From Bacteroidota bacterium (GTDB taxonomy: Bacteria; Bacteroidota; Bacteroidia; AKYH767-A; 2013-40CM-41-45), in assembly GCA_016720935.1 (NCBI GenBank), contig JADKJP010000004.1:203521-267520 (forward strand): 64,000 nt of DNA, read 5' to 3'. This document shows, one piece after another, positions 1 through 64,000 of the stretch. Every line of letters begins with the position of its first letter. Position 1 is the first letter of the stretch. The notes under the pieces were generated by a model. The model was given only the letters and a program-made list of their open reading frames with translations. It had not been told where the DNA came from and ran no database searches. The position numbers and the translations under genes are program-made.

Positions 1-993
1 GCGCAATGGGAAAACCGTTCATCTTCCGGATGCAGTGGTTCTTCCTATGCTTTGAATGCTGCCGATTATACAACCATCACTCCCGGCTGCAAATTGCCAT
101 GGGATTTTAATAATGTCAACATTCCTGCAGCATGGAATACAGCTCAGGGAGCAGGGATTCGCATCGGCGTGATTGATGCAGGAATCAGTTCCAGCCAGAC
201 TTTGCTGGGTAGCCAGTTCAACGATGGCGAAAGCAATGTCGGTCGCAGCATCACTACCGATTACACATATGGCACTACTGCCTACACTTCCTGTTCACAC
301 GGAACTTCCATGGCAGGTCTTGCTGCCGGTCCGCGCAATGCACAAAATGCCACAACAGGTGTCGCTTACAAAGCAAACCTGCATTTCATCCGTGGTTGTG
401 ATGATGTGGTGCTCGATGCTTCAGCGGAATTATCCGGAGTAAAAAACGCGCTCATCCGCATGGGTGATCTCAACGATATCAAAATCATCAGCATGTCAAT
501 CGGTACGCCTTTCTCCAGTGGAACATTGAAAGATGGCGTTACATATGCTTACAACAAAGGCAAACTGATCTTCGCCGCGGCAGGAACTTCTTTTTCATGG
601 ACAAGCTGGTGGGGTGTAATTTATCCGGCAGCATTGAGTCAATGTCAGGCTGTAACAGGAGTAACGGAAAGCAGCTCTACCTGCAGTGATTGTCACGATG
701 GAAGTCAGGTTGATTTCACTATCCCGATGCAGCGCAACGGCAATTCCAACAGAACATCTTTATCGCTTGCACCAAGCGGATTCAACCCAACCTATATCGG
801 TGGTTCTTCCTGCGCGACAGCGATCACAGCGGGTATTGCAGGAATCATCTGGTCGGTAAAACCAACCCTGACCAGGACACAAATTATCACAGCTATGCAG
901 CAAACCGCACAGTATTATCCAAGCCCGAATTCAAGCAGAGGTTTTGGAAATATCAATGCAGCAGCAGCTGTCGCGCTGGCCTCCACTTATTGA
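1..993 (+). CDS. S8-family subtilisin-like serine peptidase, 5' end outside window
   Basis: Reading frame is open from nt 1 and stops at 993. Asp/His/Ser-box-like motifs GVIDAGI, HGTSMAGLAAG and GGSSCATAITAG are present. Confidence 0.55.
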   Translation, partial: AQWENRSSSGCSGSSYALNAADYTTITPGCKLPWDFNNVNIPAAWNTAQGAGIRIGVIDAGISSSQTLLGSQFNDGESNVGRSITTDYTYGTTAYTSCSHGTSMAGLAAGPRNAQNATTGVAYKANLHFIRGCDDVVLDASAELSGVKNALIRMGDLNDIKIISMSIGTPFSSGTLKDGVTYAYNKGKLIFAAAGTSFSWTSWWGVIYPAALSQCQAVTGVTESSSTCSDCHDGSQVDFTIPMQRNGNSNRTSLSLAPSGFNPTYIGGSSCATAITAGIAGIIWSVKPTLTRTQIITAMQQTAQYYPSPNSSRGFGNINAAAAVALASTY

Positions 994-1016
994 TTCAAAA
1001 CACCTCATTTTCTTTT

Positions 1017-1047
1017 AAAAGGGGATCCTCACCGGATCCCCTTTTTT
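1017..1047 (+). terminator. Rho-independent terminator hairpin (AAAAGGGGATCC..GGATCCCCTTTTTT)
   Basis: Perfect 10-bp GC-rich stem followed by a T-run immediately 3' of the peptidase stop codon. Confidence 0.8.
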
Positions 1048-1314
1048 ATTTCAAATACTCGCCTTTAGCCTTCAAATACTCAAACATTCAAAGAAATCCC
1101 AATTGATTGTCATCTCTTCACCCTTCTCCATTTACTCTTCACTTCTGAAACTCTATGGTTTTCAAAGCGTAAAACCCCGGTGCCCCAAACCCTCAAGCCA
1201 TTTTCCAATCTGAATTTTTATTGTTCAATGGATGAATCTATTGATTGTTTGGGATATGACTCCAGTCATTCATCCTTTCAGACAAACAGGTTAATTTAGA
1301 TTTGTTTTCTCTTC

Positions 1315-2346
1315 ATGAAAAAATTATTGGTCATCGGTTTTCTTGGTATCGTGATATACGGTTGTCACGACGCGCCGCCAGAAATTGACTACAACGAACT
1401 GGACAGAAAAGCGAACGAGACACTCATCGTCGAAGCGAATAAATTTTTCAAACCACTTCCCATTCGCGAGTACCAGTATGACCGCTCGGAAATTTCCAAA
1501 CAAGTCAAGCTGGGCAAAATGTTGTATTACGATCCCCGGCTTTCAAAATACGGTTCTTACTCCTGCAATTCCTGTCACAATCTTTCTACATCCGGTGTCG
1601 ACAACAAACCGACCACTGTAGCCAATTCCTCCAAAGAGATTGTAAGAAATGTACCTACGGTTTTGAACGCGATGATGAATCACATCTCATCATGGGACGG
1701 CACGTTTGAAGAAAATAAAAATGAAGATGAACTGGCGATTCCTCATCAGGATATTCTTTCCAAAAGAATCGCGGAGATTCCCGACTACCATCGTTTGTTT
1801 GAAGAAGCGTTCCCGAGCGAAGACAAACCGCTCACTTTAAAAAATCTTCAGTCCGCGATTATCGCATTTGAACGTACACTCATCACTCCTTCTCCTCTCG
1901 ATAAATTCCTGCAGGGAAATATTTATGCATTGTCTTATGATGAAAGAGAAGGTTTGCGGCTTTTCATCCAGACAGGTTGTACCGATTGCCATTCCGGAAC
2001 TATGCTTGGCGGATCCATGGTGCGTAAATTCGGTGAGGCGCACGATTATCATCCCTTGACAGGAAGTTCACACAAAGACGAAGGTTTGAAAAACAGAACC
2101 GGCGATCTGAAGGACAAAGATAAATTCAAAGTTGCAGGACTGAGAAACATCGGCCGCACGTATCCTTATTTTCATGATGGCAGTGTGGAGTATCTGAGTA
2201 CTGCTGTAAAAATCATGGCTAAAACTCAACTCGACAAGGATCTTGATGATGAGCAAATCCGACTCATTGTTACTTTTCTAAATGCACTCTCCGGCGACGT
2301 CCCTGAAGATGCCCAAAAAGCTCCGCTCAGCCTGGCGAGTTATTGA
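1315..2346 (+). CDS. ccp: Di-heme cytochrome c peroxidase (CCP/MauG family)
   Basis: Two CxxCH heme motifs (CNSCHN, CTDCHSG), N-terminal lipoprotein-like signal, length typical for bacterial CCP. Confidence 0.85.
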   Translation: MKKLLVIGFLGIVIYGCHDAPPEIDYNELDRKANETLIVEANKFFKPLPIREYQYDRSEISKQVKLGKMLYYDPRLSKYGSYSCNSCHNLSTSGVDNKPTTVANSSKEIVRNVPTVLNAMMNHISSWDGTFEENKNEDELAIPHQDILSKRIAEIPDYHRLFEEAFPSEDKPLTLKNLQSAIIAFERTLITPSPLDKFLQGNIYALSYDEREGLRLFIQTGCTDCHSGTMLGGSMVRKFGEAHDYHPLTGSSHKDEGLKNRTGDLKDKDKFKVAGLRNIGRTYPYFHDGSVEYLSTAVKIMAKTQLDKDLDDEQIRLIVTFLNALSGDVPEDAQKAPLSLASY

Positions 2347-2530
2347 TTCTGATTTCCTATCAAAATTAGTGGAATTTTTTTAGATCCAATCGTCTCCGTG
2401 TACCTCTGTGGTCAAAAGATAAATTCATTAAATAAGTATAGACTTATTTAATTCGGAAAGTGTTTTTAAAAGCCAGATTATTTTAGACACAGAGGTGCAC
2501 AGAATATTTCTGAATAAAACTATTGAATAA

Positions 2531-2568
2531 AAAAAGAGGCGCCGGGATCAAACCCTGGCGCCTCTTTT
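2531..2568. terminator. Bidirectional terminator between convergent ccp and ahcY
   Basis: GAGGCGCCGGG..CCCTGGCGCCTC stem flanked by an A-run on one side and a T-run on the other. Confidence 0.7.
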
Positions 2569-2587
2569 CAAAAAGCAATCTATATTC

Positions 2588-3910
2588 TTAGTAACGGTAA
2601 TGTTCAGATTTGAACGGACCACTTTTCTGTACACCGATATAATTTGCCTGCTCATCTGTAAGCTCATCGATTTCCACGCCGATTTTCTTCAGGTGTAAAC
2701 GTGCAACTTTTTCATCCAGATGTTTAGGAAGTGTGTACACTTTGTTTTCGTATTTGCTGTGGTTCTGCCACAATTCAAGCTGAGCCATTGTCTGGTTGGT
2801 GAATGAATTGGACATTACGAAAGAAGGGTGTCCCATCGCGCAACCCAGATTCACCAGACGTCCTTCTGCAAGAACGATGATGTCTTTGCCATCAATGGTA
2901 TATTTATCCACCTGTGGTTTGATAGTGTCTTTTGACGCGCCGTAGTTTTTGTTCAACCAGGCCATATCGATTTCATTATCGAAGTGACCGATGTTACAAA
3001 CCACCGCGTTGTGCTTCATCGCTTTGAAGTGACGATCTTTGATGATGTTATAGTTTCCGGTTGCAGTCACAATGATGTCTGCTTCCTTCACCGCGTCATC
3101 CATCTTTTTCACTTCATAACCTTCCATCGCCGCCTGCAATGCGCAGATCGGATCGATCTCAGTAACGATTACACGTACTTTAGAATCTTTCAAAGACTCA
3201 GCGGAACCTTTACCAACATCACCAAAGCCTGCAACAACTGCAATCTTTCCGGCCATCATCAGGTCAGTAGCACGACGGATCGCGTCAACCAGTGATTCAC
3301 GGCAACCGTATTTATTATCGAATTTGGATTTGGTAACCGAATCGTTGATATTGATCGCGGGAATCGGAAGTGTTCCGTTCTTCACGCGCTCGTGCAAACG
3401 GTGAACACCGGTTGTCGTTTCTTCAGAAAGTCCTTTGATGTTTTGAACGAGCTCAGGATATTTATCGAGAACCATGTTGGTCAGATCACCACCATCGTCA
3501 AGAATCATGTTCAATGGTTTGCGGTCTTCGCCAAAAAAGAGAGTCTGCTCAATACACCAGTCGAATTCCTCCGCGTTCATACCTTTCCAGGCATACACAG
3601 AAACTCCCGCAGCGGCAATCGCGGCAGCAGCATGGTCCTGAGTAGAGAAAATATTGCAGGAAGACCAGGTCACTTCAGCGCCCAGTTCCACGAGAGTTTC
3701 AATCAGGACAGCAGTCTGGATGGTCATATGCAGACAACCGGCAATACGCGCACCTTTCAAAGGTTTTTGTTTGCCATATTCTTCACGAAGAGACATCAGA
3801 CCCGGCATTTCAGCCTCGGCCAGTTTAATCTCTTTACGGCCCCATTCGGCCAGGGAAATGTCTTTTACCTTGTATTTCACGAATTTGTCAACGCTAGTGG
3901 TGTTTGCCAT
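2588..3910 (-). CDS. ahcY: Adenosylhomocysteinase (S-adenosyl-L-homocysteine hydrolase)
   Basis: Full-length match to the AhcY architecture (NAD-binding GFGDVGKG motif, MANTTS...HYRY). The ORF track start at 3991 adds a 27-aa extension; the start at MANTTS (3910) is preferred. Confidence 0.9.
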
Positions 3911-4056
3911 GATTAGAATTAGGTTTTTTGGATAGTCTTGAATTTCAGGCTGCAAAGATAACCAAAGCCTCTCTTTATTCAAAGAAATCATTGGAAATCC
4001 TGGAAAGCCCCGATTTTAGGTATGAAACAAGAATTTGGGGGAAATGTTTTGATTTT

Positions 4057-4098
4057 GGGGGGACGAGGGGCGAGGGACGGTGGGACGGTGGGGCGATG
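4057..4098 (+). repeat. G-rich GGGACGR heptamer array (G-quadruplex-prone)
   Basis: ggggggacgaggggcgagggacggtgggacggtggggcga. The same unit family recurs at 16459 and 51645. Confidence 0.8.
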
Positions 4099-4366
4099 TC
4101 ATTATGTCAAAAGTGGGTCTGCCTGTTTACTCGAGAGGATATTACCAAATTTCCAAAAAGGTCTCTGCGAGATGACAAAGCTTTTACTTATCAATATCGT
4201 CCAGATCCCGCCGAACAAGCCTTGGTTCATTTAACCAAATTGGATTGGCGGGATCTGGACGATAAAATCTCATGCTATGCGCTTGTCATCTCGAAGAGAA
4301 CTTTTAGGTCAGTTGAGACTAAATTGGTTTCTTATCTTAAAAACATTGGGGAAAAGGGGCGGGAGT

Positions 4367-4436
4367 TAGTGGAAGTGGAAGTGGAAGTGGAAGTGGAAGT
4401 TTAAAGTGGAAGTGGAAGTGGAAGTTTAAAGTGAAA
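4367..4436 (+). repeat. (GGAAGT)n hexamer array with higher-order structure [(GGAAGT)n TTTAAAGT]x2
   Basis: GGAAGT repeated 5 times, then TTTAAAGT, then GGAAGT 3 times, then TTTAAAGT. It produces the (VE)n tail of the spurious ORF 3928..4404. Confidence 0.85.
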
Positions 4437-4448
4437 GCAAAAATTGGG

Positions 4449-6038
4449 TTATTGATGGGATATAAAAATTTTGGAGGTCTGGGATTTTGAGTTCTTGAGG
4501 ATTTGCAGGAAATAGATACCGGAACTGATTCCCCGGAGATCGAGGGTGTTTTTTTGGGTGGAGGTGGACCAGTGATGGATCAGACGGCCGGTGGGATCAA
4601 TGAGTTGAATGGAAACCGGTTCAATTGGTGGACTGTTGAGTTCCACATTCAGAATTGATGAAACAGGATTGGGATAAACAACAGGTTTTTCTGAATCATC
4701 CTGAACCGTACCAATACCGACATTATTCAAACAAACATCCAGAATGAAAGCACTTGCCTGTGCAACAGAATCACAGGGCAGATGGGCGATGCTGTCATAA
4801 CTGACATCCGGATTGCATTGATAAAAACCTCCGATCAATGCACGATCAGAAACTCCAAAACACATCATTCCCGGAGCAAAACCGGCCAGACTGTCTTCGT
4901 AATCAAAAAATCTTGTAAGGTTACAACTGGTGTCCAGTGTTGCCAGAAATAATTTCGCGTTACTGTTTGCTGAATAGAATGAATGATTTCCAATCGACAT
5001 GGAATCGGAATATCTTCCCGACAAATAAATTCTATTTTCAAAAGTTTGAAGAATAGAAAAAGTTGGAGAAGGCGGTGTACCTATTTCCATTTCCAGAGAA
5101 AACAAAGAATCACCAAGCGGTGAATATTTTGTAATGAAATCGTAGTTCGCATCCAATGCATAAACATTCCCATGTTCATCGCCTGTTGCTTTGATCAAAG
5201 CAGTGGAAATTCCATTCTTCGCCCAGCGGATTGTACCACTCGAATCATAACAGGCGACAAAGGAAGAATTGTTCGCCGCGTTCAGCACGACACCATTTCC
5301 GAAATTCAATGTGACACTGTAATTTCCACTGATCGCGATACCATTTCCTCCTATTGCACTCAATCCATAAGGAAGCGAACCATTTGGTGTACTTGCCTGT
5401 TTTGCCCAGATCACATTTCCGGAAGGATCCATTTTCATGAGGAAGACGTCCATGGTCCCGGAGCAAATAAGAGTGTACGGTCCCAATCTGCAATATCCCC
5501 AAAAGCCACCCGTGACCAAAAGATTACCGGATTCATCAAGCTGCATCTCTCTTGTAATTTCTGATCCGTTACTTCCTCCACGAAATAACCATTGGCAGGC
5601 GCCGGTTGAAGCATTTAATTTCGCGACATAGACATCCCAGATCCCAAGAGTAGCGTAAGAAAAACCACCCAAAGAGATGCTGTCTATAAATGATCCGGAA
5701 ACATAGACACTGCCATCCTGCGAATAAAGTACACGACAGGTAATGTCATTCTGATCATGTGCATACACATGGATCCATTGCAAATGCTGAGCCCCATTGA
5801 GGCAAGCGATGTAACTGTTGTATTTTTGTCCGACGATACTTTGTCCGCCCAGATTTAAACTATCCGTAAAAAATCCGGCGATAAATACATTTCCACTATC
5901 ATCAGCAGCCAATCCGTTGATATAATGCTCACCGGGAAATCCCGCTCCCATGAACTGGTCACAGGAAATTTGAGCAAAAATATTTTTTGCAAAAAAGAAT
6001 AAAATCAGAAATACAAAAATGCGTCTAAGCATACTCAT
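4449..6038 (-). CDS. Secreted beta-propeller repeat protein with T9SS C-terminal sorting domain
   Basis: Signal peptide (MLRRIFVFLILFFFAKNIFAQ), repeated SGNVF/DxSGN motifs resembling SBBP repeats, C-terminal ~80-aa domain (VYPNPVSS...IYFLQI) typical of Por/T9SS CTD. Confidence 0.6.
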   Translation of the reverse strand: MSMLRRIFVFLILFFFAKNIFAQISCDQFMGAGFPGEHYINGLAADDSGNVFIAGFFTDSLNLGGQSIVGQKYNSYIACLNGAQHLQWIHVYAHDQNDITCRVLYSQDGSVYVSGSFIDSISLGGFSYATLGIWDVYVAKLNASTGACQWLFRGGSNGSEITREMQLDESGNLLVTGGFWGYCRLGPYTLICSGTMDVFLMKMDPSGNVIWAKQASTPNGSLPYGLSAIGGNGIAISGNYSVTLNFGNGVVLNAANNSSFVACYDSSGTIRWAKNGISTALIKATGDEHGNVYALDANYDFITKYSPLGDSLFSLEMEIGTPPSPTFSILQTFENRIYLSGRYSDSMSIGNHSFYSANSNAKLFLATLDTSCNLTRFFDYEDSLAGFAPGMMCFGVSDRALIGGFYQCNPDVSYDSIAHLPCDSVAQASAFILDVCLNNVGIGTVQDDSEKPVVYPNPVSSILNVELNSPPIEPVSIQLIDPTGRLIHHWSTSTQKNTLDLRGISSGIYFLQILKNSKSQTSKIFISHQ

Positions 6039-6162
6039 TGAATTTAAACAAGCTTAAAATTTACGAAATAAACTCTGCAAATTACCCAACTGTTCCTGCA
6101 CAGCGAATTTATACCAAATAAGTCCAATACTTTCCCCGCAACATCTTTTTTAGAAAACTGAA

Positions 6163-6837
6163 TTGATTTGGCCTACATTTGAACCCGCAATTCTGCCTGA
6201 ATTTATGCCGCTGACGTATCATCACAAGACCGACATTCTCCAACTGGGGATCTGGAAAAGTTCCGAACCCATGGAAGAGCTCGAGCAACTGGCAGGTCTG
6301 AGCGAATCAGAAATCATGCTGGTGCAAAGCTTTAAAAGCGAATTGAGAAAAAAAGAATTCCTGAGCGTACGCGCATTGCTGCACAACATGCATCCGGCTT
6401 CATCGCTGGTAATTCAATACGACGAGAATGGAAAACCCTATCTCGACAACATGCTTTCATTGTCCATATCTCACACGCAGGATTATGTCTCGGTTTTGTT
6501 CTCTCCCCTGCCCTATGTCGGCCTGGATCTGGAAACCATTCGTCCTCAGATTGAAAAGATCGCGCACAAATTTGTCAACGAAGAGGAGGCAAAATACATA
6601 GATGAAAAAAACAGGCGTCAGCACCTGCACATTCTCTGGGGCGCGAAAGAAGTTCTTTATAAAATTTACGGGAAAGGGAACGTTGATTTTCGCGGGCATT
6701 TGTCGGTAGCTCCATTCCAGTGCACCGATAAAGGAAGCACAGAAGCTACCATCAGGATGCCTGATTTTGAACGTACTTTCCTCGTTCATTTTGAAAAAAC
6801 AGAAAACCGCATGCTGGCCTATGCCACCGGTGAATGA
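6163..6837 (+). CDS. 4'-phosphopantetheinyl transferase family protein (Sfp-type)
   Basis: GLDLE...WGAKEVLYK motifs of the PPTase superfamily. True start may be the internal Met at ~6208. Confidence 0.55.
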   Translation: MIWPTFEPAILPEFMPLTYHHKTDILQLGIWKSSEPMEELEQLAGLSESEIMLVQSFKSELRKKEFLSVRALLHNMHPASSLVIQYDENGKPYLDNMLSLSISHTQDYVSVLFSPLPYVGLDLETIRPQIEKIAHKFVNEEEAKYIDEKNRRQHLHILWGAKEVLYKIYGKGNVDFRGHLSVAPFQCTDKGSTEATIRMPDFERTFLVHFEKTENRMLAYATGE

Positions 6838-6877
6838 TTCAAGGCTTCTTTGTATCTTCGTTTCGAACATTTAGCAC

Positions 6878-7627
6878 ATGAACCTGCTTTACAATCGTAT
6901 CCTCGCCGGCCGTGCGGGTCGCAAAAAATCTCTCGCGGTACTTGTTGATCCTGACAAGACCTCTCTTGTTGCCTGCGAAAAACTCGCTCACAACGCACTC
7001 GATGCCGGAGTTGATTATTTATTTGTCGGAAGCAGTATTCTCACCCACGGCGATCTTGATGCCTGTATTTCTGTACTGAAGCAAAACTGCAATATTCCTG
7101 TGATTCTTTTTCCGGGAAATACCATGCAAATTTCCGACAAAGCCGACGCGATTCTTTTTCTTTCTCTCATCAGTGGCAGAAACGCGGAAATGCTGATTGG
7201 CAGACACGTGATCTCCGCTCCCATGCTAAAAAAAAGCGGACTGGAAATTCTTCCTACCGGATATATGCTCATTGATAGCGGCGCTCCAACATCTGTGAGT
7301 TACATGAGCAACACCTTTCCGATTCCACATGACAAGGACGATATTGCTGCATGTACTGCCATGGCCGGAGAAATGCTGGGACTAAAAATGATATATATGG
7401 ATGCCGGTAGTGGCGCACGCTTTCCGGTAAGCAAATCCATGATCGCTTGTGTAAAAAACACGGTCAACACACCATTGATTGTAGGCGGAGGAATTCGTAC
7501 TCCGGAAAAAGCACTTGATCAATGTAATGCCGGAGCGGATATTGTGGTGATAGGAAATGCAATAGAAAAAGATCCCGCGCTGATTGGCGAAATTGCCACT
7601 GCAATGCACGTGGAGATCTTCAAATAA
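6878..7627 (+). CDS. Geranylgeranylglyceryl phosphate synthase family protein (PcrB/GGGPS-like)
   Basis: TIM-barrel PcrB-like sequence (LVDPDK..., GGGIRT...); length 249 aa matches the bacterial group of GGGPS homologues. Confidence 0.65.
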   Translation: MNLLYNRILAGRAGRKKSLAVLVDPDKTSLVACEKLAHNALDAGVDYLFVGSSILTHGDLDACISVLKQNCNIPVILFPGNTMQISDKADAILFLSLISGRNAEMLIGRHVISAPMLKKSGLEILPTGYMLIDSGAPTSVSYMSNTFPIPHDKDDIAACTAMAGEMLGLKMIYMDAGSGARFPVSKSMIACVKNTVNTPLIVGGGIRTPEKALDQCNAGADIVVIGNAIEKDPALIGEIATAMHVEIFK

Positions 7628-7651
7628 TCGTATTTTTTTTCCGAAAATTCT

Positions 7652-8575
7652 TTACACCAGCTGGCTTTTATTCTGCCTTACCGCATTCGCGTTCGAACCG
7701 AATTTCATTTTGAATCTCCTGCTGAAATAAGCCGGGTCTTTGAATCCTACACGGTGAGCGATTTCCTGGATATTATCGGGCTGGGTACGCAATAAAAACA
7801 TTGCGCGTTCGAGACGCTGGTTCTCGATATAATCCTGAAGATTTTTATTGGTGAGTGATTTGAAAAACTGCCCAACATAATCTTCCGAAACATAGGCGAT
7901 ATTCGCGATGGTCTTGTTGGACAAATCTTTTTCCAGATTTTCCTGGATGTATTTCACAATATCCACAAGGCGGCGATCCGATAAAAATTCCAGACGGTCA
8001 GTATACTTTTTAAATTTCTCCTGTGATTCTATATACCGGCACATGTGGATCATAATTTCCTCCATGTAATTCCGGATGAGTTTATCGCGGCCGAGTTTGT
8101 TCTGTTCGTTTTCCAGCGCGATATGTTTCACAAGGAATCCGAATTCTTCATCCTTTGTAAGCGCGAAAGGAGGCATTCCTAATACTTCAAAGAAAGGAAT
8201 GGCATCGTACAGCGTTACATCAAAGGCGAGAATGGTAAAAACTTCTTTCATGGAATTGAAGTCTTCCAGTCCGCTGATGGTTCTTAAAAACCTCGAACGA
8301 TGATCATCATCCTTGAATCCGTCAGGACCCAAATCATGATGATTGCCGATTGCATGTTTCACATAAATCGGCTGACCGGCAGGAAAGAAATAAAAACTGT
8401 CCTGGGGCATCACCTCATTGTCGTGACCGACAAAAAGGTTTCCACGGTTCAGGTGGATGATTACATTGTGTTTGTCAAAACTTCCATTTAGTTTGACCGG
8501 ATGAACCACTTCCCGAAAAGCGGTCCGGTGGAGGTCTACATTTAGGGAATCGATAAATTTGCTTAATAATGCCAT
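7652..8575 (-). CDS. AraC-family transcriptional regulator (N-terminal cupin-like sensor, C-terminal HTH)
   Basis: C-terminal double helix-turn-helix AraC signature (IANIAYVSEDYVGQFFK..., AHRVGFKDPAYFSRRFK). Confidence 0.8.
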   Translation of the reverse strand: MALLSKFIDSLNVDLHRTAFREVVHPVKLNGSFDKHNVIIHLNRGNLFVGHDNEVMPQDSFYFFPAGQPIYVKHAIGNHHDLGPDGFKDDDHRSRFLRTISGLEDFNSMKEVFTILAFDVTLYDAIPFFEVLGMPPFALTKDEEFGFLVKHIALENEQNKLGRDKLIRNYMEEIMIHMCRYIESQEKFKKYTDRLEFLSDRRLVDIVKYIQENLEKDLSNKTIANIAYVSEDYVGQFFKSLTNKNLQDYIENQRLERAMFLLRTQPDNIQEIAHRVGFKDPAYFSRRFKMKFGSNANAVRQNKSQLV

Positions 8576-8818
8576 AGTTAAAACCCCCGATTTAAAAAAT
8601 TATTCGGCTTTGAATAATACCCCCCCCCTTGGTATAATACAAATGTATCGAACAATATTACTTAAATACAAATACTTCAGCAATTTCCTGACACAGCTAT
8701 GACAAAAAGGGGCCAATAACTTAAAATTTCTTCATTATAAACCATCCCCCTCCTTGTGACCACCTTAAATAAATCCAATTTACCATAAAATGTCCTTTGG
8801 ATTCGGATATTTGCTCCC

Positions 8819-9427
8819 GTGGACCAGTACCAAATCTTAATTTTCGGCCAGCAGATCAATATTCTGGAACTCTTGGCCATGCTCAGCGGGATCATTGCTG
8901 TTTGGCTAACCGTGAAACATTCTGTCTGGTGCTTTCCGATTGGAATCGTCAATGTCCTACTGTATGCCTGGCTCTTCTACTCACCCTCTGTACGTCTTTA
9001 TGCCGATACATTACTGCAATGTATTTATGTAATTCTACTTATCTATGGATGGATCCGGTGGAACAGTAAAAAAGAGGAGAACCCTGATTTTGTGCCGGAG
9101 AACATGAGTCCAGATCAATGGAAAAAAAGCCTGCTTGTGTTTCTTGCAGGAAGCTGCCTCTTTGGTTACCTTTTTCAAAATTTCACGGACGCTTCTCTAC
9201 CCTGGCTGGATTCAACGCTCACAACGGCAAGTCTTATCGCTCAATGGATGGTAGCGAAAAAGAAAATTGAAAACTGGATTATCTGGATTATCGCGAACAG
9301 TGTTTACATTCCGCTCTTCTTTTTCAAACATCTCCCACTCACCTCGCTCCTGTATTTTCTCTTTCTCATTATGGCGATTTCAGGTTATCTTCAATGGAAA
9401 AAGTTAATGCCTGCAAATCAGTCATGA
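8819..9427 (+). CDS. pnuC: PnuC-family nicotinamide riboside (or thiamine-type) transporter
   Basis: WLTVKHSVWCFPIGIVNVLLYAWLFY core motif of PnuC; multi-TM. Confidence 0.8.
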   Translation: MDQYQILIFGQQINILELLAMLSGIIAVWLTVKHSVWCFPIGIVNVLLYAWLFYSPSVRLYADTLLQCIYVILLIYGWIRWNSKKEENPDFVPENMSPDQWKKSLLVFLAGSCLFGYLFQNFTDASLPWLDSTLTTASLIAQWMVAKKKIENWIIWIIANSVYIPLFFFKHLPLTSLLYFLFLIMAISGYLQWKKLMPANQS

Positions 9428-9951
9428 ACAAACGAATCAAAAGGATCGCGTTGATTGGTCCTGAATCTACAGGAAAGACAACGCTTGCAGAGCAACTCGC
9501 CAGGCATTATAAAACTGTTTGGATACCCGAATATTCGAGGAACTATGTAGAAAATCTAAACAGGAAATACACCAAAGAAGATATCCTGCTGACCATCCGG
9601 GAGCAATGCGCTGAGGAAGACAGGTTGCTGGAACAGGCCAATAAATTTCTCTTCGCGGATACAGAACCGATTCTGGCGCAAGTGTGGATGATGGATGTTT
9701 ACCATGAAAAGTCCGCCGAAATCGAAAAGCTGATCCAGGAACGAGCCTATGATTTGTACCTGTTACTTTCTCCTGATTTACCCTATGTAAATGATCCTGT
9801 GCGGGAAAACCCTGCACGGCGAGATTTTTTCTTTGATTGGTATAAAAAGGAATTGGAAGAAAGACAGCTGCCCTACCGCGTGATAACAGGCACAGGAGAA
9901 TCACGACTTGCTATCGCGATCAAAGAGATTGAATCACTCCGGGAAAATTAG
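9424..9951 (+). CDS. NadR-type ribosylnicotinamide-kinase-like P-loop ATPase
   Basis: Walker A GPESTGKTTL; ATGA start/stop overlap with pnuC (translational coupling). The ORF-track start at 9394 lies inside pnuC; start at 9424 preferred. Confidence 0.7.
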   Translation: MNKRIKRIALIGPESTGKTTLAEQLARHYKTVWIPEYSRNYVENLNRKYTKEDILLTIREQCAEEDRLLEQANKFLFADTEPILAQVWMMDVYHEKSAEIEKLIQERAYDLYLLLSPDLPYVNDPVRENPARRDFFFDWYKKELEERQLPYRVITGTGESRLAIAIKEIESLREN

Positions 9952-10469
9952 CGGAACACGTAGCGAACAGTGACACCAAAATCAATCCACTCCGGTCCGG
10001 GATTGTAAAACTCATAATAGGGAACAACGTCGATACCGATTGTGAAGGGAGCAATTTTTTTCACCTGGTATTCTATCTGGATCGTCGCGTCAACACCGGC
10101 AGAAACAACACTTTTATCATAGTACAAAGGCTCACCGTTTCTGCGTTTGTAATAACCTTGTTTGTTGTAAGGAAAATAGGCCCCGTGTACTCCTGCGCCG
10201 TAGATAAAATCAAGAGGCAATTGCACAATCGGCATCTTGAACGGAATCTGTTTGATCAGGATGGCTTTTACAGTGTATCCCTTGGAGGCAATATTGGTAT
10301 AGTAACCATCCAGGAGTAAGCCGGTCGCATTGTCGGCGTTAAAAAAGGATTTGATAGAAATCCCCGTATTGAATTTTCCCGCTCTAACACCTAATCCAAA
10401 TACATACAGCTGTGCCTGAGCTGCGGAGAGGATCATCAGGAAACAAATGCACAAAAGAACTCTTTTCAT
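9948..10469 (-). CDS. Small outer-membrane beta-barrel protein (OmpA-like TM barrel)
   Basis: Signal peptide, alternating-hydrophobic beta-strand pattern, aromatic C-terminus. Confidence 0.55.
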   Translation of the reverse strand: MKRVLLCICFLMILSAAQAQLYVFGLGVRAGKFNTGISIKSFFNADNATGLLLDGYYTNIASKGYTVKAILIKQIPFKMPIVQLPLDFIYGAGVHGAYFPYNKQGYYKRRNGEPLYYDKSVVSAGVDATIQIEYQVKKIAPFTIGIDVVPYYEFYNPGPEWIDFGVTVRYVFR

Positions 10470-10575
10470 AGTAAGCCGCTAAGGTTGCACAAGTTAAAAA
10501 ATTACCCGTTCATGAAAAATTACTTATGAAGTATTTTGCAAAAAAAATTCAGTCAAGGAATTTTTGATACTTTTG

Positions 10576-10662
10576 TACCATCAAACTGGGGTGCTCCTGA
10601 TCTACGGGGCTGAGATTATACCCATCGAACCTGTTCAGGGTAATGCCTGCGAAGGGAACGAG
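10576..10662 (+). promoter_or_regulatory. TPP (thiamine pyrophosphate) riboswitch, THI-box
   Basis: ACUGGGGUGCUCCUGAUCUACGGGGCUGAGAUUAUACCCAUCGAACCUGUUCAGGGUAAUGCCUGCGAAGGGAAC matches the THI-box consensus (CUGGGGUGC, GCUGAGA, ACCC, GAACCUG, UAAUGCC.GCG.AGGGAA). It is preceded by a TActTTTG -7 promoter motif and is 65 nt upstream of the TonB-dependent receptor ATG. Confidence 0.85.
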
Positions 10663-10727
10663 GTAAACAAATTATGGCGCGTTCACACCCCATGGTGCGT
10701 GCATTGTTCATCCTTAAATAATAAATC

Positions 10728-13151
10728 ATGAAGAAGGTATTTTTTGCAGGCCGGCACTGCCGGAATTTGCTCCTGATCATTTTCGTTTGTCTTCAGGCAA
10801 ATTCATTTGCACAACAAAACATCACCGGAGTTATCCTTGACGATGAAAACAATCAGCCTGTCGCAGGCGCTTCAATTCATATTGAAGGAACTTTCTTCAC
10901 CATTCTGAGCAATGATGAAGGAAAATTTTCTTTTCTGGATTATAAAAAAGGAGAAGCCGATCTGACCATCACGCACATCTCCTATGAAACAAAAAAAATC
11001 CATGTTCTGAGTAAAGATTCACCACAAAGTATTCGCATGAGCGTGAAGAATTATTTATCGGAAGAAGTCACCATCACTGCAACACGCATGGATGGCAGAA
11101 ATGGTTTCGCTTACAGCAATCAGAATAAAGAAGAACTGGAGAAGAAAAATCTAGGACAGGATTTACCCTTCCTGCTGAACATGACCCCTTCGCTTGTTGT
11201 CACTTCCGATGCCGGAAACGGTGTCGGTTATACCGGACTGCGCATCCGTGGAAGCGACGCGAGCAGGATCAATGTGACACTTAACGGAATTCCAGTGAAC
11301 GACCCGGAATCTCACCAGGTGTATTGGGTGGATCTTCCTGACCTTGCTTCTTCAGCGGAAAACATCCAGGTGCAACGCGGTGTGGGAACCTCCACCAATG
11401 GCGCCGGAGCTTTCGGTGGCAGTGTAAATATTCAATCCAGCGCTTTCCAGTCGAAAGCATTCGGACAAGTGAACAGCGCTGTTGGCTCCTTTAATACATG
11501 GAAAAACACCGTCTCCTTTGGAAGCGGATTAATCGACAATAAATTTTCTATCGATGGAAGATTTTCGAAAATAAATTCGGGCGGTTATATCGACCGATCA
11601 AAAAGTGATTTGCATTCGATGTATTTATCGGGCGGATATTATGGAAAGAAAAGTTCGCTGCGCGGACTCATTTTATCCGGTAAAGAAAAAACCTACCAGG
11701 CCTGGTACGGCGTTCCTGAGGATTCTTTGAGTTCAAATCCGAGTTTCAATCCGGCAGGCTTGTATACTGATGCCGCTGGAAATATTTTGTATTACGAAAA
11801 TCAAACCGACAATTATCAGCAGGACTATTACCAGTTGATTCATGCGATTGAACTCAGTCCCTCCCTGCTTTTAAATACAGCTGTTCATTACACAAAAGGA
11901 AAAGGATACTATGAAGAATACAGTGTTGGTGACGCTTTCTCCAAATACGGACTTCCTGATATTTACACTGCAACAGACACCATCAGCAGTTCTGATTTCA
12001 TTCGCAGACGATGGCTCAACAACGATTTCTACGGACTCACTGCCAATCTTCATTATGAGAAAGAAAAATGGAATTTCATTCTCGGACTTTGCGCTAATGA
12101 ATACGATGGAAAACATTTCGGTGAAGTGATTTGGGCAAAAGACGGATCTGTCCCTAATGGAAAACTGGAATACTACAGTGATGACGCTGTTAAAAAAGAA
12201 AGCAGCGGATTCTTAAAACTCGGCGGAACTTTTGCGCATGGAATTTATGTGTATGCAGATCTGCAGTCGCGTTTTGTTTCCTATCAATTTATCGGTTACG
12301 ACAGAGACGGAAAAAATCTTCCTCAAAAAACAAACTCAGCTTTTTTTAATCCGAAAGCCGGAATGTCCTGGCAGATCAATGAAAAACAACAGTTCTGTTT
12401 GTCGGTGGCTGTTGCTCACAAAGAACCGGTTCGTGACGATTATGTGAATTCATCGCCCGATAGTCGTCCGAAAGCGGAAGCACTCACCGATCTTGAAGCT
12501 GGTTACCGTTTTAGTCTGAAGAAATTTTTTCTTTCCGCAAATTTCTATCACATGGCATACACTGACCAGCTGATTCTCACCGGAGAAATCAATGATGTCG
12601 GTGAATACACAAGACAAAATGTCGCCGACAGCTACCGACAAGGAATAGAATTTGAAGGAGGCTGGTCGGTGTCGGAGAAAGTGAAGTTGTCGGCTAATGC
12701 TACATTCAGCAAAAATAAAATCAAACATTTCGAAGAATACATCGACAACTACGACGATTATACGCAGCAAAGAAATGATTACGACAACACAGACATTTCA
12801 TTTTCACCCTCACTCATCAGCGCGGGAATTATCAATTGGACACCGATAAAAAATCTCGAATTTGAATTCACCGGAAAATACATTGGCAAACAATTTCTGG
12901 ACAACACCATGAATGAAAAAAGAAAGCTCGATGCTTATGTTGTCAATGACGCGAGAATTGCCTGGACCATCAAACCAAAAGGCATCAGCGAAATCGGTTT
13001 TACTCTCGCCGTCAACAACCTCTTTGATCAACGCTATTCATCGAACGGTTATACCTATAGTTATATCTACGGCGGAAGCGCTTCTACTTTTAATTACTAT
13101 TTCCCGCAAGCAGGGGTGACGGTGATGTTTGGAATAAAAGCACGAATCTAG
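10728..13151 (+). CDS. TonB-dependent outer-membrane receptor (SusC-like, riboswitch-controlled; probable thiamine uptake)
   Basis: Signal peptide, carboxypeptidase-regulatory-like N-terminal domain, TonB box and plug, 22-strand barrel, C-terminal aromatic residue. A TPP riboswitch lies in its leader. Confidence 0.85.
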   Translation: MKKVFFAGRHCRNLLLIIFVCLQANSFAQQNITGVILDDENNQPVAGASIHIEGTFFTILSNDEGKFSFLDYKKGEADLTITHISYETKKIHVLSKDSPQSIRMSVKNYLSEEVTITATRMDGRNGFAYSNQNKEELEKKNLGQDLPFLLNMTPSLVVTSDAGNGVGYTGLRIRGSDASRINVTLNGIPVNDPESHQVYWVDLPDLASSAENIQVQRGVGTSTNGAGAFGGSVNIQSSAFQSKAFGQVNSAVGSFNTWKNTVSFGSGLIDNKFSIDGRFSKINSGGYIDRSKSDLHSMYLSGGYYGKKSSLRGLILSGKEKTYQAWYGVPEDSLSSNPSFNPAGLYTDAAGNILYYENQTDNYQQDYYQLIHAIELSPSLLLNTAVHYTKGKGYYEEYSVGDAFSKYGLPDIYTATDTISSSDFIRRRWLNNDFYGLTANLHYEKEKWNFILGLCANEYDGKHFGEVIWAKDGSVPNGKLEYYSDDAVKKESSGFLKLGGTFAHGIYVYADLQSRFVSYQFIGYDRDGKNLPQKTNSAFFNPKAGMSWQINEKQQFCLSVAVAHKEPVRDDYVNSSPDSRPKAEALTDLEAGYRFSLKKFFLSANFYHMAYTDQLILTGEINDVGEYTRQNVADSYRQGIEFEGGWSVSEKVKLSANATFSKNKIKHFEEYIDNYDDYTQQRNDYDNTDISFSPSLISAGIINWTPIKNLEFEFTGKYIGKQFLDNTMNEKRKLDAYVVNDARIAWTIKPKGISEIGFTLAVNNLFDQRYSSNGYTYSYIYGGSASTFNYYFPQAGVTVMFGIKARI

Positions 13152-13159
13152 TTTCGGGA

Positions 13160-13208
13160 TATGAGTTATGAGTTGAGAGTTAGAATTATGAATTATGAAT
13201 TATGAGTG
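13160..13208 (+). repeat. (ATGAGTT)n heptamer array
   Basis: atgagtt atgagtt gagagtt agaatt atgaatt atgaatt atgagtg. Starts 9 nt after the receptor stop codon. The same array occurs at 25587. Confidence 0.85.
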
Positions 13209-13217
13209 CCATAATTT

Positions 13218-13313
13218 CTAAGCACTAACCACTAACCTCTAAGCACTAAGCACCAACCACCAAGCACCAAGCACTAACCTCTAAGCACTAAGCACCAACC
13301 ACTAAGCACTAAT
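13218..13313 (+). repeat. (CTAAGCA/CTAACCA/CCAAGCA)n heptamer array, ~13.7 units, perfectly 7-nt periodic
   Basis: ctaagca ctaacca ctaacct ctaagca ctaagca ccaacca ccaagca ccaagca ctaacct ctaagca ctaagca ccaacca ctaagca ctaa. Confidence 0.9.
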
Positions 13314-13920
13314 TCTTACAAGCGCAACTCGGCGACATATAAATCTTCGCTGTCTTCACGACAAGTGAATCGATGCGGGCTTGTTGTTCATCGGAAAAAA
13401 GAATTCCTCTTAGTTCGAGTACTTTCAGATTGCCGAGATTACCAATTTCATCGGGAACATCAGCGAGTTCATTGTCCCAGAGTTCGAGCACTTCCAGACT
13501 TTGCAGTTTACCAATGCTTGCCGGCAATGATTCAAGAACATTGCGGTTGAGTCCGAGGTATTCAAGTTTGATCAGGTTACCGATTTCTTCCGGAAGAGAA
13601 TCCAGTTTGTTGTTAGCCAGATTCAATCGTTTCAATTGTGTAAGCTGTCCGATTTCAGGAGGCAAAGAATGCAACCTGTTTTTGCTCAGATCCAGTTCGC
13701 GGAGGTTTTTGAAAAGCAGAATTTCAGCCGGGAAACTATCGAGTTTTGTTTTGCTCAGGTTCAGGCGAAAAACCTGATCAGGATTTTCTTTAGCCTCTCT
13801 GATGCTACGATAAACATAGGCTGAATCTCTGAAAACCGCATGCGTCTCCTGAGCACTGGAAGTGAATACCGGTGCAAGAAGGTAAAATATGCTCAAAAGG
13901 CAGTTTTTCAGGAAATTCAA
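13309..13920 (-). CDS. Secreted leucine-rich repeat (LRR) protein
   Basis: Signal peptide plus seven consecutive 23-aa LxxLxLxxNxLxxLPxxIGxLxx repeats. Confidence 0.75.
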   Translation of the reverse strand: MNFLKNCLLSIFYLLAPVFTSSAQETHAVFRDSAYVYRSIREAKENPDQVFRLNLSKTKLDSFPAEILLFKNLRELDLSKNRLHSLPPEIGQLTQLKRLNLANNKLDSLPEEIGNLIKLEYLGLNRNVLESLPASIGKLQSLEVLELWDNELADVPDEIGNLGNLKVLELRGILFSDEQQARIDSLVVKTAKIYMSPSCACKN

Positions 13921-13947
13921 TGCGATTCGTTTAGTCTCAGAAAAACG

Positions 13948-14874
13948 TCAGGAAAGCAATTTTGTTGCGTTCTGAAGGTCTTCCTTCATCTTTTCCTTCA
14001 ATTGTTCCAGATTTTCGAAGTGCATATCACCCCGGATCCTCGTTTTTAGAAAAACAGTGATGGTTTTGCCATAAATATCTCTGTTAAAATCAAGGATATT
14101 CACTTCAGAAGTGTGTTTTTTGCCGTCGACCGTCGGCCTAGTTCCGAGATACAGCATTCCTTTATGAAGCTCTCCGTCAACTTCCACCATGACCGCGTAA
14201 ATGCCATCCTCCGGAATCAATTTATACGATTCCCTGATTTTGATATTGGCAGTCGGAAAACCAAGACTGGTGCCGATTCTGTCACCTTTAATGACCTCCC
14301 CACGCAGGGTGAAATCATGTCCCAATAATTTATTTGCAGCCTCAACATCACCCAGCAAAAGGGCTTTGCGAATCTTCGTAGAACTGACAGCAACCTCATC
14401 AATAACCTGTTTCGAGATCTCTTCCAGTCTGAACCCATACATCGATGCCATTTCCTCGAGTTCTTTGTATGAGCCTTCCCGGTTTCTTCCGAAATGGTGA
14501 TCATAACCAATCACCAGAGTTTTCATACCTATCTTACTGAGCAAAACATCCCGAACAAATTCCGTCGCGGAGATGCGGGAAAATTCCTTGCTGAAAGGTT
14601 GCACAATCAGATGATGGATTCCGTTTTTTTCGAGAAGAAGGGTTCTTTCCTCCATCGTGGTAATGAGCTTTAAATCACTGTCATCCGGCTGGAGAACCAT
14701 CCTTGGATGAGGAAAAAATGTGAGCAAAACCGTTTCACCCTTCGTTTCCCTGGCTACATCATTCAGTCTTTGAATAATTTTATTGTGACCGGCATGAACT
14801 CCGTCGAAGGTGCCGATGGTCACCACCGCATTCTCCAGACCGGGAAACTCTTCAACTGAATTGTATACTTTCAA
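13948..14874 (-). CDS. ribF: Bifunctional riboflavin kinase / FMN adenylyltransferase
   Basis: N-terminal FAD-synthetase nucleotidyltransferase motif (GTFDGVHAGH) and C-terminal riboflavin kinase domain. Confidence 0.85.
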   Translation of the reverse strand: MKVYNSVEEFPGLENAVVTIGTFDGVHAGHNKIIQRLNDVARETKGETVLLTFFPHPRMVLQPDDSDLKLITTMEERTLLLEKNGIHHLIVQPFSKEFSRISATEFVRDVLLSKIGMKTLVIGYDHHFGRNREGSYKELEEMASMYGFRLEEISKQVIDEVAVSSTKIRKALLLGDVEAANKLLGHDFTLRGEVIKGDRIGTSLGFPTANIKIRESYKLIPEDGIYAVMVEVDGELHKGMLYLGTRPTVDGKKHTSEVNILDFNRDIYGKTITVFLKTRIRGDMHFENLEQLKEKMKEDLQNATKLLS

Positions 14875-15071
14875 GGGTTAATGAATCAGGGAGCAAAAAT
14901 AAGATTCCCCATGAAACTACGGGTATATCCGGAAAGGAGGTTTTTAGCGTCCGTTCAGACAGCAGCCTCATTTTGCAAATATTGGCCTTTCTCCGGTTCC
15001 TATGACTATTTCCATTTCAAGGATACTTTGAAATGATTATTTTCGCCCTCCATTTTTAATATATCAATACT

Positions 15072-16400
15072 ATGTCAGGAAATAAAATTACCATGTCGGG
15101 CGGAAAGTTAACGGTTCCCGATCAACCTATTATTCCATTTATTGAAGGCGATGGCACCGGTCCGGATATCTGGCGTGCTTCTGTGCGTGTTTTGGATGCA
15201 GCGGTAGAAAAAGCGTATGCAGGCAAAAAGAAGATTGAATGGAAAGAAGTTCTTGCCGGTGAAAAATCGTTCAAGAAAACAGGAAACTGGTTGCCCGATG
15301 AAACGCTCGACGCATTCAAAGAATATCTCGTTGGTATTAAAGGTCCGCTGACAACTCCTGTTGGCGGAGGTATCCGTTCCCTCAATGTGGCATTACGTCA
15401 GATTCTTGATTTGTACGTTTGTCTGCGTCCCGTGCGTTGGTTTGAAGGTGTTCCTTCTCCGGTGAAAAATCCGGGTGCTGTTGACATGGTTATTTTCCGT
15501 GAGAACACAGAAGATATCTACGCGGGAATTGAATTTGTTGCCGGTTCACCGGAAGCACAAAAGGTTTTGGATTTTATCGCGAAAGAATTTCCGAAAGATT
15601 TCAATAAGATTCGTTTTGGTACAGAAGAAAAAGGCAAAGGCTTTTTACAGGCTGCCGGTTCTTCAGATAGCACAGCGGTTGCCGTTGGAATCGGTATTAA
15701 ACCGGTTTCAAAAATTGGTTCCGAGCGTTTGATCAGCTCAGCGATCGATTACGCGATTCTTCACAAAAAGAAATCGGTGACCATCGTTCACAAAGGCAAT
15801 ATCATGAAATACACTGAAGGTGCATTCCGTGACTGGGGCTATGCTGTCGCTGAAAAGAAATATGGCGACAAGGTTTACACATGGTCGACCTGGGAGAAAA
15901 CTAAAAAAGAAAAAGGTGAAGCTGCAGCTAATGAAGAACAAAAAGCGGCTTTGGCAGCAGGAAGAATTCTTGTGAAAGATTCCATTGCTGACATCACTCT
16001 GCAACAGGTACTCACTCGTCCGGAAGATTTTGATGTGATCGCAACACTCAATCTGAATGGAGATTACCTCAGTGACGCATTGGCTGCACAAGTTGGTGGA
16101 ATCGGTATTGCTCCGGGAGCGAATATCAACTATGTGACCGGACATGCGATCTTCGAAGCTACTCACGGTACAGCGCCAAAATATGCGGATCAGGACAAAG
16201 TAAATCCGGGTTCAGTAATTCTTTCCGGAGCGATGATGCTGGAACACCTCGGATGGATCGAAGCCGCTAACCTTATCTACAAGAGCATGGAAAAAAGCAT
16301 CGCGAAGAAACGTGTTACTTACGATTTCGAACGCCAGATGCAGGGAGCTACACTGCTGAAATGCTCTGAATTCGGAGATGAATTAATCAGCAATATGTAA
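15072..16400 (+). CDS. icd: NADP-dependent isocitrate dehydrogenase
   Basis: Full-length homodimeric IDH architecture ([27 protein letters not shown]). Confidence 0.9.
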
Positions 16401-16423
16401 TTTATCCTTCCTTATTTTTTTAA

Positions 16424-16452
16424 GAGCCTCGCGAATGCGGGGCTTTTTTTTT
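16424..16452 (+). terminator. Rho-independent terminator after icd
   Basis: AGCCTCGC-GAAT-GCGGGGCT stem (one G-U pair) followed by a T-run of 10. Confidence 0.75.
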
Positions 16453-16458
16453 AGAGAC

Positions 16459-16680
16459 AGGGGGCGAGGGACGGGTGACGGGGGATGAACGATTAGGCAG
16501 GAGAGAGAAAATATAACAATGAAATGGCCCATTCAAAAATAAACAATACTCAAGAAGTTTTCTCGAAACCTAATAACCTAATAACTCAATAACTCAATAA
16601 CTTAGTAACTTAATAACTCAATAACAAATCGTCCCCCGCCCCTTCTTCATGAACAACCCGGAACTCAGAACTCGAAACCC
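16459..16680 (+). repeat. Composite repeat element: G-rich GGGACGR block, (YYAATAAC)x7 octamer array, inverted C-rich block, (GAACTCR) heptamers
   Basis: 16461 ggggcgagggacg is inverted-complementary (12 of 13) to 16629 cgtcccccgcccc. The octamer array ctaataac x2, tcaataac x2, ttagtaac, ttaataac, tcaataac spans 16569-16626. gaactcagaactcgaaac (16661-78) is the reverse orientation of the GTTCYGA family. Confidence 0.8.
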
Positions 16681-16736
16681 TACACCATTACCATATTAAC
16701 TGAATTTCCTTATTTTCGCTCAGCCAAAGAAATGAA

Positions 16737-18257
16737 ATGCCGCTGATCGGAGCTCTTATTAAACAGGGATTGAAACTGGGTACACGCGTCAAACTGCGTG
16801 ATTATACTCCTATTCAACACCAGCGTAAGGAATTACGTAAACTCATGCGAAAAGCGGAGCATACCGCTTTTGGCAATCATTACGGTTTTAGCAAGATGCT
16901 TGACTCCCGGAATTTTGTCAGGGCATTCCAGAATGACGTTCCGGTTTTCAATTACAACTCTATTTTTCAGAACTGGTGGCATCGTTGTCTGGCCGAAGAA
17001 GAAAATGTCTGCTGGCCGGGACATGTGAATTATTTCGCCCTGAGTTCAGGCACTTCTGAATCCGCAAGCAAACACATTCCTGTCACCAACGACATGGTGA
17101 AATCCTTGCGCAAAGCAAGCATTCGTCAGATTATCACACTCAGCAAATACGATTTACCGGCTTCTTTTTTTGAAAAAGGAATTCTCTGGCTTGGCGGATC
17201 AACACAACTCAACAGACACGGTGGATATTACGAAGGTGATGTGAGCGGAATTTCCGCCCGACGTGTTCCGATCTGGTTTCAGCAATATTACAAACCCGGA
17301 AAAAAAATTTCCAAGGAGAAAGACTGGAATATCAAACTCGAAGAAATTACCAAGCAGGCCGACAAATGGGATATCGGAATTATTACCGGTGTTCCTTCAT
17401 GGGTTCAGCTGCTGATGGAAAAAGTAATCGAACGTTACAAGTTAAAAAGCATCCACGATATTTGGCCCAATCTCCAGGTAGTCGCTCATGGTGGTGTTTC
17501 TTTCGAGCCATACCGCAGAAGCTTTGAGCGTTTCTTTTCCAAACCTGTACACTTCATCGAAATGTATCCTGCTTCGGAAGGCTTCATCGCGTTCCAGGCA
17601 GAACCGGATGTACGTTACATGAAACTCATCCTGAACAACGGACTGTTTTATGAATTCGTTCCTTTCAACGATGAGAACTTCGACGCGAATGGAGAACTAA
17701 AACAAAACCCTCAGGCATTACTGGTGAATGAAGTAAAAGAAGGTGTTGATTACGCCATTCTAATCAGCACCTGCGCCGGAGCATGGAGATATATGATTGG
17801 TGATGTTGTTCGATTTGTCAACAAAGAGAACTGCGAAATCGTCATTAGCGGAAGAACAAAACATTTCCTCAGTCTGGTTGGCGAACATCTCAGTGTCGAT
17901 AACATGAACAAAGCTGTCGAATATGTCGCGGAACAACTCAATGTTGAAATCCCCGAATTCACTGTCGCCGGAATTCCTTACGAAGGATCTTTTGCCCATC
18001 ACTGGTTTCTTGGTGTGAATGGAAATCTGGACAGAGCCCAGGCCAAACTTTTACTCGATAAAAAACTAAAAGAACTGAACGACGATTACGCCGTTGAACG
18101 TGTCTCTGCATTGAAAGAAGTCATTATCGAAACACTTCCTGCAATTAAGTTCTACAACTACATGAGCAACAACGGCAGGCTCGGCGGACAAAACAAATTC
18201 CCCCGCGTACTCAAAGCTTCGCAGTTGGAGGAGTGGAAGCAATATATTGCTGGCTAG
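16737..18257 (+). CDS. GH3-family (auxin-responsive GH3-like) acyl-adenylate-forming enzyme homologue
   Basis: Length and motifs (YALSSGTSE, FIEMYPASEGF) typical of bacterial GH3 auxin-responsive promoter family proteins. Confidence 0.7.
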   Translation: MPLIGALIKQGLKLGTRVKLRDYTPIQHQRKELRKLMRKAEHTAFGNHYGFSKMLDSRNFVRAFQNDVPVFNYNSIFQNWWHRCLAEEENVCWPGHVNYFALSSGTSESASKHIPVTNDMVKSLRKASIRQIITLSKYDLPASFFEKGILWLGGSTQLNRHGGYYEGDVSGISARRVPIWFQQYYKPGKKISKEKDWNIKLEEITKQADKWDIGIITGVPSWVQLLMEKVIERYKLKSIHDIWPNLQVVAHGGVSFEPYRRSFERFFSKPVHFIEMYPASEGFIAFQAEPDVRYMKLILNNGLFYEFVPFNDENFDANGELKQNPQALLVNEVKEGVDYAILISTCAGAWRYMIGDVVRFVNKENCEIVISGRTKHFLSLVGEHLSVDNMNKAVEYVAEQLNVEIPEFTVAGIPYEGSFAHHWFLGVNGNLDRAQAKLLLDKKLKELNDDYAVERVSALKEVIIETLPAIKFYNYMSNNGRLGGQNKFPRVLKASQLEEWKQYIAG

Positions 18258-18292
18258 TTCCGGGTTCCGGGTTCGAAGTTCAAAGTTTGAGC
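18258..18292 (+). repeat. (GTTCYRR)n heptamer array (GTTCCGG x2, GTTCGAA, GTTCAAA, GTTTGAG)
   Basis: Begins at the first nucleotide after the GH3 stop codon and is nearly identical to the array at 59591-59615. Its first 12 nt (gggttccgggtt) form an inverted repeat with 18343-18354 (aacccggaaccc). Confidence 0.85.
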
Positions 18293-18307
18293 AGATCTCA
18301 ATTCTCC

Positions 18308-18360
18308 CAACCACTAAGCACTAACCACTAACCACTAACCACAAACCCGGAACCCAAAAA
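18308..18360 (+). repeat. (CCACTAA/CTAAGCA)n CA-rich heptamer array ending at the lysE-family ATG
   Basis: ccaacca ctaagca ctaacca ctaacca ctaacca caaaccc ggaaccc aaaaa|ATG. Confidence 0.85.
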
Positions 18361-18966
18361 ATGCTCGAACCCATTTTCAGCGGATTTACTTTTGGACTGT
18401 TGCTGGCAATCATGCTGGGGCCGGTGTTTTTTGCTTTGCTGCAAACGAGTCTGCACGAAGGGTTCAAGGCGGGTGTACACATGGCAATTGGCGTATTCAT
18501 CAGTGACGCGACAGTCATCGCCGTTTGTTATTTTTTCGCTGCTCAGCTTAACCTCATGGAACAAAACAAAACCCTGATGGGTTGGATCGGAGGGATCTTG
18601 CTGATTGGATTTGGTGTTGTCAATTTCATCAAGAAAATAAAAGTAAAAGAAGTGGATGATGACAAAAAAACCGTCCATGCCAAATTTATGTTGCAGGGAT
18701 TTCTCCTCAACATCATGAACCCGGCGGTTTTACTTTTCTGGCTGAGTGTAATCAGTATGGTGAGTCTGAAATCCTATAACCGGAGCGAAGAGGCTGCATT
18801 CTTTGCTTCTGTTTTATTGACAGTCTTTGGGACTGATTTACTGAAATCATTTGTCGCTAACCGTATTAAAAATCTTTTAAAAGCCAATGTCATCCTTTGG
18901 GTGAACCGTGTCATCGGTTGCGCACTGATTGGATTTGGCGTTCACATGATCTGGAAGATTATCTGA
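18361..18966 (+). CDS. LysE/RhtB-family amino-acid exporter
   Basis: Six-TM 201-aa protein with the LysE-type translocator N-terminal motif (FGLLLAIMLGPVFFALLQTS). Confidence 0.7.
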   Translation: MLEPIFSGFTFGLLLAIMLGPVFFALLQTSLHEGFKAGVHMAIGVFISDATVIAVCYFFAAQLNLMEQNKTLMGWIGGILLIGFGVVNFIKKIKVKEVDDDKKTVHAKFMLQGFLLNIMNPAVLLFWLSVISMVSLKSYNRSEEAAFFASVLLTVFGTDLLKSFVANRIKNLLKANVILWVNRVIGCALIGFGVHMIWKII

Positions 18967-19125
18967 TTTGTTCGGGCTTTCAATTATTTTTCAAAATTCC
19001 AGTTTCAAATTTTATTCCTGCAAAATCACAGCATTTCTATAGGCAGAAATAATACCAATTCTGATCATTGGTCATAGTATTTTTTTGTGTTTGTATCTAA
19101 CTTTAATAGACAAAACCGAAGAATC

Positions 19126-19608
19126 ATGAAAACCGCTGAAAATTTCGAAACAGGATGTTGCCCACGATTTAACCTTGATGCCTGGCAGGAAAAAGAAGTG
19201 ACTTTCACGGACAAATTATTTCTGAAAGATCATGTCACCAGTATTTTTCACATTCCGCTGAACTTTGGAAAGGTGATGGAGAAAAACATGGAAATAATTG
19301 AACACGCCGGAGCGAAAAGCAAAGAACAGCTTGTTTTGTCAGAAGAAAAATCTCCCTGGGGATCTGAAGTCCATATCGCGGTAGAAAAGGAAATCCCTCA
19401 GGCGGAAATGGAAAAGATTTCCGGCACTTTTTTATCAAAAGTTTTCGAAGGTTCCTACAACGAGATGGCGAAGTTCGTAGAACAGATGAAGGTGTATGTC
19501 CATTCTAAAGGAAAAGAAGCAAAGAAATTATTGTTCTACTATCCTTACTGTCCGAAGTGCGCGAAGGCTTACGGTAAAAACTACATAGTTATTTTGGCTC
19601 AATTGTAG
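19126..19608 (+). CDS. Hypothetical protein (C-terminal YYPYCPKCAK motif)
   Basis: ORF with good coding periodicity. Start placed at the internal Met (MKTAENF); the upstream GTG/TTG extension is doubtful. No family recognised. Confidence 0.45.
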   Translation: MKTAENFETGCCPRFNLDAWQEKEVTFTDKLFLKDHVTSIFHIPLNFGKVMEKNMEIIEHAGAKSKEQLVLSEEKSPWGSEVHIAVEKEIPQAEMEKISGTFLSKVFEGSYNEMAKFVEQMKVYVHSKGKEAKKLLFYYPYCPKCAKAYGKNYIVILAQL

Positions 19609-19613
19609 GTCAA

Positions 19614-20759
19614 CTAACTACTCTTCACCTCTTCCTTCCCATCCGCGTGTTTGGCAAACCTGCTTTTTTCACGCGGGTGAACCTGATCATATCTCGGCCA
19701 TGGCCAGCCACCGAATTGAGTGCGGTGATAATCTTCAAAAGCCTGGTTGATTTCTTCCTTGGTGTTCATCACAAATGGTCCGTATTGAATGACGGTTTCA
19801 CCAATCGGTTTTCCTTGGAGCAATAAGATACTAGTCGGCTGATCACCTGCCTGAACCAATACATCCATATTGGCTTCGAGTTCCACCGCATTGTATTTGG
19901 GAATGGAAGTACCTGCAAGATTGAGCGATTCACCTTCATAGAAATAAACGGTACGGTTAATTCCTGCAGAAGCTTTTGGCAAAGTCCAGACCGCGCCCGG
20001 ATTCATTTTAATATTCCATATAGCAACTTCATTACTCTCTGTCGCGGCCCAGGAATCCGGCGGAGGCGCAGGAGCTTTGATACTTCCGATCTTACCGGCA
20101 ATCACTTCAACTGTTGTTGATTTTCCGTTATTGTCTTTGTGAACATAACGTGGAATCATATCCTGCCATAACATTTTAAAATGCGGCTCAACCATTTTAT
20201 TTTTCTTCGGAAGATTCAGCCAGATCTGAAAAAGCTCCATCGGATTTTCCTTCTTTTCACTCAGCAGTGGAAACATTTCCGAATGCTGAACACCTTTGCC
20301 TGCAGTCATCCATTGCACATCACCATTACCATATCTTCCTGCCGCACCCATGGAATCCGCGTGATCCACGATACCTTGTCTGACCACCGTAATCGTTTCA
20401 AATCCCCGGTGAGGATGACCGGGAAAACCGGGAACTTTTTTCCCGTGATACATTCTGAAACCATCCTTGATGATAAAATCATCGCCGAGATTTCTTCCCT
20501 GCATCGATGTAACCGGACCCATCTCCGCATTTCCTTTTGGAAATTTGTCTTCATGATGAACACAAAACAAAAACGGATCTGCGGTGTCCCACATAAATCC
20601 AAGGGGTTTGATATTTTTTATCGGGTTCATTTTCTTGTCCTCAGGATTGATAGATTCTTTGATTGAATTTGAAATTCCGTTGAAAGGAACAGCAATTGCT
20701 GACACCAGTCCGAGAGTTACACGGGAGATGAAGCTTCTTCGCTTTAAGGGTTCGCTCAT
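19614..20759 (-). CDS. Pirin-family (bicupin) protein with twin-arginine (Tat) signal peptide
   Basis: N-terminal KRRSFISRVTLGL Tat motif; bicupin pirin motifs (HPHRGFETIT..., two cupin halves). Confidence 0.8.
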   Translation of the reverse strand: MSEPLKRRSFISRVTLGLVSAIAVPFNGISNSIKESINPEDKKMNPIKNIKPLGFMWDTADPFLFCVHHEDKFPKGNAEMGPVTSMQGRNLGDDFIIKDGFRMYHGKKVPGFPGHPHRGFETITVVRQGIVDHADSMGAAGRYGNGDVQWMTAGKGVQHSEMFPLLSEKKENPMELFQIWLNLPKKNKMVEPHFKMLWQDMIPRYVHKDNNGKSTTVEVIAGKIGSIKAPAPPPDSWAATESNEVAIWNIKMNPGAVWTLPKASAGINRTVYFYEGESLNLAGTSIPKYNAVELEANMDVLVQAGDQPTSILLLQGKPIGETVIQYGPFVMNTKEEINQAFEDYHRTQFGGWPWPRYDQVHPREKSRFAKHADGKEEVKSS

Positions 20760-20865
20760 TGGATTAGGATTGTTGGTTGGGGAGCTTGAAATTACAAAAT
20801 TTTAATTATTAAAACTGCGAGGCAGGATCGTTCAATTCAACCAGCCTGATTTTAACATTTGATGA

Positions 20866-20920
20866 TGAGTGGAAGAGTAAGTGTAAGTGCAAGTGCAAGT
20901 CTCAAGTTTGGGTGTTTAAA
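20866..20920 (+). repeat. (AAGTGCA/GTGGAAG)-type heptamer array
   Basis: gatgagt ggaagag taagtgt aagtgca agtgcaa gtctcaa gtttggg tgtttaa. Confidence 0.7.
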
Positions 20921-20947
20921 GAAATGAAAGATTTTCAATCCAAAGGG

Positions 20948-20990
20948 TACCAAAAACCAACAACCAAAAACTAATAACCAATAAAAAAAG
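20948..20990 (+). repeat. (ACCAAMA)n heptamer array abutting the tRNA-Val(GAC) 3' end
   Basis: accaaaa accaaca accaaaa actaata accaata aaaaaag, immediately followed by the tRNA at 20991. Confidence 0.8.
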
Positions 20991-21065
20991 TGGACGCTAC
21001 AGGATTCGAACCTGTGACCCCTACCCTGTCAAGGTAATGCTCTAAACCAACTGAGCTAAGCGTCC
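20991..21065 (-). tRNA. tRNA-Val (anticodon GAC)
   Basis: Reverse complement GGACGCTTAGCTCAGTTGGTTTAGAGCATTACCTTGACAGGGTAGGGGTCACAGGTTCGAATCCTGTAGCGTCCA folds as a cloverleaf with a 7-bp acceptor stem, anticodon loop TTGACAG and T-loop TTCGAAT. Confidence 0.85.
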
Positions 21066-21222
21066 ATTTCTTCCTGAATTCGGAAGAGGCGGCAAAACTA
21101 AAAATAAATCCGGATTCACTCTAAAATTTAAGCCTATTTCATCTTTCCGGCGCTATTTATCTGCGATGCGAAATGATTTTTGGGTTTAATTCGTAGATTT
21201 GCCTTAGTTCAAACAGAACATC

Positions 21223-22128
21223 TTGAGCCTCACTACAGAAAACATTTTTCGCAGTCGTTCCTCACCGGAATCCGCTTCCATTTTCATCCTTGATGAAAGC
21301 CTGGAAACGCAAACCGCCGGGCGTTGCGATCTGTTTGTTTCCGTGGAACCGGGCGGAATTCAGCTTGCTTTGAAGGAGCTAAAAGAGAATTGCTTTCTCG
21401 CACTTGAATGTTTTCCTGCTGATCCTAAAAAAACTGAAACACAATGGACGGAAGTTTTTGAAAAAATTTCCGCTCAAAGTAAGTTGCTCAGGAAATATGA
21501 ATTTGCCAGGGTCACAGTAAGTATTTCCACTCCGTATTACACATTGGTGCCGGATGGTTTATTCCGCAAAGGCGATGAGCAGGGTTACCTTCAGTTTAAT
21601 TTCCCAGTAGAACAGGACATGACTGTTTACGCAACCCCAGTTCCGTTTTTTCAATTGTATTCTGTTTTTGCCATTCCAACTTCCCTGGTTACCGAACTGA
21701 ATCATCTTTTTGAAGATCCTGAAATTGTTCACCACTCCAGGGCTCTCCTGGAAAGTATGAGCATGTTTGCACGTACGCACCAGGAGCGACAACTCTTTCT
21801 GAATTTTTACGGTAACGACATGGACGCGATTGTCACCGACGGAAAGAATCTCATTCTGATGAATTCATTTTCCTGCAAAGGCATTGAAGATACCTTGTAT
21901 TTCGTTCTCTTCCTTTGCGAACAGCTCGATATGAATCCGGAAACAATCGATGTTAGACTTGCCGGAAATATCGAAAAAGAATCCGCCTTGTATAAACTCT
22001 TGTTCCGTTACATTCGTAACCTGAGCTTCAGCACGCGTCCTGGTCCTGCCGAATACAGTTACGGCTTCAAGGATTTGCCTTCCCAGTTCTTTCACCCGCT
22101 TTTTAGTCTGGCCCTTTGCGAATCATAG
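21223..22128 (+). CDS. Hypothetical protein (DUF3822-like, commonly adjacent to rsmD in Bacteroidota)
   Basis: 301-aa ORF whose stop overlaps the rsmD start by 13 nt. Family assignment is from memory of conserved synteny, not verified. Confidence 0.5.
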   Translation: MSLTTENIFRSRSSPESASIFILDESLETQTAGRCDLFVSVEPGGIQLALKELKENCFLALECFPADPKKTETQWTEVFEKISAQSKLLRKYEFARVTVSISTPYYTLVPDGLFRKGDEQGYLQFNFPVEQDMTVYATPVPFFQLYSVFAIPTSLVTELNHLFEDPEIVHHSRALLESMSMFARTHQERQLFLNFYGNDMDAIVTDGKNLILMNSFSCKGIEDTLYFVLFLCEQLDMNPETIDVRLAGNIEKESALYKLLFRYIRNLSFSTRPGPAEYSYGFKDLPSQFFHPLFSLALCES

Positions 22129-22649
22129 GAGGAAAATACGGAGGCCGCACTTTACTTGCTCCGGCTTCTTTGCCTGTGAGGCCGACAACAGATTACGCGA
22201 AGTCGGGCTTATTCAATATCCTCAACAACAAAATCGATTTTGAATCCCTGCGTGTGCTTGATCTGTTTAGCGGAGTCGGCGGAATCAGTCTTGAATTCGC
22301 GTCCAGAGGCGCGAAAAGTGTTACCGCTGTGGATATTCATTTCAATTGTGTCAAATACCTGAATGATACCGCAGCAAAACTTGGCATCAAAGAACTGAAA
22401 TGCATTCGTTCCGATGTCTACAAGTTCCTGAAACAAAACACCTCCACCTACGATCTGATATTCGCTGATCCGCCATTTGATCAAGCCGAAACCGACCAGA
22501 TCCCGGATCTGGTTTTTGAAAGAAATCTACTCGAACCCGGAGGAATTCTTATCGTTGAACATCAATCCAAACGAGAACTAAATTCAAAAATCCCGGCCAC
22601 CGAAATACGGAAGTATGGGAATGTGGGGTTTTCGTTTTATGAAGCTTAA
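22116..22649 (+). CDS. rsmD: 16S rRNA (guanine966-N2)-methyltransferase
   Basis: MRIIGGKYGGRTL...PTTD N-terminus, SAM-binding LDLFSGVGGISLE and DPPF catalytic motif. Confidence 0.8.
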   Translation: MRIIGGKYGGRTLLAPASLPVRPTTDYAKSGLFNILNNKIDFESLRVLDLFSGVGGISLEFASRGAKSVTAVDIHFNCVKYLNDTAAKLGIKELKCIRSDVYKFLKQNTSTYDLIFADPPFDQAETDQIPDLVFERNLLEPGGILIVEHQSKRELNSKIPATEIRKYGNVGFSFYEA

Positions 22650-22653
22650 TTTA

Positions 22654-22710
22654 CTTGGTACCTGGCACCTTGTACCATGTAATTAGTACAAGGTACCAGG
22701 ATTATTGTTA
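22654..22710 (+). repeat. Palindromic (YNGGTAC)n heptamer array forming a 15-bp-stem hairpin
   Basis: ttggtac ctggcac cttgtac catgtaa ttagtac aaggtac cagg; cctggcaccttgtac is inverted with gtacaaggtaccagg (one mismatch). Confidence 0.75.
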
Positions 22711-22750
22711 GGAAAACTTTAAAATTATTTTCGATATTTGATATCTCAAT

Positions 22751-22816
22751 CTAAGCACCAAGCACCAAGCACCAAGCATCAACACCTAACACCTAACAAC
22801 TAACAACTAACAACCA
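22751..22816 (+). repeat. (CTAAGCA/CCAAGCA/CTAACAA)n heptamer array ending 6 nt before the coaD ATG
   Basis: ctaagca ccaagca ccaagca ccaagca tcaacac ctaacac ctaacaa ctaacaa ctaacaa ccactcc. Confidence 0.9.
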
Positions 22817-22822
22817 CTCCGA

Positions 22823-23287
22823 ATGTCATCAAAAAAAATCGCAGTATTCCCGGGATCATTTGATCCAATCACGAAAGGGCACGAAAGCATTGTGAGCCGT
22901 TGTCTGGATTTATTTGATGAAATCGTTATCGGTATTGGTTACAATTCAAACAAACATTATTATTTCTCACAGGACAGACGGGAACATTTTATTAAAAAGA
23001 CTTTTGAAAATCAAAGCAAGGTCAGGGTTGAAAGATACAGCGGACTCACTGTTGAGTTTTGCAAACAGATTGGCGCGCAGTACATCCTGCGTGGACTGCG
23101 TACATCAGCAGACTTTGAATTCGAGCGTGCGATTGCACAGATGAACAGGGCCATGATTCCGGAAGTAGAAACTATTTTTATTGTATCCGATCCTGCATTG
23201 TCACATATCTCCTCCACGATCGTCCGTGACATCCTGCTCTACCAGGGAGATGTTTCCAAATTTGTTCCGGTTGCCGTTACAGTTTAA
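22823..23287 (+). CDS. coaD: Pantetheine-phosphate adenylyltransferase
   Basis: AVFPGSFDPITKGHE nucleotidyltransferase motif; length 154 aa. Confidence 0.9.
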   Translation: MSSKKIAVFPGSFDPITKGHESIVSRCLDLFDEIVIGIGYNSNKHYYFSQDRREHFIKKTFENQSKVRVERYSGLTVEFCKQIGAQYILRGLRTSADFEFERAIAQMNRAMIPEVETIFIVSDPALSHISSTIVRDILLYQGDVSKFVPVAVTV

Positions 23288-23385
23288 TTTCCTTCGGAAT
23301 TTCTTCAAATAGATTCGATATCCCTGCGTTAGATATTCAAACAATCAAAAGATACGGGAAGATTATTTCTAATTCATTCATACAA

Positions 23386-24171
23386 ATGAATCGGTTACTC
23401 ATCACATTGCTTGTTGTTCTCGGACTGAATTGCATTCGCACTACCGCCAATGCACAGGGAACCCTTGTGTTTTGTGAAAGTGTCACACCTGCCGGTCAGC
23501 CTGTGGGAATCATGGAATCACTGATAATGGATCCGGGCGGACAAACAGTGAAGATGTTTTATAAAGCCTCGAATGGAAAACTGGATACCAGAAAAATAAA
23601 AATCACTTTCGAAAAGCTGAAGAAGAGCGCTTTCCAAAAAATCAATGAGATTTCATTTTTCAGCGACCCGACAAAGGAGAGCATTGTGAATGATTTCAGG
23701 ATTGTTGAAAGCGGAGATTACAGAATTCGTTATTACGATTACGATAACAAACTTCTCGCGGATGAAGTATTAAGTGTTTCTGATGCCATGCAGGAAGGAG
23801 ATTCTCAACATGAAACTGATGCTGTGGCTCTTGCTCCCGACAGTTTGCACACTACTCAGATACTTTTTTCAGACGGCCCACTTGGTGATGGCGCCAATCT
23901 GAATACGGAATTTTCATTTCGAGGAACACATGGCAAATTGCATCTCTACATAGAACCGTTCGATGAAAACAACAAAAACAGAATTGTGGATATCTGGAAA
24001 AAAGAAGGCGAAGAATACAGCCGGTTCGTGAACTCGAGTCAATTTTCTTTTTCAGCTGATAAAAACCGTGGCTTTACCATCGTGACATTTCCTGAAGCTG
24101 CGGCCTATAAAGTTACGCTCTACACCACAGAAAATATCCTGATCACCACCAGCTACGTAGAGTTCAAATAA
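23386..24171 (+). CDS. Hypothetical secreted protein
   Basis: Signal peptide (MNRLLITLLVVLGLNCIRTTANAQG); no recognised domain. Confidence 0.45.
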   Translation: MNRLLITLLVVLGLNCIRTTANAQGTLVFCESVTPAGQPVGIMESLIMDPGGQTVKMFYKASNGKLDTRKIKITFEKLKKSAFQKINEISFFSDPTKESIVNDFRIVESGDYRIRYYDYDNKLLADEVLSVSDAMQEGDSQHETDAVALAPDSLHTTQILFSDGPLGDGANLNTEFSFRGTHGKLHLYIEPFDENNKNRIVDIWKKEGEEYSRFVNSSQFSFSADKNRGFTIVTFPEAAAYKVTLYTTENILITTSYVEFK

Positions 24172-24174
24172 TGC

Positions 24175-24816
24175 TTACTTCACAGGAGTAAAAAAAGTTT
24201 CCAGCAGATCCCGGATTGAAATATACGTTTTTGGATAAACAGTTTTTATTATTTCCTCTTCCGACATCCACACAGCTTCCTGAATATCTTCTTCCGCCTG
24301 TGGAACAAGTTCACGTTTGTCTTCGGAATCCATCAGGTACCAATGTGTTTTTTTGAGAATGCGCTTACCGCCCTCAGGATAGGTATGAAATGTTGCAGGC
24401 AATGCTTTGAGAATTCTCAACTGACCAATTCCACACTCCTCTTCCACTTCGCGCACAGCGGCCTGTTCAGGAGTTTCATCATAGTCGAGTTTTCCTTTTG
24501 GTAAATCCCATTTTCCTCTTCTGAAAATCACCAGGTATTTATCTTCCTCATTTTTCACCAATCCACCTGCTGCTTCTATCAATGTATACAAAGAGACAAA
24601 ACGAAGCCAGCATTGAGCGGGAGAATCCGACAAATAAATAACTTGTTTCCACTTTTTATTTCTCTCCAATTCACCGACTGCCTTCTCGAGCGGCATCGCG
24701 GATTCACTCAACACCTGGATTCCCTCTGAAGAATCTTCTTTGAGAGGATTGTAAATCTCCCTGATGAGAAAGGGTTTATCATTTACAAAAACTTTGAATT
24801 CGCTTTTTTCTTTCAT
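24175..24816 (-). CDS. NUDIX hydrolase with N-terminal extension domain
   Basis: Nudix box GKWDLPKGKLDYDETPEQAAVREVEEECG. Confidence 0.7.
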   Translation of the reverse strand: MKEKSEFKVFVNDKPFLIREIYNPLKEDSSEGIQVLSESAMPLEKAVGELERNKKWKQVIYLSDSPAQCWLRFVSLYTLIEAAGGLVKNEEDKYLVIFRRGKWDLPKGKLDYDETPEQAAVREVEEECGIGQLRILKALPATFHTYPEGGKRILKKTHWYLMDSEDKRELVPQAEEDIQEAVWMSEEEIIKTVYPKTYISIRDLLETFFTPVK

Positions 24817-24946
24817 CCTTCTTTACCGCTAAACCTGATGCATGACAAAGGTAAGCGATTGAACGCAATGCATTGATCTGATGAAAATCATTTTTTTGAT
24901 TTGTTGTTCACTTTGTCAAGTGGCGGAAATCGTGTACGTTTGTCCT

Positions 24947-25588
24947 ATGCCAGTAAAAGACGAAACGGCAGGGAATATTGCCGAATACCTCCTCCAGATC
25001 AAAGCGATAAAATTACAACCCGACAAGCCTTTTACCTGGGCTTCAGGATGGAAATCACCGATTTACTGTGACAACAGAATAAGCTTATCCTATCCTAAAG
25101 TCAGGACATACATCCGCCAGGCACTTGTTAAAGCAATCGAAGAAAAGTTCGGTAAGCCGGACTGTATCGCAGGTGTTGCCACAGCAGCCATTGCTCAGGG
25201 AGCATTGGTAGCGGAAGCCATGGGATTGCCTTTCGTGTATGTCAGATCCTCCCCCAAGGATCATGGTCGGGAAAATCTGATCGAAGGCGAAATCAGCAAG
25301 GGCCAGTCAGTAGTTGTCATTGAAGACCTCATTTCTACAGGCAAATCATCTCTCAAAGCTGTCGAAGCACTCCGCGAAGCAGGTTGCAAAGTGAAAGGTA
25401 TGATTTCTGTTTTCACCTACGGCTTCCCGCTTGCAGACGCGAATTTCGAAAAAGAAAACTGTCAGAATATTTCTCTCTGCGATTACGAAACCCTTCTCGA
25501 AAAAGCACTTGAAGCAAAATACATCTCCAAAAACGATCTCGACACTCTCCGTAAATGGCGAGAGGCTCCGGAAGCATGGGGGATTTAG
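24947..25588 (+). CDS. pyrE: Orotate phosphoribosyltransferase
   Basis: PRPP-binding VVVIEDLISTGKS motif. The ORF-track start at 24881 adds a 22-aa Cys-rich extension; the internal ATG at 24947 is preferred. Confidence 0.85.
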   Translation: MPVKDETAGNIAEYLLQIKAIKLQPDKPFTWASGWKSPIYCDNRISLSYPKVRTYIRQALVKAIEEKFGKPDCIAGVATAAIAQGALVAEAMGLPFVYVRSSPKDHGRENLIEGEISKGQSVVVIEDLISTGKSSLKAVEALREAGCKVKGMISVFTYGFPLADANFEKENCQNISLCDYETLLEKALEAKYISKNDLDTLRKWREAPEAWGI

Positions 25589-25632
25589 TGAGTTATGAGT
25601 TTTGAATTATGAATTATGAGTTATGAGTTATT
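25587..25632 (+). repeat. (ATGAGTT/ATGAATT)n heptamer array overlapping the pyrE stop codon
   Basis: gtgagtt atgagtt ttgaatt atgaatt atgagtt atgagtt att. Confidence 0.85.
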
Positions 25633-25793
25633 TTGCTTCTGGTTCACCGTTATTTAATTTTAATTGAATAAAATAGCTAACCTAAAAAACCTAGAGCACT
25701 CAGAAATTACCCTTCACTAAACACCAGAGTCCAGACTATTACTTTCGCAAATCACAGACACCACACACGCACTTCACAAACACTCCCTCAACA

Positions 25794-26189
25794 ATGACTC
25801 GTATCGAAAGTGACAAAGTAGTTGTAAAAAAAACACAGGCTGAGATTTATAATTTCCTGAGCAACTTCAACAATTTCCAGAAACTGATGCCTGAACAGGT
25901 AACGAACTGGCAATCGACAGAAGAAGAATGCAGTTTCACCATCGCGGGAATGGCCAGTCTTGGAATGAAAATTATTGAAAAGACACCGAATAGTCAGATA
26001 AAAGTTACAAGAAACGGAAAAGCTCCTTTTGATTTTAATCTCGACTGCGCCATCAAAGATCTTTCTGACAATTGCGAAGTACAACTTGCATTCGATGCTG
26101 ATCTGAATCCGATGCTGAAAATGATGGCAGTCAAACCACTCACGAACTTTTTAAATCTCCTCGTACACAAACTCAACGAATTGCCATAA
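25794..26189 (+). CDS. SRPBCC (START/Bet v1-like) ligand-binding domain protein
   Basis: 131-aa protein with the cyclase/dehydrase-like pattern (EIYNFLSNFNNFQKLMPEQV). Confidence 0.45.
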   Translation: MTRIESDKVVVKKTQAEIYNFLSNFNNFQKLMPEQVTNWQSTEEECSFTIAGMASLGMKIIEKTPNSQIKVTRNGKAPFDFNLDCAIKDLSDNCEVQLAFDADLNPMLKMMAVKPLTNFLNLLVHKLNELP

Positions 26190-26212
26190 ACACGTTGTTC
26201 CAAAAATTCACA

Positions 26213-26253
26213 AAAAAGATTTGTTAAGGATTCCTCAACAAATCTTTTTTTTA
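26213..26253 (+). terminator. Rho-independent terminator
   Basis: AAAAGATTTGTT..AACAAATCTTTTTTTT: 12-bp stem followed by T8. Confidence 0.8.
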
Positions 26254-26358
26254 TGTCCTCATTCTGTTCGTTTTTCATCCGATAGCGTTAAACTTTGTTA
26301 GCGAATTCCGGGAATCAAAAACCACGATTTACTTTGCGCTTCCAAATAAAAATTCATT

Positions 26359-27678
26359 ATGAAAAAATTTACCCCCACTCCATTTACATTCATTCTATCC
26401 TTCATTCTTTTACTCAGCAATCTTGTAGCATTTTCGACACCTCCGCAATGGACAAGTCTGATAACCGGCACTACAGAAAAACTTCGAGATGTCAATTTCC
26501 TTGATCCGGATTATGGTATTGTTGTTGGCGACAATGCAACAGTTCTCCTCACAAGTGATGGTGGACAAACCTGGTCCAACATCAACGCGCATGCATTTTC
26601 AGGAAATGTGTATTCCGGTTTGGTTTTGAATCAGGATACATTCGTGGTTTGCACCTTTGATCAAATCAATTTTACCGGTGGAACATATATCACTTATAAT
26701 GCCGGCAATAGCTGGACACAGATCGGCACAGAACCCGGAACCGCGCATCCAACTCAATTGGGAAGCTCAGATCATCAGAATATCTATTCAGTTGGAAGTA
26801 ATTTATTGAGGTCAACAAATTCGGGCCTAGCTTGGGATACTTTGCTTCAATATACAGGCGGAATCAATTCCCTTTACCAGATCCAGTTTCAGGATCAGCA
26901 AACCGGTGTCGCGGGCGGATTGAACTCAGGCTTCGCGACGTATTCGGCAAATTTCGCGCGTACGACCAATGGAACAAACTGGTACCTGGCTGATGTTTTT
27001 TCATTTCCGAACGCGGATGCATACACAACACTTGACTTCCCGGCGCTGGATACCGGTTATATGTTTGTGAATCATTACAACGGATTTGTTCCTTCGAATC
27101 AGAATGCACTCTGGAAGCTTTACAACTTCACACTAAGCGTCCCCTTCCCCGGCGATTCACTTGTGCAGTTCAGCAGTCAGATCGTGAACGCGAACACACC
27201 GGGATATGCATTCGCCGCTGATTTTCAAGATACTCAAAACGGGTATGCTTTATTTACCGGTGGAACAATTTACAAAACCAATGACGGTGGTCTCAACTGG
27301 AACCTTGATTTCACTTCTACTGCAGATACTTTATCCGATATTCAAATCTTTGAAGAAAGCACAGGATATGCGGTTGGCGATGACGGAACCGTTTTGAAAT
27401 TATCGCAAAGCACGGCTGTTCCTTCTGTTCAAAAAGAAGTGTCCTACCACTTATTCCCCAACCCCGCTTCTGACAAAGTAGTATTGTCATGTCATTCAAA
27501 AGAAAACTCATTGACATATTCCATTGTATCCCTGGACGGCAAAATCTGTTTAAGCGGAATAATAAAAGATAAAAATACAGACATCAATATTTCTGACCTC
27601 ACTCCAGGAGTTTATTCTTTTAAGCTTTTGAATCCCGATGGAACCTTGCTGAGCGATTCGAAACTGTTGAAGCAGTAA
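26359..27678 (+). CDS. Secreted Ycf48/BNR-like beta-propeller protein with T9SS C-terminal domain
   Basis: Signal peptide; repeated S(D/T)GG.TW sialidase-like BNR motifs; C-terminal YHLFPNPASDKVVLS...YSFKLL Por-secretion CTD. Confidence 0.65.
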   Translation: MKKFTPTPFTFILSFILLLSNLVAFSTPPQWTSLITGTTEKLRDVNFLDPDYGIVVGDNATVLLTSDGGQTWSNINAHAFSGNVYSGLVLNQDTFVVCTFDQINFTGGTYITYNAGNSWTQIGTEPGTAHPTQLGSSDHQNIYSVGSNLLRSTNSGLAWDTLLQYTGGINSLYQIQFQDQQTGVAGGLNSGFATYSANFARTTNGTNWYLADVFSFPNADAYTTLDFPALDTGYMFVNHYNGFVPSNQNALWKLYNFTLSVPFPGDSLVQFSSQIVNANTPGYAFAADFQDTQNGYALFTGGTIYKTNDGGLNWNLDFTSTADTLSDIQIFEESTGYAVGDDGTVLKLSQSTAVPSVQKEVSYHLFPNPASDKVVLSCHSKENSLTYSIVSLDGKICLSGIIKDKNTDINISDLTPGVYSFKLLNPDGTLLSDSKLLKQ

Positions 27679-27700
27679 ACAAAAACAGATTAACTATCGA

Positions 27701-28462
27701 TCAGATAAATCGAATCTCCTTGGTGTCATACGAAACAACTTGGCCGTCTTCCGATTTCAGGGTAAGGCGGCCTGAAGGATCGATGCCGGTGATTTTCGCA
27801 GTGAAAACTGTATTCGCTTTTTCAAATGGAAACCATTCGTCAAAACGATACAGGACGTTCAGGTAATCTCTGTTGAGTAAATCGTATTCTCCTCTTTTCA
27901 GCTGAAGATACCTCGCTTCAAGAAAATTGCACAGGGCATTGATTTCTTCATCGAGATTCAACTCCTTTCCTATTATCTGGGACATGGAAATAGCGATATC
28001 CAAAAAATCCGGAAACACGTCCTGGTTTACATTTAAACCGATACCAAGGATGGACTGGTTGATACTACTGCTGTTGATTTGGTTCTCTACGAGGATCCCA
28101 CAAATCTTCTTGTTTTTGAAATATATGTCATTAGGCCACTTGATTCGGACATCGCTCCCAACATGGGATTTGACGTAATCAAAAATGCCAAGGGAATAAG
28201 CTTTATTGAGCATGAAAATATCCTTTACATGCAAAAAAACGGGAAAAAAGGCGATGCTAACCAACATATTCTTGCCTTTTTCGCTAAACCAGCGGGTTTC
28301 ACCCTGTCCGCGGCCGGCTGACTGACTTGATGCTTTCAGGAGGGTTCCCTCAGGCATAATACGCATTCGGAGCAAATCAGAAAGGTAGGAATTGGTAGAC
28401 ATAACCGTCCCCAAAGAAATGACCTGCCGCCCTGTGAATAAGGTTGTTAACTCTTTTTGCAT
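27701..28462 (-). CDS. birA: Biotin--[acetyl-CoA-carboxylase] ligase
   Basis: GRGQ(G)xxRW adenylation motif (QSAGRGQGETRWFSEKG) and C-terminal SH3-like domain; no N-terminal HTH (group I BirA). Confidence 0.75.
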   Translation of the reverse strand: MQKELTTLFTGRQVISLGTVMSTNSYLSDLLRMRIMPEGTLLKASSQSAGRGQGETRWFSEKGKNMLVSIAFFPVFLHVKDIFMLNKAYSLGIFDYVKSHVGSDVRIKWPNDIYFKNKKICGILVENQINSSSINQSILGIGLNVNQDVFPDFLDIAISMSQIIGKELNLDEEINALCNFLEARYLQLKRGEYDLLNRDYLNVLYRFDEWFPFEKANTVFTAKITGIDPSGRLTLKSEDGQVVSYDTKEIRFI

Positions 28463-28561
28463 AAAATAAAGAATGGTAAGTCCTGAACGGAATACCTTTA
28501 AGTGTCGACAATATTTTCAGTACTTTTGCGTCCTCAATCTTGATAAGACTTAATCAGAAGA

Positions 28562-28978
28562 ATGATCAAAAAGACTAAATCTCCTTCGCGAAAGGTAACG
28601 AAAAAACCTTCGAAAAAGACAGATGAATCGGTACGAATGAAGGATTTGATTGTGGAAGGAATGCAGGAAAAAAAAGCAAAGGACATTGTCTGTATTGATC
28701 TCCGAAATTTAAAAAATGCCGTGGCAGATTTTTTTGTGGTCTGTCACGCGGATTCCAGGACTCACATTGACGCAATTGCCCGTTCCGTTGAAGAATTCGT
28801 CTACAAAAAACAAGGTGAAGATCCCCTTCACCGCGAAGGAATGGCGAATTCAGAGTGGATATTGCTCGATTATGTCAATGTGGTTGCCCACGTTTTCCGC
28901 CAGGAACAGCGGGAATTTTATGGAATCGAGCGCCTGTGGGCGGACGCCGAAATTCAGCGTATTGCAAGTAACTATTAA
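28562..28978 (+). CDS. rsfS: Ribosome silencing factor RsfS (Iojap family) with Lys-rich N-terminal tail
   Basis: Conserved core ...IVCIDLRNL...DFFVVCHADSRTHIDAIARSV...GMANSEWILLDYVNVVAHVF. Confidence 0.8.
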   Translation: MIKKTKSPSRKVTKKPSKKTDESVRMKDLIVEGMQEKKAKDIVCIDLRNLKNAVADFFVVCHADSRTHIDAIARSVEEFVYKKQGEDPLHREGMANSEWILLDYVNVVAHVFRQEQREFYGIERLWADAEIQRIASNY

Positions 28979-29062
28979 TCCGTAACTTTGTTAAAGATGA
29001 CGATATGTCGGATGCCATGAAGATGGTATCATGTTTGACTTTCGTATACGATTACATTTTCC

Positions 29063-31162
29063 ATGAGCGAGAACAATAGAAATAACGAGTCATCGGGCGG
29101 ACAGCCCAAAGGCGGGAAAGACGGAAAAAAATTTCCAAACTCTCCCCGCTTCAATTTTAATTTTTACTGGATCTACGGGATTATCATTGTAGTCTTGATC
29201 ATTACCCAGTTTTTTCAATGGGGTACTGCCGAGCATAAAATACTTTTTGATGATTTCGAAAGGACCATGCTGGTCTCCAAAGATGTCGACCGTATCGTGG
29301 TCACCAATGATGTCGCGCACATCTATATTAAAAAAGACAAACTCAGCGATCCGAAATACAAAGATGTCAGGTTTAAAACCTGGGGCAATGTAGAAAACCC
29401 GGGTCCGCATTACTACCTGAATACCGGTCCGGCTGAACTTTTTTCCAAAAAAGTTGAGGAAGCTCAGAAAGATTTTAAGCCTGAAGAAAAAATCAGCATC
29501 GACTACGAGCAGGACAGCCACAGCTATTGGGACATTGTCCTGAACTGGTTACTCCCGATCGGATTCTTTATTGTTATCTGGGTCTTCATCATGCGCCGGA
29601 TGGGCGGTGGTGGTGGCGGAAGCCAGATTTTCAATATCGGGAAATCAAAAGCTCAGCTCTTTGATAAAGATCTTCAGGTACGTGTTACCTTCAACGATGT
29701 AGCAGGTCTGGAAGAAGCGAAAGTGGAAGTCATGGAAATTGTCGACTTCCTCAAAACGCCAAAAAAATATACTACCCTCGGTGGAAAAATTCCACGCGGA
29801 GCATTGCTTGTGGGCCCTCCGGGAACAGGTAAAACTCTCCTTGCAAAAGCCGTTGCCGGCGAAGCACAGGTGCCTTTCTTCTCCTTGTCTGGTTCCGATT
29901 TCGTAGAAATGTTCGTTGGTGTGGGAGCTTCCCGTGTAAGGGATCTTTTCCGTCAGGCAAAAGAAAAAGCGCCTTGTATTATTTTCATTGATGAAATTGA
30001 CGCGATCGGTCGTGCCCGTGGCAAATCGCCTTCCTTCTCCGCGAATGACGAGCGGGAAAGTACACTCAACCAGTTGCTCACGGAAATGGATGGTTTCGGA
30101 AGCAATTCCGGTGTCATCATCCTTGCTGCTACTAACCGTGCGGATATTCTCGACAGAGCTCTTTTACGTCCCGGACGTTTTGACCGCCAGATTTATGTCG
30201 AGCTTCCGGATGTGAACGGACGTAAAGCAATTTTCCTCGTTCACCTGAAGCCACTCAAAATTAACGACACGCTCGATATCGATTTCCTTGCCCGCCAGAC
30301 ACCGGGATTCTCCGGCGCGGATATTGCAAACGTCTGTAACGAAGCAGCGTTGATCGCCGCGCGTAAGAACAAAACGAGTATCGATAAACAGGACTTCCTC
30401 GATGCCATTGACAGAATCATCGGTGGTCTTGAAAAGAAAAACAAAATCATTTCTCCACAGGAAAAGAAAGTCATCGCTTTTCACGAAGCCGGTCATGCCG
30501 CAGTGAGCTGGTTGCTTGAACATGCTCACCCGCTGATTAAAGTTACCATCGTTCCACGCGGTAATTCTCTCGGCGCTGCATGGTATCTTCCTGAAGAAAG
30601 ACAAATCACGACTACCGATCAGCTCATGGATGAAATCTGCGCGGCCCTCGGCGGACGTGTGGCCGAAGACATCATCTTCGGAAAAATCTCTACCGGTGCG
30701 CTGAGTGATCTGGAAAAAATCACCAAGCAGGCTTATGCCATGGTGACGATTTATGGATTGAATGAAAAAATCGGAAACATCAGTTTTTACGATAGCTCCG
30801 GTCAGCAAGAATATACTTTCAACAAACCTTACAGCGAACAAACAGCTGAGACGATTGATTCCGAAGTGAAGAAAATGATCGACATCGCTTATGCACGCAC
30901 CAAGGACATTCTTTCCAGACACAAAGAACAATTGTCACAACTGGCAGGCCGTCTGCTTGAACGCGAAGTCATCTTCAAAGAAGACCTCGAACAAATCTTT
31001 GGCAAACGTCAGTGGGAAGATAAACCGGAAGTTCCGCTACTGCCTGTTCCAAATTCCAATGGAAGCAGCAATGGCTCAAACACTCCAAAAGACCAGGAAA
31101 TTCCAAGCATGCCACCGGTAAATCCTCCGACAGCATTCGATGCGAATCCGCGATCTGAGTGA
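29063..31162 (+). CDS. ftsH: ATP-dependent zinc metalloprotease FtsH
   Basis: Two N-terminal TMs, AAA+ Walker [12 protein letters not shown], and the HEAGH zinc-binding motif. Confidence 0.95.
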
Positions 31163-31236
31163 AAACGGGAATAAGAATTTCCGATATGAACGATTTGACC
31201 GGGTAGATAATTTTAGCAAAAAATTGACCCTTACGT

Positions 31237-31887
31237 ATGCAGGACAGTACAACGCGGGAGAAAATACTAAAGAAAATCCGCCAGGCATTGATTCACAAAA
31301 CGAATCAACGTTTTCCGAATATTGATTGGGACAAAAATATTTATGTCACTTCAGATGAAAGTCTGGAGGAACAATTCGCGAAATCATTTACTAAAATTGG
31401 CGGTCAGTTTGTCTTTTGTGAAAATGAACTTGAATTTTTAGAACACCTTGTCGGCCTTGCAGAAGAACGCGGGTGGAAATTAATCCATTGCCGTGAACAA
31501 AAAATCACGGATCTGATGGATCAGGTTGAATTTCCTTATCTGAAAAATAGTGTCGATTATCCCGAGGGAATGGTCTCCGTGACCAGTTGCGAAGCATTGG
31601 TTGCAAGACTTGGATCAGTAATCATTTCCTCCAAACTCGGGTCGGGCCGACAATTATTTGTTGTACCAACAACGCATGTTGTTCTCGCATACACTTCTCA
31701 ACTTGTACCTGAATTAAAAGACGCTCTTCAGCTGATCCGAAGTAAATATGGCGATCAAACACCTTCCATGATCGCTTCCCTTACCGGCCCGAGTCGTACC
31801 GCTGATATTGAAAAAACATTGGTTACACCGGCCCATGGTCCGCGTGACATTATGGTTTTTCTGGTGGACGACAGCGCTACTGAATGA
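31237..31887 (+). CDS. LUD-domain protein (LutB/LutC, YkgG-like)
   Basis: 216-aa protein with the C-terminal LUD-domain pattern; assignment by recollection of family features only. Confidence 0.5.
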   Translation: MQDSTTREKILKKIRQALIHKTNQRFPNIDWDKNIYVTSDESLEEQFAKSFTKIGGQFVFCENELEFLEHLVGLAEERGWKLIHCREQKITDLMDQVEFPYLKNSVDYPEGMVSVTSCEALVARLGSVIISSKLGSGRQLFVVPTTHVVLAYTSQLVPELKDALQLIRSKYGDQTPSMIASLTGPSRTADIEKTLVTPAHGPRDIMVFLVDDSATE

Positions 31888-31896
31888 TTTTGCTCT

Positions 31897-32103
31897 ATGG
31901 AAAACGGATGGGAATGTATTTACAGCAGCGATAAAATGCACCTGGCTGAAATTGTGCAGGCTGTGTTGCGTGACGAAGGAATAGAATCTGTCGCGGTAGA
32001 CAAACGCGACTCCAGCTACGTAACAATTGGCGAAGTCGAATTGTATGTCCCCGGAGAAAATGCTATTCTTGCGCGTTCAATAATCGAACAACATCAACTG
32101 TGA
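31897..32103 (+). CDS. Small DUF2007-like protein
   Basis: 68-aa ORF whose stop overlaps the cdsA start by 4 nt. Weak family assignment. Confidence 0.4.
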   Translation: MENGWECIYSSDKMHLAEIVQAVLRDEGIESVAVDKRDSSYVTIGEVELYVPGENAILARSIIEQHQL

Positions 32104-32921
32104 GCAACTTCCTTCAACGTCTTTTTACCGCACTCATCGGCGCAGCCGTGGTGATTTTCAGCATCCTTTACAGTGAGTGGACTTTTTTACTTTTGTTGGT
32201 ACTGATGGTCACATTGGGATTAAGGGAGTTTTATTCACTGAGTAAAGGTGAGGGAATCCAACCACAGGCAATGTTTGGAATTTTACTGGGACTGGTCCCA
32301 TTTCTTTCTCCACTGCTCAACAGCGCGCTGAAAATTGAACTGAATTTTCTTCCCTTGTTGCTTATCCTTCCTTATTTTATTTTTATCAGGGAACTGTATA
32401 CGAAAGCTGAAAAGCCATTCACCAACATTGCTTACACACTTCTTGGCCCGATTTATATTTCTGCTTCTGTGTTTATGTTCTATCTGTTTTCATTCCAGGG
32501 ACTTGAACAAGGCACTTATCATGGAACAAATATCGTCGGCTACTTTCTCCTCCTGTGGGCAAATGATACCGGCGCTTACCTGGCAGGAAGATGGCTTGGT
32601 AAAACAAAATTGTTCGAAAGGATCTCACCAAAAAAAACCTGGGAAGGAGTTTTCGGCGGAATCGTTTTGACTGCTATCGTTGCTTCGATTATCTCACACT
32701 ATTTTACAAACATTGATGTTGTGAACTGGTATTTTATTGCCGGGATCATTATCCTTACGGGAACTCTTGGTGATCTCGTTGAATCTCTTTTCAAAAGAAG
32801 TGTTCATACCAAAGATTCTTCCTCCCTTCTTCCAGGTCATGGTGGTGTGCTGGATCGTTTCGATGGGCTTTTCATTTCGGCGCCATTCGTATTCTTCTAT
32901 ATGCTGATGATTTTTTCCTGA
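32100..32921 (+). CDS. cdsA: Phosphatidate cytidylyltransferase (CDP-diglyceride synthase)
   Basis: Polytopic membrane protein with the C-terminal CTP-transferase signature (TWEGVFGG..., SLFKRSVHTKDSSSLLPGHGGVLDRFD). Confidence 0.8.
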   Translation: MSNFLQRLFTALIGAAVVIFSILYSEWTFLLLLVLMVTLGLREFYSLSKGEGIQPQAMFGILLGLVPFLSPLLNSALKIELNFLPLLLILPYFIFIRELYTKAEKPFTNIAYTLLGPIYISASVFMFYLFSFQGLEQGTYHGTNIVGYFLLLWANDTGAYLAGRWLGKTKLFERISPKKTWEGVFGGIVLTAIVASIISHYFTNIDVVNWYFIAGIIILTGTLGDLVESLFKRSVHTKDSSSLLPGHGGVLDRFDGLFISAPFVFFYMLMIFS

Positions 32922-33144
32922 GCTGATCTTTCAGGAGGTGTTAAACAGACATCTATAAAATCTGTTTTTGCCCCAGAGAGACGTATCTGCATTTTTCCTG
33001 AATTTTTTTTCTCTTCGGACCAACCCCTAAAGCAATGGTATTAAGGGTATTGAGGATATTTGAAAATTGGACTTCATTTCAGGATAAATCAAAAGTCCCT
33101 GCTACTTCTTAAAAGCCTACCTTTGCCGCCCTCAAATAAAAACC

Positions 33145-34440
33145 ATGATTACTGCGGAATCCAAAGAATTAACAAATGCCGGTCTGGCTTCAAAAGACAC
33201 CAACAACCCCTACGACTCCATGATACAGCGCTTTGATGTCGCTGCAAAAATTATGGGTCTTGATGATGACACTTACAATGTTCTCAAAACCCCACATCGC
33301 CAATATCTGGTCAGTCTGCCGGTAAAAATGGACGATGGAAAAGTAAAAGTTTTCGAAGGTTATCGTATCGTGCACAACGCGAGTCGTGGTCCTTCAAAAG
33401 GTGGAATACGTTATTCCCTTGAAGTAAACCTCGATGAAGTAAAAGCTCTTGCTGCATGGATGACGTGGAAATGCGCCATCGCTGATATTCCATATGGCGG
33501 TGCGAAAGGCGGTATTACCGTTGACCCTTCCAAATTATCCGAAGGCGAACTCGAGCGACTCACACGTGCCTATACTGCTGCCATGAGTGATGTCTTTGGT
33601 GTTGACAAAGATATTCCTGCTCCGGATGTAGCTACCGGCCCTCGTGAAATGGCATGGATCGTTGATGAATATTCAAAAATCAAAGGCGCATTTACTCCCG
33701 GCGTGGTTACAGGAAAACCAATTCACCTTGGCGGTTCTGAAGGACGTGTTGAAGCAACCGGTCGTGGTGTAAATACAGCCGCTCTGGAAGCAATGAAAAA
33801 AATTAAGATGGACCCGAAAAAATCCACTGCCGCTGTACAGGGCTTTGGAAATGTAGGTTCCATCACCGCCAAATACATGGAAGAAGCGGGCATAAAAATT
33901 GTCGCAATCAGTGATCATACCGGAGCATTCTACAATGCAGAAGGAATCAACATCGCGGATGCCATTGCTTACCGTACTTTGAACAACGGAGTCCTCAAGG
34001 GCTTTCCCGGTGGAAAATTAATTCCGAACGAGGAATTACTCACACTTGATGTAAACATCCTCGCCCCTTGTGCGCTGGAAAATCAGATCCGTCGTGCAAA
34101 TGCGAATGATATCAAAGCACAACTCATCGTCGAAGGTGCCAACGGCCCGATCACCGCGGGGGCAGATGAAATTCTTACTCAAAAAGGAATTGTCGTGATC
34201 CCGGATATCCTCGCAAATGGTGGCGGCGTAACCGTTTCTTATTTTGAATGGACACAAAACCGTTTCGGATATTATTATCCTGTAGAAGAAATTCACAAAC
34301 GTGCCGACCGTTCCATGATCAGAGCCTTTGAAAATGTTTGGGCAATTTCACAAAAACACAAAGTATCCATGCGTATAGCGGCTTACATTTTTGCACTGGA
34401 AAAGGTGTCTGTCGCCTTAAAATCACGCGGAAACTATTGA
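33145..34440 (+). CDS. gdhA: Glu/Leu/Phe/Val-family NAD(P) glutamate dehydrogenase
   Basis: Catalytic GGAKGG motif (IPYGGAKGGI) and Rossmann GFGNVG. Confidence 0.9.
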   Translation: MITAESKELTNAGLASKDTNNPYDSMIQRFDVAAKIMGLDDDTYNVLKTPHRQYLVSLPVKMDDGKVKVFEGYRIVHNASRGPSKGGIRYSLEVNLDEVKALAAWMTWKCAIADIPYGGAKGGITVDPSKLSEGELERLTRAYTAAMSDVFGVDKDIPAPDVATGPREMAWIVDEYSKIKGAFTPGVVTGKPIHLGGSEGRVEATGRGVNTAALEAMKKIKMDPKKSTAAVQGFGNVGSITAKYMEEAGIKIVAISDHTGAFYNAEGINIADAIAYRTLNNGVLKGFPGGKLIPNEELLTLDVNILAPCALENQIRRANANDIKAQLIVEGANGPITAGADEILTQKGIVVIPDILANGGGVTVSYFEWTQNRFGYYYPVEEIHKRADRSMIRAFENVWAISQKHKVSMRIAAYIFALEKVSVALKSRGNY

Positions 34441-34450
34441 TTCCGGCTTA

Positions 34451-34486
34451 AAAAACGGAGAAGCTTCAGGGCTTCTCCGTTTTTGT
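34451..34486 (+). terminator. Rho-independent terminator after gdh
   Basis: AAAACGGAGAAGC-TTCAG-GGCTTCTCCGTTTTTG. Confidence 0.85.
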
Positions 34487-34602
34487 TTTAGATAACTCTA
34501 AAAAGATGTTGAAATCCCCTTTTCAAAAAGCATCACGCTTCACCTACAAATCCTATATTCGCTCCTGAATTCTGATCAAAAGCATCTCACAATACTAAAT
34601 CC

Positions 34603-35262
34603 ATGACGATTCACAAAGAAGGCTATGCATCCCTTGCCATCACAATCCTCGTACTGGCAGGATTACACATTCTCGGGGACCAGTTCCTCAGTAATTTCCC
34701 CATGCTCCGCCTGGGAATCCTCATTGGCTCCATTATTCTTTTTCTCATCATCCTTCAATTTTTCAGACATCCTTCCCGCAACATCGTAAAGAACGAAAAC
34801 TATGTCATCTGTCCTGCGGATGGTAAAGTGGTGGTGATTGAAGAAACTACTGAAGGAGAATACCTGAAAGACAAAAGGATCCAGGTTTCTATTTTTATGT
34901 CGCCGTTCAATGTGCATGTGAATCGTTATCCGGTGAGCGGACAAGTTACTTTTTGTAAATATCATCCCGGCTTGTATCTCGTCGCATGGCATCCAAAATC
35001 TTCCACGGAGAATGAAAGAACTACAGTTGTGATCGAGACCAGTTCCAAAACACAAATTCTTCTCAGACAAATTGCAGGAGCTCTTGCACGACGTATTGTC
35101 TGCTACCCGCAACAAGGCTGGATGGTAAAACAGGGAGAAGAAATGGGCTTCATCAAATTCGGCTCTCGAGTGGATGTCTTCCTTCCACTCAATGCAAAGA
35201 TCAAAGTGAATATGGATCAAAAGGTAACAGGCGGAGAAACAATCCTGGCTGAACTTTCCTGA
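34603..35262 (+). CDS. psd: Phosphatidylserine decarboxylase proenzyme (short bacterial form)
   Basis: GEEMGFIKFGSRVD cleavage/pyruvoyl motif near the C-terminus; N-terminal TMs. Confidence 0.85.
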   Translation: MTIHKEGYASLAITILVLAGLHILGDQFLSNFPMLRLGILIGSIILFLIILQFFRHPSRNIVKNENYVICPADGKVVVIEETTEGEYLKDKRIQVSIFMSPFNVHVNRYPVSGQVTFCKYHPGLYLVAWHPKSSTENERTTVVIETSSKTQILLRQIAGALARRIVCYPQQGWMVKQGEEMGFIKFGSRVDVFLPLNAKIKVNMDQKVTGGETILAELS

Positions 35263-35288
35263 TCCACTCCAAAAATTTTTCAAATAAA

Positions 35289-35322
35289 AAAAGGGAGCCA
35301 TTCGGTTCCCTATTTTATTTAT
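35289..35322. terminator. Bidirectional terminator between psd and the convergent lipocalin-like gene
   Basis: AGGGAGCC-ATTC-GGTTCCCT stem with A-rich 5' and T-rich 3' flanks. Confidence 0.6.
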
Positions 35323-35338
35323 TCTTATTGAAGAAAAT

Positions 35339-35767
35339 TTATTTATGCGCGCTGCCGGTTCTATAGTCAGGTATTTGACCATCCTTGATGGTAAAATTAA
35401 ATGAAAGTGTATTGTTGTTATTGTATGTACCTGAACCGGTAACTGTATCGCCCGCAAATACATTCAAAGGAGCTCCGGGGATTGTTATCGAATTACCAGT
35501 GACAGTAGCAACAACCATCGTATACGCATCAAAATTATACATTAGGATTTGGTCCGGCGCACTGTTACTTGCGGAAATTGTCATGTTCCAGTTGAGTGAA
35601 TTCCCTGAAGATCCTGTTGAAGATCCCTGCCAGTCACCCAGAAATTTTTCCCGATCAGTGGTTGTAGGACCATTTTCGGTGGAATTCTTCTCGCAGGAAT
35701 ACAATACCAACAAAGAACTCACTATCACCATTGCCGAAAGCAATTTTATTTTTCTCATGAGAAGCAT
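35339..35767 (-). CDS. Lipocalin-like lipoprotein (hypothetical)
   Basis: Signal peptide plus lipobox (LVLYSC); ~140-aa beta-rich sequence. Confidence 0.4.
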   Translation of the reverse strand: MLLMRKIKLLSAMVIVSSLLVLYSCEKNSTENGPTTTDREKFLGDWQGSSTGSSGNSLNWNMTISASNSAPDQILMYNFDAYTMVVATVTGNSITIPGAPLNVFAGDTVTGSGTYNNNNTLSFNFTIKDGQIPDYRTGSAHK

Positions 35768-35800
35768 TTAAGCTTAAACTAGTCAATTACCGGACCAAAA

Positions 35801-37492
35801 TTATTTGAGCCTTGCTTTCAGGTCTAAATTGAACTTCCGTGCCGTATCCAGAGCAATGTCATAGCCGGCATCCGCATGACGAATGACACCCATTGCAGGG
35901 TCGTTATTGAGTACACGTTTGATCCTTCTCTTTGCATCATCTGTACCATCCGCGACGATGACCATGCCGGAATGGATGCTATAACCCATTCCAACGCCTC
36001 CTCCATGATGCAATGACACCCAGCTGGCACCACCGGCTGTGTTGATCAGCGCGTTCAATACAGGCCAGTCTGCAATCGCGTCACTGCCATCTTTCATGGC
36101 TTCGGTTTCCCTGTTGGGTGAAGCCACACTACCTGTATCGAGGTGATCACGACCAATCACAATCGGCGCCTTCACCTTGCCTGATTTCACGAGCTCGTTA
36201 AAAGCCAGTCCTGCCTTTTCACGATCGCCCATACCGAGCCAACAAATTCGTGCAGGCAAACCCTGGAAGGCGATTCTTTCCTGCGCCATTTTTATCCAGC
36301 GGTGGAGAGATTTGTTTTCAGGGAAGAGCTCGAGAATAACTTTATCCGTCTCGTAAATATCCTGTGGATCTCCGCTCAAAGCTGCCCAACGGAAAGGTCC
36401 CTTTCCTTCGCAAAACAATGGACGAATATAAGCAGGAACAAAACCGGGAAAATCAAAAGCGTTTTTCACGCCGTGTTCGAGTGCGCGTCCGCGGAGATTA
36501 TTGCCGTAATCAAACGTAATCGCTCCCTTCGCCTGTAATTCGAGCATCAAACGCACATGTTCCGCCATGGAATCATAAGCCATTTCAAGATAACGTGCAG
36601 GATTGGATTCTCTCAGCACATTTGCTTCTTCATTGCTGAGACCTTCCGGCAAATAACCCACAAGCGGATCGTGCGCGGAAGTCTGATCTGTAAGTGCATC
36701 CGGAATTACACCGCGCTCTTTCAAACGACGCAGCAATTTTACCGCGGTGCAGATAACACCAATGGATTTATTTTCGCCACTCTTCTTAAACGAAAGTGCG
36801 AGATCAATCGCCTTATCTATATCATGTTCGATAAAATCAAGATAACGTGTCTCCACACGCTTTTGCGCGCGCCATTCTTCCACTTCCGCGGCAAGACAAA
36901 CACCATCTGCCATGGTGATAGCAAGTGGCTGAGCTCCGCCCATTCCGCCAAGCCCTGCTGTTACACAGAGCTTGCCTTTGAGGCTTCCGTTAAAATGTTT
37001 ATCCGCAAGCGCGTTGAATGTTTCGTAAGTACCCTGTACGATGCCCTGTGAGCCGATGTATATCCAGGAACCTGCTGTCATCTGACCATACATGATCAGA
37101 CCTTTCTTTTCCAGCTCATCGAATACTTCCCAGGTCGCCCAATGCGGAACCAACTGAGAATTGCTGATGATGACACGCGGAGCATCTTTGTGTGTCGGTA
37201 AAATCCCAACCGGCTTTCCACTCTGCACCAGCAAAGTTTCATCTTCATTCAGATCACGCAGTGCTTTCACAATGAGGTGAAACGATTCTACATTTCTGGC
37301 AGCCTTCCCTCTGCCACCATAAACAATCAGATCCTCCGGGCGTTCCGCTACATCCGGATCCAGGTTGTTATGAAGCATGCGTAAGGCAGCTTCCTGAATC
37401 CAGCCTTTGCAGGAAATAGTTGTACCTGTTGGCGTCTTGGTTTTTGACAAATCCAGCTTCTCATGAAGTGTTGTTGATGGTATCATGTTCAA
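35801..37492 (-). CDS. hutU: Urocanate hydratase (urocanase)
   Basis: Full-length 560-aa match including the NAD-binding region. An ATG at 37486 is an alternative start to the TTG at 37492. Confidence 0.9.
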
Positions 37493-37659
37493 TCTCTTTT
37501 GTATTTCTTTTTCAAAGATTCATTGTATTTCCAAGGACAATGACGGCATCCGCTCTGACAACAATATCCTCTTTTCAGATGATATTTCTCTGTAAAGATA
37601 ATATAGCCTTCAGGTGATAAGTAAAAATCCTCTTTCTCAAATTTCTCGTGATGGGCCAT
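37489..37659 (-). CDS. Small (56-aa) cysteine-rich protein [56 protein letters not shown]
   Basis: Not in the ORF track (<60 aa). Its stop overlaps the hutU TTG start. The [11 protein letters not shown] motif resembles a small conserved Bacteroidota protein family (possibly DUF5522; unverified). Confidence 0.45.
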
Positions 37660-37785
37660 ATTCGGCAATAGGATCAGATGAAAATCAGTGAATCACTTCG
37701 GAGCCCCTGATTATCAATAGAATATTATCATTCAGGTGTCAAATTTACCGATTCGGAATGGAAGCACAAATTGTAGTTTTGCACC

Positions 37786-38691
37786 GTGTTGAACAGCGAT
37801 CCGGTCTCCAAAATCGAAGAAATTCAGTTTTCTCCCCTTCATAACAGCGGTATCAGGCTTTTTGTTCTGCGGGATGATCTCATTCATCCATTTCTTAGCG
37901 GAAATAAATGGAGAAAATTAAAATACAATATCCCTGATATACTCAAAGAGCCTAATACTGTTATGGTCACCTTTGGTGGCGCCTGGTCCAACCACCTCAT
38001 TGCCTCCGCAGCAGCGGGAAAAATTTATGGCTTTGAAACAATAGGCATTGTGCGTGGTGAGGAAGGTGTGATGAATGATGCCTTACGTTTTGCACAAAAA
38101 TGCGGTATGAATTTGTATTACATTTCCCGTGAAGAGTATCGCAAACGCAAGGACCCTGAATTTTTATCCCACATTGAAAACAATTTGAGGATATTTTTTC
38201 CATCAATTCTTCAAAATAAAAATATTTTTCACCTCCCCGAAGGCGGATCAAATGCAGCGGCAGTAAAAGGCTGCGAAGAAATTCCTTCCGCGATTCCAAT
38301 TCATACGGATTATATCTGTTGCGCATGCGGCACGGGAGCAACACTGGCAGGCATTGCAAGAGGATTGAAACATAATCAAAAAGCATTGGGAATACCGGTT
38401 CTGAAAGCGGAGTCCTTTATGCATAAGGATGTCATGCAATGGAATGTAAACCCTGAAAATTTTGAACTGCACTTTGGTTACAGTTTCGGAGGTTATGCAA
38501 AATTCAGTACCGAGCTAATCAATTTCTGTCATGACTTCAGCAGGGAAACACATGTCCCGATAGAACCCGTTTACACCGGTAAATTATTTTTCGCACTCAC
38601 ACAATTGATCAGGCAGGGATATTTTAAAAAGGGTTCGGTAATCACAGCTGTACACAGCGGCGGTCTTTACGATTTTACAAAAGAATGCTGA
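37786..38691 (+). CDS. PLP-dependent ACC deaminase / D-cysteine desulfhydrase family protein
   Basis: Fold-type II PLP enzyme pattern (GGNKWRKL PLP-lysine region, TGGA...GT glycine-rich loop). Confidence 0.7.
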   Translation: MLNSDPVSKIEEIQFSPLHNSGIRLFVLRDDLIHPFLSGNKWRKLKYNIPDILKEPNTVMVTFGGAWSNHLIASAAAGKIYGFETIGIVRGEEGVMNDALRFAQKCGMNLYYISREEYRKRKDPEFLSHIENNLRIFFPSILQNKNIFHLPEGGSNAAAVKGCEEIPSAIPIHTDYICCACGTGATLAGIARGLKHNQKALGIPVLKAESFMHKDVMQWNVNPENFELHFGYSFGGYAKFSTELINFCHDFSRETHVPIEPVYTGKLFFALTQLIRQGYFKKGSVITAVHSGGLYDFTKEC

Positions 38692-38918
38692 CCATTCTTC
38701 ATTAGAAATTTAAATCATTTAATGTGTAAATGAAAAATGTTACATTTTTGGAAGAATTTTTTCTAATAATCAGGAGTAATTTTTAATGAAGAAAATAAAT
38801 GATACGGATTTTATATTCTGCTGTATCCATTTAAGCACATTTCAGGTATAAAATGAACAAAACCTTACCGTTTAGGTTCGGAATTCAATTTGTCGTCAAC
38901 AAAACCGTTGTAATACCA

Positions 38919-39884
38919 ATGAAACAAACATCCCTCTTATTGCTGAGCTTATTCTTTGCAGTCTCCTCCTTCGCCGGAGACAACCGGCGCATGTCGAGAA
39001 GCGAATACATCGCTCTGTATAAAGACGATGCGATTCGTGATATGCAAAAAACAGGTGTTCCTGCCTGCATCACTATGGCGCAGGCTCTCCTGGAATCGAA
39101 TGATGGAAATTCTCCCCTCGCGCTTGAAGCCAATAATCATTTCGGTATCAAGTGCGCCGAATGGACAGGACCTTCCTATATCCAGGATGATGACAAAAGA
39201 GATGAATGCTTCCGTAAATACAGCAGCGTTCTTGAATCATACGATGACCACTCCAACTTTTTGAAAACAAGACCGCGTTATTCTTCTCTCTTTCAACTTG
39301 ACATTACCGATTACAAAGGATGGGCAAAAGGATTGAAAAAAGCAGGTTACGCGACCGATCCAACGTATGCGGATCGTCTGATAAAAATTATTGAAGACAA
39401 TCAACTGTATCTGCTCGACCAGGGACAATCTCCTCCGGAATATGCAAGCACCAACAACTTCATCTCTATTCCTGAAGAAAAACCTGTCGCGGAGCCCAAA
39501 CGTATTTTTGTTCCAAGTGTAGACGCGGTGGATCCTTACACTTCCCGTCGTGTTAAACAGGTGAATGGAGTTGATTACATTGTTGCACGCCGTGGTGATA
39601 CTTTCAAAAGCATCGCGAAAGAATTTGAACTGGGTTACTGGCAACTTCCTAAGTACAATGAACTCTCAGATGATGTTCCGCTGGTTGAAGGACAGATCGT
39701 TTTCCTGAAACCAAAGAAAAAAGAAGGTGAACGCACTAATTATACTGTTAAAGAAGGCGACACGGTGTACTATATCTCCCAGGTGATGGGCATCAAAATA
39801 AAATATCTTTACAAATACAACAACCTGAGCGAAGGTCAGCAACTCCAGCCCGGACAGAAATTAAATCTGAAAAAACAATCCTAA
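38919..39884 (+). CDS. Glucosaminidase (mannosyl-glycoprotein endo-beta-N-acetylglucosaminidase-like) with two C-terminal LysM domains
   Basis: Signal peptide from the internal Met (MKQTSLLLLSLFF), FlgJ-type glucosaminidase core (TMAQALLESN...HFGIK) and two LysM repeats (DTFKSIAKEF..., DTVYYISQVMG...). Confidence 0.7.
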   Translation: MKQTSLLLLSLFFAVSSFAGDNRRMSRSEYIALYKDDAIRDMQKTGVPACITMAQALLESNDGNSPLALEANNHFGIKCAEWTGPSYIQDDDKRDECFRKYSSVLESYDDHSNFLKTRPRYSSLFQLDITDYKGWAKGLKKAGYATDPTYADRLIKIIEDNQLYLLDQGQSPPEYASTNNFISIPEEKPVAEPKRIFVPSVDAVDPYTSRRVKQVNGVDYIVARRGDTFKSIAKEFELGYWQLPKYNELSDDVPLVEGQIVFLKPKKKEGERTNYTVKEGDTVYYISQVMGIKIKYLYKYNNLSEGQQLQPGQKLNLKKQS

Positions 39885-39908
39885 GGGTACCACTTAGGAT
39901 AAAATAAA

Positions 39909-39937
39909 AAACTGCTCCTGTAAGAGCAGTTTTTTTG
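39909..39937. terminator. Bidirectional terminator between convergent genes
   Basis: AACTGCTC-CTGTAA-GAGCAGTTTTTTTG with an A-run upstream. Confidence 0.75.
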
Positions 39938-39944
39938 TTTTGCA

Positions 39945-41468
39945 TCAAAGTGTGATGCTGACCATGTAAAATTTATTTTCCTTGTAAGCCGGCAGTACGA
40001 TCGTCTCTTCATCTATTTGTCGTGCCGATCTGGCAACAATACTCACCTTTTCGATTTCATTGAACAGAACATCCGTTTTCTGGTTCCCTTGTCCATCGAC
40101 AGTTGAATACAATACGGAAGACTCTTCGTCCGCATACTTGTTATAGATCGTGATTATTTTTCCTCCTGAAATCGCGGAAGCGTAAGATGAATAATACCCG
40201 GCATCATCCGTAGAATTCTGATCTTTACTAAACACAGTACTCCAAAGAATATTTCCATCCGGGTTGACGGAAAGAATCATGATGTTCCCGAAGTGGTAAT
40301 AATAGTGACTGGTAACCGTTTGCGTATAATAATCCCAATAGGTCCTCGATGTTTCATAATAGGATTCAGCCACAACTGCGGCTCCTCCATCCTTTCTTAA
40401 AACCAGTCGGTCGATGGAATAATTGACGAGCTCCTTATTTTTATTTTCCTTTCTGTCACCTACAAACTTCTGAAGAAACGCGGCAGGGAACGGCGAATTC
40501 GTCACCTGCTGATCTTTCAGACTATCTTCTTCAAAAGAACAGGAAAATATACCTGCCGTAGAATAAGTGGTTTTATCCGAATAAAATCCGGCCACAACAA
40601 TTTTGTGATTGAAGTTATCACTTGAAATTGCCACATCGGTCAGGAATTTATCCTGGATCTTTACTTCTTTATCAATCACACGATCTTCTTTCAGATTATA
40701 TCCTACTAGTTGGTAATAACTTTCTCCCGGCGCTTTCACTTTTTTATCAGTGGTATATTTTATTCCCAGAACAAAATAATTTCCGGAGTCAGACAAGACC
40801 GCTGTCACCGGTACAAAATACCGGATCGCGAGAGGCACCTGTATTTCCTTACGGTACAAAATACGAAGTGTATTATCCGCGACCACAACCATGAAGGCCT
40901 GCACTTCCTGATCTTTCTGAAATTTACGATAGGACATGGCGAATTTTGTCTGATCATGTGACAGCATTATTCCCGGTTTATTTTCTTCATCAAATTCATC
41001 CGCTGAAAAATCATCAAGCAATACAGCCTGATCCTGCCATTTACCTGAAGCATTTATAAACTGAACATAGAAATTGAATTTCTTACTCGCTTTATCACGC
41101 GTGTAAAACAAAACGATCACTTTATCATCCATCACCTGAACGTCGGCGATTTTACCACCTTCTGCGGGAGCTGTCAGTTCTTGTTCCCAATGCAGATTCA
41201 ATTCCATCCCGTAATATTGCAAAAGGTATTTCCTGCTCTTAAATCCGGACCTATCCTTTGTTGAGCTCAGCGAGAGATTGCTGCGCAAAACATAAAAACC
41301 ATCTCCATCAGAACCAATAATTTTCAGGTAGCCGTATTTACTGTTATCAGCCATGGGTTGGGACCAGCGTACACTTTGGCACAAGGCAGATGGCAACATG
41401 GATATGCTGAAAAATACAACCAGAAAAAATATCAAACGATTTAAGTTATGCATAGACATATTATTCAA
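39945..41468 (-). CDS. Hypothetical secreted protein (507 aa)
   Basis: Signal peptide (LIFFLVVFFSISMLPSALCQ); Y/D-rich beta-propeller-like composition; no family recognised. Confidence 0.45.
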   Translation of the reverse strand: MNNMSMHNLNRLIFFLVVFFSISMLPSALCQSVRWSQPMADNSKYGYLKIIGSDGDGFYVLRSNLSLSSTKDRSGFKSRKYLLQYYGMELNLHWEQELTAPAEGGKIADVQVMDDKVIVLFYTRDKASKKFNFYVQFINASGKWQDQAVLLDDFSADEFDEENKPGIMLSHDQTKFAMSYRKFQKDQEVQAFMVVVADNTLRILYRKEIQVPLAIRYFVPVTAVLSDSGNYFVLGIKYTTDKKVKAPGESYYQLVGYNLKEDRVIDKEVKIQDKFLTDVAISSDNFNHKIVVAGFYSDKTTYSTAGIFSCSFEEDSLKDQQVTNSPFPAAFLQKFVGDRKENKNKELVNYSIDRLVLRKDGGAAVVAESYYETSRTYWDYYTQTVTSHYYYHFGNIMILSVNPDGNILWSTVFSKDQNSTDDAGYYSSYASAISGGKIITIYNKYADEESSVLYSTVDGQGNQKTDVLFNEIEKVSIVARSARQIDEETIVLPAYKENKFYMVSITL

Positions 41469-41559
41469 AAATTAATGATCTAAAACTCCCACAATTAAAT
41501 TTCAATCTCACGTATTCATGCTTCAGGAATAATTTCTATTTTGCCTACAAAATAAGCGT

Positions 41560-42198
41560 ATGAAATCTACATTCCGCATCCTTGTATTCATTTTATTTTG
41601 TTCTGTCGCGCAAAACAGCCATGCACAATCCGAAGAACTGAAAACTCTTTCACAATGGATGTCCGGGTCCTATTCGAGTGAAGCGCAACACCTCAAAGAT
41701 ACAGCGAATTATTTCGACATCCGACTCCAGATTATCCCCATCTGGACCAACCGAAAAGACGGATTCTGGTTTTATGTGGAACAGGCTGTTGCAAGCTATA
41801 TTGACCAGCCTTATCGCCAACGCGTTTATCACTTGAAAGAAAACGATAAAGGCAAATTTGAAAGCGTGGTTTACACTCTCAGCAATCCGCTTCGTTTTAC
41901 ACATAAACCTGAAGATGTTGAAAAACTGAGCACCGACAGTCTTAGCGAAAAAGAAGGATGTTCCGTTTACCTGACCAGGAAAGACAAGGATTCATTCTCA
42001 GGTGGTACCGATGGTAAAAAATGCCCAAGTGATCGCAAAGGTGCAGCTTATGCTACTTCTGAAGTCAGCATCACAGCTAACGAATTAATTTCATGGGATC
42101 GCGGATACAATGATAAAGACGAACAGGTTTGGGGAGCTGAAAAGGGAGGATATCATTTTATCAAAATTTCTCAGATCAATTCAGTCGAAAAAAAATAA
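41560..42198 (+). CDS. CpcT/CpeT-like (DUF1001) protein with signal peptide
   Basis: Similarity to the phycobilin lyase CpcT fold signature (FDIRLQIIPIWTNRKDGFWFYVEQA...); signal peptide MKSTFRILVFILFCSVAQNSHAQ. Confidence 0.55.
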   Translation: MKSTFRILVFILFCSVAQNSHAQSEELKTLSQWMSGSYSSEAQHLKDTANYFDIRLQIIPIWTNRKDGFWFYVEQAVASYIDQPYRQRVYHLKENDKGKFESVVYTLSNPLRFTHKPEDVEKLSTDSLSEKEGCSVYLTRKDKDSFSGGTDGKKCPSDRKGAAYATSEVSITANELISWDRGYNDKDEQVWGAEKGGYHFIKISQINSVEKK

Positions 42199-42221
42199 AA
42201 TACTAAGACGAATACTAAGCG

Positions 42222-42262
42222 ACAAGGGTTCATTTCAAAAAAAATGAACCCTTGCTTTTTTT
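42222..42262. terminator. Bidirectional terminator
   Basis: CAAGGGTTCATTT-CAAAAAAAA-ATGAACCCTTG followed by T7. Confidence 0.85.
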
Positions 42263-42302
42263 ATAATCCTAAATTAAATTTTTCAGAAAATCCTTCAGAC
42301 AA

Positions 42303-42656
42303 TCAATTAAAACTTTTCCAGAAAACAGGTTTGCAGGATTTAATTCTTGCCTGGATCCGTTTTTCTGCGACATCGGGATTACTCCTTACGAATTTGTGAA
42401 TTTCATATTCAGTCTCCGCTTCCACCAACGTTATGAAGCCACTGCCATTTTCAAACAAAGCGGCCATCAACAAACGTCCGTCTTTGTATGCCTGTCGAAT
42501 ATAATTTTCATGGCGCTGCAAATCGGCATTTGTAAAACTTTTGTGTGCAGGAAAATTTTCCCCCATGGTCCAAAGGATAAAATACAATTGTTTCAATCCG
42601 CGTTCTACGGGCGCTTCCTCATTTCCGAAATACGTCATGTCGATGTTTGGTTTCAT
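42303..42656 (-). CDS. YciI-like (Dabb-fold) protein
   Basis: ~117 aa with the ferredoxin-like YciI pattern (LFENGSGFITLVEAETEYEIHKFVRSNP). Confidence 0.5.
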   Translation of the reverse strand: MKPNIDMTYFGNEEAPVERGLKQLYFILWTMGENFPAHKSFTNADLQRHENYIRQAYKDGRLLMAALFENGSGFITLVEAETEYEIHKFVRSNPDVAEKRIQARIKSCKPVFWKSFN

Positions 42657-42686
42657 AAGTGGTGAAATAGTTTTTATGTGAGAATT

Positions 42687-43196
42687 TTATTTTCGTGTAT
42701 ATGAAATATGCCATAACGATTTCCAGTTGAGTCGGTCAGTAGAGCTCTGCCAGTCCCACTCAAAACTGTCTTTTTTTATCGAAAAGAATATCATACGTCT
42801 GTAATTCTTCTGTCCGTTTTTTGTCACAGTTTCATCTCCTTCAAAAATCACCGTATCGCCTTCTTTTCTCCCGGTGAACACGAGATAAGCTCCCGCATTA
42901 TCCACCCAGGTTTGTCTCCATTTCGATGTTGTCGAATCAAACATGCTCCAGCTTTTACCAATAAAGGTTCCATCACTGTAGTGAAAATTTTCTTCAATCA
43001 CTTTGTTGTCAAGAATCCGGGAAATATGATTTGTCGCCTGAACGGAATCACCCCAGACACAATTCCAGTCACCCAGCCAGAAATCCATGAGGTCTTTTTG
43101 CATGGCTGGTATTTCAGCTTTTGTCATGATGCAAAGAAGCAGGGAGAGGAGGGTGAGTGTGAGTGTGAGTGTGAGTGTGCGTGTGAGTGTGGGCAT
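42687..43196 (-). CDS. Hypothetical protein; N-terminus encoded by a hexanucleotide repeat gives (TL)n
   Basis: M1 reading gives MPTLTRTLTLTLTLTLLSLLLCIMTKAEI.... The alternative start at MTKAEI would lack a signal peptide. The start lies 6 nt downstream of the stop of the beta-helix gene. Confidence 0.5.
   Translation of the reverse strand: MPTLTRTLTLTLTLTLLSLLLCIMTKAEIPAMQKDLMDFWLGDWNCVWGDSVQATNHISRILDNKVIEENFHYSDGTFIGKSWSMFDSTTSKWRQTWVDNAGAYLVFTGRKEGDTVIFEGDETVTKNGQKNYRRMIFFSIKKDSFEWDWQSSTDRLNWKSLWHISYTRK
43150..43193. repeat. (GTGAGT)n hexanucleotide microsatellite (ACACTC on the coding strand)
   Basis: ggtgagtgtgagtgtgagtgtgagtgtgcgtgtgagtgtggg: six-plus units, in frame, at the 5' end of the 42687..43196 gene. 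Confidence 0.85.
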
Positions 43197-43202
43197 TGCT
43201 CT

Positions 43203-44636
43203 TTAGTTTCTTGCGATGATTAGCTTTAACACTTTCTGAACATCGCCGCACATATAACGGATAGTATATATCCCATTGCTATAGCCTTGCAGGTTGAGTA
43301 TTTCGCCCTGGCTAAGTGATTCTGAAGAAAATTTCTTTTGCAAAATTTCTCTTCCCGAATAATCATACATTATCAACACGATTTCTTTCCCCGTATTGCT
43401 ACTGGCTTTGATCATCACCTGATCCTTGTGCACAGGATTGGGATATACATCTACTGAAAAATTATTTTTCTGTGATGGCGATAAGATTCCTGTTGCAACA
43501 CCCGGACAAGAAGGCAAAGTCATCGCCAATGGTCCGCCATAGACACCCATGTCATTTTGCAATGATCCAAGTGAAGGAAATTCCGCCACACCAATGGATT
43601 CAGATTCCGGATCGAAAAAAACAGAACCCGGAGTACCCGCATCAATACAGGGTGAACCAATCGACAAGAGCCAAGAAGAAGTATTCGCGAAAAGCGGATT
43701 CACATCGATATTGGATGTACCGGGATAACCTCCTTCAATATCGCAATGACTCGCTCTGACAACACCACCGAAATATGTATTGATGGGACCGCCGGCGGAC
43801 TGTGTATTTCCCCAGACAATATTGTTTTGTAAATCAAATTTTATCGAGAACACAAAAATGCCTCCGCCTTTGCCTGCATAAGAACCTGTTCCTGTTACCT
43901 GATTGTTCACGATGGTGTTGTTGATCACATGCACGACAGTATTTGAATCAACTCCTGTTCCCCACAAACCACCACCTCCGTAGGATTGTCCGCCTGAATT
44001 GTAAGCGATCAGATTGTTCTCTACCCTTCCCTGGCAATAGTTTAAAACGATACCACCGCCATATTTTCCCTGGTTGTGACAAATGACATTATTCCGGATG
44101 GTCGGATTTCCATCACCGGAGCGAATTCCTCCACCACCGGTAGAATTTACGTTGGTAGTATTCATTACGATATTGTCATGAATCAGGTTGTACTGAATCA
44201 CAGGCGAAGAAAACTCCGTGATGATCCCTCCACCTTCGCGAAATGTTCCGGCACCATGAATATCCAGCCAGACAGTTCCTGCTCCACCGGTCAGAGTGAA
44301 TCCCTGAATTACTGTTGTGGAATCCTCACCTGAATTAAAAATGACACAGGAAGCAGTATCCGGATGAATGGGCTGACTTCCATTAATGATAGTAGAATGT
44401 ATAAATGCAGTATCAAGAGATTCATAAAACCGGCTTGTAAGCACAATTTTTTTTCCTCTGAAATTTATATTTTCATAATACGTTCCCGGGGCGACCACAA
44501 CCGTATCGCCATTCGCGGAAGCCAGAATGGCCGATTGGATCTGTGGATAATCAGCAGGGACCTGAATCAGTCCGGCCCGGAGAGAAAAACTCAACAGGCA
44601 AAAAACAAGCAGCGGGGGTAAGAATTGTTTTTTCAT
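43203..44636 (-). CDS. Right-handed parallel beta-helix repeat protein with T9SS C-terminal domain
   Basis: Signal peptide, multiple NNxI(xx)N pectate-lyase-like PbH1 repeats, C-terminal VYPNPVHKDQVMIK...IYTIRYMCGD Por CTD. Confidence 0.7.
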   Translation of the reverse strand: MKKQFLPPLLVFCLLSFSLRAGLIQVPADYPQIQSAILASANGDTVVVAPGTYYENINFRGKKIVLTSRFYESLDTAFIHSTIINGSQPIHPDTASCVIFNSGEDSTTVIQGFTLTGGAGTVWLDIHGAGTFREGGGIITEFSSPVIQYNLIHDNIVMNTTNVNSTGGGGIRSGDGNPTIRNNVICHNQGKYGGGIVLNYCQGRVENNLIAYNSGGQSYGGGGLWGTGVDSNTVVHVINNTIVNNQVTGTGSYAGKGGGIFVFSIKFDLQNNIVWGNTQSAGGPINTYFGGVVRASHCDIEGGYPGTSNIDVNPLFANTSSWLLSIGSPCIDAGTPGSVFFDPESESIGVAEFPSLGSLQNDMGVYGGPLAMTLPSCPGVATGILSPSQKNNFSVDVYPNPVHKDQVMIKASSNTGKEIVLIMYDYSGREILQKKFSSESLSQGEILNLQGYSNGIYTIRYMCGDVQKVLKLIIARN

Positions 44637-44734
44637 GATTCAGGAATTTGGAGCACAAAAATCTCCCCTGATCATGCAAAGAGAGTCCTGAATTATAAAA
44701 AACAGGTACTATCTTATAAGTATAGACCACATTT

Positions 44735-45973
44735 TTATAAAAAAAGGTCGGTTCCGGTGCGGACAACACGTAATGTTTGTCTCGACTGCGCCCGTTTAAA
44801 TTCCAATGGCGACATTCCCGTTAACTTTTTGAAAGCACTGTTGAATGTTGCCTTGTTACTGTAACCGACATCAAAAGCGATACTGAGAATTTTCGTTTCC
44901 GCATAATTCGGATCAGAGAGCAGTCGTTCCGCTTCTCTGATCCTGTATTTATGAATGAATTCAGGATAACTCAGTCCTAGTTGTTCATTCACCAATTGCG
45001 AAAGCTGATGTGAAGAAATCCCCATCATTTCCGAGAGTTGCTGAATTTTTAACTCACTGTTAAGAAATGGCTTCTTTTCCTCCATCAATTGGATCAGTCG
45101 TTCTTTAAGCAGAATCAATTGTTCCGGTTTCAAAGTGGATCTGGAATATTTTGCTTCCGCTTCTTTTTTCTGTTGTTCGACACCATTGAAAATTTCAGGT
45201 TGCCGGAAACCAAGATATCCGGTCATGTAAATGAATACGGAGATCGCGAAAGAAATTGTGTAATCGTATTCGACACGAATCATGTCGGTCCACACGAGAA
45301 CCCAATACAACAAGTAGCCCCACACAAAACCATTGTAAGCGAGGATCACTTTTTTTAGCCAGCTTTTTTTCACGGCTTCTGCCTGATCTGATGAATCAGA
45401 AGGAGCATATTTTTTCAGATCGCGAAGCAGGATGACTCCATAAGTAATAAGGCTGATATTTTGTGCGACCACGACTGTTCTGAAAAACCACAGCCAGTGA
45501 CGCATATTCCCGAAAAGCGGCATGATCCAATCAGGACTACCGAAAGTATTTTTGATCAATACAGGAACGAGATAGATCAGCGAAAGCCAGACGGGGATAA
45601 AATGTCTTTTATAATTCCGAGGCAGCGTGCCATCTTCAAGCACTTTGACATAGAAATAAGTAAGCGGACCGAAGATGAGCGGGAATGAATCGGTCCATCC
45701 ATCCATCCAGGTATACACTTTATAATAGCCCGTCCAATAGATCACATAGGAGACGAGTGTGATGGAATACAGACCGATGAGTAGAGAAAGAATATGATTG
45801 GCCAGCAGGTTACCCTTCTTGTGCCGGAAGAGCACCAGCGACAAAAAGAAGCCTTGTAGGGCGGCTACCAGGAAGAGGGAAGTCCAGGTATCGAAGGAAG
45901 CCTGGTTCTGCAGGTCCAGAAGTATGCTCATTAACATAGTGGTGAAAATACAGAAAGGAACAAGGGCAGTCAT
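44735..45973 (-). CDS. Membrane-anchored AraC-family regulator (N-terminal multi-TM sensor domain, C-terminal HTH)
   Basis: Seven predicted TMs followed by an AraC HTH signature (MMGISSHQLSQLVNEQLG..., ETKILSIAFDVGYSNKATFNSAFKK). Confidence 0.7.
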   Translation of the reverse strand: MTALVPFCIFTTMLMSILLDLQNQASFDTWTSLFLVAALQGFFLSLVLFRHKKGNLLANHILSLLIGLYSITLVSYVIYWTGYYKVYTWMDGWTDSFPLIFGPLTYFYVKVLEDGTLPRNYKRHFIPVWLSLIYLVPVLIKNTFGSPDWIMPLFGNMRHWLWFFRTVVVAQNISLITYGVILLRDLKKYAPSDSSDQAEAVKKSWLKKVILAYNGFVWGYLLYWVLVWTDMIRVEYDYTISFAISVFIYMTGYLGFRQPEIFNGVEQQKKEAEAKYSRSTLKPEQLILLKERLIQLMEEKKPFLNSELKIQQLSEMMGISSHQLSQLVNEQLGLSYPEFIHKYRIREAERLLSDPNYAETKILSIAFDVGYSNKATFNSAFKKLTGMSPLEFKRAQSRQTLRVVRTGTDLFL

Positions 45974-46096
45974 TAGTTCCCCTGTTAATCTTTGTTAATG
46001 ATGCATTTATGAGATTTGAAGCCATATCCCGCCTATTCCTCTCCAAATTTTTTAAACCCCTTAAAACCAGCCATTTTTAAAATAAATCAAAGAAAT

Positions 46097-46126
46097 TTTG
46101 TTAAAAATAAAAAGTGGCTATCTTTG
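46097..46126 (+). promoter_or_regulatory. Bacteroidota sigma-A-type promoter (-33 TTTG, 18-nt spacer, -7 TAtcTTTG) for tRNA-Val(UAC)
   Basis: Exact TAnnTTTG match at 46119-46126 with an upstream TTTG at 46097-46100. Confidence 0.5.
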
Positions 46127-46174
46127 CCGTCCGTTTTTGAGGGAGCTTAGCTCAAATCAAAAAAGGAACATAAT

Positions 46175-46249
46175 GGGAGCTTAGCTCAGCTGGTTCAGAG
46201 CATCTGCCTTACAAGCAGAGGGTCACAGGTTCGAACCCTGTAGCTCCCA
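46175..46249 (+). tRNA. tRNA-Val (anticodon UAC)
   Basis: GGGAGCTTAGCTCAGCTGGTTCAGAGCATCTGCCTTACAAGCAGAGGGTCACAGGTTCGAACCCTGTAGCTCCCA forms a canonical cloverleaf with anticodon loop CTTACAA. A rho-independent terminator hairpin AAAGCCCACC-ATAA-GGTGGGTTTT follows. Confidence 0.9.
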
Positions 46250-46520
46250 CTTCAAACAAAGCCCACCATAAGGTGGGTTTTGTCGTTTTAAGTAAATTCA
46301 TTTTGTTCACCATCATAAAAGCAACAACAGAGCATCCCGGTTTATAACCGGGAGGGTCACAGGTTCGAACCCTGTAGCTCCCACTTCAAACAAAGCCCAC
46401 CACTTGGTGGGTTTTGTCGTTTTAAGTAAATTCATTTTGTTCACCATCATAAAAGCAACAACAGAGCATCCCGGTTTATAACCGGGAGGGTCACAGGTTC
46501 GAACCCTGTAGCTCCCACTT
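46250..46520 (+). repeat. Tandem ~120-bp units, each carrying a tRNA-Val 3'-half fragment (altered anticodon arm) plus terminator hairpin plus spacer
   Basis: Units at about 46329-46448 and 46464-46520 repeat AGAGCATCCCGGTTTATAACCGGGAGGGTCACAGGTTCGAACCCTGTAGCTCCCAC and the terminator. A 14-bp 5' fragment (gggagcttagctca) lies at 46141-46154. Confidence 0.85.
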
Positions 46521-46637
46521 CAAAACAAAACATTTATCCTTGTAAAAATACACCGCTCATATTATCTTTTAGACCCTGATCAATTTAATTGTGTCCAGAC
46601 GAAAAATAAGGGACAAAACCGAAAAGAGTAGCAGCCC

Positions 46638-47408
46638 ATGAACCCCAATCAAATTCTGATTGATAAAATCTTCAAAGCACAGGATGAAAACGGTTTATGG
46701 AAAGTGTTACCGACTTCCGACAAACATTATCCCGACTATCTTCATTACAAACCGAATTTCAGTGCTTCCTTGTGGACTTTGATATTGCTGGCTGATCTGG
46801 AGACCGACAGAAATGAGCCACGTGTGAAACAGGCATTAGCTGAAATTAAAAACCATTTCTACGACAAAAAATTCGGGATCTATACTTTAAAAGAAGACCA
46901 CTTCCCAATACCATGCTTAAACGGGAACATTCTTTATATCGATTTCTACTTCAACAAAACACCGGATCCGCGAAGCCTGAAAGCACTTTCATTCTTTTGC
47001 AAAAATCAAAGATTTGACGATGGAAAATACGAGGAACCCAAAAATGAATTTTGTTCCAATACCAGCTGTTACGGAAAACACTCCTGTTACTGGGGAATTG
47101 TAAAACTTTTCAAAGGCATTTCATTTATTCCTGCTAAATCCAGAACAAAAGAAATCCTGGAATTGAGAGACAAATGTGTAAGCTTTATTTTAAAACATCA
47201 TGTTTGCTTTAGCTCACATTCTCCCGATAATTTTATGATCGACAAAATTGACCGGCTTACTTTTCCAAACATGTACATAAGTGATTTTCTGGAAATTCTC
47301 TGGCTATTGAAACGTGAAAAAATAAAATCCGAAGAACTTACCAAAGCCATTCGTCTCCTCAAATCAAAACAACAAAAGGACGGCACCTGGCATCTGAAAG
47401 AAAAGTGA
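46638..47408 (+). CDS. Prenyltransferase/squalene-oxidase-repeat (alpha-alpha toroid, QW-motif) protein
   Basis: Two QxxxGxW motifs (QDENGLW near the N-terminus, QQKDGTW near the C-terminus) typical of terpene-cyclase and prenyltransferase beta-subunit repeats. Cys cluster CSNTSCYGKHSCYWG. GC content is lower than in flanking genes. Confidence 0.45.
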   Translation: MNPNQILIDKIFKAQDENGLWKVLPTSDKHYPDYLHYKPNFSASLWTLILLADLETDRNEPRVKQALAEIKNHFYDKKFGIYTLKEDHFPIPCLNGNILYIDFYFNKTPDPRSLKALSFFCKNQRFDDGKYEEPKNEFCSNTSCYGKHSCYWGIVKLFKGISFIPAKSRTKEILELRDKCVSFILKHHVCFSSHSPDNFMIDKIDRLTFPNMYISDFLEILWLLKREKIKSEELTKAIRLLKSKQQKDGTWHLKEK

Positions 47409-47662
47409 ACAACATGGTTGTTTCCATTGGTGAACTTGAGAAGTACAATCCTTTTGTCACAAAAAGAGCTAATGAAGTTTTGGAGTATTACCACTCATGA
47501 ACAGTTAAATTTTTTCATAAACTCCAAATGAAAATTTGAAAAACAAGATTTAAGCACTTAAAGAAATTTTTTTGGAACAATTTTCTCCGTATTGACAAGC
47601 TTTGTGAGTGTAGGTTACCCGTATCTTCTAAAATTAATATCTTAGTCCTTCAATTCCTCTCC

Positions 47663-48994
47663 TTGAAGTATTTCGCAAAATTTGAAATCCTGATCATCGG
47701 GTTAATTTTCATCATCTGTGCCTCAAACATCAATTGGGGAAAAGATAGGTGGAAGGACATCATCGCGACAGATGGAAAAGGCTATTACGCCTATTTGCCC
47801 GCGATTTTCATTTACCATGATGCTTCTTTTAGTTTTCACAATGAAATTGAAGAGAAATATTACCCGCCCTACTCCCGCTATGACTACCGGATAAAATACG
47901 GTGAGCAAACAATCAATAAATACTTCGCGGGTACAGCCATCGCTGAATTGCCATTCTTCGCCATAGCGCATGTCTGTGCTCTGGTATTTCATCAACCCGC
48001 GGATGGATATTCTTTCCCTTACCAGGTCGCAATCAATATCGCGGCTATTTTTTATACGCTTGCGGGTTTCTGGTTTTTGAAAAAGTGGTTGCAGCAAAAT
48101 AATATCAAATCCGCACTGATCAGCCTTACCTTACTTTGCATGGCTTTCGGGACGCATTTGTTTTATTATGCAGTAGACGACGCATCTTTGTCACACGCTT
48201 ATTCATTCGGAATCACTTCCGCTCTTATTTTTCTTGCCGATCAGTTTTTCAGAAACAAAAGCGAAAAACGGTGGCTGCTTCTTGTCGCACTTCTCGCCTG
48301 GATCATTCTCATTCGTCCGGTGAATGGAATCATTGTACTTGCACTTCCATTTCTTGCAGGTAACAAGAAAGCTCTCCTCGAAGGGATTGCATTTGTACTT
48401 AGAAAGAAAACTATTTTCATACTGTCTCTGCTATTGCTATTTTGTATTCCCGGCATTCAGCTCCTCGCCTATTATTGGCAGACAGGCCACTTCTTTGTGT
48501 ACACATACGGCTCCGAACATCTGGACTTACTGCAAGCGCATTTCATGGATTTTCTTTTCAGTTATAAAAAAGGATTGTTCATTTATACTCCGCTTCTATT
48601 CCTGAGTCTTTTCGGGTTTCTGCATTTTGCAAAAACAAATAAATGGCAGCTGATCACACTCTCAGGATTCCTGGTCATTCTGATCTATGTTCTCTCTTGC
48701 TGGTCGGTGTGGTGGTATGGAGGAAGTTTCAGTCAGCGCCCGGTCATTGAGTTTCTCCCGTTTTTTGCATTTCTCCTTTGCCATTTCTTTCAGCTAATCA
48801 AAAAGCGAATTCCTGCTATCATGATTGGAACAGCATTTTTATTTCTTATGGTTCTGAACCAGGTACAAATCTACCAGTACCGTTACAACGTGATTCATTG
48901 GGAAAATATGGACAAGGAACACTACTGGAGAGTTTTCCTCCGTATTGATCAGATCATGAAAAACGAAAACGCGAACAAAGATTTACTCCGTTAA
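47663..48994 (+). CDS. Polytopic membrane protein, putative GT-C-fold glycosyltransferase (ArnT/PMT-like)
   Basis: ~12 predicted TMs with an N-terminal periplasmic-loop motif (DGKGYYAYLPAIFIY) reminiscent of GT39/GT83-type lipid-linked sugar transferases. Low confidence on function. Confidence 0.45.
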   Translation: MKYFAKFEILIIGLIFIICASNINWGKDRWKDIIATDGKGYYAYLPAIFIYHDASFSFHNEIEEKYYPPYSRYDYRIKYGEQTINKYFAGTAIAELPFFAIAHVCALVFHQPADGYSFPYQVAINIAAIFYTLAGFWFLKKWLQQNNIKSALISLTLLCMAFGTHLFYYAVDDASLSHAYSFGITSALIFLADQFFRNKSEKRWLLLVALLAWIILIRPVNGIIVLALPFLAGNKKALLEGIAFVLRKKTIFILSLLLLFCIPGIQLLAYYWQTGHFFVYTYGSEHLDLLQAHFMDFLFSYKKGLFIYTPLLFLSLFGFLHFAKTNKWQLITLSGFLVILIYVLSCWSVWWYGGSFSQRPVIEFLPFFAFLLCHFFQLIKKRIPAIMIGTAFLFLMVLNQVQIYQYRYNVIHWENMDKEHYWRVFLRIDQIMKNENANKDLLR

Positions 48995-49002
48995 CATTGA
49001 AA

Positions 49003-50304
49003 TCAGGATAATGCCTGTAGAATTTCTGCCACCACAAAAGTACTTCCTCCGATAAAAACAAAATCCGATTTCTCCGCCGCATTTTTCGCGGCAAGAAAAG
49101 CGTCGTAAACTGAATCGTAAGCTTCACCCTTGAGGCCAAAATTTTGAGCTTGATTTTTTAACTCCTCCTGTCCAAGCGCCCTCGGTAAATTCGCTTTGCA
49201 AAAATAATATTTGGCATTTACCGGTAGCAGTTTCAGGATGGACGTGACATCCTTATCATTGACCACTCCAAAAACAATGTGCAAACGATCATACGAAAGC
49301 AATGCCAGCTGATTCAGAATCTCACGAATACCGTCTTCATTGTGTCCAACATCACAGACGATTCGCGGAGATTCAGATATTGTTTGCCATCGTCCCATCA
49401 AACCGGTAAGTCCACGGACATTGCTTAATCCTGCACGAATATGTTCTTCTTCTATTCTAAATCCCGCTTCATTCAATTTCAAAACAGACTCAATGACCGT
49501 AAGAATATTTTTACGCTGGTAATGTCCGGCAAGGTCGATCTCGAGTGAGTCAAAAAGCAATTGCTTCCCGGCATAAATGCTAAACACCTGACGGTCGGGA
49601 GCCGTAGATTCCTTTTGTTCCGCGCGCAGGAGAACTTCTGCGAAAACAATAGGAGCACTCATTGAAGCAGCTTTGTCGGTGAACACAACTGCTGTTACTT
49701 CTCTTACCTCTCCAATCACAACAGGGATTTCTTTTTTGATAATGCCCGCTTTTTCAGCTGCGATTTTTTTCAATGTATCTCCAAGCAGGTTGGCATGATC
49801 CCAGCTGATATTGGTGATGACGGATAAAAGCGGCGTGATCACATTGGTAGAATCGAGCCGGCCACCAAGACCCGTTTCAATAACCGCGATTTCCACTTTT
49901 TCGTTTGCAAAATAATCGAAGGCTAGCCCAACAGTCCACTCAAAAAAAGAAGGCTGCACTTTTTCAAACTGCGTTTTATATTTCTCTACAAATCCAACAA
50001 CAGCATCCTTCGAAATCATTTCACCGTTGATCCGAATGCGTTCCCGGAAATCGATGAGGTGGGGAGAAGTATATAATCCTGTCTTGTATCCTGCCGACTG
50101 CAGAATAGCCGCAAGCATGTGAGAAGTACTGCCTTTACCGTTGGTCCCCGCTATGTGTATGGAACGAAATTTATTTTCCGGATGATCCAGGAATTCGCAA
50201 ATCGCATGGGTGTTGTCAAGGTTGGCCTTGTACGCCGCGGCACCGATACGATGAAACATCGGCAATTGGGCAAAAAGATAATCCAGGGTTTCCTCGTAAT
50301 TCAT
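49003..50304 (-). CDS. folC: Bifunctional folylpolyglutamate synthase / dihydrofolate synthase
   Basis: Mur-ligase-family P-loop (IAGTNGKGST) and FolC-specific C-terminal domain. Confidence 0.85.
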   Translation of the reverse strand: MNYEETLDYLFAQLPMFHRIGAAAYKANLDNTHAICEFLDHPENKFRSIHIAGTNGKGSTSHMLAAILQSAGYKTGLYTSPHLIDFRERIRINGEMISKDAVVGFVEKYKTQFEKVQPSFFEWTVGLAFDYFANEKVEIAVIETGLGGRLDSTNVITPLLSVITNISWDHANLLGDTLKKIAAEKAGIIKKEIPVVIGEVREVTAVVFTDKAASMSAPIVFAEVLLRAEQKESTAPDRQVFSIYAGKQLLFDSLEIDLAGHYQRKNILTVIESVLKLNEAGFRIEEEHIRAGLSNVRGLTGLMGRWQTISESPRIVCDVGHNEDGIREILNQLALLSYDRLHIVFGVVNDKDVTSILKLLPVNAKYYFCKANLPRALGQEELKNQAQNFGLKGEAYDSVYDAFLAAKNAAEKSDFVFIGGSTFVVAEILQALS

Positions 50305-50356
50305 GTCCGCGATTTGAAAAAATCGCGCAGTCCGATAACATACCGGTACGCGAAAT

Positions 50357-51205
50357 TTATTGCACTACAAAAACAAAGGTAATTGTCCCTTTTTGAATAT
50401 CCGCGTCATCCGGACCGGCATTAAATTTAGCTTTCATGGCAGCTTCCCGTGCAAGTTTATATAAATAGGAAGACGTTGTCGTAGATCCACGACCTCCCGG
50501 AACAGCAGCAGTTACTTCACCATTTTTATCTACAGTAATATCGACAACAACCTTTCCGGTTTCCTGGGAGCGGTCGTTGATTTGTGGTGTACGAATCATT
50601 CTGCGACCAGCCAGACTAAAGCTCACACCACCACCTTTTCCGGGACCCTGACCGGGACCTTCACCCGGACCAATTCCGGGTCCATTGCCACTACCGTTTT
50701 TACCTGTATACCGTGAGTTTGGATCTCCTTGCGGATCACCCTGGTCACCTGCACCTTTGCCGGTTCCCTGTGATGTACTGTTGTTGGATTTTCCTTTATA
50801 CAGTGAACGAGTATCAACAGTTTTTACAGGCTCAACCACGGGTTTATTTTCCTTTGGTGTTGTAACCGTTGGCTTGACTTTTTGTACATCTACTTTCTTT
50901 GGATCTTTTACTTCTCTGGCCACACCGGATTCTTCCAGATCCTGTGTCGCAAAATTTTCTTCCGGTTGAACGGCAGGTTTTGCTTTTGTGAGTGAAGGGT
51001 CTTCGGTAATATTTTCCGACATCGGTTGAATCTCACCACCGGCTTCATCCACATATCCGATGTTCACGATCACTCCGCCGCCGCCGCCTGTTTCCGGGAA
51101 GGGAGGAATTTGTGTTTTCACCATCACAAAAAGCAGGATGAGAAACAGCACCGAGTGAATCGCTACTGAAATAATAATGGACCTTGAACGGATGGTTGCA
51201 TCCAT
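50357..51205 (-). CDS. tonB: Energy transducer TonB (Pro/Gly-rich linker, C-terminal TonB domain)
   Basis: N-terminal TM, long PVxPxxKP / GPGxG low-complexity spacer, C-terminal ~90-aa TonB-CTD; located downstream of exbB-exbD. Confidence 0.7.
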   Translation of the reverse strand: MDATIRSRSIIISVAIHSVLFLILLFVMVKTQIPPFPETGGGGGVIVNIGYVDEAGGEIQPMSENITEDPSLTKAKPAVQPEENFATQDLEESGVAREVKDPKKVDVQKVKPTVTTPKENKPVVEPVKTVDTRSLYKGKSNNSTSQGTGKGAGDQGDPQGDPNSRYTGKNGSGNGPGIGPGEGPGQGPGKGGGVSFSLAGRRMIRTPQINDRSQETGKVVVDITVDKNGEVTAAVPGGRGSTTTSSYLYKLAREAAMKAKFNAGPDDADIQKGTITFVFVVQ

Positions 51206-51212
51206 AGTAAGC

Positions 51213-51614
51213 TTATTGCTTGGAGGATTGAGTGGCCAGCACCATTTTAATTTTTAAACGATTCCCGATATCGAGAAGGTCAACGAGGTTTTGAACCTGA
51301 ACCGATTTGTCAACCTTCAACAAAGCTGTCGGATCGGTTTGTCCTGCTATATTCACTTTAATGGCCGCTTCCAGTTCGTCCGCGCTGATGGGAGTATTGT
51401 TAATCGCATATTGCAAATCGGCAGTAACTGAAATGGTGAGCGGGTGCTTCACAGATTGCGTGCTGCTCTTGGCGTTAGGAAGCAAGAGCTTCAACACGTT
51501 CGGTGTCGCCATCGTAGACGTGATGAGGAAGAACAACAACAGAAAAAACATGATGTCATTCAGGGAAGCGCTGTACACTTCACCAACTACTCGTGTTCTT
51601 CTTCGGAGATTCAT
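51213..51614 (-). CDS. exbD: Biopolymer transport protein ExbD/TolR
   Basis: 133 aa, single N-terminal TM, ExbD-family periplasmic domain. Confidence 0.8.
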   Translation of the reverse strand: MNLRRRTRVVGEVYSASLNDIMFFLLLFFLITSTMATPNVLKLLLPNAKSSTQSVKHPLTISVTADLQYAINNTPISADELEAAIKVNIAGQTDPTALLKVDKSVQVQNLVDLLDIGNRLKIKMVLATQSSKQ

Positions 51615-51644
51615 TTTTGTTATTATTTATTTTTGAATTTTGTA

Positions 51645-51695
51645 GGGGACGAGGGACGGTGAAAAGGGGACGAGGGACGGGGGGCGAGGGACGTT
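51645..51695 (+). repeat. G-rich (GGGACGR)n array inside the exbB-exbD intercistronic spacer
   Basis: gggacgagggacggtgaaaaggggacgagggacggggggcgagggacg. Confidence 0.85.
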
Positions 51696-51729
51696 AAATT
51701 AGTGTGTCACACATTCAAATTTCCTTCCC

Positions 51730-51765
51730 GCACCAACCACTAAGCACCAACCACCAGGCACTAGT
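51730..51765 (+). repeat. (CCAACCA/CTAAGCA)-type heptamer array abutting the exbB stop codon
   Basis: caccaaccactaagcaccaaccaccaggcactag; the CA-rich strand is antisense to the exb operon here. Confidence 0.8.
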
Positions 51766-52483
51766 TCTTCACCGGCTCCTCAAGCAGGTCGATAAACTGA
51801 ACCGCGTTAATTTCCATTTTATTGATTACCCTGTCGATCATGTGAACGAGATAGTGATAAGCTGCGTAAGCGATCATACCGACAAGCAGACCTGCCGCGC
51901 TGGAAATCATTTTCACATAGAGACCACCTGAAATTGTATTGATCTCAAGAGAATTCTGAAGAGCGATCTGATAGAAGATTTTGATTACACCGAAGATGGT
52001 ACCAAGGAATCCGAACATCGGAGCGATACCGGCGATAGTTCCGAGGATGTTGAGGTTTTTCTCCATCATGTAGATCTGGAGTTTCCCGACATTCTCTATC
52101 GCGCCTTCAATTTCCTTTACAGGTTTTCCGAGACGCATCAGTCCTTTTTCGATCATACGTGCAACCGGACTGCTGGTGTTTTTGCAGAGCGCTTTTGCAG
52201 CGTCGATATTTCCACTGTGGACGTAATCGCGAATCTGGTTCATGAAATTCATATCAATTTTTGAGAAACGCTGAATAGTAAACAGCCTTTCAAAAAAGAT
52301 GTAGAATGCCATCACTGAAAGAATCGCGATTGGAACGAGGATGGGCCCGCCTTTTACAGCCATATCCCAGAGAGAAATGGATTGCTCAACAGGAGGAGTA
52401 ACAGCTGTCGTTGCAGCCTGAGCAAGCGAGTCCGAGGCTGCGCCAAGGTTTTGAGTGATCTGCAGGATGAGTCCGTAGGTCAT
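51761..52483 (-). CDS. exbB: MotA/TolQ/ExbB proton-channel protein
   Basis: Three TMs, conserved MotA_ExbB C-terminal region (PMFGFLGTIFGVI). Confidence 0.8.
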   Translation of the reverse strand: MTYGLILQITQNLGAASDSLAQAATTAVTPPVEQSISLWDMAVKGGPILVPIAILSVMAFYIFFERLFTIQRFSKIDMNFMNQIRDYVHSGNIDAAKALCKNTSSPVARMIEKGLMRLGKPVKEIEGAIENVGKLQIYMMEKNLNILGTIAGIAPMFGFLGTIFGVIKIFYQIALQNSLEINTISGGLYVKMISSAAGLLVGMIAYAAYHYLVHMIDRVINKMEINAVQFIDLLEEPVKN

Positions 52484-52598
52484 AAAGTGGTTTGGATATT
52501 AATAACTCACAAAAGTAGGGACTGAGCTCCCATGCAGGCTGGAACATGCCCCTACTTTTAAACATTGTCGTGTTAGTCTAAACGAGCCTTTGAAATTA

Positions 52599-53429
52599 TT
52601 ATTGAAGAAGATTAAAGCTGATCGGGAGCACCATTTGTGTCCGAACAGGTCTGGTTTGACTGATTCCGGGTTTCCATACCGGGGAAGAGGCCAAAACCTT
52701 CTGTACTTCTTCATCCTGACCATAACCAATAGATTTCATCATTTCCACATCACTGATGGTTCCGTTTTCATTCACGATAAAGGTTACATAATACCTTCCA
52801 TTCAGTCCTGCCGCTCTGGCTTGAGGAGTATAACGTATGTGATTTTTCAGGAATTCATAAAATTTGAATAAACCGCCCGGAAAATCAGGTTGTACGTCAA
52901 CAGAAGCGATGTTCAGAGGTTTATCAATAATTTTCGGTGGAGGATTTGTAGCGATTCCGGTCGGACTACCGATCAGAGGTTGAGTGGGAGTTGCGGTTCC
53001 TGTTCCGGAACCTATGGCCGGTGAAATTGGTTCAATCTTCGGTGCCGGAACATTTACTACAGGTTTGAATGCATTTTCGTCGACCTGTGGCTTCGGTTGA
53101 ATCGTCCTGTGATTAAGTTCAGGCGGGATCACTTTTGGAGCGGGGATATCTACATAAAAATTATCCGAAACAAACAGACGCTCATCGTTTGGCCTGGCCC
53201 GGGCGATTTCTTCCCGGAAAAAGATTTTACTGATCGCAAGTGGTATAAAAAAAAGAGCGGTAAGTCCCAGCAACATAAAAAGAAGAGATTTGGTAAGGCG
53301 CCGGTCATAGTTCATTCTCAATTCATAAGCACCATAGGCTTTATTCCTGTTTTCAAAAAGGACATCTTCCCAGGCTGTCTTTGCTTTTTTTTCTGTAAAC
53401 ATGGCTTGAGTATTTAAAGCATAGAGCAT
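52599..53429 (-). CDS. Second TonB-family energy transducer (TonB C-terminal domain protein)
   Basis: N-terminal TM (LLFMLLGLTALFFIPLAI), proline-rich spacer, C-terminal TonB-like domain (DVQPDFPGGLFKFYEFL... YYVTFIVNENGTISD). Confidence 0.55.
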   Translation of the reverse strand: MLYALNTQAMFTEKKAKTAWEDVLFENRNKAYGAYELRMNYDRRLTKSLLFMLLGLTALFFIPLAISKIFFREEIARARPNDERLFVSDNFYVDIPAPKVIPPELNHRTIQPKPQVDENAFKPVVNVPAPKIEPISPAIGSGTGTATPTQPLIGSPTGIATNPPPKIIDKPLNIASVDVQPDFPGGLFKFYEFLKNHIRYTPQARAAGLNGRYYVTFIVNENGTISDVEMMKSIGYGQDEEVQKVLASSPVWKPGISQTRPVRTQMVLPISFNLLQ

Positions 53430-53612
53430 GGTGTGTACCTGATTCCATAAAATCTTGAAAATTTTCGGTTAATGAACTTATGTATGTCGTAAGTGGGTCA
53501 TGATATTTCCTGAACTTCAGGCTGCTGTGATATTTGAAGGAATGCTCATGAACCCCTTTTTTTTGCTGCTGCAAATTTTTATACCTTTCCCATTCAATTC
53601 ACAGACCAGCAT

Positions 53613-54356
53613 ATGTTTAAAGCGAATAAACTCTTCCTGATCATTTTCCTTTTCTTTTCAGTTCTCTCGCAAGATTCCTTTGCCCAATTGAAAGTGACAT
53701 TTCCTTCAAAAGACAGTTTGCAAATCACCGCGGACTGGTACCCTATAAGCAGCGAGATGCCGATCATCCTGTTGTGTCATCAGAATAAATTCAGCCGCGG
53801 AGAATACAATGAAACGGCTTTGCGTTTAAACAAATTCGGGTTTAATTGTCTGGCCATCGACCAACGTGTAGGAGATGCCGTGAACGGAATAAAAAATGAA
53901 ACTGCCGAAAGAGCAAAAGCTGCCGGCAAAACTCCTTTGAATACAGATGCGGAACAAGACATCGAAGCAGCCATTGATTTCCTTTATGATAAATACAATA
54001 AAAACATCATCGTCATCGGTAGCTCCTACTCCGCTTCCCTTGCATTAAAAATTGCGGCGACAAACAATAAAGTGCTGGGTGTTGCAGTTTTTAGTCCGGG
54101 AGAATATTTCGCCGATCCGAATTACATCTCGAAAAGTATAGGCAATCTGAATAAACCTTTATTCGCGACCTCTTCACTTCAGGAAGCAGATGCCGTCACC
54201 GACTTGCTCAAGGATGTCAATTCGAGAATTAAAGTGCAATACATCCCAAAAACTCCGGGGAATCATGGCTCCAAAGTACTCTGGTCTGTCGCACCCGACA
54301 ATCAGGAATACTGGATCGCTCTCATGAGCTTCCTGAATAAGATGAAAACACTTTGA
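53613..54356 (+). CDS. Secreted alpha/beta hydrolase (dienelactone-hydrolase-like)
   Basis: Signal peptide; GSSYS nucleophile elbow (GxSxG); ~250 aa. Confidence 0.6.
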   Translation: MFKANKLFLIIFLFFSVLSQDSFAQLKVTFPSKDSLQITADWYPISSEMPIILLCHQNKFSRGEYNETALRLNKFGFNCLAIDQRVGDAVNGIKNETAERAKAAGKTPLNTDAEQDIEAAIDFLYDKYNKNIIVIGSSYSASLALKIAATNNKVLGVAVFSPGEYFADPNYISKSIGNLNKPLFATSSLQEADAVTDLLKDVNSRIKVQYIPKTPGNHGSKVLWSVAPDNQEYWIALMSFLNKMKTL

Positions 54357-55105
54357 TGAAGGTCAAGTACTCCTTTTCTTTTCCGAATTCATTTCACAGG
54401 CTATCAGTGTATTTTCTTTTTTTCATGCTTGCAACCACACCGTTGAAAGCACAAAAAGGAATCACAACAGTAGGAATCCAGTACAAACCTATTTTTCCTG
54501 TTTCATTTCTTGGCACAGGAAAACAAAGCACTTCCTCGAATCAGGTAAATTTTGATGTAGAATTAAAATCCGGTTTCTGCGGAGGAATGGTGGTACGTCA
54601 TGGGTTTTCCGAACTGCTTGCATTTGAGACAGGAATTAATTATGTCAAAAGAAAGTACGACCTCATCATTACGGATGGTGATTTCAAAGGAACCTCTGAA
54701 TTCAGAATTATAGGATATGAAATACCGGTGAATCTGTTGGTCTATATTCAGCTCGGTGAAAAATTATTCATGAATGCATCCATGGGACCGAGCGCGGATA
54801 TGTTCGCGAGCAATGTGCAATCCTATGACGAATATTTTCAGCATGTATCTTTCCGAAACCATATTTTTCAGGCTTCCGTTCTTGCGAATCTTGGCTGGGA
54901 ATGGAGAACAGAAAAAAGTGGCTTCATCTATCTTGGCGCATCTTATCATCGTCCCTTTTCTTTTATTTATCTCACAAAAGTTGAATACAAATTTCGTGGG
55001 AAGGACGAATCTACCGATCAGAAATTGCTTGGCAATTACCTGACTCTGGATCTGCGTTATTTTTTCCCTGAGAACAAAGGCAAGAAGCCGGGCAGAAATG
55101 AATAA
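54353..55105 (+). CDS. Hypothetical outer-membrane-type protein
   Basis: ATGA start/stop overlap with the upstream hydrolase; signal peptide; beta-strand-rich; ends in aromatic-rich segments. Confidence 0.4.
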   Translation: MMKVKYSFSFPNSFHRLSVYFLFFMLATTPLKAQKGITTVGIQYKPIFPVSFLGTGKQSTSSNQVNFDVELKSGFCGGMVVRHGFSELLAFETGINYVKRKYDLIITDGDFKGTSEFRIIGYEIPVNLLVYIQLGEKLFMNASMGPSADMFASNVQSYDEYFQHVSFRNHIFQASVLANLGWEWRTEKSGFIYLGASYHRPFSFIYLTKVEYKFRGKDESTDQKLLGNYLTLDLRYFFPENKGKKPGRNE

Positions 55106-55169
55106 GGAGCGGATTGCTCCACTCCTTAGATGATCATTAGATCAAAAATTATCAGATTGGTTGATGAGA

Positions 55170-57467
55170 TTACTCAACAATCATTCTTGCGATACTTTCA
55201 TTTTCTCCGGTTTGCATTTTCACGAAATAAATTCCTGCACTGAGGCCGGATACATCCTGTGAAATACGATGGTTGCCTGAATCAAACTTTTGATTTTCAA
55301 AAATGCGGCTCACGAGTTGTCCGGTAGATGAATAAATTTTCATGGATACAGTCGTTGCTTTGGGCAAATGGAAAGAAATCAATGACGGATGATTAGCACC
55401 GGCAGGACTTGCTGTCAAACCAAGATTATTAACATTAACAGATCCGACCTGAGTAGTACCATTTGCAACAACTACCACAGTACCAAAATAAGGGATACGA
55501 TTGTACGCAGTAACGGTAACATCAAGTGTATCTCCGATGGTCAATCCGGGAATGGTGAGATAGGCAGAACCACTCAGCGCATATCCTGTACTTACGATCT
55601 GATTATGGTGACTGAGACAAACCAATGCCTGATCAACATTGCATTGCACCACCCAAGTTGAGGTATTTTCATCAATTGTTGCATCGTGGGCTACCGGAAT
55701 CGGTTCAGGAGTTGCAGTCCGCACTGTGATACTTGGATCTCCAAAGCATGTCCATGTATCTGTCATTTCCACTCCTGCAGCTCCATACTGATCATTCATG
55801 TGAAGACAGCCATTGACAGAAATTCCACCAAAAGTATGCTTGATATTTCCAGGATAAGTTTCAACAAGAATGTCCACCATTTCATCCTGTCCATCCATTG
55901 GAGGATCCCAACTCTGGTTGATTGTTGACATCAAGGTAGCGATCGCTCCAATCGGAGCACCAGAAATTGTAGTGGTTCTCATCAGTGCTTCCGCAAGACA
56001 ACTTCCATTGTTAAAATCACCATTCACACAGGCAACTGACCAGATGAATGGAAGCATGTTTTCGTTTGTGAGATTCTGTACATCACCTGAACTAAAGCTG
56101 GTTGTTCCACAGCTGTTCTGACTTCCATGTCCTGTATACGTAAGTACACTGCGACCAGAATTGAAAGCATCTGCAAGATCCTGTGGACCCGGATCACCGG
56201 AAACATCCATTCCACCCTGACTGCCGTCGTAAATCTCATCAACATCGGTATAGGTGTAGCCCAGATATTTCAGACGAATATTTCTTTCATGTTCGAAATC
56301 AATTTCGTTGTCATCACCAGGTCCTTGGTCTGACCCTACACAAATTCCTTTGTGATACCATTGCCCCATTGGGTCGGGATGCATTTCATAACTGATGGAA
56401 CGCTGAACTTGCGTTTCCAATTCAGCAGGAGTATTCGCGGAAAAACGACCGACAATTACTTCAGCATAGGAATCGTTACCAAGGATATCACCATAAGATG
56501 GATCTGAATCTCCGTTTCCTGTAGGATACGGAGGAATCTGCGGACCATCACCAACCAGCAGAACAAACGTCAATCCATCTGTATTGTATTTATCTGTTAT
56601 AAATGTCTTGATCGCTGTGGGACTTACGCCAATGGTACTTACATCTACCATTTCTGTTTTTTGCCCCATTCTGTTTTTCCAGTCAACAAAAGGCTGCATA
56701 GTAGCCATCAGGGAAGGATCTGAAATTACCAGCATACTACCTGTTTCAGCAGTTTGCACGTACTGAGTCTGGTTGTAATTGATAAAACGATTGGAATAAA
56801 TCGGATTAAAAATATCGTTAGGTTGTGGTTGACGGGAACGTGAGAATGCATTCAGAGAAACAGAAGAAGTTACCGGACTTGTTTTGACAGTAAGCTGATC
56901 ATACACACGTAATACACGAGTGACAGGATTGTATTGAAAAGGATACACGACAATGGTTTGTCCACGGAAATCACGAAGAATATATGGATCTCTTAGTTCA
57001 GCGATTGTACCCGGATAAAAGCTATTGCTTGAATATGCCGGTCCGTATGTGTATGGAATTGCAGACGGATCCTGATTTCTTTTCAGGTTTCCTTTGGAAG
57101 GGAGCAAATGAATATTGTTGTATTCATGATAGGAAGAAGCAATCACCTGCACATCCATTGTTGCAGCATCCGGAATGATAACCGATACCGCCATTTTCAA
57201 AACATCAGGAGCTCCTGCAATCAATAAATGACTTGCATTTTCCGCATCAATCTGATGCGAAATACCCTGCGCAGTGGAAACTGTTTGCAGGTTAAACCCG
57301 GGAACATGAAAAGCGATTGTAGTCTCATCACCGGATTGTTGCACAAGACTTGCGCTGAGTTTCTGAGATGTAGAATGATCTGCCGAAATCCATTGTTTCG
57401 GATTTGATGAAAAAGCAATAGCTGAAATCATCAGACAGATTCCTGAAAGGAGTATTCTTTTTTTCAT
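55170..57467 (-). CDS. C25-family (gingipain-like) cysteine peptidase with T9SS C-terminal domain
   Basis: Signal peptide, ~400-aa caspase-fold C25 core with conserved His/Cys context (GHGS..., SVACVNGDF), Ig-like domain, C-terminal GIYFVKMQTG...RMIVE Por CTD. Confidence 0.65.
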   Translation of the reverse strand: MKKRILLSGICLMISAIAFSSNPKQWISADHSTSQKLSASLVQQSGDETTIAFHVPGFNLQTVSTAQGISHQIDAENASHLLIAGAPDVLKMAVSVIIPDAATMDVQVIASSYHEYNNIHLLPSKGNLKRNQDPSAIPYTYGPAYSSNSFYPGTIAELRDPYILRDFRGQTIVVYPFQYNPVTRVLRVYDQLTVKTSPVTSSVSLNAFSRSRQPQPNDIFNPIYSNRFINYNQTQYVQTAETGSMLVISDPSLMATMQPFVDWKNRMGQKTEMVDVSTIGVSPTAIKTFITDKYNTDGLTFVLLVGDGPQIPPYPTGNGDSDPSYGDILGNDSYAEVIVGRFSANTPAELETQVQRSISYEMHPDPMGQWYHKGICVGSDQGPGDDNEIDFEHERNIRLKYLGYTYTDVDEIYDGSQGGMDVSGDPGPQDLADAFNSGRSVLTYTGHGSQNSCGTTSFSSGDVQNLTNENMLPFIWSVACVNGDFNNGSCLAEALMRTTTISGAPIGAIATLMSTINQSWDPPMDGQDEMVDILVETYPGNIKHTFGGISVNGCLHMNDQYGAAGVEMTDTWTCFGDPSITVRTATPEPIPVAHDATIDENTSTWVVQCNVDQALVCLSHHNQIVSTGYALSGSAYLTIPGLTIGDTLDVTVTAYNRIPYFGTVVVVANGTTQVGSVNVNNLGLTASPAGANHPSLISFHLPKATTVSMKIYSSTGQLVSRIFENQKFDSGNHRISQDVSGLSAGIYFVKMQTGENESIARMIVE

Positions 57468-57588
57468 ACGATTTATTTCTACCGGCCATGAAGCACGGAA
57501 AAGCCGGGATTAAGATACATAATTACTGTATATATTACACATTGTCAGAGAAGTGTCAGGCATTACAGTGAGGAATCGTAGAATTCTT

Positions 57589-57921
57589 TCAGGAATTAAT
57601 CCAATTTTGGATTTTGCTTGTGACGTTCAGAATCCCGTTTTGATTTTTTTCAAGATTTTTCTGAAATGCGGCGGTCAGATCTACGCCGGTTTGATTGGCC
57701 AGACAGATCAACACAAACAATACATCAGCAAGTTCATCGCCCAGATCTTTTCCAAGATCCGATTCTTTTGAAGATTGCTCACCGTATTTCCTGGCAATAA
57801 TTCGGGCTACCTCTCCTACTTCTTCGGTAAGCATAGCCATATTGGTGAGCTCATTAAAATAACGAACGCCATGAGTTTTGATCCACTGGTCTACTTGGGC
57901 TTGTGCTTCGGTGAGGTCCAT
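57589..57921 (-). CDS. MazG-like nucleotide pyrophosphohydrolase (single-domain)
   Basis: EExGExxE motif region (LTEEVGEVARIIARKYGEQS..., DELADVLFVLICLAN). Confidence 0.7.
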   Translation of the reverse strand: MDLTEAQAQVDQWIKTHGVRYFNELTNMAMLTEEVGEVARIIARKYGEQSSKESDLGKDLGDELADVLFVLICLANQTGVDLTAAFQKNLEKNQNGILNVTSKIQNWINS

Positions 57922-57976
57922 GTTAGTTGTTAGTTTTTAGTGGTTGGTGCTTAGTGGTTGGTGCTTGGTGCTTAGA
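57922..57976 (-). repeat. (CTAAGCA/CCAACCA/CTAACAA)n heptamer array (sense to mazG) ending at its ATG
   Basis: On the minus strand: tctaagca ccaagca ccaacca ctaagca ccaacca ctaaaaa ctaacaa ctaac|ATG. Confidence 0.85.
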
Positions 57977-57991
57977 ATGCATTGTAAACTT

Positions 57992-58020
57992 GCTGACTCA
58001 AGACTCCGAACTCCAGACTT
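57992..58020 (-). repeat. (GAGTTCN/GAGTCTT) heptamer block, GTTC-family module upstream of the CA-rich module
   Basis: On the minus strand: aagtctg gagttcg gagtctt gagtca. Confidence 0.65.
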
Positions 58021-58058
58021 TTTAACCCAAGCTCCTGTCATTCGATTCCAAATTTCCG

Positions 58059-58511
58059 TTACTCTTTATTCTTTGAGTCTATCCAAATCGTAACCGGGCC
58101 GTCGTTGATGAGAGCGACTTTCATATCGGCACCGAACTCTCCGGAGTAGACATTTCTTCCGCTTTCCTGTGCAAGTCGTGATAGAAATTTTTCATACAAA
58201 GGAATTGCCTGTTCAGGTCGGGCTGCGCGGATGAATGACGGGCGATTCCCTTTTTTTGTGGATGCATGTAGTGTGAACTGACTCACCACCAGAAAATCTC
58301 CCTGAACATCTGAAACAGAGAGATTCATTTGTCCGTTTTCGTCACCGAACACACGAAGCTTTGATATTTTACCACATAGCCACTCTATGTCTTCGTCCGT
58401 GTCAGCTTCTTCAATTCCAAGAAGAATAAGAAAACCATTTGCTATCGCAGCTTTTTCATTTCCTTCTATATTGACAGAAGCCTGTGATACGCGTTGAATA
58501 AGGACCCTCAT
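58059..58511 (-). CDS. dtd: D-aminoacyl-tRNA deacylase
   Basis: 150 aa, MRVLIQRV... N-terminus and SQFTL/GPVT motifs of DTD. Confidence 0.9.
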   Translation of the reverse strand: MRVLIQRVSQASVNIEGNEKAAIANGFLILLGIEEADTDEDIEWLCGKISKLRVFGDENGQMNLSVSDVQGDFLVVSQFTLHASTKKGNRPSFIRAARPEQAIPLYEKFLSRLAQESGRNVYSGEFGADMKVALINDGPVTIWIDSKNKE

Positions 58512-58552
58512 GAGATTCTTGATAAATTCTGAGAAAGAAACATGAAATATAT

Positions 58553-59473
58553 TTATCTGAAAATATCCTGGTTACTCAGAATACTGAGATAACTATCGTA
58601 CCGGCTGTATGCGATTTCGCCCCGTTCCACTGCCGGTTTAACGGCACAATCCTTTTCAGTGGTGTGCAAACAGTTATTGAATTTACAACCTTTCCCAACA
58701 GCAAAAATATCAGGGAAGAAGTGTGACACTTCATACTTGTCAAAATCAATAGTACCGAATTCACGAATTCCGGGAGTATCGATTAGGAAACCTCCTTCAG
58801 GCAGCGCATGCATCTCTGCAAATGTGGTTGTATGCGTTCCTTTCATGTGCTGAGATGAAAGCGTAGAGGTTTTCAAACCGAGTCCGGGAATAAGCGCGTT
58901 AATCAAGGAGGACTTCCCTACTCCGCTATGTCCGGAAAACAGATTCACTTTCCCCTTGAGTTCGTCCTTCAAAGCATGCAAACCAAAACCCGACAATCCA
59001 GAAACTGCAAGTACTTTATAACCAATTCCCTCGTAGAGATTTTTCAGCTCATTCACAAAATCCCAGACATCATCATCGTAAATGTCTGCTTTGTTCCAGA
59101 GTATTCCGGCCGGAACACTATGAGCCTCCGCTGTTGCCAGAAACCTGTCAATAAAACCAAGTGACGTTTTCGGAAGAACAGGAGTCGCCACAACCCAGGC
59201 GCGATCTACGTTGGCAGCAATGATCTGAACCTGTTTGGATAGTTTGACAGACTTCCGGATGATGTAATTCTTACGATCGAAAACACGAATAATATGGCCG
59301 ACTTCATGCGCTGAATCCCATTCCACCTCAACCTTGTCGCCAACTGTTACCGGGTTAGTTGCCTCAAAATCCTTTAAACGTAAATTTCCACGAATCCTGC
59401 AGGTCAGATTCTTACCATCCTCCAGTCTTACCGTGTATAAAGAACCCGTTGATTTTATCACTATCCCATGCAT
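58553..59473 (-). CDS. rsgA: Ribosome small-subunit biogenesis GTPase RsgA
   Basis: OB-fold N-terminus (MHGIVIKSTGSLYTVR), circularly permuted GTPase motifs (NKADI...SGHSGVGKSS), C-terminal zinc-finger CxxC...C. The ORF-track start at 59596 is an artefact of read-through into the GTTCYGA repeat. Confidence 0.85.
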   Translation of the reverse strand: MHGIVIKSTGSLYTVRLEDGKNLTCRIRGNLRLKDFEATNPVTVGDKVEVEWDSAHEVGHIIRVFDRKNYIIRKSVKLSKQVQIIAANVDRAWVVATPVLPKTSLGFIDRFLATAEAHSVPAGILWNKADIYDDDVWDFVNELKNLYEGIGYKVLAVSGLSGFGLHALKDELKGKVNLFSGHSGVGKSSLINALIPGLGLKTSTLSSQHMKGTHTTTFAEMHALPEGGFLIDTPGIREFGTIDFDKYEVSHFFPDIFAVGKGCKFNNCLHTTEKDCAVKPAVERGEIAYSRYDSYLSILSNQDIFR

Positions 59474-59540
59474 GGCACGAAAGTAAAAAAAGCAAGTGGA
59501 GAATTCACCTGAATTTCGTGAGAAATAACTTAGATTTGCG

Positions 59541-59636
59541 CTTCTCGGGTTCTGAGTTCTGAGTTCTGAGTTCCGAGTTCTGAGTTCCGAGTTCAAGGTT
59601 CGAAGTTCAATGTTTGAATTGTTCGAGGATCGAGGT
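59541..59636 (+). repeat. (GTTCTGA/GTTCCGA/GTTCGAA/GTTCAAT)n heptamer array, ~13 units
   Basis: ttctcgg gttctga gttctga gttctga gttccga gttctga gttccga gttcaag gttcgaa gttcaat gtttgaa ...; the 3' part is nearly identical to 18272-18292. Confidence 0.9.
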
Positions 59637-59667
59637 TAATGAATGCTAGAAGTATCAGGTAAAAATT

Positions 59668-59718
59668 CTAAGCACTAAGCACTAACCACCAAGCACTAAC
59701 CACCAAGCACCAAGCACC
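59668..59718 (+). repeat. (CTAAGCA/CTAACCA/CCAAGCA)n heptamer array ending at the gldA-like ATG
   Basis: ctaagca ctaagca ctaacca ccaagca ctaacca ccaagca ccaagca ccaaaaa aa|ATG. Confidence 0.9.
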
Positions 59719-59725
59719 AAAAAAA

Positions 59726-60646
59726 ATGAGTGTAAAAGTCAGTTCGATCACTAAAATGTATGGAAGTCAGAAGGCGCTGGATGAAGTGACATTTAGCGTT
59801 GATGGCGGTCAGGTTGTGGGGTTTCTTGGTCCAAATGGGGCGGGGAAATCAACGATGATGAAGATTATCACCTGCTTCATTCCTCAGACTTCCGGCAAAG
59901 TGGATGTTTGCGGATATGATGTGACGGAACAAAGCCTGGAAGTGAGAAAACTGGTAGGATATTTGCCTGAGCACAACCCGCTTTACCTTGAAATGTACGT
60001 CAAGGAATACCTCGAGTTCATCGCAGGATTGCATCACCTCGCCGGAACCAAGAAAGCGAGGATCTCTGAAATGATTGAAATCACCGGATTGCAAATAGAA
60101 CAGAATAAAAAAATCGGAGCCTTGTCAAAAGGCTACCGGCAGCGCGTTGGCCTGGCTCAGGCCATGATTCACGATCCGAAAGTGCTTATTCTCGATGAAC
60201 CAACCTCCGGTCTGGATCCAAACCAATTGTCTGAAATCCGTGCATTGATAAAATCCATCGGAAAAGAAAAAACCGTGATTCTTTCGACGCATATCATGCA
60301 GGAAGTTGAGGCGATTTGCGACAGAGTCATCATCATCAACAAAGGAAAAATAGTTGCAGATGAAAATACCGAGTTATTGCGAAAGTCCTCTACCGGTGAT
60401 GATATTATCATGGTAGAGTTTGATAATCCCTGTTCTTCCAAACAACTTTTACAGATTGAAGGTGTTGTCAGAGCAGAAGCATTGAATGGAAACAACTGGA
60501 AACTTGTTTCCGATGGCAAAACAGATATCCGCAGTCATGTTTTTCAATTTGCTGTTCAGAATAATCTCACAGTATTGTCAATGCAAAAGCAGGAGCAGAA
60601 ACTCGAAGATATTTTCCATCAGCTGACGCAGAAAAAAAATTCCTGA
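59726..60646 (+). CDS. gldA: ABC transporter ATP-binding protein, GldA-like (gliding motility-associated)
   Basis: Walker A GPNGAGKST, ABC signature LSKGYRQR, Walker B ILDEPTSGLD, ~300 aa with C-terminal extension as in Flavobacterium GldA. gldA symbol is tentative. Confidence 0.65.
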   Translation: MSVKVSSITKMYGSQKALDEVTFSVDGGQVVGFLGPNGAGKSTMMKIITCFIPQTSGKVDVCGYDVTEQSLEVRKLVGYLPEHNPLYLEMYVKEYLEFIAGLHHLAGTKKARISEMIEITGLQIEQNKKIGALSKGYRQRVGLAQAMIHDPKVLILDEPTSGLDPNQLSEIRALIKSIGKEKTVILSTHIMQEVEAICDRVIIINKGKIVADENTELLRKSSTGDDIIMVEFDNPCSSKQLLQIEGVVRAEALNGNNWKLVSDGKTDIRSHVFQFAVQNNLTVLSMQKQEQKLEDIFHQLTQKKNS

Positions 60647-60655
60647 TCCGAAAGA

Positions 60656-61771
60656 ATGGCAGCGTCAAGACAAACCACAAAGTCTTTGTTGATTCAAAAA
60701 CTGATTTTGATTTTCATCATCAGTTTTTATTACTCATTGTCTTTGCGTGCACAAAACATTTCCGCTTACACGGATTACAGAGGGTATTTGCAGGCCTTTG
60801 ACAACGGGATGTTCAAGCAACTCGAATACCTGCCGCCAAAATCCTATAAGTTCGGTGCGAGTTCTATTGCCTACATCGACAATAGGAGTGATTTTAAAAT
60901 TTATTACAAGGGGCAGACTTACCCACAGATTAACGCGGCTGATTTTTCATATTTCATGACCGACTATCTTGTTGCCTTTAAAGTTGGTTCTGTCTTGTAT
61001 ATTTTTGATGACGGCAATCGTAAAACACTGAGTTATTACAATTCAATTGTCGCCGTGAATGACAGCGTCATGGCGTATTTTGATGATTCGAATTACAATC
61101 TGAGCGTTTATTACCGGGGCAAAACAGCGGTGCTTGAATCCTCTTTACTCGATAAACCAAAGAGCATAAAAACAGGAGCCAATACAATCGCATGGGTCAA
61201 CCAGAGTAATTTTTTCAGCATTTTTTACCGGGGACAGGTACACACGATAAGCAACATTCCTCCAATCGAATATCAGGCCGGAAGAGATCTGGTTGCTTAT
61301 GTGGATGATTACGACAAACATTTTCATCTTTTTTACAAAGGTGATTCCGCGGTGGTGGAAGAATATGCTCCCGATTCCTTCAAAGTTGGTTATGGTATTA
61401 TGGCTTATGTCGACAATCTTGGCAATTTCAGGGTGTTTTACAATGGAGCTACAAAGAGGCTCCTGTCGGACCGACCGGATTTCTTTGTTGTCAAAGGAAA
61501 TATGGTGGTATATTCTTATAACCGGATGTTCAATGTGTTTTACAACGGACAAGTCACTACTATTGAGAATTTCGCCCCAAACGACTTCCAGGTGGGTACA
61601 GATGCTGTTGCCTGGATCAACGACAGTGGCAGGCTGAAAATATTCGACAAAGGCAAGACCTATACGGCTTCCTATGAACTGATCAATAAATACAACCTGA
61701 CCGGAAATGTGCTCAAATACGAAACCGGAACAAATACGGTCACTGTGTTTTTTGATGGTAAAAACTACTGA
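60656..61771 (+). CDS. Secreted repeat protein (~8 tandem ~40-aa units with A(Y/W)(V/I)D...F.(V/I)(F/Y)Y.G motif)
   Basis: N-terminal hydrophobic segment; internal periodicity visible by eye (AYIDNRSDFKIYYKGQ, AYFDDSNYNLSVYYRGK, AWVNQSNFFSIFYRGQ, AYVDDYDKHFHLFYKGD, AYVDNLGNFRVFYNGA, AWINDSGRLKIFDKGK). Confidence 0.5.
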   Translation: MAASRQTTKSLLIQKLILIFIISFYYSLSLRAQNISAYTDYRGYLQAFDNGMFKQLEYLPPKSYKFGASSIAYIDNRSDFKIYYKGQTYPQINAADFSYFMTDYLVAFKVGSVLYIFDDGNRKTLSYYNSIVAVNDSVMAYFDDSNYNLSVYYRGKTAVLESSLLDKPKSIKTGANTIAWVNQSNFFSIFYRGQVHTISNIPPIEYQAGRDLVAYVDDYDKHFHLFYKGDSAVVEEYAPDSFKVGYGIMAYVDNLGNFRVFYNGATKRLLSDRPDFFVVKGNMVVYSYNRMFNVFYNGQVTTIENFAPNDFQVGTDAVAWINDSGRLKIFDKGKTYTASYELINKYNLTGNVLKYETGTNTVTVFFDGKNY

Positions 61772-62019
61772 TTCCCCTGCTTTTGGGTATTTTTTCCTCT
61801 TGAATTCAATGTATTTTAGAGTCTCCTGCGACTCCTGAATCAAAGTAATTTCTTACTTTTGCAGCCGAGTGGAAAGATTTGATTAGCTGCCTGTATCAGT
61901 AGCAATATTGCAACCACGGTAAAAAATGCTAAAGCTGGACTAAAGCTTTTGCACCCGCGATCAAACCCTCCCGATTCCTTGTTTTACAAAAATAGTCTTT
62001 AAAAAACCTACAGAGAACC

Positions 62020-63327
62020 ATGTCTTATTTGTTCACCTCAGAATCCGTTTCCGAAGGGCATCCCGACAAAGTAGCGGACCAGATTTCAGATGCATTGATT
62101 GATTATTTCCTGGCCTATGATCCCAAGTCAAAAGTGGCTTGTGAAACACTTGTTACTACCGGACAGGTTGTCCTTGCAGGGGAAGTAAAATCGGAGGCTT
62201 ACCTCGATGTTCAGGATATCGCACGTGATGTAATCCGTAAAATCGGTTACACCAAAAGCGAATATATGTTCGAGGCCAACTCCTGCGGAATTTTCAGCGC
62301 GATTCACGAACAATCACCGGATATCAACCAGGGTGTAGATAAAAAGGATCCATGGAAACAAGGTGCCGGTGATCAGGGTATGATGTTCGGTTATGCCAGC
62401 AAAGAAACGGATACCTACATGCCTTTGCCACTGGAACTCGCACACCTTTTGTTGCGTGAACTTGCTGCTATCCGCAAAGAAGGCAAGACAATGACTTACC
62501 TCCGTCCGGATGCTAAGTCACAGGTGACGATCGAATACGGCGACGACAATCAACCTATCCGTATTGACACGATTGTGATTTCCACACAACATGACGATTT
62601 CGAAAAGGATGCCGCTATGTTGAAGAAAATTAAAGAAGATGTTATCAATATCCTCGTGCCACGTGTGATGAAAAAATTACCAAAACGTGTGCAGGCATTG
62701 TTCAATGATAAAATCAAATACCATGTGAATCCGACCGGTAAATTTGTGATCGGTGGACCACACGGTGATACAGGACTTACAGGACGTAAAATTATCGTGG
62801 ATACATACGGTGGAAAAGGTGCTCACGGTGGTGGTGCATTCTCCGGCAAAGATCCGTCAAAAGTGGACCGTTCCGCGGCATATGCCACACGTCACATTGC
62901 CAAAAACATGGTTGCAGCAGGTTTGTGCGACGAAGTACTTGTACAGGTTGCTTATGCTATCGGTGTCGCTGAGCCTGTTGGATTGTATGTAAATACTTAT
63001 GGTACTGCTAAAGTTCAAATGAACGACGGAGAAATTGCTCAAAAGATTCGCAAGATTTTTGACATGCGCCCTTACGCGATTGAACAGCGTTTTAATCTTC
63101 GTACCCCAATTTATCTTGAGACTGCAGCATATGGTCACATGGGCCGCGAAACCAAGGTGGTGGAAAAAATCTTCAACAAAGGGAAGAAGAATGAGAAACG
63201 TATCAAGGTTAAATTATTCCCTTGGGAAGAACTTAACTACGTAACTCGTTTGAAAGATCTTTTCGTTACAGAAAAAAAGAGCGCCAAGAAAACCAACGCG
63301 AAACAAGCGCAGCTTGAAATGGTATAA
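62020..63327 (+). CDS. metK: S-adenosylmethionine synthetase (methionine adenosyltransferase)
   Basis: [20 protein letters not shown] motifs; includes a ~30-aa Lys-rich C-terminal tail. Confidence 0.95.
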
Positions 63328-63348
63328 TTACTGAATTCAGTGAATCTG

Positions 63349-63378
63349 AAAAGGCTTTCCGAAAGGGAAGCCTTTTTT
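63349..63378 (+). terminator. Rho-independent terminator after metK
   Basis: AAGGCTTTCC-GAAA-GGGAAGCCTT followed by TTTT. Confidence 0.8.
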
Positions 63379-63487
63379 ATGACAATTTTTTTAAGAAAAA
63401 ATTTGTGTTGAAACTATTATTACAAAAAAGCAGATATCAAATGATGGTAAATTGTGAAACGACTGAAAAGCCGTTTATATTCACACC

Positions 63488-64000
63488 ATGAATTCCAGGA
63501 TGCTCAAGATTTTGATTGGCCCGGCGGCAGCAATAGTGACTTACCTATTACTCTTCTATCAGGGATTGTCACAACCAATTGCGGGTACTGCTTGTGTTCT
63601 GGTCTGGATGGCTCTGTGGTGGATCATGGAACCTGTAGATCTCGGAGTTACTTCATTTATTCCTTTCATCCTCTTTCCGATCCTTGGCGTCATGGACACC
63701 GCGACGGTCGCGATGCAATACATGGAACAAACCATTTTTCTTTTCATGGGAGGATTTTTCATGGCTTATGCAATGGAAAAATGGAATCTGCACCACCGGC
63801 TGGCATACAAAGTACTTCGCCACACCGGACAACGTCCTTCGAAAGTTTTACTTGGAGTGATGCTTACTACTTTTCTTGTATCCATGTGGATTTCGAATAC
63901 TGCAACAGTCATGATGTTGCTTGCGGCAGTTTTATCTATTGTAAGACACGAACATTTGTTTGACAGAAAATACCACACACAAATTGCATGTGCATTACTA
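63488..64000 (+). CDS. DASS/SLC13-family divalent-anion:sodium symporter (citrate/sulfate transporter type), 3' end outside window
   Basis: Frame starting MNSRMLKILIGPAAAIVTYLL... runs open to the window end and carries the WWIMEP...SNTATVMM motifs of the SLC13/CitT-like family. The ORF-track entry 63454..63963 is in a different, non-coding frame. Confidence 0.6.
   Translation, partial: MNSRMLKILIGPAAAIVTYLLLFYQGLSQPIAGTACVLVWMALWWIMEPVDLGVTSFIPFILFPILGVMDTATVAMQYMEQTIFLFMGGFFMAYAMEKWNLHHRLAYKVLRHTGQRPSKVLLGVMLTTFLVSMWISNTATVMMLLAAVLSIVRHEHLFDRKYHTQIACALL

Follow-up and report, generated by a model that had tools for sequence, protein, structure and literature searches.

Heptanucleotide repeat arrays in the spacers of a Bacteroidia genome: orientation, strain variation and a plausible part in unstructured leaders

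Why should two blocks of seven-base repeats of differing base character, one of G/T type and one of C/A type, fill the approach to the gldA start codon, and why should a similar arrangement recur before unrelated genes nearby? The initial annotation of the 64,000-nt stretch analysed here (the window) read the arrangement as a conserved bipartite element ending at the start codons of three genes, and placed its gldA copy between divergent rsgA and gldA. Pfam matches confirm both genes and their opposite strands, and the spacer between them divides as follows.

58553-59473, minus strand: rsgA GTPase gene (Pfam RsgA_N, RsgA_GTPase), divergent from gldA
59474-59548, plus strand: rsgA-proximal non-repetitive part of the divergent spacer, holding the candidate gldA -7 box
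59549-59641, plus strand: G/T-type heptamer array, about nine clear units and a degenerate tail
59642-59667, plus strand: non-repetitive inter-array spacer by direct reading, with point differences among strains
59668-59725, plus strand: C/A-type heptamer array, then CCAAAAAAAA, up to the gldA ATG at 59726
59726-60646, plus strand: gldA-like ABC transporter ATPase gene (Pfam ABC_tran), the downstream gene

Arrays at gldA and across the window

The first array consists of GTTCTGA, GTTCCGA, GTTCAAG, GTTCGAA and other units (GTTCRAR types); Tandem Repeats Finder (TRF) reports it at 59549-59614 with period 7 and 6.6-9 copies, degenerate units continuing to about 59641, and its minus-strand reading is a C/A-type form that faces rsgA. 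The second comprises seven units at 59668-59716 (CTAAGCA twice, CTAACCA, CCAAGCA, CTAACCA and CCAAGCA twice), for which TRF gives period 7 and 7.3 copies. Similarity between the inter-array spacer (59642-59667) and the spacers at other sites was sought and none was seen. An Rfam search of 59400-59800 returned zero matches both at the gathering threshold and at E<=1, and over the whole window Rfam finds only tRNAs, a TPP riboswitch and a SAM-II riboswitch. Three further sites had been described along with gldA:

18257-18291, plus strand: LysE G-type array (GTTCCGG twice, GTTCGAA, GTTCAAA, GTTTGAG)
18307-18360, plus strand: LysE C/A-type array (repeats 18307-18345), then AACCCGGAACCC and AAAAA, up to the ATG at 18361
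57992-58018, minus strand: short G-type segment upstream of mazG (GTCTGGA, GTTCGGA, GTCTTGA, GTCAGC)
57922-57975, minus strand: mazG C/A-type array ending at the ATG at 57921 (direct reading and TRF)
22751-22815, plus strand: coaD C/A-type array, 8 nt upstream of the ATG at 22823 (TRF)

Combining TRF with direct reading of the sequence, we find arrays at all four of these sites, coaD having, as had been claimed, a C-type array alone (CTAAGCA, three CCAAGCA units, then AACACCT/AACAACT). At LysE the G-type array opens on the last base of the GH3 gene stop codon, its units change by substitution among strains, and the whole spacer measures 103-113 nt among them; the C/A units are CCAACCA, CTAAGCA and three of CTAACCA, and AACCCGGAACCC is the complement of the GTTCCGG units. 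The mazG array runs CTAAGCA, CCAAGCA, CCAACCA, CTAAGCA, CCAACCA, CTAAAAA, CTAACAA and CTAAC.

A near-identical 21-mer in the G-type tails at LysE and gldA had been taken to show that the element is a copied unit and not simple sequence. The near-identity stands (18 of 21 positions match, 17 of 21 in other strains), with the coordinates moved from 18272-18292 and 59591-59611 to 18271-18291 and 59598-59618. The argument drawn from it fails, because the 21-mer sits in the decaying tails of arrays of one unit family and varies among strains. A mobile bipartite unit, MITE- or REPIN-like and copied between spacers, might still be thought of given this match, the short-read contigs that end at arrays, and one other Bacteroidota locus (L074) that carries two copies of a conserved core of about 100 nt flanked by inverted heptamer arrays. 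However, such a MITE-like form was observed in L074 alone: in the window the inter-array spacers share no sequence, the focal element has neither terminal inverted repeats nor target-site duplications, array length and unit order differ at every locus and the 21-mer is itself inconstant. We find this explanation hardly credible.

Nor are the arrays a matter of three genes, which turn out to be a subset. Merging arrays of period 6-8 with at least three copies yields 13 in the window; each of 20 control sequences, obtained by dinucleotide shuffling within 500-nt blocks, gave 0. At least 11 intergenic regions bear such arrays. Period 7 accounts for 10 of the 13, and it is also the commonest class, at 62 of about 114 arrays, in 80 other Bacteroidota loci. 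Non-coding sequence holds 75 arrays in 208 kb and coding sequence only 19 in 1163 kb, a strong non-coding bias. Beyond the four sites above, arrays lie at 4060-4092, 4368-4437, 13160-13312, 16460-16678, 20868-20981, 25589-25631, 25752-25784, 43149-43191 and 51645-51760, among them the following.

4060-4437, minus strand: ahcY upstream spacer, with TCCACT hexamers (4437-4368) and CGTCCCA/CGTCCCT (4092-4060)
13160-13207, plus strand: seven G-type TATGAGT/TATGAAT units, 8 nt past the stop of a TonB-dependent receptor gene
13217-13312, plus strand: the longest CTAAGCA/CTAACCA/CCAACCA array, 13.6 units (TRF), between convergent genes
16460-16678, plus strand: composite spacer upstream of the GH3 gene
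20868-20981, minus strand: array pair in the tRNA-Val/pirin gene spacer, TTTTGGT-type (20981-20949) first, CTTGCA/CTTACA hexamers (20900-20868) second
25589-25631, plus strand: six G-type TGAGTTA units, the first TGA being the stop codon of a phosphoribosyltransferase gene
51645-51693, minus strand: C-type CGTCCCT/CGTCCCC, 31 nt upstream of the exbD ATG at 51614 (GGGACGA-type on the plus strand)
51730-51760, minus strand: inverted CTAAGCA family, reading TGCCTGGTGGTTGGTGCTTAGTGGTTGGTGC on this strand, directly past the exbB stop codon

The GH3 spacer joins G-rich GGGGCGA/GGGACGG units (16460-16485), an array of the 8-mer AACTCAAT (16567-16625), C-rich TCGTCCCCCGCCCC (16629-16642) and GGAACTCAGAACTCGAAAC (16660-16678), the last being the C-type form of the GTTCTGA family. 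The claim that C/A arrays always precede an ATG does not survive this wider view: they are not tied to start codons, because the family occurs in opposite orientation past the exbB stop and as a 96-nt array at 13217-13312, which precedes no start codon since its flanking genes converge. On the minus strand the latter reads as G-type TGCTTAG directly past the stop of the open reading frame 13309-13920, a real gene given its Pfam LRR matches.

Variation among strains and relatives

The initial annotation proposed comparing upstream regions between related genomes. Across seven strains whose GldA is identical, the length of the rsgA-gldA spacer ranges over 250-292 nt; the flanks are identical, as are positions 59474-59548 in all seven, and the length differences fall within both arrays in multiples of 7. 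The C/A array has 7 to 10 units, and the G/T array varies in copy number and in unit types, again in 7-nt steps. At coaD, nine strains show spacers of 173, 175, 180, 194, 208 or 222 nt through gain or loss of CTAAGCA units, and the TGAGTTA array at 25589-25631 differs by 7 nt in either direction. Arrays that are short or impure do not change, as is typical of simple sequence repeats (SSRs): the mazG segment and array are the same across seven strains and the GH3 spacer across six. Since the arrays at gldA and coaD change by steps of 7 nt among strains whose flanking genes are identical, we regard them as slippage-prone SSRs. To call the element conserved was misleading, because the arrays vary more among strains than any other part of the locus.

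Further afield, units differ from lineage to lineage, and different lineages use unrelated ones. The nearest species representatives, whose GldA is only 71% identical, have different or no detectable arrays in the same spacer. In a clearly diverged strain (L094) arrays are kept at the same spacers, and across many lineages the gldA leader is occupied by arrays of differing sequence.

The window arrays are thus a local case of a genome-wide and phylum-wide class of heptanucleotide SSR, and 7-base intergenic tandem repeats are a class already described in other bacteria, of which these are a further member. They have the properties of long SSRs: head-to-tail units of 5-11 nt beyond chance (here period 7, 5-14 copies), whole-unit copy changes between close relatives (the gldA, coaD and 25589 arrays) and the non-coding bias (75 versus 19 arrays). 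Reportedly, the cyanobacterial STRR heptamers of Mazel et al. (1990) are of long-SSR-like kind. The long SSRs of Mrazek et al. (2007), as presented in PMC4679880, have units of 5-11 nt with 7 nt commonest, a sporadic phylogeny, a non-coding location and a proposed origin in polymerase slippage. As far as these surveys are represented there, they have neither the paired G-then-C layout nor the relation to Bacteroidia leaders. Heptanucleotide arrays by gene ends have been noted before in cyanobacteria, Xanthomonas, Beggiatoaceae and a few Bacteroidetes; the window adds a clean population-level case of arrays that change faster than any other part of loci that are otherwise identical. In practical terms the arrays disrupt short-read assemblies, and they are possible strain markers for this activated-sludge lineage.

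Orientation and order of the arrays

One statistical rule is shown by the arrays of the window, by those of 80 further Bacteroidota loci and by metagenomic CTAAGCA arrays: the G-containing form lies past stop codons or distally, and the G-poor form adjoins start codons. Start-proximal arrays have more C than G in 19 cases and more G than C in 5; stop-proximal arrays have more G than C in 22 and more C than G in 6. Order follows suit. Adjacent pairs run G then C 14 times and C then G once in other Bacteroidota (p=0.001), three times and never in the window, so that the earlier description of a G/T array followed by a C/A array on the sense strand captures a real and non-random order; the ahcY pair, in which both arrays are C-type, is the single window pair that departs from it. 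A TGCTTAG-like array lies within 130 nt upstream of 26 of 107 metagenomic CTAAGCA arrays and downstream of none, as judged by a match-count test with controls (a stricter periodicity detector gave 11 of 116). In background spacers the deficit of G before starts is weak, and 3' flanks have about as much G as C. The general variable is G versus C; a keto/amino skew (G+T versus A+C) was rejected as a general rule, with 4 cases against 0 in the window and 8 against 6 in the other Bacteroidota.

This orientation (19 versus 5, 22 versus 6) and the 'convergent' G-then-C pairs (14 versus 1, 3 versus 0, 26 versus 0) are features of the heptamers described by Rehm et al. and MacGregor in 2015. The former studied G-rich units, GGGAATC in Xanthomonas and GGGGA(T/C)T in Nostoc (PMC4692102), and the rule is the same: sense G-rich arrays within 50 bp past stop codons, antisense G-rich arrays within 50 bp before open reading frames. 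Each genome has 70-75 'convergent' inverted pairs; intergenic positions account for about 90% of the arrays, which are transcribed, and, as here, length and sequence vary among close relatives and gene classes are random. By appearance our GGGACGA/GGGGCGA arrays (4060, 16460, 51645) belong with these, and they alone would qualify for G-quadruplex formation (at least four runs of at least three G per array) by sequence. In contrast, the focal GTTCTGA and CTAAGCA arrays lack G-runs and are incapable of forming quadruplexes, the two gldA arms do not complement each other, and the phylum is a different one that makes no Shine-Dalgarno use. The orientation rule therefore extends to units that cannot form quadruplexes, which weakens an explanation based on them.

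MacGregor described intergenic direct repeats of the heptamer TAACTGA in Beggiatoaceae, cyanobacteria and five Bacteroidetes, mostly 'forward' and a few nucleotides from start codons that lack Shine-Dalgarno sites, including in Bacteroidetes (PMC4679880). The likeness extends to start-proximal tandem 7-nt units in spacers, downstream genes without common function, one reverse-oriented set directly past a stop codon, spacers of Gramella, Aequorivita and Elizabethkingia that carry further heptamer repeats, and the absence of arrays from the same spacer in relatives. Our units CTAACCA, CTAAGCA and TAACTCAA resemble TAACTGA. They differ from it in sequence, however, several families combine here into G-type/C-type pairs where only one 'indirect' repeat was reported in the Beggiatoa genome, and copy-number polymorphism between strains is documented for the present arrays.

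Could all of this be slippage DNA without function? On such an account the arrays are neutral or selfish repeats that persist where they do little harm and give expression no positive input, and the orientation rule is mere removal of harmful arrays (G-rich, AUG-containing or structure-forming) at starts. Polymorphism is high between strains with identical genes, unit sequences change from lineage to lineage, and the flanking genes have no common function (GldA, MazG, LysE, CoaD, ExbD, pirin, LRR protein); earlier studies likewise saw no functional pattern (PMC4679880, PMC4692102). Most genes, moreover, have no array. Yet removal at starts fails to predict the excess of G-type arrays past stop codons (22 versus 6), because background 3' flanks contain G and C about equally, and it sits poorly with the retention of arrays at the same spacers in L094 and in the gldA leader across many lineages. 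We consider the absence of function unlikely, if far from negligible.

The pairing of G-type with C-type arrays might alternatively mark the two arms of a long hairpin, in RNA or in DNA, acting as terminator, insulator or an RNase III-processed 5'UTR stem as in Haemophilus influenzae hmw, the 7-nt register permitting the arms to pair at any copy number. Several facts speak for this idea. Exact reverse-complement array pairs exist in other Bacteroidota loci, such as L061, L074, L054, L032, L053, L057 and L011; the L061 pair lies past the stop codon of gldA, has a T-run behind it and gives a folding z of -5.6; a complementary array stands upstream in the 26 of 107 metagenomic cases; the (ATCTTTC)n hairpin in the hmw 5'UTR sets expression (PMC12721329); and at LysE the outer arms pair, GUUCCGGGUUCC (18262-18273) with 18344-18355, enclosing the C/A array (z -3.8). 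At gldA, mazG, 13152-13312, exbB-exbD and GH3, by contrast, the arrays are not complementary, GTTCTGA and the CTAAGCA complement having just 5 of 7 bases in common, and their folding is no better than that of shuffled sequences (z +1.35, +1.09, +1.31, +0.09 and -0.5, respectively); nor does a T-run follow the second arm at gldA. A terminator-like hairpin is thus predicted in L061 and in part at LysE, but not at gldA, mazG or 13152-13312. Pairing in cis of the two gldA arrays is ruled out at the focal site by their lack of complementarity and z of +1.35, and as a general account of the arrays the hairpin appears improbable.

Start-proximal arrays as candidate leaders

If neither slippage alone nor hairpin formation accounts well for the pattern, what might the start-proximal arm contribute? 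A starting point is TAGATTTG (59531-59538), the only perfect match to the Bacteroidetes -7 box (TAnnTTTG) in the rsgA/gldA spacer, which lies upstream of both arrays. The same octamer stands 10-21 nt before the open reading frames at 1297 and 21194, and the motif also lies ahead of both riboswitches; window-wide, TAnnTTTG-type motifs are not enriched (52 found, 52 expected). Four relatives (L007, L010, L013, L014) have TTAGCTTTG at the position of TAGATTTG, followed by lineage-specific arrays before the gldA ATG. Transcription of gldA would then most likely start just past this candidate box, and both arrays would form a 5'UTR of about 180 nt. From this promoter candidate and its counterpart in relatives, the earlier suggestion that C/A arrays lie within 5'UTRs is very probably right. 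A sigma-70 promoter was sought in the spacer and not found, and the search there for intrinsic terminators gave one weak minus-strand match (59511-59493), no more than expected by chance. A promoter within the G-type tail (AATGTTTG, about 59608) was ruled out because two strains (L002 and L003) lack its TTTG.

The second expectation, that such leaders are unstructured, finds support in folding predictions. The mean predicted probability of being unpaired from -25 to +10 is 0.70 for six array genes and 0.51 for 51 others (p=9e-4), a gap that concerns six genes and is partly a trivial consequence of their G-poor composition. Five of the six range from 0.67 to 0.83 against the background of 0.51, with a G fraction of 0.03-0.07 between -40 and -1; the predicted value is 0.73 for mazG and 0.67 for gldA, whose -40 to -1 segment has G 0.07, C 0.40 and A 0.50 and whose whole leader folds more weakly than its own shuffles. 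LysE is the exception at 0.45, its start region being less open because the outer GTTCCGG/CCGGAAC arms pair. A-runs precede the ATG at gldA, LysE, mazG and exbD, and C-type units contain no ATG. In silico, then, these leaders look as expected of unstructured leaders that work independently of a Shine-Dalgarno site, namely G-poor and unpaired around initiation, with A at -3 and no upstream AUG. In Flavobacterium johnsoniae, mRNA structure and an A at -3 tune initiation, with AUG avoided close to start codons (PMC6847099); the predicted openness of the array leaders fits this SD-independent, mRNA-structure-tuned initiation in Bacteroidia.

Unstructured leaders rich in CA or CAA act as translational enhancers, and the omega leader of tobacco mosaic virus reportedly does so in E. 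coli even where a Shine-Dalgarno site is lacking (Gallie and Kado 1989; Tzareva et al. 1994). Like omega, the arrays are G-poor, C/A-rich, built of repeats, predicted to be unstructured and placed directly before the start codon, and by analogy they would aid SD-independent ribosome loading; the parallel concerns mechanism only and implies no sequence relationship.

Taken together, we think it reasonably probable that the focal element is a hypermutable pair of heptanucleotide SSR arrays, filtered for orientation, whose start-proximal arm keeps the initiation region open. Arrays of the 'long SSR' class, dominated by 7-nt units, would have spread into many of the untranslated spacers in the genome of this uncultured member of the Bacteroidia. 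Replication slippage, as the strain comparison shows, lets them grow, shrink and swap unit variants in 7-nt steps. Selection would filter orientation, so that the mRNA strand is G-poor and C/A-rich by starts and the G-containing complement is left past stops or distally. At gldA the CTAAGCA/CCAAGCA array, having no G-runs, no AUG, no pairing partner and an A-run at its end, may hold the initiation region single-stranded, and an open initiation region is the main known determinant of initiation for the Shine-Dalgarno-blind ribosomes of Bacteroidia. Changes in copy number would shift leader length and might modestly modulate expression, with no on/off switch. What the window would add is the placing of such arrays in candidate leaders of a phylum whose ribosomes disregard Shine-Dalgarno sites and in which, among the known handles on initiation, lack of structure in the leader is the main one.

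A stronger version would have copy-number change switch or grade gldA, as at a phase-variable contingency locus. In Haemophilus influenzae, Rapun-Araiz et al. (2025) found that more (ATCTTTC)n repeats in the hmw1A 5'UTR lower expression (PMC12721329). There too a transcribed heptamer SSR of varying copy number in the 5'UTR is accompanied by a second region of opposite G/C character, and the present arrays are polymorphic in 7-nt steps in natural populations and probably lie in 5'UTRs. However, the array order in hmw1A is the opposite of that in the window, its product is a surface adhesin, and no stable hairpin is predicted at gldA. Our arrays lie neither between promoter elements nor in coding sequence; they are found past the candidate -7 box or past stop codons, many of them in 3' regions, and their genes are housekeeping genes (coaD, mazG, rsgA/gldA, exbD) and no surface antigens. 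Rehm et al. also concluded against phase variation (PMC4692102), and we consider it very improbable here.

A leader function of the arrays is plausible, although most genes of the window do with short, array-free leaders, so that the arrays are not needed for translation. It leaves three things without explanation: the preference for G-type arrays past stop codons, the 96-nt CTAAGCA array between convergent genes, and the presence of one unit family at six or more loci. The last of these could hint at a regulon tag, that is, heptamers bound by a trans-acting factor, whether an OB-fold protein such as ribosomal protein S1 or a cold-shock protein or the G-type arrays of other transcripts, with common post-transcriptional control of the tagged genes as a consequence. 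Within 64 kb, four or more unrelated genes are indeed preceded by the CTAAGCA/CTAACCA/CCAAGCA family, the exact complement of that family occurs in the 3' regions of exbB and the LRR gene, and MacGregor proposed binding by S1, Csp or CsrA for TAACTGA repeats (PMC4679880). Nevertheless, the units are degenerate and change between strains, other lineages have unrelated units, and the genes so tagged are functionally incoherent, all of which makes a regulon tag decidedly improbable.

We attach equally little probability to a genome-wide post-transcriptional code of G-type and C-type arrays, in which complementary G-type arrays of other transcripts would act, in cis or trans, on the C-type leaders of gldA, mazG, coaD and lysE, or a protein that reads a 7-nt register would bind them. 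Were it true, the 3' regions of exbB (51760-51730) and the LRR gene (13312-13217) would be examples of G-type partners, and, thanks to the 7-nt periodicity, pairing or binding would persist when copy number changes. The almost universal G-then-C order, which extends from Bacteroidota to contigs with 30-74% GC, would in that case stem from a co-transcriptional constraint common to them, perhaps that the C-rich arm is never exposed to Rho.

Heptamer arrays and other repeats in the window

The initial annotation had described a conserved bipartite element, copied upstream of three unrelated genes and incomplete at coaD. Reading the sequence, we find arrays at all four sites and in the order claimed, with a G-containing (G-type) array preceding a G-poor C/A (C-type) array on the sense strand:

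From 59549, + strand: G/T array of GTTCTGA, GTTCCGA and GTTCRAR units, gldA-like ABC ATPase gene
26 nt, + strand: spacer between the two gldA arrays
59668-59716, + strand: gldA C/A array, seven CTAAGCA/CTAACCA/CCAAGCA units, then CCAAAAAAAA; ATG at 59726
18257-18360, + strand: LysE pair, G/T array then C/A array, as at gldA
58018-57922, - strand: mazG pair, order as at gldA
22751-22815, + strand: coaD, C/A array only

Two 21-mers at LysE and gldA, described as nearly identical, are indeed alike (18 of 21 positions match), although their true coordinates are 18271-18291 and 59598-59618. What does not stand is the confinement of the element to three genes. Tandem Repeats Finder returned 13 merged arrays of period 6-8 in the window, compared with zero in every one of 20 block-wise dinucleotide shuffles, and a reading of every spacer of at least 50 nt places arrays in at least 11 of them, including:

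4060-4437: upstream of ahcY
13160-13312: 3' of TonB-dependent receptor gene
16460-16678: upstream of GH3 gene
20868-20981: between tRNA-Val and pirin gene
25589-25631: 3' of phosphoribosyltransferase gene
43149-43191: over the first codons of minus-strand ORF 42687-43196
51645-51760: between exbB and exbD

The recurring unit families are CTAAGCA/CTAACCA/CCAAGCA, GTTCTGA/GTTCCGG, TGAGTTA/TATGAGT (with a related 8-mer, TAACTCAA), GGGACGA/GGGGCGA and the hexamers AGTGGA/AGTGCA, and each is seen in both orientations; the CTAAGCA family, for example, occurs as its complement 3' of the exbB stop codon (51730-51760). Since the minus-strand ORF at 13309-13920 is a real LRR gene according to Pfam, convergent genes flank the longest CTAAGCA-type array (13217-13312) on both sides, and it leads into no start codon.

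GGGACGA/GGGGCGA/GGGACGG arrays with at least four G-runs (4060-4092, 16460-16485, 51645-51693) are found in antisense orientation 5' of ahcY and exbD and in sense orientation far 3' of the isocitrate dehydrogenase stop codon; their sequence agrees with the class of Xanthomonas and Nostoc heptamers that can form quadruplexes (PMC4692102). The ahcY gene (S-adenosylhomocysteine hydrolase; sense strand minus) has an unusually long upstream spacer of 457 nt, and within it a perfect 17-bp inverted repeat at 4196-4263, atcgtccagatcccgcc ... ggcgggatctggacgat, with a 34-nt loop. The inverted repeat has no match in Rfam and could be an unrecognised leader structure. The hexamer array at 43149-43191, (GAGTGT)7, overlaps the first codons of minus-strand ORF 42687-43196, which has no match in Pfam; if the ATG at 43196 is the true start, the array would encode MPTLTRTLTLTLTLTL..., and alternatively it would be a C-type leader (ACACTC) of a start further downstream. 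Finally, tRNA-Val(TAC) at 46175-46250 is followed, to 46529, by 2.3 tandem copies (97% identical) of a 134-nt unit in which a spacer separates a hairpin (aaagcccaccacaaggtgggttttg) from a repeat of the tRNA 3' part (GAGGGTCACAGGTTCGAACCCTGTAGCTCCCACTTCA). This locus (46175-46529) resembles a tRNA integration hotspot bearing either repeated attachment-site scars or a tandem duplication.

Variation between strains

Identical GldA is encoded on six other contigs, including one from MAG GCA_016721635.1. When the rsgA-gldA spacers are aligned, the flanks are without any difference and both arrays differ by whole heptamers, with spacer lengths of 250, 252, 271, 278, 285 and 292 nt across strains. 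In nine strains the coaD upstream spacer measures 173, 175, 180, 194, 208 or 222 nt, with CTAAGCA units gained, lost or swapped with CCAAGCA, and the TGAGTTA array 3' of 25588 varies by ±7 nt. No variation among the strains compared is seen in the arrays 5' of mazG and the GH3 gene, which are short and impure. Because the arrays behave as slippage-prone simple-sequence repeats, "conserved" was the wrong word. A conserved, copied cis-element serving three genes is unsupported.

At LysE and coaD, short-read contigs often break off inside the arrays, 50-116 nt short of the gene start (L094-L096, L105 and L106). In GCA_016721635.1 the coaD region is present on two contigs, JADKHU010000007.1 and JADKHU010000011.1, that differ in array content (L097 versus L098). 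These observations point to breaks in the assemblies and to a bin in which strains are mixed. Directly 3' of the methyltransferase gene and 5' of the coaD leader, a near-perfect palindrome (22660-22697; ggcaccttgtaccatgtaattagtacaaggtacc) is kept in all strains and forms a hairpin without a T-run.

An orientation rule and phylum-wide occurrence

A GldA scan of species-representative genomes yielded 80 Bacteroidota loci, the closest at only 71% identity. Period 6-8 arrays are present in 28 of these, with period 7 dominant (62 of about 114 arrays), unit sequences that vary by lineage and a roughly 20-fold non-coding enrichment (75 arrays in 208 kb non-coding versus 19 in 1163 kb coding sequence). 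In the 40 nt that precede a start codon, C exceeds G on the sense strand in 19 arrays and G exceeds C in 5; within 40 nt 3' of a stop codon, G exceeds C in 22 and C exceeds G in 6. Array-free spacers have a weak G deficit before starts and about equal G and C after stops. Where two arrays are adjacent, the G-type precedes the C-type in 14 cases and follows it in one (p=0.001); in the window the counts are three and zero. A G-then-C pair is the same on either strand, so that the C-type array faces any start codon and the G-type array any stop codon, on either side. A skew of G+T against A+C, considered as the general form of the rule, is not general. Several lineages have pairs whose members are exact reverse complements of each other; one such pair, 3' of the gldA stop codon in L061 and followed by a T-run, folds with a z of -5.6 relative to shuffled sequence. 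In a Flavobacteriales MAG (L074) a conserved core of ~100 nt occurs twice (2700-2950 and 3300-3530), each copy flanked by inverted heptamer arrays (GATTCTC/GATTCGG ... TCGAGAA) and ending at a start codon; these are a MITE-like form of the paired arrays.

Three CTAAGCA-type units were also found on at least 120 metagenomic contigs (GC 0.30-0.74) and, in a viral scan, on 9 contigs. Among 107 metagenomic arrays with enough flank, a TGCTTAG-like partner (matching at 16 or more of 21 positions, no more than 130 nt away) lies upstream in 26 and downstream in none, and none was found in shuffles. About 20 of these arrays end 5-23 nt upstream of an ORF-opening ATG. This wide occurrence (L107-L235) could be an effect of sheer database size or real cross-phylum recurrence. 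One 68% GC contig (L112) carries GAGTTCC, AGTGCCT and CTAAGCA arrays together, families common to the window.

Elements of this kind have been reported before. In Beggiatoaceae, cyanobacteria and five Bacteroidetes, forward-oriented TAACTGA heptamers stand immediately 5' of start codons; their spacers contain other heptamers too, one set is reversed and follows a stop codon, and binding of S1, Csp or CsrA has been proposed (MacGregor 2015, PMC4679880). G-rich heptamers in Xanthomonas and Nostoc are transcribed, form 70-75 convergent inverted pairs per genome and vary between species, their function not having been identified (Rehm et al. 2015, PMC4692102); they share the orientation rule, whereas the units of the present case are unable to form quadruplexes. 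In the Haemophilus hmw1A leader, (ATCTTTC)n and a G-rich region form a hairpin cut by RNase III (Rapun-Araiz et al. 2025, PMC12721329). Elements of this type are thus already known, and the present case adds a member from an uncultured Bacteroidia lineage.

Probable leader placement and predicted start-region accessibility

The Bacteroidetes -7 box, TAnnTTTG, is not enriched across the window as a whole; within spacers it lies just upstream of ORFs and immediately 5' of both riboswitches:

10577-10674: TPP riboswitch, 5' of the TonB-dependent receptor gene (10728-13151); TACTTTTG -7 box immediately upstream, at 10568
61863-61942: SAM-II long-loop riboswitch, 5' of metK (62020-63327); TACTTTTG -7 box immediately upstream, at 61854

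The only perfect match in the rsgA-gldA spacer, TAGATTTG (59531-59538), reads in the direction of gldA, lies 187 nt 5' of the gldA ATG and falls inside a segment identical in all strains. Four relatives (L007, L010, L013, L014) have ...aaaaagaaTTAGCTTTGta at the equivalent place, adjoining rsgA, with their own, differing arrays between it and the gldA ATG. From this placement we infer that both gldA arrays would be transcribed as a ~180-nt leader, and the leader role originally suggested is plausible. The LysE, mazG and coaD spacers have near-matches only, and that of LysE may be intercistronic.

Do the arrays pair with each other? The RNAs fold less well than shuffles at gldA (z +1.35), mazG (z +1.09) and 13152-13312 (z +1.31), and the exbB-exbD and GH3 spacers are unremarkable; the focal gldA arms, unlike the hmw1A hairpin (PMC12721329), do not pair. 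The sole site with pairing is LysE, where the outer GTTCCGG units pair with AACCCGGAACCC adjoining the start codon (z -3.8). The mean predicted probability of being unpaired from -25 to +10 is 0.70 for six array-preceded genes, and 51 others in the window average 0.51 (Mann-Whitney p=9e-4), with LysE the exception among the six (0.45). C-type units contain no ATG and most array leaders end in an A-run, resembling features that favour initiation in Flavobacterium johnsoniae, whose ribosomes work without Shine-Dalgarno pairing (PMC6847099). These predictions suggest that the gldA C/A array would keep the initiation region open.

On the opposite (minus) strand of the spacer, at 59474-59490, a motif TTACTTTCG stops 4 nt short of the rsgA ATG. 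Should this be a variant -7 box, rsgA would have a leaderless or almost leaderless mRNA; TTTCG variants are also seen 5' of the GH3 gene, coaD and the gene at 25794.
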